This document shows, piece after piece, positions 1 to 64,000 of a DNA stretch of 64,000 nt. A program made the position numbers and the translations under genes. This DNA comes from Amphiscolops sp. MND2022. Its lineage: Eukaryota. Location: the NCBI GenBank assembly GCA_964187785.1, contig OZ076409.1, positions 39,992,001 to 40,056,000 of the forward strand. The letters run 5' to 3'. The notes below the pieces were generated by a model. That model did not search any database. It was given only the letters and a program-made list of their open reading frames with translations, and was not told where the DNA came from. Position 1 is the first letter of the stretch. Every line of letters begins with the position of its first letter.

Positions 1-1215
1 AATAACCAGCTCTTACTACATCTGAATATTCAGGGTCGTCGTATGAGTAACAGAGTTGATCAAATTTTTGATCTCTTTTTGTTTCTTGAGGCTTGCAGAT
101 TGTTTCAAGTTCCTGTGCTCTGTCCAAAGTTCCCCCAAAATCACGGTCACGCTCGTCTTCAAACAATTAGTTTGTATTCTTGACTCAAAACGTCCTTCGA
201 TAAACTGATCTCTCATATTTCGTTCTCTTTCGGGGAGGTGGTTTGTCAGGGAAGGCTATGTCTGCGAGATGACGTAATCTTCTCGAGAAATCTCTCGAGA
301 AGTCTTCGTTTACCCATTGTTTAACTGCTTTAAATTCCAATCGCGTAGCTCGGTGGCAGCGATTTTGTTGCATTTTGGGCTGAGGCGTTTCAAGGAAATC
401 ATCGAACCGTGGGAGATAACAGCCTGTTTCTTTCATAACATATTTGTGGGGGACAGTTTCAAATTCATCAATCGCCCGAAATTGTGCTGGATTGGAAGTG
501 AATATACATGTAGTTCATCAGTTCCTTAAAAAATCAACGTTCATTTATCAGCACTTGATTTGTATTCAATTCGTCTTTATTTTACCGGTGCTGTTAATCA
601 CGTTGAGAATAAACCTGTAGTTGCATTAGGTGTGAAAGTTCATTTCTTTCACATCCTTATAGTATCAAAGATTGTAGTGCTGGTAATTACCAAGTGTAAA
701 TTGGTGACTTGGTGTAAATCCAGTAATCGCGCTACCATTGCTTCGGTTTTGGCCATGCAGCAGCAAAGTGCGACACAAGCGATCACTAATTAACACCTGC
801 CAGACTAACCAATGAGAAAAGGCAGTTGATAAGAATTTGAGTCTTACCAACTAAGCGTGACACACAACTTGCAAAAGGGGAAGCCGCGATAAGTGACTAG
901 TCAGTGAAACACTCATACGACCTACTGTTCAGTTGCTATGAAATCTTGCCATATTAGCTGACTACTCCTATATTTGATCCTACCCGATCGTGGATGTTGA
1001 ATATAATCAAAACTGCAAGCTGATCTGAAAGTATATTCCACAACAAAATCCATCGTATACACATCTGCAATAACTTGGTGAACTGATGTTTCAATAAAGT
1101 ACCACGTTTAGTCTACATTAGCAGACTAAAGTATTCGCCTTTGGAATTAGACTAATCTCATCACAAAGTCATCTACAAATCCATTCTTTACTACAGTTTA
1201 TTTTTTAACCATCAC

Positions 1216-1510
1216 TTGAGTTCAGAAGAGGGTACTAGACTTCGAAGTTGTAAAATCTTTGATATATCTGTAAACCCTCAATCATCAAATCCTCAAATAA
1301 TGGCTGAAGTGAACAACGCAGAAACTGAGTCTGTTGGAGAGTCAAATGTGACTTCGCAAATAGCTGAAATAGAAGATAATTACGAACGAAAGTTCAACGA
1401 AGTAGTAGAGCTGAAGAATTTAATGATGGCAATGATGGAAAAGTCAAGCAATACCCGTACTACTACGTCAGGTAAAAGTTCTTCAAAGCAACCCTTACAA
1501 GGGTCTGACA
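1216..1510 (+). mobile_element. 3' part of an LTR encoding a Gag N-terminus-like peptide (solo or 3' LTR; left boundary not determined)
   Basis: The ORF MSSEEGTRLRS...KQPLQGSD has a coiled-coil-like stretch and runs to GGGTCTGACA (1501-1510), a CA terminus not followed by a PBS. This is the same layout as the other LTR-encoded peptides in the window. Confidence 0.45.
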
Positions 1511-4104
1511 CTTATATAACTAATTAGGATCAATTAGCCGAAATTATTAAATGTCGAATTTGCAGAAAACTGAAAACGCAATAAGTTGAAATATTGTGGG
1601 CAGTTGAAAAAGTAACGGTTGAAAATGCAAAGGATGAAATGTCCTGACACCCCTAAACAGTTTTTAAATCTCAATCAATTTCGCACACACTGTCGTTTCT
1701 CCAGAAAACTATTTTTTCGTGAAGGAATTTGTTTGTTTGCTTCATAATTCTTTGGTTGAAGTCGCTTGTAGTAATTATTAAAGACAGACAGCTGGTTACT
1801 GAAGAGACATCCACCATATTCGCAGTCTAATTCAAGCAGTTGATTGGCTGCACTTTCCCCATTTTTGTTTCAGTTGTTTAAATAACTGATTGCCTCAATC
1901 AATTTAATTTATTGGTTGCGTCCTTTTGCCGGGATTAGTTACAATTAAAAAAACTCTGCTCGCTGTTTCGAAGCTCCTGAGAAGCAGCTGATGGTTTCGA
2001 AGAGCTCAAGTCCTCACCAAGAACAACTTTTTCTAGAACTTTCTCGAAAGTCCAGTGTTTGGAAGTAGATCATGGTACTGAAGAATGTATACTATCAGTA
2101 ACGCACGAGCATCCGATGAGTCAAAGTCATAACCTTTATGCCTCTTGAGTATCTATCGCTTGAAAAGTTGCAAGTTGGGCAAAAACTTCGCTCAAAATCA
2201 TTTCCTTCGCTAGGATTAAAGCAGAAAAATAGAATCCGGGTCAGTTTGATCAAGGATTCAGTTTGTGATAATTTTCATTTTGTGTGTAACTCGATGACCA
2301 TCCCATGATACTTCGGATTGTTTTTTTTTCAAAAAGTCACTCATTTTTCAAACCAAGAAAGTTTTTCATGAGTATGCATTCGGGACGATTCAAATCGTAG
2401 ACTATTCAAAGCGTCGAAAGCAGTTTACATTGAGTAAATACTGCGATTCATAGTCACGTTACCAAAATTTCATTCAATGAGCCAATCAAATTCAGTAAAA
2501 TGAATACAGCACAAGCGACGAACTAATTACGATAATGTAATCAGCTATACTCACATACCCCTAGGGCCCTAAATGCAGGAGCTAAGCTAAGCGGAGCGCC
2601 GTGCCGTATGGCCATGCCGCAATGTTGCTACTTGGCGAAGGGACCGAAGCGACAGAGCCATACAACAAATATGCTGACCTCTTCAAATAATAACCTGAAA
2701 ATAATCGCTGCTATAGAATTCTTTGAATACCCTTAACTTTATCGGCTGTTTGAATATTCTGCGATTTGAATAGTCACCCCCGCGCTCAGTCGAAGTCATG
2801 TTTCCGCGTATTCTGCTTCACTACCGACCGGTCAGTATATTAGGAACAACTGTTTTGATTGGTTGAAGTTTCATTTTTTTCAAACTTTTTTCAACCCCGA
2901 AGCTAGTGAAGACAAGAAAGCAGATTTGGACTAGAGAACGTCGAATAAAGTGATGAAAAACTTGAAGATTTGTGGACGGTCTTTTTCGTCTATTTGTTTT
3001 GTTTTGCATTGATTCAATTGATTTATTTCATCAAATTGATTTTTCGATGAAGTACAATAGATCTTAAGACAGAGAAGAGAATGCGTTTGAATATGTTTTC
3101 CATGTTTTTTTGGAGGTATGAGATCGCTGGGAGACTTCGTTTTCTTGCTTCCTTTCTTTTCAAGAAATTCTGTAAACTGCTTGGAAGATTTTTCAAATCA
3201 AAGTGCATGGCTATGTTTTGAGTTTTGAGCTTTTTAGAAACTGCTTGAAAGTTTCAAAAAAATTTTCCATGCAGCGTCCCTGAATTTTCTGTTTTATGGA
3301 AAATTAGCTCGCATGCATAAATGCAGCATGGAAAACTTCCCGGCAGATTCGACAGGAGAACCATATCTGCACATCCATTCAGAACGAGAAAAATCGATGT
3401 TTGAAATTCTTGTGAAACATTCTTTTCCAGTAGCGTTCGCAAGTATCTAACAAAATTTTACTGCAACGTTTATTCTGTCTGAATACTTAATCTTTCTTGA
3501 GGTTATCAACAAAATTGAAAGACTGAGCAGTCATGATGACCCAATCAAACCAGTGGAAAATTTTTCATACTTCACTGGTTGAAGTGATAACTGGCAACGG
3601 GTTCAGTTTCATCCCATATTTGCTTTTTGGAATATCTGTGACAGATTGTGATGTGGGAAAATATTTGATGATAACCACTGCTTTTCGACTTTTCACACCG
3701 AAATTGATCTCAGCATACATGTTCATACAAGAAAGAATCACTGTCTTTTTCAAATGAATCCATTAATAGCTAACATTGTTGCATTTAAGCCCAGTGGGTA
3801 ATACTTAAGCTGAATGTATGTGCTGCAAGTAAAACCACTGTAATTCCTAACCGTAAAAATCATCTACATACGTTCACCAGCATTGTCTAAGTCAATGAAC
3901 ATGATACTAGAGGCGCAAAGACACTGCTATTTTTTAGTCGGCGTTTTCGAAGAAAAACACGAGTCTTACAGTGGCTAGTTTTTTTCGTCAGTTCAACGCG
4001 ATCGGTCCACTTTTTGTGCATTATGCACTTTTACCATATTCACTTAGTACTTCATTTTCAACGCATCCAAAGCCTCTAACATGAGATAAAATGCCATTCC
4101 AAAG

Positions 4105-4480
4105 CAGAAGGGTCCCCCTTTCCACATTTTTCGACACTTTGAGACTTTTTCCCTTTTTCGGCACTGTGAGACTGTTCAAATTTCTCAATTTTTTACACAA
4201 TTTTTTTATTGCTGCAAAGGCCTACCATCAATTTTTTGATGTTTTGCAACAGAATGGATGTTCAAAAATGCCAAAAAGGTCCCACCTTCTACATTTTTTG
4301 GCACTATGCGACTTACCGGAGACTTCAAAAAAAATTTCGAGAAAAATTAGGAATTTTGTTTTGTCACTTTTTAGTTTTTTGAGAGCTTTTGTTGTCTCCA
4401 GTTGTAGAAAAAGTGGTTTTCGAGTCTTATTGAGCCTTCAATATAGCGCCGACTTGACTTGGGCCTTTACCGGCTTGTTT
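4105..4480 (+). repeat. Non-autonomous interspersed repeat, copy 1 (possibly Helitron-like)
   Basis: It shares AAGGGTCCCCCTTTC / TTTTTCGGCACTGTGAGA blocks and the 3' end GAGCCTTAGATATRGCGCCGACTTG...CTTGTT with 7310-7678 and 7860-7903. Confidence 0.6.
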
Positions 4481-4744
4481 TTTATGCTATTATTAGGACC
4501 AAATGGACCTTCCAGAGTAGAAAAAGACTTAAAACCAAATTTGTGAATTTTTCCGGAAAAAAATTGGCTCAACAAAGTCGCTGAATGTCAAAAGACCCCA
4601 AGGGGACCCAATGCTTTGTTTCCGCTAGAAACTAGAGGGAGTTTTTGGTTTGAAAAAAATAGAAAAAAGCGCACAGTACCAAAGAACCCCTAGAAGGTTG
4701 ACCCACTGGTGTTTCCTATACCATTGTAAGCATAAACAATTTTC

Positions 4745-4830
4745 TTGTAGCGCGGGACTCGAACCCAAGTACACGAAGAGAAACCCACTCACAACTTAGA
4801 GAATCTCACGTTAACCTCCAGGCCAAGTAA
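4745..4830 (-). repeat. tRNA-derived SINE-like head (A/B-box-like motifs)
   Basis: The minus strand reads TGGCCTGGAGGTTAA (A-box-like) and about 50 nt later GGGTTCGAGTCCCG (B-box). I could not see a complete cloverleaf. Confidence 0.3.
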
Positions 4831-7309
4831 GCAGAATTCAATTTCTAATCGGCAGAATTTTGGTAGGAAAAGAAACAAATTCCACAGTTAAAACTAAGAT
4901 TTTTTGTTTCTTATGAAAAAATTCACCTAATATTAACAAAACTAACCTAGTGCAAGCTAAAATTTACGGAAAAAACTTTTTGTCTTGTAACTTCTAGCAA
5001 GAGGCGTACATACTAGAGCCGCGACAATGCCTAGGTTGCTTTGACAGGACTCCAGGGTATTACTGCAACCATAGACACCAGCGTTTCTCCCAAAAGTGGT
5101 TTACTAGGGGCACTTTTCTAACGTCGAGGAGAATCCTCATTGAGAGCTCCGAGGCTTTTTGCCTTGTCGGCGCACTCAAAGTCCGGACACGTCCTGAAAG
5201 CACGTAAAACTGGTTCTTAGCGAATTCCTACACACGTCCCTACATACATAGGTCCAAAAAGGCACTTAGCTGAAATACATTATATGGGGGGAATACGAAG
5301 GAAATAGGGGATCTACCAGATCAAACATCATCATACACCTGCAAATTGCTACTAATTAATAAAAATACTTGCCAAGAAAAACATCTGAAACAGTCCTAGC
5401 GAGTTTTGGGTGTGGGGAACTGTCTGTGACAAATTTGCATTTTTCTTCTTGTTTCCGGGAGGGTCCGCATTTCCTGGGTTAGTCTTCAAAATTCTCAGAC
5501 TGGATAATTCTGGGAGAAATGGAACAAAACTGGGTGCTCTAAGTTTTTTTAGGTGTTTTCGGGGTGACCTTGTGACTCTATCCGTATGTGTTCTTTTTCT
5601 CCGTGAAGCGTCTTTTTGAGAGATTTTGGGTACCTGCAAGATTGGCCATTCTTATTTTTGTGCGATAGTTAGAATTTTTCAAAATTTTTCATCAGGTGCC
5701 ACTAAACTGGTGGATGTTACGCCTTTATTGACTCTTGACAAATGAACAAGACGCCCGTTCACCAACTGAGCCATAGCTTTTTTGGGAGGGGGGAACAGAA
5801 TCTAAAGAATAAGATATAAAATGTAGTGATTTCAGATCTTATTCCCTTTAGATCTTATTCTCGTGCTTAAATTTTAGATCTTGTTCCCTTTTTTGACTTT
5901 AGATATTATTCCCTATTCCCCCTCTAAATTAGCCAGAGTCAAGTGGATAGATAGTGAAGTGGTAGAGGTAGTCAAGTGTATGGAGATAACCAAGTGGAGT
6001 TTCGGCAGACTTTGGAAAAAACGCGTCACAGATCTTGATTTTCCTCCCCCATTTGTAAAATGTGGGCTCGGAAAATAAAAAGGAATGTTGCCACTTGGCA
6101 ATGTTCTGTCATATTCTTTTATAAGTCTTCATTGAGAGACTCATGAAGACCTGCTGGATAAAGTTGAATAAGATCGAACTACGTATGAGTAAAATATTTT
6201 TAAGAGTAAAAAGTATTAAACAGAAATAGGGGCAGTTCAGTTTTTTCCTCGTTAATTGTCAAACCCCTATACCCAACTCCGTGAGAATCTAACCCACAAC
6301 AAAAATCAAATTTTAGTGAACTATTCTCTTTACATGAATGATTTGTAACATTGTAGCCATTGTAACCCTGCCGTCGTGAAACCTGTTGTATTCTACCACT
6401 AAGTAACTGGGAAAGAGAAAAAGTTTAAAATATAAGCATTCTAATTTCACACGGTATCATAAACAACGGTATCACAAAATGAATGTATTTAATCTAGGTT
6501 CTTTTTGAGTTTGTTCACTAACAACTCGTATAGTCTTCTAGACTAATGTTTATGAACGGAAGCTCGTTAGAGGTCATGGAAACGGATGAACCGTATAACA
6601 AAACCTTCGGTCCTCGAAAGTTTGGTTGGACAGGTTTTAGCATAAACCAGCCTGCTTAGAACTTCAAAAGCTTTTCACTGTTTTTTTTCTCAGCGCAGAC
6701 TATCATTTGACGGTATTGAAATAAGATGACACTACATGGAGAATTTGTTAGAAGACATATTCCATTTGAATGATGAGTTTTCTTGCAATCTGATTGTTTT
6801 GGGACACATTTGTTTTGGTCTCGTATAAATTTTCCCTAACTTTTTTCTTTTCTTAATTTTCATCGAAACCAACTCGCCGAATGCAACTCGCCGAAATTAG
6901 AAGGTGGTCGAAAAGTAACTCGTCTAATAGTGATTGAGCACAAACTCGTCGAATAATTACAGATTACCCACAGTACCTATTCAGTGCCTATTATGGATTA
7001 ATTTTAGTTACTCGATGATTGAAATACTCAGTTTTACGCATACTGTACCTTTTAGTCGGCGCTACTACAGTCCCTCGTTTTTTCTTTTTTTTTTCGTTTT
7101 TCTTTGAGACAGTTCTTAAGAAAAAAGTCGAATATAGTCATGGCTTTTCGTCAGTGTTTTTTTTCGATACACCTGAAGTGATCAAAATAGTCCTACCAAA
7201 TGTTGTACAAAATTTTTAAGGCGCCAAATTGTACCTGTTGGACAAGGGAAATGAACCAAAAAGGTTTTTCCTTTTTTCCGCGTGACAGAAAATACCATAC
7301 CGAGTGAGA

Positions 7310-7903
7310 CTAAAAGGTCACCTTTTTTTCGGCATTGAGACTTTTTTTCCGATAAAAAAATCTCCTAAAAGGGTCCCCTTCAAACTTTAGAGTTTTGCGA
7401 TAGAATGAATGTTGAAAAATCCCAAAGGGTCCCCCTTTCAGTTTTTTTCGGCACTGTGAGATTTTTTTCCGCGAATAAAAATTTTTCCCTCTTCAATTTT
7501 TTGATGTTTTGCGACAGAATGGATGAAAAATCTCAAAGTGTCCCCCCTGGCGAGCCATTTCGATCCAACTTTTCGGTTTTCCGGGTACTTTAGAAGAGAA
7601 TATTCTGACTCTTTGATGTTCTTTTGCTATTTTTGAGCCTTAGATATGGCGCCGACTTGGGCCGTATCCGACTTGTTAGTCTGATATTGGGTTGTCCCAT
7701 TATATACCCACAAACAATTTGTTTCAATACTAACTGAAACTTTGACCTAATATCCGGAGTAAAGCGCAATATCCGAATTTGTGACGTTATATCCGAACTA
7801 TATTGCTTTTTAATTGGGCATGAGGCCGAGGATCGAAAACATAGCGTTTTAGCTTTTTTTGAGCCTTAGATATAGCGCCGACTTGATACGTTCCCGTCTT
7901 GTT
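7310..7903 (+). repeat. Non-autonomous interspersed repeat, copy 2, plus a third 3' end
   Basis: It has the same internal blocks as 4105-4480. The GAGCCTTAGATATRGCGCCGACTTG...CTTGTT end appears at about 7635-7678 and again at about 7861-7903. Confidence 0.6.
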
Positions 7904-8211
7904 AGATTATATAATTTCTTGAAATGTTTCATTTTTATTGATTACAGTGTAATACTTCAGAATAATTTGAACCTTCATAACACAGTACGAACACAATTAG
8001 CCCTAAATTTGTGCGAGATTATTTGCTGTTTTTGGCGAGTGGCTTTTCCACGAGTTTTCCGGGTAGTACTTTCCACCAGTCCTTTTTGACGAGTTGTTTT
8101 CGACCAGCTGACAGCAATAGAAACAATGCACGCACAAAAAGTTTGCTATTTCTGTTGAAAAACAGGAAGTGTCAACAAACGTTCAAATATTCTTGATATC
8201 TGCTTTACCAG

Positions 8212-10656
8212 TGTCACAGACCGCTCCCGGTCTGGCATGTGGTTGTCGACGACTGAAGATAGGAAGAGGACATGGAGGTAATCTGAGAATTCCAAAGCCC
8301 TATTTTAACTGGTAAATTCAAAACTAACTTAAAATAAACTGTGACTTAAAATGCAAAATATACGCCTACTCAACGGAACTTTTAAACGAAATTAGATACG
8401 AAGGACGAATGAACTAAAATGATTTTTCACGCATTTCCGGTAAGACGTTTTAGTCACGTCAAAATAGTAACATTCACCACCTGAAAAATAAATTAAAACA
8501 CGTTTTAAAATAAAGAGATCATAAGCTAATCTAAATGGGAACATATCCAAAATCATCTCCAAAAGGAACATCATTCAGATCTAAAATAGAAAGTACATTG
8601 AGATGGCACGCCGAGGACTTTAAGCCTTTTCTAAGAAAGACAGCTTATTTGCACTTTGAACAGCAATTAGTGTGGTTTAGGACGACAATATTGAGTAAAG
8701 TAAACAAGACGGCGGTAGAAATAAGAGTACATGTACATTGGTCGTCAGTGAGACGCAGGCAAGTTTGAAGGTACACCAATTGACGTCACTGCCTCGTCTA
8801 TGCGTACCAGAAAACCATTCCGATTATCCGCCTGTATCAATGGCTTCATTAGAAACCATTCCAATTTTCCGCCAATTTGACGTCACAAACTTGACAGCTA
8901 GCTAGAAATTACTCTAAAATCATGGTCAATACTACGTCAACGCTACGTCAACTGACTAGAATTTTGTCTAGAATCTTGGTCAATACTACGTCAACGCTAC
9001 GTCAGCTAGCTAGAGTTTACTCTAGAATCTTGGTCATTACTACGTCAACGCTACGTCAGTTAGGTAGAAATTGTTCTAAAACCCAGAAATAACATGAAAA
9101 ATCCATCAAAATAACCACTTTGAGCTAATTAGAATGATGAAACAAACGCTGTTTTAATGGTTTAAGCTTGGGAACGTCATGCAGTCTTGGAATCAATCAA
9201 AATTAGGATAGAAGGAAAAAAACATTCGAGATAACGTCTAACTGTCGTCAAATAAATCCACAACTTAGATATGATCAATAAGATTTGGTTTGAATGAAAC
9301 CTTTCCACACCACTTAAGATAGAAGTCACAGTTTATTCTAAAGAACACTTCCTAAATGTGTATTTTGTATTACTTAATGTAAACTCCTGGCGGTATTTCA
9401 TACAAACAAACGTCGTCTTGACGTCCTAAACAAACTCAATGCTTCGATATTCTAGAAAGAGAATCATATTTTTACAGTGCTGCATTTGTATTGTTTTGAT
9501 ACGTCTTATCTAATGTTGTTGTGATTACATTTTGGTATTCTAGCCAAGTATATTATCGCTTGGAATTGCTGTTACTGTTTAACGTTCTTGTTGAAGTTAA
9601 CCTAAATTGGCGTTCACAATACGTTTGACCACGATTGTACCTATTTAAAAATAAAGGCTATGCGTGCTAATCTATTTAATTAAATACAGTTATGGAAAAT
9701 TTGATCCTTTTACTCTCTAAGCATCATCAAGTTGCCTAAATCACGATAATTAATCATAATTTCTCAGGTTGAATTTCAAAATCAGGTATTAGTTGTTCAC
9801 GTAAGCGTCATCTCCGCGTCAATTTTCCTACGAACCAAAGCAGAAAAACAGAGAAACTTTTCCGGTTTGACAGACTGAAGTAATATCTACTTCCTGCTTG
9901 TGAGGAAGCAAAAGGACACCGGAATGAAATGATATGATCATGGTTAATGACTAATGCTAAATTAGAAAGTGATATAAAATTTGACCAAATGTCGACGCAA
10001 ATTTGGGATAATAATGAATTTTTCACCAAAAAAACAGGAATGACTAAGTGTTTGAAGGAAATTGGGAAAATAGTCGTATTCAAATGATGCTAGGAGGGTA
10101 TAAATACGGTGCAATTTGATGATTAGGGGACTCAGTCTTTCCTAATTGTGAACATTAGTTGCTCAATAACTTGTTCATTTTCTCAATCAACCTCATTCAA
10201 CTTTGTTGAAAAACACTCAGAAGATAAATTGAATTCATCTGAACAAAATCTTTCTTCATCAAAATGTCAACTACAAGGAGCCAAAAGAGGAGAAACCATC
10301 AACAAGATACTGTCAAAAGTGTAAGTGAAGGCTTTGTTTCACCAGTTGTAGTAGAAATTTCTTGTCCTCTAGTCCAGGGTGTAAGCATTGCGGTCCCGTC
10401 TAAACCAAAATCTCCCAGGATCGAAGGTAGTTTCTTAGAAAGTTTGAGGGCTTCTTTAAAAGGACTTTTGAAATCAAGAATCTCCTCGTAGAATCGCAGA
10501 GAGAAATGCTAAGGCTTCTTAAACCTGAAACAAGAGAAAACGTAAGGAAAAACGCCGAGGATGAAACGGAGAATGAAACGAGGAATTTCTACATTCCTAA
10601 AAAATCAGTTAGAATTAATTCTACTCAAAACAACGACCCGTCTTGTAGTCGTAACA
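8212..10656 (+). mobile_element. 5' LTR (about 2.45 kb) of Gypsy element A
   Basis: It starts TGTCACAGACCGCTCCCGGTC, matching the start of the LTR at 53738 (-), and ends CGTAACA directly before a TGG PBS. A TATA-like TATAAATA lies at about 10099. Segment 8672-10617 is repeated at 25704-27568. Confidence 0.8.
8895..9065 (+). repeat. About three copies of a ~54-bp tandem repeat in LTR U3 (enhancer-like)
   Basis: The unit is GCTAGAA...CTAGAATCTTGGTCAATACTACGTCAACGCTACGTCA. The LTR copy at about 25930-26045 has two units. Confidence 0.8.
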
Positions 10657-11720
10657 TGGTGACAGGAGTCCTAACCGACTCCACAAACCACCCGAAAAGA
10701 CCAAAAATGAGGTCCCAAAGCCAACCAGCGTCTAAAAAGCGTCCCGCGGTAGTCAGAACACTTTTTGGAGCAGAATAGAACGACAACTCCTTGCTACTTA
10801 TGCCAAAGGCCCTAACGGCATCACTCCCAACGTTTGACGGGAAATCCGAAAAATTCGAGCTTTTCGAGGATCTTTTCCGTAGCAATGTCAAAATGTACCC
10901 ACACCTCACGGAACTCCAAAAAGTTAACTATTTTCACTTCTTACTAAGAGGAGACGCCCTACAATCGTTTTGCAACATAGAGGATGCGAAAAAAGAATCC
11001 TTGGAGGAAATCATGAAATTTTTTAAACGTCGTTTCGGTGAGTGACTACTTATCAATGGCAAAAGCCAGATGTGAATGGGACGCACTCAGGTTTGACCCC
11101 TCAACGCAAATCTACACGAATTTTTGGACGTCCTCCAAAAAAACCGCCAAGGAGGCTTTCGGATCAGAAGCCCAGCAATTAATAGACAAGGCTACATATG
11201 CCAAGATGCCCGACCACGTTAGGAAGATATTAAACAGGGCATACCTCGAAGACAAACCGTACAACTACATCGTACTCCACCTAGAAAGAGAGATGCGACT
11301 CAATGGCCTTGGAGCACCAGATGAGGTCACCTTAGTCCCTTTAAATAAAATAGAACCTACTCGAACAAAACCTGAGATCAAGCCAGCTGAAATTAATACC
11401 CAAAATACTACTCGAAATACTAAAATAAGATACTGTTTCTACTTCAATAAATTCGGCAACTTCTAAGCAGAATGCCGAAAAATGAGAAAAGATAAATGGC
11501 AACAGACACGGAGTAACAACGGCCAAACCAAAATTAGTGCAGGCACCACGCTTAAATGCGATACTTGCGGCAAACCTCATCAAACAGAACATTGTTGGAA
11601 TGGAGCCAACTCGGCCAACGATCCGAGGCCTAAGCGTCACTTCCAACAAGAAAGGAAGACAGATACCTCCGCCCAGAAAACGACAGCTAAATTTGGAGAT
11701 GAATCAAAAACTAATTACGC
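10264..11720 (+). pseudogene. gag: Gypsy A gag (frameshifts and stops)
   Basis: Fragments include LPTFDGKSEKFELFEDLF, LLRGDAL, AKMPDHV..LN.AYLE and zinc knuckles CFYFNKFGNF*AEC and CDTCGKPHQTEHC. It is closely similar to the gag at 50630-52000 (-). Confidence 0.85.
10657..10669 (+). promoter_or_regulatory. Primer-binding site, probably tRNA-Leu type
   Basis: TGGTGACAGGAGT follows the LTR-terminal CA. It differs by one base from TGGTGTCAGGAGT, the complement of a common tRNA-Leu 3' end. Degenerate copies occur in elements B and C. Confidence 0.65.
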
Positions 11721-14700
11721 CGCGCCTGTGCTTTGGGGAAACAGTAGACGCGAGGGCGTATTCAACAGAGGATCCCCCTACCACACACGCTAATGACACA
11801 ACAATAGAATGCAATGGTACACAACCAAAGACTGGTTGAGACGACAAGCACTCGCCTCAATCAGAAGACCAATCCCACAACCAGATAAAGAGGAAAGCTA
11901 TGCCCAAGATAAAGACTATAGAGGCGACCGTACACATCACATAAACCCTCTATGCCAGTCTCATCTCAATGCCAAAGACCAGGCCCTTGCAACACAAGTA
12001 GAACACGAAAACACCCCTGACCACCAACTATCGTCACAATCAACAGAGGAAGATAATTACGGCGCCACCAAGAAATCCATCTTCCCAGACAATTTCCCTA
12101 CCTTGCTCAATTCAATCAAAGAGTACGTAACCGAAAACGACGGAAACACTTATATATATAAGAGCAACAGCCCTCAACAAGAGAATCAATATACGAATAG
12201 CCAATGTGACGGATTTCCCACATACACTAAAAAACCACACCAAACTGACAGAGTTACAAATCCTTAAACCTAAAGAAACAAAGCAAATATGACCCATTGA
12301 CGCTGCTGCACTCAAACTACTACAAGACCCTGTTGATACCCACATGTATGTGAATGAACTCATGAAATCCAATGAAAATGAACAAAACAGCGAGGACGAG
12401 CACACGCCAATACAACGACGAATTTCAAAAAAAATGCGTGAACTCATCAAAAAGAAGAACTGGATCCGACAAAAGATCAAGAGTCAAGAAAGAAATTCCT
12501 CGACTTGTTCCAATGGGAAGGATCACAAATCGAAGGAAACGATAAAAAACAACTTGAACAAACGATAATCGAATATAATGACATCTTTGCACGTCATCGA
12601 TTTGACATCGGCATCAACAACCGCTTCAAAGTAAAACTAACGCCGAAAGACGAACGTCCTATCTACACACAAAGTCTGCCCGTACCAATAAACTTGAAAG
12701 AAGATCTAACAGTCGAGTTGCACTAATGTACAGATATGGCATAAGAACGACTTTGCCATTTTCAAAATATGCAAGCCCAATCTTCGCACAACGAAAACTA
12801 AATGGCAAGTTACGTCTACTTGTCGACCTGCGAAAAATCAATGCCTTGATATCAGATGACTATATCAACAACAATCACCCACTCAGCACATTGTCAGATG
12901 CAGCTCAACACCTATCTGGGAAGAAACTGTTTTGTAAATTAGACTGCTCCCAGGCATACCATTGCCTGCAAATGGCAGATCAGAGATCAATCGAAATGCT
13001 AGTTTTCAACTTCGCAAGCAGGACATTCGCCTACAAACGCTTAGCACAAGGATTGAGCAGGGCTTTATCAGCATTTTCGAGCTTCATGAGAGAATATTCG
13101 GATAAAGTAATTAAAGCCGACCAATGCGCGCAAAACGTGGACGACATTGGAATAGCTGCCAATTCGGTGACGCAACTGATACGGAACATCCGAGCTGTTT
13201 TCGAATGCATCAGACAAGCATGACTCAAACTATCCATCGACAAATGCCATTTTGGAGTAACTGAGGTCGAATTCCTTGGAAGAACGATCACCCCACAAAG
13301 AATCGCCCCCAAGACCACAAGATCCAGAAGTTCTTAGCAAACGTACGATTCCCGAAATCAAAGAAAATAGTACAACCATACATACTCTTTGTCAACTACT
13401 ACCGCAAATATAACCCGCGGTTGTCAGAAAAAATACTTGGATTCGATGAACTACTGAAAGCAGACAAACAGATCAAAGTAACAGATGAATTGATAGACAA
13501 CTAACTACAAAGCGATCAACGCAGCGCTAGCGGAAGCATGCGGATTGGCTCACAAACAACCAATCACAGGACGCCAATACGTCCTAATGACGGACGCTAG
13601 TTTTCGCGCCTCAGGGTATGCGCTAATGATCGAAGAAGACAACGACAAAAAACTCAATTCCAAAAAGAAAACTTTTCCCCTGTAGCATTCAGTTCAAAGG
13701 TGTTTTCACCAGCACAACTGAAAATGTCAATTTATTGCAAAGAATTTCTGGCAATTTACCATGCTTTCCTCGAAAACAGTCATAACTTGTGGGAAACAAC
13801 TCTACCAACTCTTGTAATGACCGACAATAGATCAGTAACGAGATTTTTCCAAACAAAAGCAATTCCCCCTCACACTATGGAATGCATGTGATTACGTGTT
13901 GCAATTCATTTTCCACATTACGCACGTAGCGGGAACGCAAAATACAGCGGCTGACTTCTTATCAAGGATTGACCCTAACCCCAAAGGAAGAGTTGAACTA
14001 AAGATCAAGGACGACATCACGATTCGACCAATCCAAGTAAATCTGCAACCTACAGACGTCGCAGACGAAGAACAACTTTTCTTCCTTCCAGATGAAACAA
14101 TCGAAACTCAGGAAGAAATTCTTTTGCAGAAAGAACAAACTCGACGAACAGCGCGCGACGAAGTGACGACAAAAATAAAACTGGCCATACAAGAAACCAA
14201 CCCAATACCGATAAACAAGGCATCATACACCTTTGGAGCCTTAAAAGAAGACGCGCGTATCAGAGTAGAACGAGACTCAGACCTAGTCTTCAAAGCAATC
14301 AAAAAGAAACTGATATGTGAAGAACATGACAAACATCTCCTACAAACTGATCCGACAGCCAAACGTCTTTTTGTTCACGAAAATAGACTAATAGTCAAAG
14401 AGGGAATCCTAATGCGCAAATACTACCGGGAATGTGGACAAGTCTCACATCACCATATATTAATCCCCGAACATCTGATCACAGAACTTCTAAGAACCAT
14501 TCATGGACAAATACGAAAAAATCCAGGGATCAAAAATGATTCAGGAATGCAGATCAAAATACTACTACCCCGGATTAGCAAAAAAAAATTAAACAGTTGG
14601 TAATGCAATGTGAAGACTGCATAAAATACAAAAGAATCCACAATAGCCAAATCCGACCCCAAAATGATCAACAATACGGAACACGTCTTGAGACCGGAAG

Positions 14701-16011
14701 ACATACTCGAAATTGACATACAGCCGAATTTACCAAATACTGCGGGCTACCAGAACGTCGTAACAATCATCGACGTATTCTCGCGCTATCTATTCGCATA
14801 CCCAACGCAGAACGCCACAGCAAAGACAATTGGACGATGCATTGTCGACGTCATGACAAGACATGCTTTCCTACCAACATTGATTCTATCAGACAAAGGC
14901 TCACAATTCAGATCAGAAGTCGTCGCAGAGATAACGCAAATACTCGAAATCCGAATCAACCACGCGTCTACAGAGCATGTACAAACGATTGGAATTTTGG
15001 AAAGAACACACGCTTCAATCAAATACGCACTAAAAATATCGACGGGTGGAAGACGTTCAATGTGGCACAAATAAGTCCAAATTGCAGTCATGAACAATAA
15101 TACAACGTATCATGAAACTCTAGGGTGTGAACCATTCACGGTCTTCCACGGACGCATACCCTACAACTTTCTTGACCTAAAGTTAGGCATCAAGCCAAAG
15201 TGGGAAACTACGCCTAACTCAGATAGAGCAGAGCAGCTACAAAAACAAATTGACGAAGTGCAAGCAGCAGCAAAGGACAATATCATGCTGTTTTACCTCA
15301 TACAAAAAATACTACGACCGCAAAGCGCCTGCAGCTCCACTCAAAATAAATTTTTACTGCTACATCTTTAATCCGAAGGCCGACAATCAATCAACAAAAT
15401 TCGCATTTCAAGATTGCATTAGGACACGCCCGTACATAGTGATAAAAGTGCTCTCAAATAACAACTACACAATACGAAAAATTGGCATGAGATATACACA
15501 AACGCTACACAGAATCCGCATACGACCTTACGTGCTAGAAAACCGTATGCCTGACGTCACAGTACGAGCAAACGAATATCTTTCTGATCCAGACGTCAAG
15601 GTGTCGCACAATGAGTGGTACGCAGTATCGTGGGATATGGATTTTGGAAAGCAGATCGACAAACGCCAAACGCCAGAAAGCGCGGCAGATAATCAACAAG
15701 TAGTGACACAAAAAGTGACGAACACACATGACGAAACGACGACGCAGCAAATATCGGACAACCAAACAGAAGACACGAATGACGCACCGCCGCCGTCAAC
15801 GGGTTTCTCGAATCTTACTACAGACGCGGGGGATAATCCGTACATACGACGCCCCCGACCCATTGAAAGTCCACCTATTCCCCCAAGATCGCCGCCAACA
15901 ACCATCGGATACAACCCGAGAAAAATAGCAAAGTACAACTTGACACCTAATCCTAAAGCTAATACTAATCCTGACTTCAGACGACTTGACGCTATGACTA
16001 CTACTCACTAG
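11720..16011 (+). pseudogene. pol: Gypsy A pol (RT, RNase H, integrase; protease deleted; many lesions)
   Basis: RT motifs are YASPIF, KLRLLVDLRKIN, KLDCSQAYH, LAQGL and NVDD (YxDD mutated). RNase H TDAS is at about 13590. Integrase HHCC is at about 14500-14620 with the core IDVFSRYLFAYP, SDKGSQF and ILERTH. The RT-RH-IN order is Ty3/Gypsy. Confidence 0.92.
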
Positions 16012-16171
16012 GAAGAAAATGATAATATCAAGAGTCCAGACCGAACCGATCTGACAAATTTCAATTCAAGTAACTCTACAATCAACTGCAAGAAGACAGC
16101 AACAGATGAAAATGAAACAATAAATCAACAAAAGAAACATAGCAGTAACAAACAACTTGTCATTTAACGGA

Positions 16172-18848
16172 TCAATCAGACTCAAGAACAGTTTTCTTCT
16201 TTCTCCCACCTTTATCGGTGCCTCTCTTTGCGCGCCTCACAGAACTTCGCCCTTTACTAGAACATGAACTGGACTGCTCTCCGGAATCAACGGCAACTTT
16301 CGATCCACTCACAACAGGCACTGTACTACTTCTCTTTTCACCTAGGGAAGTGGCCAATGAAGACTGTAACTCTTTACGACTCTTCTTCGTCGAACTGACT
16401 ACACATACTGCACTTCGCCCAGGGGAAGCAACAGCTGACCCAGCTCCAGACACAACAGAACCGCCGGAACGCACATCTCGCGAACGTTCTGGGGCACTGC
16501 GAAGTCGATTTTCAGCATTCTTCTTCTTTTGAGCAAGATGAGCAGCAAATAGGTCACTATAACGACAAACGAAAGCACAACGATCACCCTGTGCAATTTC
16601 GGCCCAAGGATCAAAATTAGTAGATTCCATAAATTCGTGAGGCTTCACAAGTGAATCCTGGACCGCATCCATTGTGGCAACGGTAAAAAAGCACCTTGCT
16701 TGAAAGTTGGCATACGGACATAGCTTTGAACACACTTGAAGGCCAAACTCAACACCACAGCAGGAACATTACAGTTTGAAAGATCAATGCCGCATTGAAT
16801 TCTTTAGCACGACCAAGCTGCATTACTGCAAAACACGGATAAGATTATGGCGAGACAGGAACCCATAATCCGACAACAGATACGCAACAACGTCGTTTAT
16901 TGCCGAAGCAGCCCGCTCTGATTCTTCATGACGGAAACGTGCCTCCACAAGAAATGCAGCAAACTCTTCAACACTGGCATTGACAGCATCGCGCGACAAA
17001 CAACCAACTTTCTCCAATACACGTACCAGTTTACCAAAGAGTCCAAAGATGTAACGATAATCTCCTTCAAAAAGCATCTCAGGGCAAAAGCAATAAATCC
17101 CCTGGTAGAAGTTGCCATTCACAAGATGTAGCGATAAAATGGCGTCCACAAGATGATCCATAAAGTCAAGGCAACGATTGCGCACATCGCGCACCTCTCC
17201 AGTATTGGCTCTTCTCAATGCATCTCCGAAAGGTTGATTGTCCAAGAAATCATTGGCATCTATCTTGCCCAGAGCAGCTACTCTGGACGAGTCCATGTAA
17301 GCATCCCAGTCGGTCAGCACAGGCATATCGGCAACTCGTCGTGTCTGTGATAGCAGGCAGTACACAAATTCACACAGTTCGCCGTAACTGTGAAAGCCAT
17401 ATTCAGTACGGTTTGAGAGCTGCTTCTTGAAGACGCGGTGTTCTGGAAACGAACAAACCGTAAAAACCAAGATTACCCAAAACTACGCGATCAGTTTCCG
17501 ACAACGACAACTAACAGAGATCCAGAATGTGCAGCAACAATCCCAGCAAGAAGTCAGTCGTATTACTTGCGCACACGAACCTGTTAATGCTCTGCATCTG
17601 AAACAACAACGGAAAATTCAGTAACAATGGATATAGACAAGACGAGAAACCACTTTTCCCTTTTTTCTCTCTCAACCCATCTTAGCAACTTAACAAAAAA
17701 ACACTTCTCATATCCTCTACAAAGAAATAAACAGGACGTACCTTCTCTCTGGCGCTTTTGATAGGATGAGGCCCAGTATGACGCACATACTCCCGCACGA
17801 AGGTCCGGACAGAAAGCAACTCGGACACGACATCTCGAAGTCCAGCAAATCCGACAGATCCAACGACAATAGCGCGTCGCAAGGCTGGCACATCTTCCGA
17901 CCAGGGCTCCTTCAAAGCCCCTTCAGTCGCAGCAGGAGGAAGTCGACCATGGACGTCGTCTCAAAGGCGCTGAACACCTCCTGATGGCTATGACGAAAAC
18001 ATCGCAAGAACACGTCAGAGGAAAACTTACGACAGAAACGACAGAAGGCAAACTGTCGACCATCGTCCCGGTTGTCGCTAAGAACCCAAAGCAAAGTGGG
18101 ACTGCCACCTCGAATACTCAGAGGCAAACGAGAACCAGGAATGACGCTCACTAGACGGGACAAAGTAGCAAGTTTGACGTCAGGAACACGTTGTCCAGCA
18201 GGCTCAGCATGTATACACACCTCCAACAGAGTGTGTTTCTCCCACGTTCTCACAACACAGATCTGCTCGTCATCCACCTCATCGAAAGTCACACTGTACT
18301 CGCCAAAGGTGACAATGCGAGCATTCAGAGCCCGGAGAACACGAGGGAACAAGGCACGGCAAACCAGCGACTACAACAAAGCCTGCAGTCAAATCAGCAA
18401 CACAATCACATGACAAGGCGAACAATAAAACATAATTACAAATCCAAAACTAACGTTTGAATGACCCACAGCGACTCCACATCACATTGTACAGTGGGTC
18501 CTCAGACTCGAGAGTGGCACGAAAGCAATCCCAGAGACGTCGCAGTAACACGTAGCTCCCACCACAGCACAGAAGTTCCAGGAGACAGTTCACCATCGTC
18601 GTCAGAGGAGCGTTTGATCCCTCCCGAGTACAAGGAGGCAAAAGGTCCTCGGGGAAAGAGAAACCTTCAGCTCGACCACGACAAGGCCGCGAAGAGTATT
18701 CTGCTCTCTTCTCAGCACTCAACGTCAGAGGATCGCGCATTCGCCCATAGACCGGAAGTCCGTTGTGCACTTTGTAAGTTACATCGGCCTGCCAATGTTT
18801 GAAGGTCGCAAAATGACGATCAAACTCTCCAGCCTCCCTCGTCGACAT
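16172..18848 (-). pseudogene. Antisense accessory ORF cluster downstream of Gypsy A pol
   Basis: Minus-strand ORFs of 187, 215, 77, 146 and 132 aa follow pol. The 16735-17470 part is homologous to 57594-58100 (-): CFCPEMLFEGD vs CFPADLILQGD and VQSYVRMPTF vs VQSYVSFPSF. Confidence 0.55.
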
Positions 18849-18894
18849 GAAAACATCGCGGTGACAAATGGTGCAATAGAAGGCCCATGGAAAG

Positions 18895-21800
18895 CCAGTG
18901 CAGGACCCACTTACAAAAAAGCTGTAGACTGGGTGGTCAGTGCTGTTGCGTTCATTTTTTTCCGGCCGTGGGGGAGGGCCCCTCTGAGGCCGGTCATTTT
19001 TCAGGTAACAGCTTTCTTATACAAAAAAGCGGGAAAAAACCTCAGTGCTCAAATCCCAACCGTCAGAATGAGCTGAAATTTGGCATGTAGCTAGTGCATT
19101 GCAAATGATTAGGATGGGTTATAACGCTATGTTTGGCAAAATTGGTTTTGTTGCATTTTTTTTGTCATATAGGGCCAAAAATGGCCTTTTTTGCGTATTT
19201 TTTGCTTGACTAGCTAATAACTCGCGTTGGGTTGGTACTAGCGATACGGGTGTGGGGTATGGAATTGAAAGATTACCAAGTACCTTGCTGATGACGTTAT
19301 TTGATTTCCGCTCACATCACCCCCACGCCGGAAATGCCCAATTTGTCACTTCCGGTCGCTATTTTTGACTTTTTTGGATGGAGTTAAAACCCATTTCCGG
19401 TGTGAAGGAGTAGGTTGAGCGCTCCAACCACGATTTACTAAAAGTAGGTTTAGACAAAGTCCTTTCAAGAAAAAAGTAATATGAGCCCGTACCTATCACC
19501 CGCTCACCGGAAATAGGGGTCACGCCTCCTTTTTCTGTGTTGCAAAAGTGACATGTGCACATTTGTCCAACTCCGAAGCCCCGGAGCACCGTGGGACCCT
19601 TATACTTTCTAAACACCTATCCCACACGCTACCGGAAGTGACCGGAAGTTTCACCGGAAATGACATCCTTGGACCGGAAATGGTCAAAAAATGACTTTTC
19701 AATGCAAAATAGACACATTTGGTGCGATTTTTAGGCAAAAAGCATAGTTCGTGAAACGCTTGTTGCAGTTGGAAGGGCCATTGTTCAGCAAGAATGCGTA
19801 CAGCATTACGTAGCACATCAAGTAGTTGATACTTTTTCGTCCATAATATCCTTAGGACCGGAAATGGCCATTTTTGAATCGGAAACTTCTTCAGCTTGAT
19901 TTTTAACAGGTTTTTCCGCAATATTAGCGTAGGAATTGCTCGTCGGATGCTGTAGGTCTATTTTAAAACTAGCTAACTGCTTCTTAGAAATGTATTTCAG
20001 AAGTCCCAACCAATTCCAGAATACCGGAAATAAGAGTAATTGCCTCCTTTATGACCTTTGAATAATAAATTGTTAAAATCCGCATATTATTTTTTTCCAC
20101 ACTTGTTGCTGAGATTATATCTAAGCAATAACATGTGCTTGTCATGAAGTGCTGTAATGTGGGAGTTACGAATATTGCTATTTAAGAGTATTACATACGT
20201 GAATATCCGCCGTAATAAAGATTTTTTAAAACAACCACTTTTGAAGTCCTATAGATTGTCCGCACACCCGAAACAATTCAAGTTTCTAGTTTCGATTTTA
20301 AGGCTTCCGCGACTATTTAGTTGAGATGATAGTTTTCACGTTCTCTGCAAAACGTGCATTTCATTGTGTTTTTGACATTTATTGGGCTGTTTCACATTGT
20401 AATTCAAAACTAATTGATCATACAATTTGGAACAATTGAAAATTTTCAATTGAACAATAAATGTTTTAATAGTTTCTCTTTCGTTGAAGATACTATTTTG
20501 TGGCCATTAGAACAGGTTGAATTAGTTGAATAAGTAGCCAGTGCGATACATCGTTTAATACATAGCGTTTGACATCGGTTTTTTTGCGAACAAAGAGAAG
20601 CATGATTTGTTGAAAGTTTTTACCATATCGCTTCAAATCGGGTGTGACAAACAAGGAATTTCTCGTTTTATGTGCTACTCCGAAAGCAACCTGAAAACGC
20701 AAATCGATCTATTGAATTATCGAGATGAAACTAAGCATTTCAAGTCTGGATTTCAATTTAATTCTATCACTCCGGTCTATTTTTATGTCGCAAGAGTGAT
20801 AAAGCGTGTTAGCAAGGTTAAACACATCGAACAATTTTAATAATAAAGCCTCCGGAAAGGGAAGAAAAAATGAGTTTTCCTGTCAAAACTATGATAACCA
20901 CGTACGAAACATCAAGTTTTTGTATTGTTCAATAGTCCAAAACGTGAATGAAGTTTTTAAATATCCAAGCGTTTCTAATCAAGCATGCGTTTCAACTGTC
21001 TGACAGGGCAGCATCGTTCTCAAAAAACATTGCTTTCAATGTGGTTTGATACCAGCAAAACGAACGTAGGCACAACCAGATTCTCAAATTTCTTGCAAAA
21101 CAGCCGATTTCTTTGAAAATCCAAATTGATTTCACAGGGTATATGGTGAAACCCTGTTGGATTCCAAAAATGAAAAGCTGATTTCTTGGGTTTGCGAGAT
21201 AAAAGACAACGGGAATCTGAAAGCAAGTCATCTCAATAAAATACCTGTTGCTCTTTAAACAAATGGACTTTAGTAGTCGAAATTTTTTCTCAGACACTTT
21301 CGATCAGAGAATGTTTGAGTCCTAACGTTCGAATCAGGTTGGTTTCAGGTGGCTCGAAGTGCCAGCTGAACCAACCTTTCAAATAAAGAAAAACCCCACA
21401 TCTCCCTTCATGCCACGCTATCCCGTATAGCGTTTCAACTTGACAGAAGTTGGAACGTTTGATTTTGGCGTCGCTTGGGATTGACACACCAGTGTTGATA
21501 CTAAATTTGGCAAAGAGAAATCGCAGAAATGATTGTTTCTTTTTTTTCCCTTTGATTTAGTCTGTCGAGCGTACAAAGCAGTTTGGGAAACTAACTTGCA
21601 TTTCCACTGAACGAAAAAAAGTAGTAGCCTTGCAAACTCCTGGAAGAAATTGAATCAGGTTTTCCTATTTGTGAGATCAGCTGTCACTCAATTATCAATT
21701 ACTTTTTTAAAAATTTTTAGGAACAACTAACCTAACTCTGCTCGACTCTCTTGAATAATGCAACAATCGTTTACTGATCTGTACTCGTGAGAAAAAAATC

Positions 21801-23370
21801 AACTGCAGGTCCAAAAACAATCTATATATCTTTGGTTTATTCCGTGCAAAGCTTTTTTTCACACCATGTGACTCAACTATAACATGTATGTAATGAAACC
21901 AATAACACCTTCAACTATCAACGCCCACCGTCCGTAGGCATGCCGAGGCATGCCTTTCGACGACGCGCGCCGGAAACAATCTAACGGCGCCACCCGCTTC
22001 TGGGTGGTCGGGTATTTTTTTTTACTCGTATATGACGTTTGCGAGGCTTTGGGGAGGGCCCCGTGCCGAGCCTGTTCCGAAAATCGCCACATGTAGAAAT
22101 CTGGCACTAAAATGCGAGATCTCAAAAAGTAGCCGTTAAAATTCTCTGAAATTTTGCATGTGGCTCAGAATTAATGAGTAATGAAAAAGTGTAAGAGTGA
22201 AGGTCGCTGAAAAAATGGTCCTTGTTGCACTTTTTGCGCAATTTTTGTCTGATTGTTGCGTTTTTTATGTCATTTTCGACTTTTCAAGCAAAAAACTCAT
22301 GGATGCTTTGTTCCTAGCGCATCAAGTGTGGAGCACGAAAAGTTATAGCATCTCCAATTGCGTATGCTGAGAAAATTTGGTTGCCGTCGGGTTACCCCCC
22401 ACAGAGGTAGAGGGGTACTTCCGGTTATTTTTGACCCCCTAAATTAGGTAAACTGCTAATTTTTGTAATGAAGCCGTAGATTTAGCGTGTCCGCACCCTG
22501 CTGAAGTTTTGTTAGGCATTTTGAGAGAGACCCAATGACATGTGTTCAGTTCACCCCCCATCACCCCCTTGACCGGAAACGAACTTTTTTGTGTACATTC
22601 AGACCGGAAGTCTCCATTTTCACCGGTAAGCAGTCCTTGAACGAGCAACTAGCAGGATATCAAAATTGAAGTATAACCCAGGGTCAACTTAATGACCACG
22701 TGTTGTCCAGTCATGGGTTTCACTAATACCGGAAATGGGCTCAAAACCCCACTTTTAGTAGTTTTTTATCAATTTGAATAGTGTTTGGTCCACATTCAGG
22801 TGGCGTAAGTCATTTGCACCAGTGTGAGTATTAACTGCATGTTCACTGCGTAGGCGTAACTGACACTGTCAGATACCGGAAGTAACCCCATATGACCGGA
22901 AGTGGTCACTTTTGACCGGAAATGGTCCAAAAAGTAGCGTAAAAGCAGTTTTTCACTACTTTTTAGGGACAATTTTTTACTTTTTTTTCAATCTGAATGC
23001 CTCCTTTATACTACCAAAGCTAACATCGTTGCCTGTTTTGCTAAAGATTTGGCAATTGATTACCTTTATCAACCCCGATAGCCTTCCAAGTTGACCTTGG
23101 GTCAATCTTGAAGGCTATCTATACTTAAAACGAAAAATCGTGATAAATTGTTTTCTCCATTACGTTGATAATTTTTCCTTGATGTCAAATTGTTAAGCAA
23201 AGACTTTTAAGCAAATTAATGATCTGAATCTTGTTCAGAGGTCTCACCCTGAGGAAGATTATTTGAGATTGAAGTAAACTGAGAATGAGGTTAGTATTTG
23301 TCAACATCAGAGAATCTTATCAACGCCCACCGTCTGTGGGCATGCCGAGGCATGCCCTTCGACGACGTAT
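18895..23370. mobile_element. Cluster of non-coding DNA-transposon-like insertions (ACCGGAAGT/ACCGGAAAT-rich)
   Basis: There are many ACCGGAART motifs at 19350-20030 and 22400-22930, with no credible ORF. The 48-bp block ATCAACGCCCACCGTC...GGCATGCCGAGGCATGCC..TCGACGACG occurs at about 21917 and about 23319. Boundaries are approximate. Confidence 0.45.
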
Positions 23371-23519
23371 GCCAAATAGCGCCACAGGGCGCCCACACTT
23401 TTGCTAGGTTATCTCCGACCATATCCCGTCGTAGTCGGGTACGGGCACTGTACTGCTTCGGTTTGTCACGTGAGCTGTTCAACCCCTCCAGATTGTTCTC
23501 CTTCCGAGTCATAAGCTCC

Positions 23520-25604
23520 TGAAACGCTAAAACAACACGACCAAATCTCGAATATCATATACATACTTTCACCTTACCAGTAAAATAACGCAACACGTAC
23601 TGGCCAACAAAGTCTCCACAGTCCTGTTCTCAACCTCAGTCGCAACGATACCGCCTAGAACAGCAGTTTGCTGAGGTGTGAATGGCGCCACTGATTCCAC
23701 ACTCGAATCTTCATCAGTACCTACAAAAGCAACACGTGATCAAGCAATAATAACACAGGCCAACAATATCAAAACATCACCAAAACAGTTTATTACTATC
23801 AGATCGAGACTGTTGACGATGTGACTTCAACGCAGCAGGACTATGACGATAGCGTTTCGAACGTTGTTTCCCTGGTTCTGCAACCGGTGCGACTAGAACA
23901 ACATAATGAAGCAATCACACACCAATAAGAACCCATCACGAAAAACTACAATTACAAAATGCCGAACCTCGTTTCTGACTAGACTTCTCGTCTGCGACAT
24001 CAAAGATTGAACTGATATTAGGCAACCAAGTTGATGCACCAGCCTCGACAGAGCCCTGCAGAAGGAAACCAGCCTCACTGGTATTTCCAGCCCCTACAGC
24101 AGTCAACGCGGGCATTGAGTTTTTCTCTCCAGGAGGGGGAGCAGTCTCACCTGCATGAGACGAAGTAGCTTCGACGGTAACTTCCTCAGCAAAAGTGACT
24201 GCAGCCGTACGGGAAGAAGAAACAACTCCACCAACAGACGTAAAGTTGGCCGCAGCATCTGCGAGAAGTGGCCCGGAAGGATCAGCAACCAAACTTTGCA
24301 AGGGCACACCAAGACCATCATCATCAGAAGAAGAAGGCTCTTTTCCTTGGGAATCAGGCGGCGCAGGCACAGAAGCAGAAGAAGTTGGAACGATCTCAGG
24401 AGAAATTCCGCCAGGAGGAGGGACAGCAGCAACAACAGCAGAAACTTGCCCTAGTACAAACACTATTCCAAAATCCACGCGTCAAGAAAACCTAAGCTGT
24501 GGAAATGCAAGTATGGAAAAGGCGTACTCATACAATGTGTTATCTAAAAAAGCCTAATGGGGAATGGAATATTGTACTCACTAGCTGTTGCACGACGAAC
24601 GTCATCAGCGTCACTGTGAGGCATGTCCCCCTCAGAGAAGACAAATTGAGTTTCGTTTCCGCTCACTAAACCCGAGTCAATGAAGCCACGGGAGTGAGAC
24701 ATTGCAAGCAGCTCGGAGTCTGAAAACAAACAGAGTGAAAACAACAACCAACGAAACTGACGTCGGCATAACGTCGACAAAAAAGGTTATCGGGATTAAA
24801 ATATTAATCCTATACTCTATAATGACGTCATCATAACGGTGACAAAAGTCAGAGCCAGATGAAAGCTAGCGAAACTGACGTCAGCATAACGTTGACAAAA
24901 TTTGTCAAGCGAAATATTTAATTTGCGGCCAATAAAAACGCGACGTTGGCATAACGCCAACACCTGAGGATTAAAAGAATTAGAATGATTGATTAACCAA
25001 TCAAAAGGTAGGGATTTATCCCAATATTCTCTTTAATCCTAAATTAATCCTAAAATCATCGTTTAACAATCAAATTACGAGCGACAGTTGAACGACAAAA
25101 TGAGCAACATCATAGACGTTTTTGAACTTGTGGACATCTCCTCTGAAGAGGAAGGCAAAAAAAGACATCATGACAGAAAGGGAAAGGACTTCTACCCTGT
25201 TCCAAGAAATTATCAAGAGAACTACAGGATTGTTTTGGAAGTATCCCATTCCTCCACGGGAGCTCTCGCTGATGAAGAGGAATACTTCGATATCTCTTGA
25301 TTCGCTAGAGTTTAACTGCAAACGGATGAAACTAGATTCTAGTCTTGAATCATTAAGCCCAGAAAATCGCCATTACTCGTCAGTTGAATCTCTTCATAGT
25401 GCAATGATTGAAAGCCCAGAAAACCCAAACGAACTGGAAAACAGAAATGAAAGTGATGCTGACGACAATTCAGGAGTATTCATAGTAGAAAGTCATGAAA
25501 CACCCAGCACAGAATCCATAAAAAGTATAGTCATAGCAGATTTTCTGGATCAAGTAAGAGAAAAAGAAGCAAGCTCCTATTTTGTAACCCCCCTGGACAA
25601 CTGA
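23520..25604. mobile_element. Probable retrotransposon 3' internal region (low-complexity antisense ORFs)
   Basis: A Ser/Pro/Ala-rich minus-strand ORF (23936-24478) resembles the other antisense accessory ORFs in composition and lies just before the LTR copy at 25704. I recognised no domain. Confidence 0.3.
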
Positions 25605-25703
25605 AAAAAGTGAACGTACAACCAATAAGTCCTTTGAACGACCTGGAGAAGGGAACTTGCACGGTCGCTACTACCTCGATTTTTGTCTCTCAACGGCGAA
25701 CCC

Positions 25704-27568
25704 GTGGTTTAGGACGACAATATTGCGTAAAGTAAACAAGACGGCTGTAGAAATAAGAGTACATGTACATTTGTCGTCAGTGAGACGCAGGCAAGTTTGA
25801 AGGTACACCAATTGACGTCACAGCCTCGTCTATGCGTACCAGAAAACCATTCCAATTATCCGCCTATATCAATGGCTTCGTTAGAAATCATTCCAATTTT
25901 CCGCCAATATGACGTCACAAACTTGGCAGCTAGCTAGAAATTACTCTAAAATCTTGTTCCATACTACGTCAACGCTACGTCAACTAGCTAGAATTTTGTC
26001 TGAATCTTGGTCAAAACTACGTCAACGCTACGTCAGTTAGGTAGAATTTGTTCTAAAATCCCGAAATAACATGTCTAAAATCCATCAAAATAACCACTTT
26101 GAGCCAACTAGAATGATGAAGCAAACGCTGTTTTATTGGTTTAAGCTTGGGAACGTCATACAGTCTTGGAATCAATCAAAATTAGGATAGAAGGAAAAAA
26201 CATTCGAGATAACGTCTAGCTGTCGTCAAATAAATCCACAATTTAGATATTATTACTAAAATTTAGTTTGAATAAAACCTTTCCACACCACTTAAGATAG
26301 AAGTCACAGTTTATTCTAAAGAACACTTTATAAATATGTGTTGTGTAATACTTAATGTAGGCTCCTGCCGTTATTTCATACAAACAAACGTCGTCTTCAC
26401 GTCCTAAAGAAACTCAATGCTTCGATATTCTAGAAATAGAATCATATTTTTTAGTGCTGCATTTGTATTGTTTTGAAACGTCTTATCTAATTTTGTTGTG
26501 ATTACTTTTTGGGATTCTAACCAAGTATATTATCACTTGGAATTGCTGTTACTGTTTAACGTTCTTGTTGAAGTTAACCTAATTTGGCGTTAACAATACG
26601 TTTAACCACGATTGTACCTAATTAAAAATAAGGGCTGTGCGTGCTAATCTTTTTAATTAAATACAGTTATCGAAAATCTGATCCTTTTACTCTCTTAGCA
26701 TCATCAAATTGCCTAAATCAAGATAATTAATCATAATTTCTCAAGTTGAAACTCAAAATCAGGTATTAGTTGTTCACCTCAGCGTCATCTCCGCGTCGAA
26801 CCAGAGCAGAAAAACAGAGAAACAGACTGAAATAATATCTACTTCCTGCTTGGGAGGAAGCAAAAGGACGCCGGAATGAAATGATATGATCATGGTTAGG
26901 GACTAATACTAGATTAGAATTGCCGTGTCTTAAAATTTGACGAAATATCGACGTAAATTTGGGATCATAAAGATTTTTTAACCGAAAAAACAGGAAATGA
27001 CTAATTGTTTGAAGGAAGTTGGGATTATAGTCGTGATCAAATGATGCTAGGAGGGTAAAAATACGATGCAGTTTGATGATTAAGGGACTCAGCCTCTTCT
27101 AATTGTGAAAATTAGTTGCTCAATAACTTTTTCATTTTCTCAGTCAACCTCATTCAACATTGTTGCAAAACACTCAGAAGATAAATTGAATTCATCTGAA
27201 CAAAATCTTTCTTCATCAAAACGTCGACTACAAAGAGGAGAAACAATCAACAAGAGACTGTCGAAAGCGTAAGTGGTTTTGTTTTGCCAGTTGTAGTGGA
27301 AAATTCTTGTCCTCTAGACCAGTGTGGAAGCATTGCGAGCCCGTCTAAACCAAAATCTCCCAGGATCGAAGGTAGTTTCTTAGAAAGTTTGAGGGCTTCT
27401 TTAAAAGAAGAGATTACTTCTGAAATCAAGAATTTCCTCGTAGAATCGCAGCGAGAATTGCTAAGGCTTCTTAAACCTGAAACAAGAGAAAACGTAAGAG
27501 AAAACGACGAGGATGAAACTGAGAATGAAACGAGGAGTTTCTACACCCCTACAAAATCAGTTAGAATT
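25704..27568 (+). mobile_element. Second LTR copy of family A, truncated at both ends (possible 3' LTR of element A)
   Basis: It is a direct repeat of 8672-10617 with scattered substitutions and indels. It includes the Gag N-terminal coding part SPSKPKSPRIEGSFLESLRASLKEEITSEIK. Confidence 0.88.
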
Positions 27569-29611
27569 TAAGTTAGAAAGACAAATGTTTTATTGACTGA
27601 AGATTTAAATGCATTCAGCCTAGACAATCTATTTCGCAACTTCATTTTTGTTTTCAGTGACGGTTTTTCCCTAGTTTAACATGCTGGAAAGTTTTACATG
27701 TTCATCAAGGTTGCCAAGCACTTTTAGCATGACTTTTGGAGTTTCATTGAGAATCATTAAAGAAACATTTTTCCCTGATGCAGTGATATTTCGTCAGGAA
27801 GTTTTTCGGGAGACTACTTTAAGAGCGCAATATCAAAATTAAAAATTTTGATTGGTTGGAATTTCAAATTTTTTATATTTTTTGTTAGCCCCGAAAAACT
27901 AAAAAAAAATACCAGTTCTTTTGAAGAATAGTTACATCTGTTCCTTGATGTTTTCAATTTTTAGTCTTCATAATATAATATTGACTTTTAATAATATAAT
28001 ATCACTTTTTTCATTTGTGAACTTTAGCCTTTGAGAAGCAGTGTTGCAGGAAATTTTAGGATTCAGTGTTAATAGGTTTGAGATAATAGGATAGTGTTTT
28101 GCACTGTCTAAGTCAAAATTTGAATTTTTTCTCGTTCACCATTGATTTATTTTATGTCTATAGTTATTTCACTTTTTTTAAAGTTGTAGGGACTTTTTTC
28201 AAGGTGCAGGAAAGTTTTTTAAGAATTTTTCCTACGCGCAGTCTGAATTTTCTAGGTTTTATCAAAAATTTCCCTGCATGCAGGCCTGCAGCATGTAAAA
28301 ATCTCAAGCAGTCTCAACTTGGGTTGACAACTTTGAAACACTTTTTTGCAATCAAACTGGTATGAAACTTTTGATTTTATTGGTTTATTGATTTGTTTTG
28401 TATGAATTGAGACTTTAGAACTTTAAAAACCCATAACTACTTCTTTTAACAAGGAAGATTGCACATCAACAGCGAAGCTTTCATTATTCTGTCGTTTTGG
28501 AGGAAAAGCAATAGAATTAGGTATGGTTGGAAGCGCAAAACCATGTATTAACGTTGTCACAATATATTTCCACGTTTGGCCATTTGATTGAGACGGAAAA
28601 CTCCTTTTCACACTCAGGAATTATTGTTCAAAAACATTAATTTCCATGCACTTCTGGAGAATCAGCAATTGTCAGAATCTAAAGTTTCTAGAGTAACAAG
28701 GTTTCTCACTGGATCAAATATAAAGTTCTTAGGCATAAAATTCAAATTATTTCTATAAGCAAGTATTACTTGACACAACAGTTGATTGTAAGTCGGGCTT
28801 CAAAGAGTAGTTAATTGAGCGCAACAAAACCTAATGTTTTCCGTAATATTTCTCCACTTTTCATGCCGATCAATTTTCAACAGTCTGATTAAAAGTTGAG
28901 AATTAATTCCATTAGGGTGGCCTAGTGTTGGAAAAAAGTTGGAAAAAATGTTTAATCTGGAGTTAGTATTCCATGTGCTAACTGAGTAGTGCATCTGAAA
29001 TGGCCTTTGCTCAAATTTAAAAAGCTTCGAAAAAGTAATACGAAACCTGCAAAAAACACTTAAAAGCGAAAAGAGTTCGAAACCGAAAATATCAAAAACT
29101 AGAAATGGGTTTTTGAATATTTATTCCCGACAATCTAACTCGAACATTATAGATTTGAAGAATTACAGCAAGTTTTTCGCTTTTCGGAATCCTCGACTGA
29201 ACTTTTTACTGGTCGCGTCTCTTCAACAACGAAAAATCAGGGAATTTTTTGATGTCGTTTGGATTATGCTGTTACTCAAACTTCGTTTTGTCTTGGTTCT
29301 TGTCGGCCAATATAAAATAGCGACGGAGAAGAAATGAGAATGAGAAACTTACTTTGAGAATTTTTCAAGTTCGTTAATGAAGAACGTCAACTGATTGAGA
29401 TATAACCGGAAACCGTACCGAGATAAAAATTACCAATGTTCATGTATCATTTTCCCCTAGAGCCTATTTCCTCAAACTTCATATGTTTTTGAACTAGTCT
29501 TAGTGAAAAGTATGTTATATACGAATTGAAAACGCTTCACTGAAATTTGTTTCGCGCTATGAGAAGAGCTTCTTACGAAGTGATCCAGTTTTCTTTGATG
29601 AAAATCACATG

Positions 29612-30420
29612 TGTGTTGACCCTGACTTTGGGACAACTCGTAGATATCTTCTCGTTGGGAAGATGGACCAGGTTCAGAAAAATCGGGTTTAACTGCTTTA
29701 TTATTTGTGGTTGGAGGAGTCTTGTCCGACAAAGAGTCAATTTTAGACGACAGATTTTCAATCACCCTCAATATCTCCCTTTGTCCAACTTCAGTATCCT
29801 TGATCCGGCGACAAACAGATTTCTCTATTTTCTCGGACAATTCCGAAAAGTCTTTATCGGATATGCTAGGAATGTTTTCTGTCCTCAAACTGGACGTCTG
29901 AGGCTCGCATATGGAAGTAGACACCGAATCTCTCCTGGCTTTCCTTTTCGAAGACCTTTCAGGCATTCTCGGATTTTGAATCTTGCAGACTTAAAACTAT
30001 TAAAAATAGAGAAAGTTGAAGGTTCCAAAGTTTATTGATTTCAGAAATGAAAAGAACAAAATTGTCTTCAAAAGCAATTATCAAACTTTCAATTAAAATT
30101 TTTCAAATTTTACAGATATATATACTTTCCGCACGCGAGTGAGCGGGAAAATCCATCATGTTTTCACGCTTCATTCAGCCCGGCGTCCTTCCGAGGCGAT
30201 GAATTCGGAAGTTCAGTTCCGCTTTGTCGAACTCAGACTCTCAGTTTGTTCATGCTTCCCAGGGCAAGCACGCGTCCACTTCCTGTCTGAGTTGCGACTC
30301 CGCTTCCCTTCACCTCCAATTCTGCCTCTTTGGGACGCCGAAGCTGAATTCAGCAGCAAAATGTATAGATGATTCAATATTTCACACCCAAGGGACTGAA
30401 AATGGGAAAAAGGCATCAAC
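29612..30420 (-). mobile_element. LTR fragment encoding a Gag N-terminus (family related to element C)
   Basis: The ORF MPERSSKRKARR...DKDFSELSEKIEKSVCRRIKDTEVGQREILRVIENLSSKIDSL matches the degenerate peptide at about 55385-55520. It ends in GGGTCAACACA with no PBS. The outer boundary is approximate. Confidence 0.6.
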
Positions 30421-30779
30421 AATCATTCTAAGTAGAGATGAGAATCTCCACATTAGTTTAATTAGTTCAAAATACTGCTCAACATATTAATTATATCAAC
30501 AAAACTGCGAACTGATTTGTAAATTCGCCTGTTGGAGGCGTTGGGACGCTGAATATTTTCAAATGAAAAATCCCTGATCCCAGGCTGTGTTCTGGGATTT
30601 TTAGGGAAAAGATGCATGCTTTAGTACTAAATGTTAAAATAGCAACAATTGAAGTTTTACATGAGGCGAACCATTTTAAAGTACAGTTTAAAACACAGAT
30701 TGATCCAATAGAATGGAAAATGACTCAAAAGGTAATATACGTCACCGATCAGTTACTAGATTATACGGGTCAGGAAATT

Positions 30780-31269
30780 TAATCTCAGGCCGAAGTCAGG
30801 GCCGCAGCTTGGTGCGTTTGGAAATTAAACATAGTTACATGAACAAAACTGCTACAAATTATATGCAATTAACGATTATCGTTTAAAATCATGAGTATTA
30901 GTTCGTGGTTCCATTGGAAAAAAAGGGAATCATTATTAGCATCATCATCTTCCATATGGATGGATTTCTATTTATCTTATTCTCAGGCCGTGTCTCAGGC
31001 CGTGGTATTCAACTTCCATACATCTGTTGTTTTCATTCAATTGCTTGTACAATTATACGCGTAGCAACGTTCAATTTGAATACAAAATGCTTTAACAAGT
31101 TAATGTTCATACAATGGTAATGCACTATGCTGTTGGTTAGCAGCGCACGGCATATTTTGATTTCAGGCCACTCGCCAGGCCGGCGCTTCACTGCTCAAAT
31201 CTCAGGCCGGCTGCCAGGCCGCAGTTCCGCCTTTAATACTTCAGGCCGCCAGCTACGCGATGTGGTTCG
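30780..31269 (+). repeat. Cluster of TCAGGCCG/CCAGGCCG motifs (transposon subterminal-like)
   Basis: About eight CAGGCC(G) motifs, often paired, run from 30785 to 31250 and into the assembly gap. Confidence 0.5.
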
Positions 31270-31469
31270 NNNNNNNNNNNNNNNNNNNNNNNNNNNNNNN
31301 NNNNNNNNNNNNNNNNNNNNNNNNNNNNNNNNNNNNNNNNNNNNNNNNNNNNNNNNNNNNNNNNNNNNNNNNNNNNNNNNNNNNNNNNNNNNNNNNNNNN
31401 NNNNNNNNNNNNNNNNNNNNNNNNNNNNNNNNNNNNNNNNNNNNNNNNNNNNNNNNNNNNNNNNNNNNN
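31270..31469. other. Assembly gap (200 N)
   Basis: A run of N bases. Confidence 1.
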
Positions 31470-31934
31470 GATTGCATTCATTTCATCGTTAGTAATGAAT
31501 TGAAGCGTCATAACTCAACTCGACCCACTGTTGGAACCAAAATTTTCTATGTTTGAATCTATTTGAATAAAAATATTCGAGGAACCTATTTTTTACCATT
31601 GAACTTGTGACGTTTTGTAAAAATTTGAAGTACGTTTTCTTTTACCGCTAATGATCAAGGGGCTTCCGATGAATTTTTTGGTGTGAATTGTATTGGAAAA
31701 TTTATTCCATTCAAATTTTGATTTATGATTACATAGTAATTGAATTCTTCAAACCAAACCTAATTTTTGCGTTACGAAATCTACTTTGGGATGGTTTAAA
31801 ATTAGGTTCAAGCTTTCGTCAGGATTTTAAAATCAAAATTGTTCCAGTGGAAACTTAGTAACAACATTTTAAACTATCACGTACACTAAAACCAATGCCA
31901 CAAAAGTCTAAAAGTTTGTCAATCCCTTTCAACG

Positions 31935-34649
31935 TCAATTTTCTTCGTCTGAGTCTTCTCCACGATTGTCACTGTTTTCTTTTCTTGGTTCTTGACTACC
32001 GCTGCATCGGCTGCTGGTGTTTCCGGAGCTGCTCCCCGACTGGGTCTCACTGAATTCAGAGCGGGCTACCGGATCTTCATAGTCGAACATTAACTGCTCG
32101 AAGGGATGAATTGTTTTACTTGCTCGGAGGACAACATAACGTTGATTGTTGTCGGCAAATACAATGACATCAGTGGACTTCATATTGGCTTCTAAAACTG
32201 AGTGATTGGCAAGGCGACCCATACATCTACTATCAGGGTGGACAGGACACGTTTCCTCGGAGGCATTGATTATCCTTCGGCCAGGTCCTTTGACTTCAAG
32301 ACAAAACTCCCGTTTAACACCTTCAATGGCGGATACTTCGTCCATTGATGTCTTGAGGAAAACCTGCCCGTGGTAATCAATGACGACTTCATTTTTCTGG
32401 AAAGCTCGGGTGGCAACGATTCCTCGTCCAAACTTGCTAAATGAAACTTGCGTGACTCCGGGCCATTTTTGAGATCGACATCTCTCCATAAGCAAAGTTT
32501 GATCTTCAAACTCCATATTGCTTGCCAATCCTTTGTAATAAATCTTCTGAATTGCCTTGTTCGTTTCTACTTTTGGGGTAATAAATATTGGGAGCACAAG
32601 TAGATAAACTTTTCTCAGGTCTTGGTTGCCGTCATTCTGCGTCGTCCACTTCTGTCGCTGGAAATAGCTCTTCAGTCTCATTTCCAACGAAGCAAGGTCA
32701 GTTTTTCCATTCATATGCTTGAAAAAAGCATGGGCACGAGCTGATTGGCGGGCATATCTCTGTCGATCCTGGTGCCTTCTCACCGCCGACTGCACGACCT
32801 GGTAGTCCAAGGCAATGTCCAGAGTCTGCCAAATTGCTCTAGTTTGGACCTTCAACTTAGGGAGTACTGCTTCAGTGTCGTTTGCGATGGGCAACACAAC
32901 ATGAAGGTGCCGTTCCAATTCCCGCAGCGGGCTAGCACAGTGTTTCAGTACCTGTTTAAAACGATACCAACATTGAATTGTGTCTAAATGCATTCTGAAT
33001 TAATGATATCAACAGTGTACGTGTCACAGATAGATCGACCCCCGATTGGTACCAAAAACTAGCAAAACTAGCTCTACAATATAAATTGTCCCAGTTTCCA
33101 CAGATTTTCAGTATAATTTGACTTGCTCAAAGAAAGCAATGCGGAAAGCAAGACCATATCTTTAAACACATGGCGTGGAAACCACATACAAATCTTAATA
33201 CATTGCGAACTTTCACTCAAAGGGGTGTACACATTATTGCGCGTTACCATGAATGTCCTAGATTCCACGGTTTTAAGTTTGAATTGACTTACTCAAAGAA
33301 TGCATTGCGGAAAACAAGACCATATCTTCAAACACATGGCGTGGAAACCAAATACAAATCTTAATACATTGCGAACTTTCACTCAAAGGGGTATACACAT
33401 TATTGTGCGTTACCATAAATGTCCTAGTTTGCACGGTTATTGAGTATAAAACGGCTCGCTTTTAAAAGTCTTCGAGAAAAAAAGACCATATCTTTGAACA
33501 CATGGTGAAAATCGAATACAAATCCTAACTCATAGTTCTTTTCAAAGGGGTGTGATGATGATTTGTTTATACATACCGACTCCATATATTGGTCAACAAC
33601 GTGGCTAGGTCGGAAGTTGGATTTCCCAGCTGAGTTCACAAAAAACAATTCGGTGTACAGGATCCGATTGTCTGTCTCACTCAGCAGTCTTTCGAAAGGA
33701 GTCCCCTCACCGTGGTCCAGAAACTCGCTTCGAACACTCACGAAGTAGTCCACAAAGCCTTCCAATAACCATCGTGGGATATTGTAGCACGTTTTTCTGG
33801 CGCACCTCTCCGCTACATCTATCTCAAGCACGAAAGAGGCATTTTGGTCGTCTGATTCTTTCATCTGAACTGCTGCCTGCGCCACGGCGTGGACAGTCAC
33901 ATTGCTGACCTCCCGATCCAGAAAACCCAAGAATATTAAAACGTAAGCCATTAGACTTCGAAAGAACTCTATTTGGACCTTTTTCGTAGCCAGAATTCTC
34001 TTACTGCAACGCGATACATTCTCTGTTATTGTCCATTTAATGAAAGACTCCACTGTATCGGTTTTGTAATCAGGCTTCTTCTTCTTGGCGGGAACAGTCT
34101 ATAAAATGGAGAGTTTTCAAAAAGTGTCTTTATTGTATTTAAAACTGATAACGCATCCTCCAGGAATTAAAAAGTAAATTGGTTTCTATGAAACGTAACC
34201 CTTAATTGGAACGCAAAATTTGAACAAAATGTATTCAGAAGTTTTACTATACTTACCATATCAACTGGTGGGGGCATTGGACGTTTGTTTGCTACATTAT
34301 CGGAGCTTGGATGTCCATTGGACGGTTTTGGAGGAATTATGATCTCAGCTGGTAATTCGCTCTGATTGTTTAAACACTCGTTTATGACCTCTTCAGCTTC
34401 AGTCGGGAGATGTTCCGTTATTATTCCATCCTCATTGAAGCTGAATTCAGGTGGCTCTTGGAGGCGGAACGGAGTGCTGTTGAGTGGCCCGCCGGGTGTT
34501 TGGCTAAACATCACGGGCGATACCAGGGGCGTGAACAAACCAGAAGGAGTTTGCATTTGGGTTAATGTCAGAGGCGTAGACATGTCCGCGGAAGACGGTG
34601 TTGGAATTGGGGGCATCGACAAAGGCAGCGAGGTTTTATTTTGTTCCAT
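31935..34649 (-). CDS. SET-domain lysine methyltransferase (KMT5A/SET8-like type) fused to a degenerate tyrosine-recombinase-like domain; 3 exons, about 643 aa
   Basis: Exons 34649-34257, 34098-33577 and 32951-31935 join in phase 0 through GT-AG introns with no stop. SET motifs are GRGIVATRAF, VIDYHG, MGRLANHS and EQLMFDY. Exon 2 shows a YR-like pattern: AYVLIFLG..REVSNVTV, RKT, Y..VR, FFVNSAGK. Confidence 0.85.
33094..33560 (+). repeat. 166-bp tandem repeat array (about 2.5 units) in SET intron 2
   Basis: Units start at about 33094, 33261 and 33427 (TTCCACGG...CAAAGAATGCAATGCGGAAAACAAGACCATATCTTTAAACACATGGCGTGGAAACC...). Confidence 0.9.
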
Positions 34650-34947
34650 TTAGGAAAGTTAGATCTTCTATTTTGACGGTCTGATTTTCAGAGACCATTT
34701 CAAGATAATGATTGTAGATTTCGAATATTTGTTGATATGAATTACGATAATATCTGATATTTAGTAATTAGTAGTGCCATATCCGGCTGTGCAACCGAAA
34801 TCCTCAATCTTAAATGAGGCATGTAAAAAGCGTTATTTCGGAATGAGGCTAGTGTCTTCATTTCCAATTATTCCTAATAGTGCACCTGCTTCGTAATTAG
34901 GTGACGATTAGCTGTAATTAATTTGGGATGCAACCAATCTCGTTAGC

Positions 34948-35267
34948 GTCTTCTTTAACGCTCATCCCATCAACATTCATCACATAAAAGGTCTACATAT
35001 TCTATTAGTTTCGAGCTTTAAAATAAAGTCTTCTTTAACGCTCATCCCATCAACATTCACCACATAAGGGGTTTACACATTCTATTAGTTTCGAGCTTTA
35101 AAATAAAGTCTTCTTTAACGCTCATCCCATCAATATTCACCACATAAGGGGTCTACATGTTTTATTAGTTTCGAGCTTTCAAATAAAGTCTTCTTTACCG
35201 CTCATCCCATCAATATTCACCACATAAAGTGTCTACACATTCTATTAGTTTCGAGCTTTAAAATAAA
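34948..35267 (+). repeat. 4 x 80-bp tandem repeat between the divergent SET and Tudor-like genes
   Basis: The unit GTCTTCTTTAACGCTCATCCCATCAA...GTTTCGAGCTTTAAAATAAA starts at 34948, 35028, 35108 and 35188. The array ends one base before the ATG at 35269. Confidence 0.95.
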
Positions 35268-35268
35268 A

Positions 35269-36679
35269 ATGCTTCTCCAAACCTTCTATGAAAATGAAGT
35301 TGTGCAAATCTTGGATCCTGCGACATCAATTTGGGAATCAGCGAAAATAATGTCCTTTGTGAGCGATTGGTGTGTAAGAATTGAATGGGTCGATTGGTCT
35401 TACAATAAAAAAGAAGAAATCACTGTTCCCGAAGTATACAGACCTGACAAAAATTACTGGAATATTAGAAAATCCCACAATCTTGTCCGCGAAGAAACTG
35501 TGAGCAACAAAAGACGGTCAACACCTCTTAGCTACAACGCTCGTCGACTGGTCAGAAACGATCAAATTTACTTTTGGCAACCAGAATGTAACTGTGTAGA
35601 TAGCGAAAGATGCCAAGAGGACCGTTGCTGCGGGTCAGTTGTGATGGGTTGGGTAAAAATTAATGACCCTTTCTGTCAACAATGTTTGATAACTGACGTG
35701 GAGGACAATGATGAGTATGTTTCGTATCTCTAACTAAGAAATAAACCTTGTGTAAGAGACACTGAACCAGAAATTGATGAAACTGAACAAGGTCATGAAT
35801 CAGGATCTGACGTACATCGCCCATTCGTCAAAAAGCAAGCCCGTGTGACAAGCGCCACCCAACCGATGCCACAAGTCGACATTCTTTCCTTGCTTCCCAG
35901 TGTTGACGATGACGTTGAATTAACATATGCACCCTGTGAAAATGATATCATAAAGGTAATGTTTTCTTGCTTTTTTGCTTACAAACTTTGCTTTTGAATT
36001 TTGATAACCCTGGATTGGCACCAAATTTTTCAAAGTATTTTTCCCACCAAACATTTGTTCAATCTTTTTATTTTCAGGTGGGATCTATTGCATCTTACGC
36101 AAATGATGATTTTGAAATCAAGATGATTTACTATGATCATCAGAAGAGAAAAGCATGTGCATTCATGCAGAGCAGAAGTGACCCTGACATTGAAGTGCGC
36201 ATCCCGACAATTCGTGTTGTCACAACAACATCTTCTAAAGGCGATGTAATGGATTTTAATTCGCTTCTGGAGCCCATGGACCAAGCATATGCTTTGTTTT
36301 CTGCAATAAAACGAATGGTGGGACTCTCAAGAAAGAAGCATTCCTTAACCGCAACATTAGTTCCCTGTACCCACTGACAAAAAAACTCTGTGGCTTCGAA
36401 ACTGGCAATCTCAAAGAGGCCGTTAAGTATAGCGTTGCAAACCAAGAGGGACATAAATGGTGCAACGGTACATGGGATACTGTACTTGGAAGAAATTGGG
36501 ATATGATCCCATGTCACGCAAGCGATGGAGAAGATGTTCTTATAAAGACAATGAGGTTCATTGAACATCGAGAATTTGGCATGTTGACGATTCGTGTCCA
36601 GTTTTTGTCAAGCCAAGGCCACTACAAAAACAGCCAATATAGAGATCTGAGTCGAAATGTACCTGTCTCAGATGCATGA
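35269..36679 (+). pseudogene. Gene with N-terminal Tudor/chromo-barrel (Royal family)-like domain; 2 exons, premature TAA and one frameshift
   Basis: The N-terminus FYENEVVQILDPATSIWESAKIMSFVSDWCVRIEWVDWSYNKKEEI fits a five-strand barrel with aromatic-cage-like Trp residues. The frame continues past TAA at 35731-33 to a GT-AG intron at 35956-36077. After a shift at about 36260-36375 it stays open to TGA at 36677-79. Confidence 0.55.
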
Positions 36680-36949
36680 AATACTCTTAAATACTCCTAA
36701 ATTTTAAAAAAACTTTCTATTCGTGTTTGATCATTTTTTGTTTGTTCAACAATTTATCTTTCATCATTATTAGTAATTATTACAATATAAGCTCCATGAC
36801 CTTGTATTCTTGAAAATTCTTGAGAAAAGTCTTAGACTATCGAATTACTTTATTCTGAAATGTAATGCACTTGTCACATATAGATCAACCCCTGATTGGT
36901 ACCAAAAATGATACAATCTCAACAATTTCCGGGATTTCATTTGCATGTT

Positions 36950-37400
36950 TTCCAACTTTTTTCAGGATATTTGATTTGCACCAAAAAGCAATGCGGAAAA
37001 CAAGGACACATCCTAAAAAACATGGCATGAAATCCAAACACAAATCGTAATGCATTGCTCAATTCTGTTCGTCTCGGTTTCCACGGATTTTCAGTAAAAT
37101 TTGACTTGCTCGAAGAATGCAATGCGGAAATCAAGACCATATCTTTAAACACATGCCGTGGAAACCAAATACAAATCTTAATACATTGCGAACTTTCACT
37201 CAAAGGGGTATGTATGTATGCAGACACCGGATTGCGCATTACCATAAATGTCCTGGTTTCCACGGTATTTAAGTGAAAATTGACTTGCTCAAAGAAAGCA
37301 ATGCGGAAAACAAGGACATATCTTTAAACGCATGGCGTGGAAACCAAACACAAGTCCTAATACGTTGCTCAATTTCATTCGAAGGGGCGTAGTCATGGTT
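36950..37400 (+). repeat. 166-bp repeat family array (intergenic)
   Basis: The same unit as 33094-33560, more diverged. Confidence 0.85.
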
Positions 37401-37789
37401 TTCAGAAAATAATCAAACAATTTTTGTTTTTCTTTTTTTATTACCTTTTGAGTATTTCCAATCAGATAACACTTTACCAAGATGAAAGAAACAGTCCTGA
37501 GAAGTGAAAACTTCTAATTACGAGTGATAAGACTTAATGGAAGACTCTTTTGCATCTGATTGTGATTATTGACAAAATGGCCTTGGGTGATATGGACTCA
37601 AATTATTAAAGTATAATTGAACCGTAATTCATCAGTTTAATGAACAGACTCAAAACCGGACTCATTTCACTTGTGGGTTTGTGTACCTAATTGCATTTCA
37701 TTTTATTGTATATAAGGGTTGCAGTCTGACAAATGTTCTACAATCTATACAATTTCACTTTGCAATAAACCTAAGAACCAGCTTTAGAA

Positions 37790-40717
37790 ATGACTCCACT
37801 GTCAATGTGGGAAAGAAATATTATCGAAGCGGAAAATGGGAAATTCTTCGCTAACTGTCGACTTTTTGACGATATATCCGGAAAAGAAATACCGAATAAG
37901 TTTCGGACGTTCGAGACACTTTTTGGGGAAATGTTGACTGGGACAAATTTAAATTCAAAAGAATTCACTCGAAGAATTGCTGTTAAAGGCCAGAAAACCC
38001 CCCTGTATTTGTAGCAGCAAAATTGGCAAAACTACTTGTACTGCGTGGATTTAAAGACTTCCCTTGGAACTCAGCCAGAAGAGAGTTTGTCAGTTTGTTT
38101 TTCAATAATGATGTCATACCATATCACAATCCTTACATGAAAGACACCCTTGTGACACCTGCAGATGCGACTCCTGAAGATTCGGCCCCTGAAGGTCAAG
38201 TCAGTGACAATTCTCTCTCAAAAGAAAGAAAGCTAGAAATATCAGACGCCAAAAAAGTCAAACATGAACAAACTGATCCAATTAGAACAGATCTGATCAG
38301 AAGTTGGGTTCAACAGTTTCATGAAAAAAATCAAAAGCTCTGCAAATAAGAGAAAAGATCAACGATTCACAAAAAAAGAGGACCCAAACTTAGTCAAAAA
38401 AATTGTAGAAGATCTTTTCGAAAAAAGAGGATCTACTGATGAGTTCAGGCACCATTTATCTCTTGTCACGAAAACGGGTAACACGGAAGATGTTATAAAA
38501 GTTATTCGAACAAGACTTTCAATTGTTGGACTCGGATACAATTTAGTCCCATGCATTCGATTGGTCAAGAAGTCAACATCCGAAATTCAGTCCTACTTTA
38601 CAGCAATGTGTGAGCCAGAAAGAACCTTTTCTGGTTTTCGCTGCAACCTGATAAAATGCGTGGAGACGGTGTCATACTTCTTGTTTGGAACGAAAGAACT
38701 CAATGGCCAACGAGTTGATATCTGGGGAGATGGTTGTGAAATTGGAGGTGTCGAAACAACACGAATTGCATTCCGGATCCTTACTGACAAAATGAAGTGT
38801 CAATCATCCGATGCAGTATTCTGTTTTGCTGCATACAGGGGTAAAGATAGTAGATTCGCAATGGAGCAAAACCTTGGACCAACTATAGCTGGAGTTCAAG
38901 AGTCTGGTTGGCTTTTTATGAAGACCCTGGAACTATCAAAACGCGGAGTTAAATTAACATACAGTGGCGATTCGCCGTTTTTAATGAGATTGGTGCTCGG
39001 AATCACAAATGAATCAGCTAGCACATCGAAAATACCACTCTATATAACAGAACTTGATTACACACCAACAAAATGTCATCATGAAACTGGTCCACGATCT
39101 GATGTTATTATACCCTTCAGAACGGATCTTCCAAAATCTTCCTTGGTCTTCTACGAAAATATACAATCAGTTTGTCCTGATGCCACGCATATGACCACCC
39201 GTTGTGTTGAAAATGACCTCCAAAGAATTGCACAGAAAATTATCAGAGAAAAGCATCCTAATCATGATGTAGCAATTCGCCAGCTTGAAGAAAACTTGAC
39301 AAGAAGAGATGCGAAGAGACCATACTTTCAGTTCAACATATCTCATAGAAGTGGTTCGTGTATCGGTACTGTAGGTGCAGTATCCCTCTCAGGTGGTAGT
39401 GCTCTAGCGGTCATTGCTGATAAAGAGGAGCTTGCAGGTGCAAAAGACGGTAAAATTAGCGATCTTTACCATGGTGTTTGGGGTCCCGAAGCTATCATTG
39501 TTGGCAGTGAAGAAAACGCAAATGTCCCTTGCGTTAACATCCTAAGAAACTGGTTTCCTAAACTTTTCAATAAAGATAACCCCAAGCAAAAAGAGTCCAA
39601 TGACAAATTCATATCTGCTTTTGATGCTTGCGAACTCCTGCGATCGAGTTTAAACCAATGTGTTTTATGTCTGCGAGCAGAAGAATTCAACAGTGAAACG
39701 TTCAAAAAATGGGCTGAAGTTTATTACCAAACCAATATCTTGATAATCGGGCATGCCGGTTTGACACCTTATAAATTGAAAATGCTGATGTTTCCTCAAC
39801 TTGTTGAGAGTGGATATATAAAAAGACCATTTGATCATTTGTGTGAAGGTCTTGAAAAATCGAACCACCAAGCTAATCGTGGCTTTCAGACAAAGACAAT
39901 GCGCGGAGGAGGTAAGATCTATCACAAGGATCCACTATTCCTCGAGTCGTCCTTTTCTTTCTTGAAATTTTTAAGATTCGCAGTTGAAGTTGAAGACAAA
40001 GGGTCGGACGCTGAACCAACTTCTAAGATTATCATGGAACCTGAACAAGACGCAACAACAGAGGTCTACTTTGATGACCATAATATGACTGGAAACAGAA
40101 AGATCTATCAGACAGTTTCGAACAGTACCACAAACAGCGTAATGAGTATAATTCATAGTGCAACAAAAGTGATGGGCATTGACGTTCCGGGACCTGAGTA
40201 CCTTGATATTTGCCGCATAGAACCACCGTTAACAACTATCGCCATTGGATGTCAAGAAAATCCTTTAAGTGGATTAGGATTTTGTCTGCTTGGTCGCTTG
40301 GGTACTTGGAAAAAACATAATCTAACACATGACATGGTGAAACAATTGATCATCAAAATGGGAGGAACTGTTCTAGAAAATGAACAAGCTGACGTGTTGA
40401 TGAGCACCCATTCACAGCTCCCCAATTGTTTTGTTCTCGTCAAGGACGAAAAAGACTTAATCTTAGGTACCGGTTCCACAGAGGAAATTAATGACATGAA
40501 GAAACCAAGGAAAAGAGGGTCATCAGCAACACGGGAGGGTGGAAATGAACCATCACAATATTCCAAAATAGCAAAACGATTCGCAGCTGGGGGTTTCAAA
40601 TTCTTGAATATCGAATTTTTATCTGAAGTTGACGAGAAAAAAACGCTGATTGACCCGGAGCCATACATTCTTCAGCCCGGATCCAAACTTGTTGAAAATC
40701 GTGTCAACGACAAATGA
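37790..40717 (+). CDS. RAG1/Transib-like DDE transposase with C-terminal BRCT-like domain (about 975 aa if two homopolymer frameshifts are corrected)
   Basis: The 798-aa ORF 38321-40717 has DIWGDG (D at about 38729), SGDSPFL..LG (D at about 38969), CPDATH (about 39179-39190) and CEGLEKSNH (E at about 39854). These parallel RAG1 CDG, YDEKL..GL, DALH and SEGNESGN. The BRCT-like part runs PLSGLGFCLLG..VKQLIIKMGGTV...IEFL..IDPEPYIL (about 40262-40672). Upstream ORFs at 37790 and 38023 join by 1-nt changes in C6 (about 38000) and A7 (about 38325). Confidence 0.78.
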
Positions 40718-41009
40718 CCTTTGTTCTTGGACCAATGCAGTGGAAAAACACTGGGTGAAGGTGTATCTGCGATTGTCGCTCTCAAGAGATACCGTGATGG
40801 CACTTTTAAACAACTTTCGTTTTGATTTACTGTTCTCTTCTAATTCATATGTTACCCGAACTTGAAACTATTCAATAAATTCTTCAAAAATAAGTATTTT
40901 CATTAGGTTTATTGTGATGCTCCTACGAAACTAGTTTTACATATCATAGATTGGTGCCAAAAAGCACACAATATTGGGCTCCGTTTCGGCAAACTTTCGT
41001 TTGTCTTGG

Positions 41010-41220
41010 TTTCCACAAATTGAATGCGCATTACCACAAATGTCCTAGTTTCCACGGTTTCAAGTTTGAATTGACTTACTCAAAGAATGCAATGCGGAAA
41101 ACAAGACCATATCTTTAAACACATGGCGTGGAAACCAAATGCAAATCTTAATACATTGCGAACTTTCACTCAAAGGGGTATACACATCATTGCGCGTTAC
41201 CATAAATGTCCTGGTTTCCA
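41010..41220 (+). repeat. 166-bp repeat family (about 1.2 units, intergenic)
   Basis: The same unit as 33094-33560. Confidence 0.88.
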
Positions 41221-43380
41221 TTGAGTTGTTACCTAGCGGAAATTCACTGTTGAGGTATACTCCTGATTTTCTCTCCTATTATTCTTGCATAATCTTGGAA
41301 ATTATTGCATTAGACGTCCAAACGTTTCAAAGCATGTTTTGAATAATTGAGAATTTTTTCAATTCATTTTCCAATTAAATTTCTTGCGCTCGTCACTGAA
41401 CAAAACAGATTGTAAGGTATTTGGCAGTTTTGTCATTTATTTGTATGATACTGAAAATCTAAATCTGAATCTACAGTTTAATCTAAATCTAAAATGTCTA
41501 GTTCAAGGGGGATTGAGCGGATTCCCGTAATGGCAGCAACAAGAGGACATCGTTTTGGGTGCAAAGATGGATCTACCATCTTTGCCGGCAAGAGAGTTCT
41601 TCCCTTGCCTTTAACATGGGTAACCATCATTGCAGGTTTTGACTCGAGTTCTAGTAGATCCGTTGTCGTCATTACTTCCTCGTAGCTTTTTGTGTAGGGG
41701 TCAACAGCGATGGGCACATGCTCTGGAACAGTAAGAGCCTTACTGGGGTCAGTATTCTTCTCGGGATGCTCTCTCAAATAACTGCGGCTGCTGCTTGGTG
41801 GCTCACGCAGTGTCACTGAAGCTCTTTTTTGGCCCAGTACGATGTGAAGTCTTTCAGGACTGAAATCGGGTAGCACCTGTAAAACGTAAAAATCAAACTT
41901 TAAACCTGGAGAGCAAACTTTCAATTGAAAAATCCGAAATATTTTTGGTATAGTTCTTGTTCATTGACTTAGAAGCACAAAATTTCACTCAGTTGTGTTT
42001 TACTTGCATGTATATCAGTCAGACATGAATGTAGAGGATGATCAATTGAAAAAAGCAAGACTTGTTCATAAACATAAGTTTTTGAACTAGAAAATGACCC
42101 TCGATTGGAACCAAAATGGATATGATTGAAAATGGAAAATAGAAGTTTTGTTACCAAACAAAACTGAAGGCTTAACAATCTTACTTCACCGAATTTTTTG
42201 AACTAGAAAATGACCTTCGATTGGAACCAAAATCGAGATGATTGAAAATGGAAAATTGAAGTTTTGTGACCAAACAAGAATGAAGGCTTAACAATCTTAC
42301 TTCACGGGCGGCGTGTTCATTGTATAGTGATTGCACTGTGCTGTACATCGACACCAGGCGTCGACAGAGTCGAGGGCACAGCTTTTCGGCAATACGGTAC
42401 ATCAGAAGTACCAACATCTCTGGAAGATCAGGGAACTTGTCATCGGATCTTCTCGGGAACTCGACGAAGATTGAGTGTCTTATTATGGGCAGGTGCCCGA
42501 ACGCCAGGAAGTTCGTTCCCAACGAAATGGCATTGCCTTTCGTAAGTACAAAGTGGAGGAAATTTGCGGGCATGACTAGAACATCTCCAGCTGTGACATG
42601 CAACCGCAAACATCCCTCTTCCAGCTGGTCGATGTTCCCGAAGAATGTTGGCCTGAAAGTAAAAGTACATCGAAGTTGCTTTTCTAATTTTTTGACATCA
42701 ATAGAAGTAAACTAGAAAAAAGTTTAAATATTTGAAAAGAGACGTTAAATGCTTGCTTGTTGTTTTCCATCACCAAAAAATGTTAGTCAAAAAGTATAAT
42801 TTTTTGTTTTTGAAAATAGAACAGTGTTCTTGAAGACAATAAAGTTGGTGTATTAGTTAAGTTTTGTTACTTACGTAGTGTCGTTCTCAGGATTCGACCA
42901 TCTTTCAAAAATACTGAGGTTTTTCTTCGACGGTTTCACTAAGAAGAAAATCTTCTCTCCAGTTAGAACTGTGTAAAACACAGACGTCGAAGAATAATCC
43001 TGATGCCACGTCGTGTGCGCAGAATCTTGAGTGACCAGGACATAATAGGAAGTAGAACAAGAGTAAGGCTCGGTTCACGACTTCCCGATCTCCCTGTCGG
43101 CCAAATGGTTGATGGAGTTGTCAGCCACCATCTTGGGTACTGTGTATATGGCCTTGGAGAGTGTCCTGACATCGATGACGTTTAGAGGGTAATACCGACT
43201 GCCTGGATGACAGTTGGCCAGCTCCACGAAAAACTCGTCATACGTCATTTCTCGTGTCTGCAAAAAAACATCTATTTAATGATGCTAGGCAAGGTTCTAA
43301 TTCATGTTATCAACAGTATACTTGTCACAGGTAGATCGGACCTGGATTGGTACCAAAACGAACTCGACATAACTGTCCCA

Positions 43381-44020
43381 GTTTCCACGGATTTTCAGTA
43401 TAATTTGACTTGCTCAAAGAAAGCATTGCGGAAAGCAAGACCATATCTTTAAACACATGGCGTGGAAACCACATACAAATCCTAATACATTGCGAACTTT
43501 CACTCAAAGGGGTATACACATTATTGCGCGTTACCATGAATGTCCTAGATTCCACGGTTTTAAGTTTGAATTGACTTACTCAAAGAATGCCATGCGGAAA
43601 ACAAGACCATATCTTTAAACACATGGCGTGGAAACCAAATACAAATCCTAATACATTGCGAACTTTCACTCAAAGGGGTATACACATCATTGCGCGTTAC
43701 CAGGAATGTCCTAGTTTCCACGGTTTTAAGTTTGAATTGACTTAATCAAAGAATGCAATGCGGAAAACAAGACCATATCTTTAAACACATGGCGTGGAAA
43801 CCAAATACAAATCTTAATACATTGCGAACTTTCACTCAAAGGGGTATACACATCATTGCGCGTTACCAGAAATGTCCTAGTTTCCACGGTTTTAAGTTTG
43901 AATTGACTTACTCAAAGAATGCAATGCGGAAAACAAGACCATATCTTTAAACACACGGCGTGGAAACCAGATACAAATCCTAATACATTGCAGAACCTCA
44001 CTTGAAGAGGTATACCCATG
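43381..44020 (+). repeat. 166-bp tandem repeat array (about 3.8 units) in a JmjC intron
   Basis: Units start at about 43381, 43548, 43714 and 43880. Confidence 0.92.
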
Positions 44021-44605
44021 GTTTGTGTTTTGGAACAACTAAATTCGGTTTTACTAAATGCTAAACATGGTTCAAACGAGTAAAAAGTGTTTTTTACCTC
44101 TCCGATTTTGGCTGACTTGACTTCAATTGGAGCATCAGGTTCAGCAAGGTTGACCGGTCGCAGAAGCCGTTTGATCTCCGCGACAAAGCCTTTTTTCGCG
44201 GAGAATTTTGGGATTTTCAGTCCTGTGCAATGCTTGGCTCCATTTCTCCAAATCAAGGGGACACTATGTCGAAGAAGGTGACCAAGGTGTTCGGTTTGAT
44301 TGTCATGGGGACCCTGCCACTCAGCGTAGGAAAATTGACATTCCAGAGGCACGTTTTCGCAAAATGCGAAGTGCTCTTGGGTAACAAATGGGGCCGCTGG
44401 AGTCCCAGAATTGAATGTCAAATCAAGTGGCATCGGTGGTTGGGCAATTTGACATTTGACTGATCTCGCAATGTGGTTCCTTAGGCTGTAGCCGTACCCG
44501 AATGAGGTCCCACACGAAATGCCGAAATGACGGCTTCTTTTTTTCCTCTCGCAGCTTCTGTAATTTCAAAGACAATTTATCAAATGAATGTCCAAAATTT
44601 TTTCT

Positions 44606-44762
44606 CATGAATTTCATTCATGGTATGACCCATGATTGGAACCAAAAATCTTCCAAGATTTCATGAATGCTTTCATAGTATGACCCATGATTGGAACCAA
44701 AAATCTTCCAAAGATTTTATGAATGCTTTCATGGTATGACCCATGATTGGAACCAAAATCCT
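44606..44762 (+). repeat. 3 x ~55-bp tandem repeat in a JmjC intron
   Basis: The unit is ATGAATGCTTTCATGGTATGACCCATGATTGGAACCAAAAATCTTCCAAGATTT. Confidence 0.9.
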
Positions 44763-46539
44763 TCCCGAAAATTTGTGTTTTTAGACCTTCCCTTTCACAT
44801 CAGAAAAACATTGCCCTTCTTTTTCTATTGCATACGGTAATCGGTTCAAGACCGTAAAATATTTCAAAACAAGAAAAAAAATTCTGGAAACAATCTTAAC
44901 ACTAACGGTATTGGTACATCCTGACTTCTTCTCCAGCAGCAATCTTTTCTTGTTGCTTCGTGCAATATTTGGCTCTTCTTTGATGGCGCTCTTTACTTTT
45001 TTTGGTCGTGAAAATCTGACCACATTTCTCGCACGTCAAATTCTGGGCAACTTGTTCCTGCTTGCTGACACTTTTGCATCCGGGAAGATGACGGGTTAAG
45101 TGCCATTTTCTTCCAGCAACGTAGTCGCAATTCGAACACGGGAAACCTAAACATAGCCTTTTGAATTATACGAGATGAAGAAGTCAAATAAAAAACCAAC
45201 CTATACATACAATATACATACCAAAATCAGATTGTTTTCCACGAGTTACAAAAATGATAGGTTCATTTAGATTGCTCGAAACTTTGAAAAATGGTAGACA
45301 TGATATATTGATCCACGTGATGTTTGATTTGTCAAACTATTTATCATTTCAATTTCAATATCAAAAAATGGAGATTGTCGCTTGTCATTTGGAATTGTCA
45401 AAACGAGTACAAGAACGAGTAAATGGAAGTCTTACGTTTTTTAGGTGGCGGAGTTGTATCTCGAAATTCGTCACAGAGTTGTCGTTTTCGGTTTTCTGGC
45501 AAACCAGGGCAAGTGCGGGCATGAACAGCAAGGGCTTCTCGAGTGGGGGCATAATGGTCGCAAGCACCGATTGTGCAGAGATGACCTGAGTAATAAAACA
45601 ACGATGAAAATATATACAAAAAATGTGAATATATTCAAAAATTATTTTTTGAACACCGCTGTTCATACAGCCTCAAAATTTCATTACAAATAAATCCAAA
45701 TAAAGTAAAGAAACGTTCATCAAAACTTCAAACATTTTTCACCTTCGCAGTTGAATTTACCCGTTTCAGAGGTTTGATAGTTTTTGACCTTTTTCACTGA
45801 TAGTCAAGAAAAAGTAACGCAGGAATTAACGACTTACCAAGGAACAGTTCTGATGATGAGTCAGATGAGTCCCTGTGGGATCTAAAGTTCTGCGAAGTGC
45901 TGGGTCCGCTGGGTCCGGGGGCTTGCTCAGAAGTACTTTGCTCAGAAGCAGCTGTTTTCTTCGATTTCGACTGTAACAACTTGAAAATGTGAATAAAAGG
46001 TCCAAAATATCAAGTGCAAATAACATGAAATTTAAATTAGTTCAAATATCGAAGACAAAATTGTTTACGAGAAAGTTTGGATCTTTCCGTCTCATCCCCC
46101 CATCGATTTAAGTCCCCCAGTTATTATTAAATAAAAGTTTTATAAATTACCATTAAAAAAAATTAAAGTATCTCATTAAACATACAATTTTTTGGAAAAG
46201 AATCTGCGTAAAACAATTTGAAAGTTATCAGGACACTGTTTGAAAAACTGCCCTAAACTTTGAACCAGAATCTGCTTCTCAGTTGTAAAATCAATTACAG
46301 TAGGGGGCTTTTATAACGACCCAAAGGGGCAGTTGATTTTAAACTGATAATTTCCTGATAAAATCCAAAAACAGTTTCTTGGAATTTGGGATTAAAATTG
46401 AAACAAGTAGAAGCCAAGACGCAATGAATAGCTAACTTTAATTTCGACGCTCTGAATACTTTTGTTTATTCCAATCTTGGAACCAATCTTTGGAAAAAAT
46501 CCATAAGCAAAATCAATACAAAGACACTTTAGTGAATTC

Positions 46540-46701
46540 CCAAATAACATAAGAGCAAATATCATAAAACGAAATTAGTTTCAAATAACAAAAATGAAAT
46601 GAGTTTGACATTATAAAATAAAATTGTTTACGAGAAAGTTTCATTTTCATGTTATTTGAACCTAATTTTGTTTTTATGCTATTTGCTCTTATGTTATTTG
46701 G
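46540..46701. repeat. Inverted repeat (about 60-bp arms, about 40-bp spacer) in JmjC intron 1
   Basis: CCAAATAACATAAGAGCAAAT... at 46540 pairs with ...ATTTGCTCTTATGTTATTTGG ending at 46701. Confidence 0.85.
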
Positions 46702-48464
46702 TACCTAATCGACAATTTTTCAACCAAAAATTTATTTCCGAAAACAAAAAAATCAACTTACCATTATGATTGGCTTCAGGTTATATCCGTTGATTGGCTG
46801 AGGGTAGTATCGGCTGCTGGATGTCTGCAAAACTTTGAGTTGTTGAGAGAATCAAAGAGAGATTCAATTGGAGATTCTGGCTTGTTAATCAGTTAACAGT
46901 CCGAACGGTGAGAAAACAAGTTTGACAATGAAAACTGCTGGTCAGTTAGCAATCGGTCAGTTGCTGTGATACGCGCCGCTGATACGAGCCGCTGATTAGC
47001 CAATAGGAATCACCCACAGTTGGAACAGTCATCAGTTTGGTACGAGTTGCTGATACGCGCCGCTGATTAGCAAGGAAAATACTCACGATTGTAACAGGAA
47101 TGATTTTGATACGAGCCGCTGATACGCGACGCTGGTGAGCTTTCAAGCGATGACCGATAAGGCAATAACAATCATATCTGTTCTAATATTGTTGACAAGC
47201 AATAAGTTTAAAAGCAAATATAAAGCAGTTTCTCGATGACCGTGTAAATTCGAGAATGTTCTAGAAAATATTTGAAAAAAATATTCGAATACGAAAAATC
47301 TTAATCTTTTGCTGTTTATTCTTCGCCTCGAATCTTGATAAAATTCAGTACGAATTTGGCCTCTAAACCTGAAGCATAATACATCATTGGTTGCTTTCAT
47401 TTTCACGCCCGAAACGATCAATAGAAACCGATAATCTATAGTTAACGATTTCAAATATCGTTCAAATAGATATCATTTTGATTAATTTTGCTCAGATTCG
47501 ACCCATGATTGGAACCAAAATCTCCCCATTTCTCCACTCTAATTATTCAAATAAATTTTTCATTTTCCAGTATAATTTATTTCAGTATAAATGTAGTATT
47601 TCACTCTTGTGTATCACTATAGTATAAAAATATTCCAGTATAGTATAGTGAACATTATAGTTAAGTATAGTACAAGTAACCTGAATCTTTTCAATTGCAT
47701 TCTAATTGACTATTTTAATCAAATTTTTATTTTTATTTATCTAAGCAGCTTTACGATTCGACCCACGATTGGAACCAAAATCCCCCGAATTCCACGAAGA
47801 TTTTAAAATTTCATTGAAATAATTTATTCCAGTTGATATAAATGTATTTCACTTTTGTATATCACTATGTACAATCAGTATAAATATTTTGCACTTTGGT
47901 AAAGTGTTGAAAGAAGTTTTCCTTTTTCGTTTTTTTTTTAAAATTCATTTTCAAATTTCATTTTTTCAAATTCAAATGCAGTCTGTATAATTGTAGTACG
48001 ATAGTATAGTAGTATAGTATAGTATAGATGAAAGGAAGAGAAGCCGACAGTTTTACGGAAAGAGAGACATTGATTAACTTGTTTGTGGAAATTGACTTTG
48101 TATTTACTCTCCGGCTTATTAAATTTGATTTCAGCTAATTAAAATGTGAGTGGAAAGTAAGACGCTGAAATTTGCAGCCATCTGATTGGTTGTAATGCAC
48201 TTTGTGGAATCCAAGACACGAATTTGGCGGCATCTTGTCGGCATTTGTCGGCATATTTTTGGTCCCAGTTTCCGCAAAATGAAACCGGCTAACGTATTAA
48301 CCCATGCCCTCGGATTCCGAAAAACGCCGATTTTCGTGGCGTGGATTCCGCAAAATCAGTGCTAAATTGCCAATTTTGCACGCTTTAAGACATGTCTGCG
48401 TAATCGGAGGGCCTACACGCACAGAAATGTGTCTGTAGCGATTTAGCTTGCAGATGCACAGTAA

Positions 48465-50630
48465 TGAAGGCAGTGGTAGGCTTGTGAGCAGTCGAGTTTG
48501 CAGAACAATTGTTTCCCCGCTAGGTGTTGTGCCGCATCTGAGAGGGTGCTGATGGGGTGGTTGTTGTTAATGTAGTCGTCTGAGGTGAGGGCGTTGATCT
48601 TCCGCAAGTCCACCATGAGCCTCAGTTTGCCGTTGGGTTTGCGTTGCGCAAAAATGGGGCTAGCAGATTTCGAAAATGGGAGGGTTGTGATGATCCCATA
48701 CTTATGCATCAGTGCTAGCTCTACGGTGAGGTCATCTTTGAGGTTGATGTGTACCGGTAGACTCTGTGTGTATACTGGTTTGTCGTTTTTGGGGGATAGC
48801 CAGACTTTGATTCATTCCGATGTCTAGCCGGTGGCGTGCGAAGATGTCGTTGAATTTGACTAGGATGGACTCTAGATTTTCACGATTTTCTCCCGTTATT
48901 AACGAATCATTCCATTTGAACAATGAGAGGAATTGTGATCTGGATTTTTTGTCTTGTTTGGGGTCCAGTTCTTCTAGTTTTGTAGTTGTCGTAGTTCTCG
49001 TAGAATGCGCTGCTGGATGGGTGTGTGTTCCGATTCGTCTCCGGGATCTTCGGGAGTGGGGAACTAGTTTTTTTCTTCTGTTTGTTCTGGAGAGTCGATT
49101 TGTTTTAGTGCATTTACGTACGCAACGACATCGTCATGTTCTGTGAGTAGATTGAGTGCTGCCAGGTCTACGGCTCGTATTGATTTCGTTTCCTCGGGTT
49201 TCAGTGTTTGTAGTTCGGCTAATTTAGTGTGTGGCGTTATTGTATAGCGGAAGTCTGTGATGTTCGCTATTTTTATCGCTACTCGTTTGTCTCGGGCTGT
49301 TGTTATTGCTGGAGCTACTATAAGTTTTGCATTTTCGTCAAACTGTGGTAGGGGTTGGACTGTACCCGTTATTGGGTGAACGTTACTGACAGTAATGGAC
49401 GCGTGGATGATCCGTGCGGCCTGGGCTGGGATGGTGTGTTTTTCTTCTGTCTTGATGGTGATGGGTTTGGGGTTGCGCTTTTGCATTTCATCCTTTAGGG
49501 CTAGGGTGATTTGTATTTGGGGGAAGTCTATTGTGCCTTGTGCAGTATCTAGGATTGCGGAATGTTTCCGGAGAAATGCCAGAACGATGATTGGGTAGGA
49601 TGTTGTGGTCATGATGATGAAGGTCTCTTCGAACGTGTAGCCGCCGATTTTGAATTTCATTGTGTATGTCGCGAGAGTTTTTTCGAGTTCGGTGTTGGCA
49701 TATTGTATTTTGAAAGGGGCGGAGGGGCCTTTGCAATTATGGCTGTATTGGCTTCGCTTTGTATCTTGTCTGCATCGGTTTCGCTGATGACGTTGATGTA
49801 GGCTCCCGAATCTCCTAGTGCATCGATTCTGGTGTTTTTGAAGTCAAGGGGGATGAAAAGCATTCTCCTCTTCTTTTTGAGGGTAATTGCTGACATCAAC
49901 GGAAGGTAGTCGTCGTCTTTGTCATGTTGAATGAACTCCTTTATGACATTGAGGTCATAGGACAGTTGTTGTGTGCATTCCGTTATTTCTTCGTTTTCGC
50001 GGTGGTTTTCCAGTGTTGGTAGTTTCGAGTGCTGTTTTTGGAGGTGATACTGTAGAAGCTGCCTTCTCTCGTTGTTCTCTTTCTTGTTGTGTCCATATTG
50101 TTTTATCTTCGATGCAGATGATGTTCCCTGCATCTATCGGTGTGGACGTGATGGTGACGGGTACTGTCGGGGACGATGTTGTCCTTTTTAGGATTGGTGA
50201 CGGCGGTGATGGTAAGTTTGTAATCTCTGTGGATTGGGCTTGAGGGTATGGAACCTGGAGTTCAAAAGAGAGTTTGTTCGTGTCATAAATCGTTGGTTCG
50301 TCCCAGGGATCGCATCTATAGTCTCTATCCTATATGTAGGTGCGCTCAGTTTTTGATTCTGGTAGGGGTCTCTTGAGTGTGGCGTATTTATCTGGTGACT
50401 TCGTTATCCATTGTGGTAGTGGTGTTGGATCTTCTGGGTGTCGGGCATTGTGTCTATGTATCATGCCTACATTCCAGCGGCGTTGCCAGTCCTGGGTTGG
50501 TTCCTCGTTGCATTCTGTGAGAAAATCTTCATCATATCTATTTGGGGGGGGGGGTCTTCTTTCGTGTACGGCCTTGCGTCTAGCGTTTCCCCAAAGCGGA
50601 GGCGCGGCGCTTTTAGTTTTTTGGCTGGAT
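48465..50630 (-). pseudogene. pol: Gypsy B pol 5' part (aspartic protease, N-terminal RT), truncated
   Basis: The protease motif is DALGDSGAYINVIS. RT reads ITTLPFSKSASPIFAQRKPNGKLRLMVDLRKIN...KLDCSQAYHCL and then breaks abruptly at about 48464. Confidence 0.9.
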
Positions 50631-52000
50631 TTCAACAGTGGGGATCGGTTGTTCGCTAATTTGGCTGGTGGGTATGGCGAACTCGTGTCGTTTTTCTCTA
50701 GGGTCGTTCGCCGCATTAGCCCCGTACCAGCAGTTTTCAGGTTTGTGGAGTTTTCCACAAGTTTCGCATTTAGGTTTGGGTGGTTCCTTGGTGTTGGGAA
50801 TGCCGTTTTGCGCTTTAGTTTCGTAGTAGCGATCTTTTCATAGTTTACGGCATTGGGCCTTATAGTGTCCATATTGGCCACACTGGAAACAGTTTCCTCG
50901 TTGGATTAGTTCCTTTTTTGATTCCGGAGGGGCAACGTCTACCGTGTTAAGTGGTACTAGAGTAGTTTCGTCCGGGGTGCCTAGGCCATTGAGGCGCATC
51001 TCTCTTTCGAGATGTAGGACAATATCGTTATACGGTTTGTCCTCGAAGTAGGCTCGGTTAAAAATCTTTTTGACATGGTCCGGCATTTTCGCGTATATAG
51101 CTTTGTCTATGAGTTTTTGCGCTTCCGAACCGAACGCTTCTTTAGCTGTTTTTTGTAGTGTGTCCAAAAATTCGTTTAGTTTTTGCTTGGTTGGGTCAAA
51201 ATGTAGCGAGTCCCATTCGCATCTCGTTTTGGCCGAAGATTGGAAATCTCCAAAGCGCCGTTTGAATGCCGTAATTACTTCTTCTAGATTATCTTTTTTG
51301 GCATCGTCTAAGTTGCAATATGCCTGCAGTGCATTGCCTCGTAGTAGTGAGTAAAAGTAGTTGATTTTTTGTCTTTCCGTTAGATGTGGGTACATTTTTA
51401 TGTTGTTTCGGAATAGGTCTTCGAAAAATTCGAATTTTTCGGACTTACCATCAAATACAGGTAGGGATGCAGTGAGTGCTTTTGGCATTGAAGGCGGGTG
51501 GGGTGGTGGGTGGATTTCCGGTTGGGGAGCGAATAGTATTTTGGATGTCGAGGGTCGGTCGTTGGGTGGCAGACTTTGTGGACGGTGTGATCGCGTCTTC
51601 TTTTTCCCTAGATTCGTGGAGTCATTGAGCATTCCTGTCAGCTTGTTTCAACTATTTACCGGTTTTGTTTTATGAGTAGTCGCAGTTGTTTTAGTTTTAA
51701 TCGAAGTTGAGGTTGCATTTATCGGAACGTTTTCGGACTCAGAGTCAGTTGCCTCAGAGGTTGTTATCACCGTTTGTATTCTAGTTGTTGGGACATATAG
51801 TTTTAGCATCTCCTTTTGATTTTCAGCTAGGATTTTAGTAAGATCAGACATTATCTCTTTCCTCAGGATTTTAGTAAGATCAGACATTATCTCTTTCCTC
51901 AGCGAGGATTTGATTTCCTCTAGATTTTCAGTAAATACCCTAGGAGATTTGCTCGTTACCACTACGGGGTTTAAGTTCTGGCTAGTCTCAGGCAAAGGGG
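50630..52000 (-). pseudogene. gag: Gypsy B gag
   Basis: MPKALTASLPVFDGKSEKFEFFEDLF...CFQCGQYGHYKAQC (CCHC knuckle). The N-terminal part lies inside the LTR. Confidence 0.88.
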
Positions 52001-53738
52001 TTTCAATTTCAGTGGAAACTAGTTCTTCAGCAGCTTTTTTTCTGGCTTCTAGTAGTCTTTTTCAGAAAGAGAAGGAAGTTGTTCTTTGGAAATTCTGAAT
52101 TCTTCAAAGAAAAATTGCTTTTACAAACGAAGTATAAACGTAGCTGGAAAAGTATTGATTGATTGATTTTACAAATTCGTAAGTATACATACCTTCGCAG
52201 CATCATTTGTTCCTCACCTAAAAATTCCTCGGAATCCTTAAAATCGGTTTTGTTCATCAAAAATGCTTAATCATCCTTATTATTTCAACTCTTCAATTAA
52301 TTGTTCATAATTTAAAACTCCTAGTCACGGCTCCCATACGGAGTACTCGTTGAAATCATTTTTGTTCATTAACATCATTTCCGGTTTGATCGCGGAAAAG
52401 GCGGCAAAATAAAAGTCTAGTTGAATTTTCATCGAGGAGAGCACGACGGCGTGATCAATGATTCATCTTGAGACTAATGGAAATTGTCTGTTCACAGTAA
52501 ATGAATGACAAGCAAAGTTGACAATGGAAATACCTCGGGATGATTTTGGAATAATATACTGGAGTATTCGAAAAAGCACAAACGATGCCGGAAAATGATT
52601 AACACAAATCAGGGACTGGATTAACAAATATCACGATACAATATCGTTTCTGAACTAATTTTACATGTAATGGTTAGATTTATTAGTTTAATGAACACAA
52701 CACATTGGAATAATGAATATTTGAAAAAACACCGTTTCTTCAACGGGCGAAAGCACCTCTTGCTTGGTTTTGAATATTTCCCCTGTCTCAACCTGCAGCA
52801 CGAACATTTTGGTTAATCATTAAACGGAGAAAATTCGGAGAGGTAGTATTTAGGTACTACGGTGTTTTAAGCATTCCGATACAATTCCGTATAACCTAGG
52901 GAGCGCTTTGGTGTATTAAAATAGCTTCGATCTTGCAGTTTTTCCTTAGCTGTTCTGCGTGCTTTAACATTAAGTATAACCTCGTAATTTTACAATTTGC
53001 TCCGAAAGCGCTCCGGACGTATTAAGGTTAGGTATAGCAGGCTTAGTGTCAACGGAGCTAGAACGGAGTAATAAGCTATTCTTAAATCACTCTTAGTGAC
53101 GTCACTAGAATTATTTTCACTAGCTTGAGCGCAAATATTTTGGTTTTAGCTACGACGCTATTGGTCCGTAAATTAAAAATACCCGTATTTTGCTTGTTTG
53201 AGCGACGCTGTCATTACGTTGTGAGAGCTTACTCAAATTACTTGACTGTAATTTAGGTTGGTTTTTACAGCTAATTCAACTGTCAGAAACAATTCCATTA
53301 TGCTATTTTGTGTTCTTTTCATTTTAGATTGTATGAATTCCGTTGGGATCGCGGAACTAAATAATGTTTTTGATGTTTTCCTTTCAGTGTGGAAAAGGAA
53401 AAAGATCCCAGAGTTAAGAATGTTTTCATTTTGTTGTGTAAATTTGTATGGAATTTTCAGCAGACGAAACCGGAAGTAATAAAACGGTCACGTATGAAAA
53501 CTTTATACCGGAAGTTTCGTTTTGTCTAAAAATCACTTTTGGATATTTTACGTAGCGCTTCCGTTAGAATAAAATTCCTTTTATTTTGATGTTAGTTCGT
53601 GCCACAGTTTAAGCAAGGGTAAGTAATCAGTCAAAGTTTTTACTTAATTTTGTGTGGTTCTGCCATGTCCTCGCCCTCTTGCAAATTTCGGTATTCCCCC
53701 GCAACAGGAAAAGTCCCGACCGGGAGCGGGTCGTGACA
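51644..53738 (-). mobile_element. 5' LTR (about 2.1 kb) of Gypsy element B
   Basis: The minus strand starts TGTCACGACCCGCTCCCGGTC (like 8212) and ends TGAAACA, followed by the degenerate PBS AGCTGACAGGAAT (51643-51631). Confidence 0.75.
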
Positions 53739-54033
53739 ATGATGTGAAAAGCTGGCAGAGAGACAACTAGTAATCCAGCCATGTAGTTATTCTTTGTTTT
53801 CAATAAAGGAAGTTTTTTCAAACGTTTTGTTGGTCAGGAGCATTCCTACTAACTTCCGAAAAAATTTTCGGACGGGTGTTCTAAGTTCATTTAATTCTGA
53901 GGGCCTGAGTGGAAAATATTTAATACTGTTGTTTTTGGTCATTCGTATTAGATGCGTTAACTTCACCGTCTTGGTTATTTGCAATGTCTGTGATGTTTGT
54001 TTGAGATGTAGTTGAAGCACGGTGTTTTAGAGT

Positions 54034-54161
54034 AGGGAATAATTGTCCTCTTTATCATTTCTCATTTCCTGTACCATTTTGTCAAGTTAACTAGTTTAAA
54101 CTAGTTAACTTGAGAAAATGATACAGGAAATGAGAGATCATAAAGAGGACAATTATTCCCT
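54034..54161. repeat. 128-bp near-perfect palindrome (MITE-like)
   Basis: AGGGAATAATTGTCCTCTTTAT...TTAACTAGTTT|AAACTAGTTAA...ATAAAGAGGACAATTATTCCCT is centred at 54097/54098 with only a few mismatches. Confidence 0.92.
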
Positions 54162-54214
54162 TTCACTGTGACCGGCTCAGTTTTTTAAAACTCAAACAAT
54201 CGTGCACCTTTCTT

Positions 54215-55277
54215 AACCATTCTTGCATTTAGTTCTCGTAGATTCATTCATAACTTTGTATCCGTCTCCAACTGAACAAATCAAGTTACTATGTGTTTCA
54301 AAGAAAAGGACATTACTTCGTGATTTCCCTGCTGAAGACTCCTTTTTTTCTATTTCTAGTGAGAGTAATTTCCTGCTCTAGATTTCATGTTTCTTTTGCT
54401 TCTGACACTTAGGAGAAGACACTCCGAAGAAATTGAAGTCAAACGTGTAAAGTTAGAAACCCAAAGTCGGAAAGCAACGTTAGTACAAACCAATTGATGC
54501 GATAGTGGCACAGATGAAGCCTCGCGAGCATTTAGGTTTGCCGGTTTTCAGTCTGATATCTGTTGTGTCATTGTCGCGAACGAAATGTGTCAATTTTATT
54601 TGCACTCATCTTTTTGTTGATACGGATTTTCGGTACGATGGCATTCAGTTACCTAGGGATCATGATTATGTCATTAGTACGTCTTGTTGATATCGTATTC
54701 ACTAGAGTAAGTTGATTATTTTAAAGCTGCAATTTATGTATAACATTTGAACAAACCATGATTGAATGTATATTGAAATTGTACAGGGGTATTAACTTGG
54801 GAGGGAGAAATTTTGTCACAAGAAATTTCGTCGTCAGTAATTTAGTCGTAGGATATTTCTAAGGAAATTAACATTACACACCATAAGGATACGATCAGCA
54901 AAGTAAAAGTTTTTAAAATTGTTTATTTCACCCGCTGGATGCTTCACTTTTCCTCATAATTGCTTGTCGAACACTCAGTTTCTGAACTCAGCTTTGTTGT
55001 AGTTTGTGCGTTCTGAGAATTTTCTTCGATTATATCCTGGAAAACAATTGCGTTCCCTTGATGATGGTTGCTCATGAAAGTTAACGCTTGTTTCAATTTT
55101 TCGTGAGAAAAAGAGATATCTGTAGCGTTCATTGGCCTCTATTCCATATTCAATCATGAAATAACTAACACAAAGAAGGTTTTCACAACCGATAGGGTTT
55201 AGTTACACAAGAGTTTCTCGTTCAACCACAAAATACTATTTGAAATACTCATATTGAATGTGTAAAGCAAACATGAA
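54215..55277 (+). repeat. About 1.06-kb interspersed repeat, copy 1 (unclassified)
   Basis: It is colinear with 62611-63673 from AACCATTCTTGCATTT to AAAGCAAACATGAA. Confidence 0.9.
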
Positions 55278-55279
55278 TT

Positions 55280-56720
55280 AGTGGGATGTCTGGAAAGTTT
55301 AGTAAAGGAGACTAAGGAGAGATTTCCTAAGAGCGACTGAGTCAGAAAACGGATCTGAAGTTCAACAGATCGTCGAGGGCTCTATCTTGATTGAAAAAGA
55401 CTTCCACGATATTACAAACAGAAGAGAATACAAGGTTTGTAAAGAACTGAAAGATACGAAATTGGGACAGCGCGAAACCTTAATTTAATCGAGGATCTAT
55501 CGTCGAAAGTAGATAATCTTGTCCGTCCAAATTCAGAACCTTGCGGTTCCAGGAGAAACCTAAACTCTAGGGAAGATCCACTAAAGAGAAGCACCTCTGA
55601 GATTGAAGAGATTCAAGAGGGAATCACCCAAGTCAACTACAACATGATAACAGGAACCATTAATGAACCCAAACACCAAAAACAACTCCCAGCCTCGATC
55701 CTCAAGCCTGCCGCGTCTGAATCAGAGGGATGTCGACAAAATCATCGATACATTATTGCAATTCTTGTTTACTGCAAACAGACACCGGCCTACCTCGCCT
55801 CCCAAAAGCACTCTCTACAACCATGGCAACCTTCGACGGAGAAACAGAATTCCAAACATTTCAGAAACTTCTTTCAAACAAGTTTGAAGGTCTAACCACT
55901 CTTTTCAGAACAAAAAGAGATCCAATACTTTCGTTTCCTGCTACGAGGGGTTGCTCACCAAAATTTCCGCAACATGACGCAGGTCATTAAAATCATGGAG
56001 ACGATTCGTCAAAAACCAATCAGTAGCAACAGCAAGAAGTAAGTTGGAAGGCCTCACCTTCGATCTAACGAGCCCAACCGTTCAAGACTTCTTGGAACTT
56101 CACCAAAAATGGCACAAGAAGCCTACGTGGATGACGCGCCTAAGTACATTGAAACGTCATTTATGCCAAAATGCCTGTCCACTTAGAGAGAGTACTCGAC
56201 CAAGCCCATCTGGAAACTGCAACCTTTGAAATGATCGTCCATCACCTCGAAAGGAAAATGGAATTGAATGGTCCCGTAGCTCCACAGACAACCTCGTTCA
56301 CAGGCATCAAAAACATCGCACATGCACCCAACCCGAGCCAAGAACGAACACAAAAGGTAACAGGCCCATGCTTCGGATGCGGTCACTCAGGCCACCTTGT
56401 TCGTAATTGCAGGAAAACCATCCGATGTAAGCGGTCACAAAAACCGCTCTAGCTCAGCCATAACAACTCCTTGCGAAACATGGGGCCAAAAGAGCCACCA
56501 GACTAAATTTTGTTACCCAGGTGCCAACTGGGCAAACCGCCCAACTTCATGGAAAACATCAAAAACCAATCCACACAATAATACCCCGATTGCCCCAAAC
56601 ACAGGACAAGACCCAGCCTATCCACCACAAACCGTTGTATACCAAACCAACCAACAAAAACGGATGAGACGTCGTCGCTTCCGCGATTATGCAGGCTGTA
56701 GACTCTGCATGGCGATAAGA
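55280..56720 (+). pseudogene. gag: Gypsy C: LTR 3' end, degenerate PBS and decayed gag
   Basis: The LTR end ...TACAACA (about 55644) is followed by TGATAACAGGA. Gag fragments are LPKALSTTMATFDG, AKMPVHLERVLDQAHLE, HLERKMELNG and CFGCGHSGHLVRNC. Pol is absent. Confidence 0.8.
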
Positions 56721-57169
56721 TTTTGAACACTTTTATGCCTATTAACAGCCCCCAAACAATGAACTCACAATTATCCACCCCGATAACGTCACCAGCTCAG
56801 AAGACTCTACCGAGGACTTAGCCCTTGATAACCCAATCAAATACAACCACATGGAAGAGCGCGAAAGCCCAGAACCCAAAAAAACCCGGAACCTAGTTTC
56901 CCCGGAAAAAAAACCGACAACTTACGTAGTAATCAGCCAGCTAATTGGAAAGGCGATTATGCGTATTACAACCGTGTACAGGTCAATTTACACGACTAGA
57001 CTCTCATATTGTATTCGTGATATGGTACATCTAGACTACTTACTTATCCTACTTCTCACAACTGACGTACGTCTTCCTAAAACTCAACTGAAGAGTCAAG
57101 GCAAAAGACTCAAGGCAATTTTCATCTTTTTCCTTCAAATTAATAACAAGCAGCAAAGCACAGTTACAA

Positions 57170-58780
57170 ATGCAACTACCAAAGTCTAAAGTCAATACAG
57201 TTCAATGTCTCGGAAATGAACAAAGTCATCATCACTTCATGCCTCCTTTCCCCTTGCTCTTGGGGGTTTTTGACCCAGTTTTCTCAACAGCTGGGATTCA
57301 TCTCCGCTCTTTTCGTCTCTGTTGTAAAATCCGAATCACGTCACATGACCGGTCAGGACTAAATAACAAATCCGACTCAATAAACGTCGCAGAACTGTCC
57401 GAAGGCACCGTCCTCGATGACCAACCCCCAACAATGGCAGCATCAGCAGGACAACACGAACAACCCGGCGAACCATCCAGAGCAACGTCAGCAGAAGGAG
57501 AAACACTCGAACCACCAGAACTCACAGTAGGCTGCTTAGACAGAGTACCAACGCAGAGACGCCAGTCGTCCAACAGTTCCAGGAAATATGCATCTAAGCA
57601 TGCAACTCTGCGGAACTGAAACTGGGAAAGGACACATATGACTGAACAGCCAAACTAGCAGAGGTAAGAATCCAATGCGGCGCAGACACTCCACTCAAGC
57701 AAATGTCAACATCTGCATACGTTATCTCGCGAGGAACCAGCGAATTAGAAGACAGTTCAGCCACACGAGTCAAGTGTTCCGACAGGTAAACGCCTCTGAC
57801 TGACGCATAAAACTGAGGCAATCTTTGATCGATGACACAACTTGCCGATTCCGACGTCGCACTTGCAGAGGGAAAGACCTAACTTCATTGCCCACCACTC
57901 AGCTTCTAAAGCATTCAATCGCCCACACTCCTGGTAACATGCCACATAACATGCCACGAGATCTCGGAAAAAGTCCACCGTATAAGCTTTGTCACCCTGC
58001 AAGATCAAATCAGCGGGAAAACAGCTCAGATTCGATGCGTGGCGAGAATCTATGAAGGCGGAACTATTCATAGTCTTCAAAAACTTTATCATGAACCCGT
58101 GGCAATCATGAAGGAGCTTCCGACGATTACGTTCCTTGTTACCATCCAGAGCAGGGACGAAGATAGGTTCGGTCCTAGACAGTCCACCTAAGATACAACT
58201 GACCAGGTGGTGAGCGGCTTACCAATACATTAACTCCAAACGTCGATCTTTGGTAACTCCGACAGTTTCTTGACTTTGCCGAGCAAGATACAAAAAAAGA
58301 AGCAAAACTCCGCATAGTTCTTGCAGCTGAAGTTAGAGATCTCAGGCACAAACTGTTTTTCGAAATTAGCTTGGAACCAGACAACTATGACATGTAACAC
58401 ACACAAACGAGGCAATATACGAACATCAGCCAAGACCATCTGGCTTAAGTCAATTGGAGCCTCACTCAGGGATGTAGATGCCGATTTATTTTCGCCCAGG
58501 AACAACTTGATATCGCCCCTATGACAAATTATCTCTTCCAGCGCAGCTGCCAATGATGTAAAAGGATCATCCATGGTTGACTCATAGCTCGATGCAGACG
58601 AAGAAGCAAGTACTTCAAAGCAAGGACTTATCGAATTAGTGTCAACTTTCTCCGCCTCCTTTACATGTTCCTTCAGACATTCCGGTGTGCTTTCCGCGAC
58701 AAACATTGGCTTCGGACGTCTCTGGTCTCCACACGATACTTTCAACACAATGAACAGAGTTGCAGAACAACCCCGCAATG
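57170..58780 (-). pseudogene. Antisense accessory ORF region of Gypsy C
   Basis: It is homologous to 16735-17470 (LSCFPADLILQGD, VQSYVSFPSF) and ends in a Ser-rich tail like 16172-16735. Confidence 0.55.
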
Positions 58781-61700
58781 AAACCGTGAACTGACCAGAC
58801 GATTGAATGGTAATTTCCGTGATGGATCAGTAATCTGGGCGTCACATAGCCCTGACGATTTAGGCTCCTATAAGAAAAAGGTCCCACGGAGAACGTCATG
58901 CGAGACACAATGAATGAAAAATCGCAGTCAATCTTGATCTTTCCGTAGACTAAAACTGAAAGAAGGGTCCTTAATCCACCCTTGTACACGTCGAAAGATC
59001 CGCGGATAGAGTGTCTGCCTGACGCTCACAAGAGGTTTGGTCTTTCTCCAGGTAGCTTGAGCGCAATTGGCATTGACTGGAAGGGTAGCACTGATCTGGT
59101 TCCACAATCGTCTGAGGAACCCGTGAGATCCCCCACTCCCATTACGATACATATGCCGCAAAAGTGGATTTCATCATCTAGAGTGATGTGTATTTTCTGT
59201 AAAACGAGAGCGAACTGTATTCTAGTCAAACAGTGCAATGTGTTCATCGTGAAGTTTGATGCACAGTAGTGTAATGAGAAATTGCGGATTGTGATCATTG
59301 AGCGTAATTAGAGAAAAATGGAAACCAGTCAAGAATGTTCAACCTACAATTGACTCAATTCCGTAATGTGTGTGAAGCGTAAAATAGTCAATCTTCGACT
59401 AGAATTCACTTTTCGAGTACTTAGTATTATCATTCATTGAAAACGGGGAAAGTGATCAAAGTTTGACTGCTTTACACCAACCAAATAATACATCCTTTTG
59501 CTCTCTTATTTAACAAAACGCTTCACATGGTAATTGCAGTCGGTAGATAGTTTGACTGTTCCACAGTATTGACGTTGACTGGTGTACACTTGTTTGACTA
59601 AATTGCATAATTACATGCGTGAAGTCACAACGGTAACCATGAGAACAGAAAAGAGCAATAATGTAATATGTATATTTTATACAAAAATTTAAATATTGTG
59701 GAATGATTGATATTATTTTACGATTAGGGGTATGTTGGAAAATATACAATAAGTGTTTCTAATACAGCAATGATAACTGTGGAAAGTGTTATTCACAAGT
59801 TCATTAGACTGGGTTGGGTTTCAATTTAAAAATTTTGAATGCTTCAGAGAATCGTCAGAGAATGCCAAATCTTCGGTACATCCCTGGGAAGTGAATTCCA
59901 GTCAAAATGTGTACCAGGTTAGAAAAAACTGATGAATGCTTCAGAGTGGAAAACAGTCAAAGTTATCACTAACTTACACACGTTGTTTGTTTTTCACTTT
60001 GAAAGTGAATTCCAGTCAAAATGTGTACCAGGTTAATGTGTAAAACAATCAACTTCCGTCTTCGTGTGTGAAGTGGAAACCAGTACGTAATTGTAGAGAG
60101 TGTAAAGTAGTCATTCACTGTAGATTGATCACTACTTGTAACGCCAAATCACACAGTGTAACGAGCAAAACTCGTAACGCGTATCAGAAATAAAAACGCG
60201 TTTCTATTGGCTGTTAATCGAACTAGCAAGATCTTGCTAGTTCGTTGCGGCATATGTATCGTAATGGAAGTGCTTCCCTTAACGGTTTTAAAAACAGCTG
60301 ACTCTCTGGTGATGGACGCCAAGAACGACCAGGCTCTGATGGAAGAGGAACGAAACAGGGTTTTTCGACGATTTTATCAATTGTGTATTTCATTTGGGGC
60401 TTTACGACTGGTGGATAACGTGAAATGCTCAAATTGTCCCGTATTTTGCAGTATCGACACTTTCTTTGACAAGTGTATGCCCTGAAATCTTGATCCCTTT
60501 AACGGGTCGCTTTATAATTGGTCCAGCGAGCCGTAATTAGGCCGCGGAACGTGTTAACAGGTATTTTGCAGCCTTTTTCAACACGTTTGGTCATGGTAAT
60601 GAGTGTAGAACATCATAGAGTACACACAGTCACCAACACAGATAGAACCATCTAGAAGTTAAGAACTGTGCTAACCAGTAGAACAAACAGGAAGCCAGAA
60701 GGTAACAAACAACAATCTATCCTTACGGCGTGACAGGGAACGCTCCTTGCGCTTGGCATGACTCCGGTCAAGACGCAACGCAGTTTGGCCGTAGGCAAGT
60801 ACTTGGGACGACCTCATACACACACACACAAACCACTAAGGACATCGAACATACCAGCTGAAATCACAAACCAAGGGATACAGACACTTAATCATAGAGA
60901 TAACACGGCAAGCAAATCCAGCAGTATGCCCCTTAAAACAAAAAATCCCTTTTTACAGACAACGAACACTAACCTTTTTCCCATTCATTGTTCAGCACTG
61001 AACCCTCCAAGCCTACGGCAGGTCTGGCATGTTAGGTGCGTTCACGTCGGGTACCAAACACTGGAGAAGGACTAGCTGCCAGAGTTCTTGTCAAATCATC
61101 GATAACCGGGGTGGCTATGACGTTACCATCAGAACTCTGACCCAAATCAGTAAACAATGTCTTTCTTATAAGGGCAGGGGAAACGCCTAAAACATGACAA
61201 GCACACTCAATACTATGACTCCCAAACTATACCCGATCACCATAAAACGAATGATTAGAATGATTTACTGGAAGGCCCAGGAACGGCCTCAGGACTGGGC
61301 CCACTCTGCGCCAATGAGCGAGAACGCTTGGCTTCAACCTCCTCACGTGCGGAACTCAAACACTTGCTCCGACGAACACTCTTAGTGGCAGTGCGCGCCT
61401 TCGACTGGATATCCACCTCACCTGGATCATTATTGAGCCCTACAGTATTAATGATAGTGGAAGAATCGACGCTTCTGGGTGCTAGAAACAACAATTGTTA
61501 ACTGTCTATCAGCAAGCAGCAAAAGAAATTTCCTTGGAAACCGCCGAGATAGTCCAAAGAGTGTCGGGTATCACTCCCAGATGAATGAAGGGAATCATCA
61601 TCACTGGCATCATCATCGGTTGCTACATCGTCATCCTCATCGCTCGCTGTCATAATGTTTAATCTCACCAAATCCAGCAACAGGACGAGATTGCCCTGGG

Positions 61701-62610
61701 GTAGAACTTGTCTGCTGATCTGTCACGCGCCTATTTCGTCCTCTTCTGTAATTAAATTACCAACGGAACATCCGCTGGGCCCTCTTCTCCACTTGATGCG
61801 TCTTTCTCAACATTTTCTGCTCATATGACTCAACTTTGCTCTCTTTCCCAACTGACTCCACTTCACAGACTTCTCTCCTTCCCAAAGCTTCGACATCCCT
61901 CTCTATCACTCCAATCGGTTGAGATCAAACAAAGCGAGCAGTATCTTCGTCAGTCGAATCTGCCATCCTTTAAGCAAAACAATCTGAAAACGCCATTCAA
62001 TAATACCAAAAAAGAAGACATGGCGTAAAACCAATGAAATTACTAATATCGAAAATTCATAATATGACGTAATGGAAGTCATTCAGTCTGCCAACTGAAA
62101 ACTGTTTCAAGCGGCGTGAACAAGAACAAAAGAATAGGAACCACCACTTGAACGCTCAGATATTCCTTAAGCAGTCGCCTAACGCGATACAACTATTATT
62201 ATTCACACTTTTGAGCTTAAAGAAAGATTGCTGTCACCAGAATTCAATTCATCCAACAATTGTTTTGTATTGGACCGCGACTAAGAAGACGCGTACTGAC
62301 AATGACCTCAGGCGTTATCAACGCCGAAGAATAAAAATGAAGTGAAACAACCAAGAATTGAGAACCTTTACGAAATCCTCGAAACGACGACGGGCATATT
62401 GTGCTATTTCATAAAGTAGCAAATGAATCGCTACTACGTACGGCACAAGACGACCAACCGACTATTCGACGATTTACCATACACAACCCTATGATTCCAG
62501 ACGACGCGTTCATGAGCCCGCCCCGAAATTATGAGCAGATGGACAGTTGGATATTCGGGTCCGATAACGGAACAATCAACCCCATTTCGAGCTAACAGTC
62601 AACCTTTGTC

Positions 62611-63673
62611 AACCATTCTTGCATTTCGTTCTCGTAGATTCCTTTATAGCTTTTTCTCCGTCTCCAACTGAACAAAATCAAGTTACTATGTGTTTGAAAG
62701 AAATGATCATTACTTTGTGATGTCCCTGCTTAAGTCCCTTTTTTTTCTGGTGAGGGTAATGTCCTGCTCTAGATTTCCTTTTCGTTTGCTTCTGATACTT
62801 AGGAGAAGACACTTCGAAGAAATCGAAGTCAAATGCGTAAAGTTACAAACCCAAAGTCGGAAAGCAACGTTAGTACAAATCAATTGATGCGATCGTCGCA
62901 CAGATGAAGCATAGCGAGCATTTTGGTTTGCCAGTTTTCAGTCTGATTTCTGTTGTGTCATTGTCGCGAACGAAACGTGTTGATTTTATTTGCACTCAAC
63001 TTTTTGTTAATAAGTATTTTCGGTACAGTGGTATTCAGTTACTTAATGATCATGAATATTTCATTGGTACGTCTTGTTGCTACCTTAATCTTTAGAGTAA
63101 GTTGAATATTTTGAAGCTGCCATTAATGTGTACCATTTGAACAAACCATGATTGAATGTATATTGAAAATGTACTTGAGTATTACTTTGGGAGGCGCAAA
63201 TTTCGTCATCAGAAATTTCGTCGTCAGTAATCTAGTCGAAGGAAATTTCTAATGAAATTATTATTACACACCATAAGGCCACGTTCAGCAAAAGTAAAAA
63301 GTTTGTTACTTGTTTATTTCACCCGCTTGGTGCTTCACTTTTCCTCACAATTGCTCGCCGAACAATCAGTTTTGAACGTTGTTTTGAAGTTTGTGCGTTC
63401 TGAGAATTATCTTCGAAAAACAGTTATCCTGAAAAACAATTGCGTTCCTTTGAAGAATGTTGTTCATAAAAATAACGCGTTTCAATTTTTCGTGAGCAAA
63501 ATAGATACCTGCAGCGTTCATTGGAATTTATTCCATTGTCAATTCATGAAAAACCTAACACAAAGAGGGTTTTCACATTCATTTGCGACAGGGTTTTAGT
63601 TACAAACGAGTTTTTTGTTCAACCACAAAATATTATATGAATTACTCATATTAAAGTGTCAAGCAAACATGAA
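62611..63673 (+). repeat. About 1.06-kb interspersed repeat, copy 2
   Basis: A diverged direct repeat of 54215-55277. Confidence 0.9.
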
Positions 63674-64000
63674 CTAAAGCAAATCGAAGTGTATTTGTGG
63701 AAGACAGTGGATTCAATCAAAACTCCAAGGGAACGGATTCCCCTAATGTCCCAGGCTGCCGCCTCTGATCGAATCCCGTATTTCAACAAGTACTCTTAGA
63801 TCTTATGCAGCACTCCAGTCGACCGAAAGCTGATGCAACCCCACAGTCGCTTGACTAGAATAACCAATTGAATGTCAATTGTTGAATGTATTTTATGATG
63901 CATTTATATATGAGTGAAACAATTTGTGACATTCATTGTGTTAAGGATCTTAAGTATTGCTTTACTCTTACCAATTGTTTGTTGCAGTTCATTTCAACTA

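What the first reader, a model, noticed from the sequence alone, without database searches (positions are those of the whole stretch)
31470..48463. Candidate giant DNA transposon carrying a lysine-methylation writer, reader and eraser
Seen: within about 17 kb lie a DDE transposase (37790-40717 +), a SET gene (34649-31935 -), a Tudor/chromo-barrel-like gene (35269-36679 +) and a ZnF-JmjC gene (46764-41478 -). All four are interleaved with the same 166-bp repeat and 21-bp motif, and flanked only by other transposable elements. Known: SET domains add methyl-lysine, KDM2/KDM7-type JmjC domains remove it and Royal-family barrels bind it. Inference: this is one mobile unit that may edit its own chromatin state, for example to escape silencing or to choose targets. 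I am not aware of a described RAG1/Transib-like element with this complete cargo, but I cannot search the literature here.
Basis: partly seen in the sequence, partly recalled or inferred. Interest (0 to 1): 0.92.

Follow-up and report, generated by a model that had tools for sequence, protein, structure and literature searches.

The report
Giant transposon carrying histone-methylation enzymes
This is a recently jumping 18-kilobase DNA transposon whose RAG1-like cutting enzyme always travels with genes resembling a histone-methyl writer, eraser and reader, suggesting a parasite that manages its own chromatin to avoid being silenced.

Summary
Confirmed as one mobile unit. The repeat pattern has 1,101 exact matches in the genome, and some copies are over 99.7% identical. 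The transposase has a RAG1/Transib fold, an invariant D-D-E triad and a BRCT domain, but no conserved C(2)C/H(3-4)H zinc motifs, so it is not a standard Transib. Five subfamilies (97% down to 36% transposase identity) keep all three cargo genes in three different gene orders, under purifying selection and with catalytic motifs kept: a SETD8-like SET, a zinc-finger JmjC nearest PHF8/KDM7A, and a probable tandem Tudor (weakest call). The 166-bp repeat and 21-bp motif lie only in non-coding parts of the element in the DNA examined, and are homogenised within subfamilies, as VANDAL anti-silencing targets are. Best inference: self-targeted chromatin editing. Expression, splicing, enzyme activity and substrates are untested. 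In this copy only SET is intact. SET-carrying transposons are known; ten literature searches found no SET+JmjC+Tudor set, but Repbase was not searchable.

The parts
31470..48466 (+). Left-truncated copy of the transposon (intact copies 17,118-18,593 bp); corresponds to base 1587 to the end of intact copy A
   Evidence: 98-99% identical to G000:C3 copy A; 39 of 39 other scored loci end at the same place
48445..48466 (-). Right terminal inverted repeat, 22 bp, reading CATTACTGTGCATCTGCAAGCT inward; the left TIR (one mismatch) is missing in this copy
31935..34649 (-). SET-domain gene, 643 aa, open. Predicted exons 34649-34257, 34098-33577, 32951-31935: low-complexity N-terminus, unassigned middle domain, SETD8-like SET domain
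   Evidence: splicing predicted from GT-AG sites and A-vs-C conservation, not seen in RNA
35269..36679 (+). Probable tandem-Tudor gene, 429 aa in intact copies; exons 35269-35955 and 36078-36679. Broken here (stop 35731-35733, 1-bp loss near 36370)
   Evidence: intronless 431-aa ORF in subfamily C confirms the splice; fold leads
37790..40825 (+). Intronless DDE transposase, RAG1/Transib fold plus C-terminal BRCT, 1012 aa in intact copies (D315, D395, E690). Broken here (losses near 37998 and 38297, stop 40715-40717)
41478..46764 (-). Zinc-finger JmjC gene, about 709 aa: four C2H2/C2HC-type fingers, then a PHF8/KDM7-like JmjC. Predicted exons 46764-46762, 45979-45838, 45585-45436, 45146-44907, 44557-44098, 43257-42875, 42652-42301, 41876-41478. 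Broken here (1-bp loss near 44538, stop in exon 6)
33081..33528 (+). 166-bp unit, 2.7 tandem copies, in SET intron 2
36985..37390 (+). 166-bp unit copies between the Tudor-like gene and the transposase
41016..41227 (+). 166-bp unit between the transposase and JmjC 3' ends
43374..44019 (+). 166-bp unit, 3.9 tandem copies, in JmjC intron 5
31522..47780 (+). Twelve dispersed copies of the 21-bp motif (31522, 33037, 36006, 36887, 42096, 42212, 43338, 44627, 44682, 44738, 47500, 47760), all on one strand, all in predicted introns, spacers or arms
34948..35267 (+). Four 80-bp tandem repeats between the divergent starts of the SET and Tudor-like genes
47814..48007 (+). Subterminal segment of about 195 bp that recurs in the same orientation in the left arm of intact copies (87-93% identical)
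31270..31469 (.). 200-N assembly gap that cuts off the left arm (not part of the element)

Best explanation
An autonomous, recently active cut-and-paste DNA transposon of an unclassified RAG1/Transib-fold lineage that carries an obligatory three-gene chromatin kit. SHOWN: shared ends, 22-bp TIRs, 2-bp duplications, many near-identical dispersed copies, short non-autonomous derivatives, and long-term retention of all three cargo genes under purifying selection. INFERRED mechanism: the transposase binds the TIRs, excises the element and inserts it with a 2-bp stagger. The zinc fingers of the JmjC protein bind the element's own non-coding motifs (166-bp unit and/or 21-bp motif), and its PHF8/KDM7-type active site removes repressive histone methyl marks over the element. 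The SETD8-like enzyme lays an alternative methyl-lysine mark (H4K20-like by kinship), and the Tudor-like protein binds that mark and holds the state or links it to the transposase. The result is sequence-specific self-protection from silencing: a histone-based analogue of the plant VANDAL/VANC system, with its own enzymes.
For: Co-occurrence at fixed offsets: 25 of 36 transposase hits at 90% or more identity have all three cargo genes (lower bound, searches capped); JmjC lies beside 19 of 20 subfamily C and 31 of 41 subfamily D transposase hits. One fetched copy each of subfamilies A, B, C, D and E holds all four genes, in three different orders. Cargo identity falls in step with transposase identity. 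dN/dS A-vs-B: SET 0.25, JmjC 0.43, Tudor 0.37, transposase 0.59; A-vs-C: Tudor 0.09, transposase 0.12, and SET and JmjC synonymous sites saturated with pN about 0.21. JmjC HxD, K and distal H, and SET GRG, YHG, RLxNH and F/YDY motifs are kept in all five. Nearest solved relatives: PHF8 E=1.6e-11 and KDM7A, SETD8 E=1.3e-5. The repeats are non-coding, mostly co-oriented, about 83% identical A-vs-C where synonymous sites differ at 60-77%, and cluster by subfamily (D units one group, 100/100); the VANDAL paper describes these traits for VANC targets. No CpG depletion or CpG-biased mutation, which fits a host that silences by histone marks rather than 5mC.
Against: Nothing shows transcription, splicing, catalysis or substrate. 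SET is only weakly similar to SETD8 (E about 1e-5), so H4K20 specificity is a guess. The Tudor-like model has mean pLDDT 37.9, Foldseek E of 0.011 or worse and best Z 7.8, within the range of common folds. A writer and an eraser of possibly the same mark in one element is not obviously an anti-silencing design. The repeats could be transposase-binding or promoter sites instead. Subfamily E has a different repeated motif, not the 166-bp unit. SET and JmjC were found beside the transposase in one genome only: 0 of 14 short metagenome contigs had them. The CpG result rests on 8 transitions at CpG sites.
Confidence: 0.5

Rival explanations
1. Break-repair or target-choice kit. The cargo works at the DNA breaks the transposase makes: SET writes H4K20 methylation, Tudor plus the transposase BRCT mimic or compete with 53BP1, and JmjC resets the mark, steering repair of the donor site or choice of insertion site rather than transcription.
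For: SETD8 writes and PHF8 erases H4K20me1, and 53BP1 reads H4K20me2 through its Tudor domain to favour end-joining (PMC8897848 passages). The nearest relatives here are these classes, with BRCT fused to the transposase (Z 11.8, rmsd 2.1 A, 93 residues). 53BP1 and BAHCC1 tandem Tudors are among the fold hits, not at the top. The Tudor-like gene is the most constant neighbour, also beside distantly related transposases (best tblastn segments 34-38% identical) in 4 of 14 metagenome loci.
Against: Does not explain zinc fingers on the JmjC or the subfamily-specific internal repeats. Flanks show no obvious target sequence (TA in only 6 of 18 duplications). Substrates untested.
Confidence: 0.25
2. 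Private methyl switch: SET and JmjC act on the element's own proteins (for example the transposase), with Tudor as sensor, giving copy-number or timing control without touching host histones.
For: SETD8 also methylates non-histone proteins. A writer, eraser and reader in one unit is the natural form of a self-contained switch. Cargo diverges in step with the transposase.
Against: Zinc fingers point to DNA targeting; no methylation site on the transposase was identified.
Confidence: 0.15
3. Passive cargo: captured host-gene fragments hitchhiking in a large element (Pack-type), with internal satellite growth.
For: Large DNA transposons do capture host genes (established knowledge; Kojima calls TET transmission between elements 'passive'). 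Three of four genes in the window copy are broken.
Against: dN/dS well under 1, open spliced frames in young copies, catalytic motifs kept at 26-39% identity, and retention through two gene-order rearrangements.
Confidence: 0.05
4. Host gene cluster or assembly artefact with a transposase inserted by chance.
For: An assembly gap abuts the left side.
Against: Dozens of dispersed copies with different flanks and matching 2-bp duplications; the window's right end interrupts a reverse-transcriptase frame.
Confidence: 0.01

Closest known systems
Transib / RAG1 / ProtoRAG (BbRAGL)
   Same: Best structural matches: RAG1 Z 16.6 (rmsd 6.3, 450 aligned), BbRAGL Z 16.0 (4.4, 414), HzTransib Z 10.9 (7.0, 370); Foldseek E 9.6e-7; Atlas feature score 0.95 to RAG1 clusters. 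D-D-E triad; termini start with CA.
   Different: 10-12% sequence identity; no Pfam RAG1 hit in 41 of 41 members; 2-bp instead of 5-bp TSD; no conserved C(2)C/H(3-4)H; C-terminal BRCT; no RAG2-like gene seen; three chromatin cargo genes.
CMCT clade (EnSpm/CACTA, Mirage, Chapaev, Plavaka, ESTA, Lanisha; Kojima 2025, PMC12730594)
   Same: 5'-CA..TG-3' termini and a TSD within the stated 2-5 bp range; large multi-gene elements with subterminal repeats (CACTA trait, recalled).
   Different: The clade's shared C(2)C and H(3-4)H motifs are not conserved; the TSD is any dinucleotide, not TA-specific as in ESTA.
HarbingerS and oomycete MuDR elements encoding SET methyltransferases
   Same: DNA transposon carrying a SET gene (stated in the introduction of PMC12730594; the Repbase Reports it cites were not seen).
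   Different: Different transposase superfamily; no JmjC or Tudor partner stated in what I read.
VANDAL/VANC anti-silencing (Hosaka 2017, PMC5735166)
   Same: Motifs in co-oriented tandem repeats in introns, spacers and ends that evolve with the subfamily.
   Different: VANDAL is a plant MuDR acting on DNA methylation; here the candidate binder is fused to a histone-demethylase-like domain and comes with a SET and a Tudor-like gene.
TET/JBP-carrying fungal transposons; KDM4-like JmjC genes in endogenised giant viruses (PMC11244446)
   Same: Mobile DNA carrying an eraser enzyme, proposed to counter silencing.
   Different: TET acts on 5mC; the viral JmjCs are KDM4-type and stand alone; neither comes with writer and reader in a DDE transposon.

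Membership tests
Cut-and-paste DDE transposon | Terminal inverted repeats at sharp shared ends | tested here: met
   22-bp TIRs; 39 of 39 other loci share the right end; 1,101 exact matches against 0 for the control
Cut-and-paste DDE transposon | Target-site duplication | tested here: met
   2 bp in 18 of 19 paired ends, plus TA in the subfamily C copy
Cut-and-paste DDE transposon | RNase H-fold transposase with D-D-E triad | tested here: met
   D315 24 of 24, D395 34 of 34, E690 37 of 37 among rows covering the site, 41 rows in all; fold. Assigning these as the catalytic three rests on recalled RAG1 motifs.
Transib | 5-bp TSD | tested here: not met
   0 of 19. A 2026 preprint reports Transib elements with 3-bp and TA TSDs, so this alone does not exclude kinship.
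Transib | CACAATG-like terminal heptamer | tested here: not met
   Termini read CATTACA; heptamer as stated
Transib / CMCT clade | [quoted passage not shown] | tested here: not met
   No conserved column pair; 2 of 30 rows have any CxxC, 7 of 30 any H(3-4)H, 0 of 30 both
CMCT clade | CA..TG termini and 2-5 bp TSD | tested here: met
CMCT clade | Phylogenetic placement among Repbase transposases | not testable with these tools
   No reference transposase set was available
ESTA | TA-specific TSD | tested here: not met
   TA in 6 of 18 duplications
KDM2/KDM7 JmjC demethylases | HxD...H iron ligands and 2-oxoglutarate lysine; nearest relatives PHF8/KDM7A | tested here: met
KDM2/KDM7 JmjC demethylases | PHD (or CXXC) companion domain | tested here: inconclusive
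   Only C2H2-type fingers were found in the exons scanned; the gene model is predicted
KDM2/KDM7 JmjC demethylases | Histone demethylase activity | not testable with these tools
   needs an assay
SETD8/KMT5A | SET domain with SAM-binding motifs; nearest solved relative | tested here: met
   Pfam E=6.7e-11; top 14 of 24 PDB hits are SETD8, best E=1.3e-5
SETD8/KMT5A | H4K20 monomethylation | not testable with these tools
   Phe at the product-specificity position in A-D and Tyr in E; meaning of that switch recalled, not tested
Tudor / Royal family readers | Tudor barrel fold | tested here: inconclusive
   Top Foldseek and VIA rows are mostly Tudor/Agenet barrels, best Z 7.8, rmsd 1.2 A, 51 aligned, from a pLDDT 37.9 model; no Pfam hit
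Tudor / Royal family readers | Aromatic cage binding methyl-lysine | tested here: inconclusive
   Conserved Trp pattern in the first barrel of all five subfamilies; geometry not resolved
VANDAL-type anti-silencing system | Element-encoded protein binds element-specific tandem motifs and lifts silencing | not testable with these tools
   Repeat anatomy matches; binding needs ChIP or EMSA

The most novel reading that the evidence does not exclude
An unnamed superfamily-level lineage of zinc-motif-less RAG1-fold transposons with a BRCT-fused transposase that encodes a complete, sequence-targeted histone-methylation writer-reader-eraser circuit (possibly on H4K20), co-evolving with its own binding repeats: a selfish element running a private chromatin code, with a Tudor gene as a RAG2-like chromatin-reading partner.
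Probability: 0.35. Interest if true: 0.93.

Novelty: new variant of a known kind. Interest (0 to 1): 0.82.

Why it matters
Transposons that carry one epigenetic enzyme are known. One that has kept a matched writer, eraser and probable reader through deep divergence and gene shuffling suggests a whole counter-silencing or repair-steering circuit. It makes a standing question testable: how DNA transposons stay active in genomes that seem to lack CpG methylation of repeats. Near-identical intact copies exist, so the enzymes, the zinc-finger targets and the transposase can be assayed directly. It also adds a branch to the RAG1/Transib structural family with a chromatin-reader partner gene, relevant to how RAG-type recombinases became coupled to histone marks, and offers a naturally sequence-targeted histone demethylase.

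Tried and rejected
No RNA holder was listed; the one run found gave sparse contigs with no splice joints, so expression and splicing are open. Complex prediction of the transposase core with the Tudor-like protein gave no verdict. Sequence search of solved structures with the transposase profile found nothing under E 0.85. Viral contigs: 69 pattern matches, none a relative. Rfam: 0 matches in 29000-50000. Earlier scan findings: none in 3 look-ups. A tyrosine-recombinase reading of the SET protein's middle domain: no Pfam hit; the Atlas gave unnamed eukaryotic clusters and one weak cluster with PF00589 on 13% of members; kept as a lead only. Ends of subfamilies D and E were not found, so TIR and TSD are shown for A, B and C only. 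No genome-wide count of the 166-bp unit was obtained. Two motif patterns (JmjC HxD; SET NH for A-C) were written too strictly and returned nothing; those motifs are read. In one search the 'D TPASE' row covers only a 109-codon fragment and was not used. A 5-bp TSD, Transib membership and ESTA membership were rejected (see membership tests). Iyer et al. 2014 (KDZ transposons) was not held, so its cargo list was not checked. The supplement of PMC12730594 was listed but not opened, and bioRxiv supplements were not seen; they may bear on classification.
Full report
SETTING. The window is G000:C1:39992001-40056000 of an unnamed 1.07-Gb assembly in 1,929 contigs. Spliceosomal-type introns and LTR-retrotransposon genes show that it is eukaryotic.

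OBSERVATION. Pfam finds SET (E=6.7e-11), C2H2 fingers (E=2.1e-6) and only a weak BRCT in the window's frames. Exons were predicted from GT-AG sites and from where conservation between subfamilies A and C starts and stops. The SET gene is open (643 aa). The other three are broken in this copy: indels near 36370, 37998, 38297 and 44538, and stops at 35731, 40715 and in JmjC exon 6. Copies A (C3) and B (C2) have open frames for transposase and Tudor-like gene; the spliced JmjC (709 aa) and SET (643 aa) were read through fully in A, and exon by exon in B.

IT IS ONE MOBILE UNIT. The transposase has 60 match rows in the genome (56 of 1,417 candidates scored). I compared 56 rows (four second pieces dropped) with the SET, Tudor and JmjC hit lists (93 of 119, 40 of 41 and 33 of 108 rows; second pieces and repeat-only rows dropped). 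SET lies at the expected side and strand for 47 of 56, and all three cargo genes for 25 of the 36 rows at 90% identity or more, at nearly constant offsets. These are lower bounds, because the DNA searches scored only 33-40 candidates. A protein search with a JmjC exon (150 of 1,390 candidates scored) places JmjC beside 19 of 20 subfamily C and 31 of 41 subfamily D transposase hits. All 39 other loci scored with the right-hand region stop matching at window 48466-48470, and 20 of 20 fetched right flanks differ from each other after the same terminus. The left end, missing here behind a 200-N gap, was read from other copies. The ends are 22-bp inverted repeats, CATTACAGTGCATCTGCAAGCT (one mismatch in A, perfect in B). 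Of 19 paired ends, 18 have a 2-bp duplication of varied sequence (TA in 6), and none has 3, 4 or 5 bp; three of the 19 are short non-autonomous derivatives. A degenerate TIR pattern has 1,101 exact matches in the genome against 0 for the reversed control. Six B-type transposase loci are 99.74-99.97% identical to copy B, and 15 A-type loci differ by a median 0.84%: transposition is recent. In the window the right end interrupts a reverse-transcriptase frame.

THE CARGO IS OLD AND SELECTED. One copy each of five subfamilies was examined. A (18,593 bp), B (17,832 bp) and C (17,118 bp, own perfect 22-bp TIR, TA duplication) share the order SET(-) Tudor(+) transposase(+) JmjC(-). D (53% transposase identity) has JmjC(+) Tudor(-) SET(+) transposase(+); E (36%) has Tudor(-) transposase(+) SET(-) JmjC(-). 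The ends of D and E were not found. Amino-acid identity to A in aligned codons (B/C/D/E): SET 97/66/54/27%, JmjC 93/66/52/39%, Tudor 97/75/54/26%. dN/dS (Nei-Gojobori, my script) A-vs-B is 0.25 SET, 0.43 JmjC, 0.37 Tudor, 0.59 transposase; A-vs-C is 0.09 Tudor and 0.12 transposase, with SET and JmjC synonymous sites saturated (pS 0.77 and 0.75; pN 0.21 and 0.22). Outside this genome, 14 metagenome contigs (1.1-7.4 kb) encode related transposases; 4 of 14 (L087, L088, L091, L093) carry a Tudor-like homologue divergently upstream (best E=2e-27), and 0 of 14 show SET or JmjC, though most are too short to tell. Transposase relatives number 357 clusters at E up to 0.001; the ten looked up carry no name in the members read.

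TRANSPOSASE. AlphaFold2 on a 41-sequence alignment gave mean pLDDT 83.9. Structural search ranks RAG1 (Z 16.6), amphioxus BbRAGL (16.0), HzTransib (10.9) and P element (9.8) for the core, and BRCT domains (Z 11.8) for residues 824-966. No CACTA, Mirage or Chapaev structure appeared in the lists; I recall none being solved, so this ranking cannot choose within the clade. D315, D395 and E690 are invariant where covered. Kojima 2025 states that CMCT elements share CA..TG termini, 2-5 bp TSDs and C(2)C plus H(3-4)H motifs. The first two are met; the motifs are not (0 of 30 rows have both). It works like a RAG1/Transib-type transposase but is not filed as Transib or standard CMCT.

CARGO PROTEINS. 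The JmjC exon is nearest PHF8 (E=1.6e-11), KDM7A and PHF2, then KDM2A. HxD, the 2-oxoglutarate lysine and the distal His are kept in A-E. Four C2H2/C2HC-type fingers precede it (sequence; Pfam support for three). The SET domain is nearest SETD8 (top 14 of 24 hits), with Phe at the product-specificity position in A-D and Tyr in E (from recall, Phe there allows dimethylation). The SET protein's middle domain is unassigned. The Tudor-like protein has no Pfam hit. Its model is poor (pLDDT 37.9) but shows two small beta barrels, and the top fold matches are mostly Tudor/Agenet domains (Foldseek E 0.011 and weaker, VIA Z up to 7.8). I treat 'reader' as probable, not shown.

REPEATS. In the window the 166-bp unit (10 cores) and the 21-bp motif (12) lie only in predicted introns, spacers and arms, all on one strand; neither occurs in 60,488 bp of flank held from eight loci. 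Both have counterparts in C and D; E has a different repeated motif. Median unit identity is 0.83 A-C, 0.64 A-D and 0.91 D-D, far above synonymous-site identity. In a tree of 36 units the 14 D units form one group (100/100), the 15 A and B units intermix in one group (94/89) and the 7 C units lie apart without forming one group. So the repeats are conserved, homogenised within subfamilies, and probably protein-binding sites. VANDAL's VANC targets have the same anatomy. A genome-wide count was not obtained, so an unrelated satellite is not formally excluded. CpG observed/expected is 0.9-1.0 in the element and its neighbours, and private transitions are no more frequent at CpG (0.0027 per site) than at other C/G (0.0028), suggesting little repeat CpG methylation in this host; counts are small.

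MECHANISM. Shown: mobility, co-inheritance, selection, intact-looking active sites. Inferred (0.5): zinc-finger JmjC binds the internal motifs and strips repressive marks; SET and Tudor write and read an alternative mark; the element keeps itself expressed. Rival (0.25): the SETD8-PHF8-Tudor-BRCT set mirrors the H4K20/53BP1 repair axis and steers break repair or target choice. Rival (0.15): a private switch on the element's own proteins. Passive cargo (0.05) and host cluster (0.01) are disfavoured. These roles are not exclusive.

LITERATURE. Ten searches of open PubMed Central and bioRxiv found no transposon with SET, JmjC and Tudor together; two searches returned 0 papers. Seen: PMC12730594 (abstract, introduction, passages, figure legends), PMC5735166 (passages), bioRxiv 2026.08.26.747230 (abstract and two sections), PMC11244446 (passages), PMC8897848 (passages), bioRxiv 2021.09.26.461848 (passages, nothing bearing). 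Repbase Reports, subscription journals and Iyer 2014 were not seen, so the family may already have a name.

VERDICT. New variant of a known kind (transposons carrying chromatin enzymes), possibly a new transposase lineage. Interest 0.82.

Noticed in passing
window 31270-31469; L031 3009-3208; L032 2637-2836; L035 (minus strand) 2662-2861: Four of the seven copies whose left arm was first inspected have a 200-N scaffold gap within about 400 bp of the same place in the arm; in three of them the DNA beyond the gap is unrelated. The element may be causing contig breaks or mis-joins.
   Followed up: partly
window 48467-52200: Decayed gypsy-like LTR retrotransposon on the minus strand (gag with zinc knuckle, reverse transcriptase); the transposon's right end cuts its RT frame. 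The other half is not seen left of the gap.
   Followed up: partly
window 8672-10616 and 25704-27568: Two about 1.9-kb direct repeats (89-96% identical) 17 kb apart, with RT and integrase-like frames between them (12606-16011); probably the LTRs of another retrotransposon with nested insertions.
   Followed up: no
G000:C12:9717282-9719514; C6:49074673-49076935; C3:10236101-10238535 and others: Non-autonomous 1-3.4 kb derivatives that keep both arms and TIRs; three checked have 2-bp duplications.
   Followed up: partly
one search list, contig C1: The commonest TIR variant (with AGG in the middle) belongs to a subfamily not examined here and mostly appears unpaired, so its other end probably differs.
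   Followed up: no
L097 2902-3414 and 104-616: Subfamily D has an extra duplicated segment with a Cys-x2-Cys open frame upstream of JmjC, and carries retroelement fragments shared by at least two copies; D elements exceed 24 kb.
   Followed up: partly
L082 2721-3066: In subfamily C two repeat units form a 346-bp near-perfect palindrome (92%) between the transposase and JmjC genes.
   Followed up: no
window 33577-34098: The middle domain of the SET protein matches unnamed mollusc, arthropod and chordate protein clusters (Atlas score up to 0.96) and weakly a cluster in which 13% of members carry a phage-integrase family; a degenerate tyrosine-recombinase-like DNA-binding domain is possible.
   Followed up: partly
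L087 5883-6887 (-): A PLAC8-family gene lies just downstream of the distant transposase in this metagenome contig (Pfam E=1.3e-11); cargo or host neighbour unknown.
   Followed up: no
window 54034-54161: 128-bp near-perfect palindrome (two 64-nt arms, 94% complementary, no spacer) outside the element.
   Followed up: no
G000:C1406:18088-153541: SET hits recur every 45 kb on this contig, suggesting a tandem array of subfamily C-like elements or a larger repeated unit.
   Followed up: no
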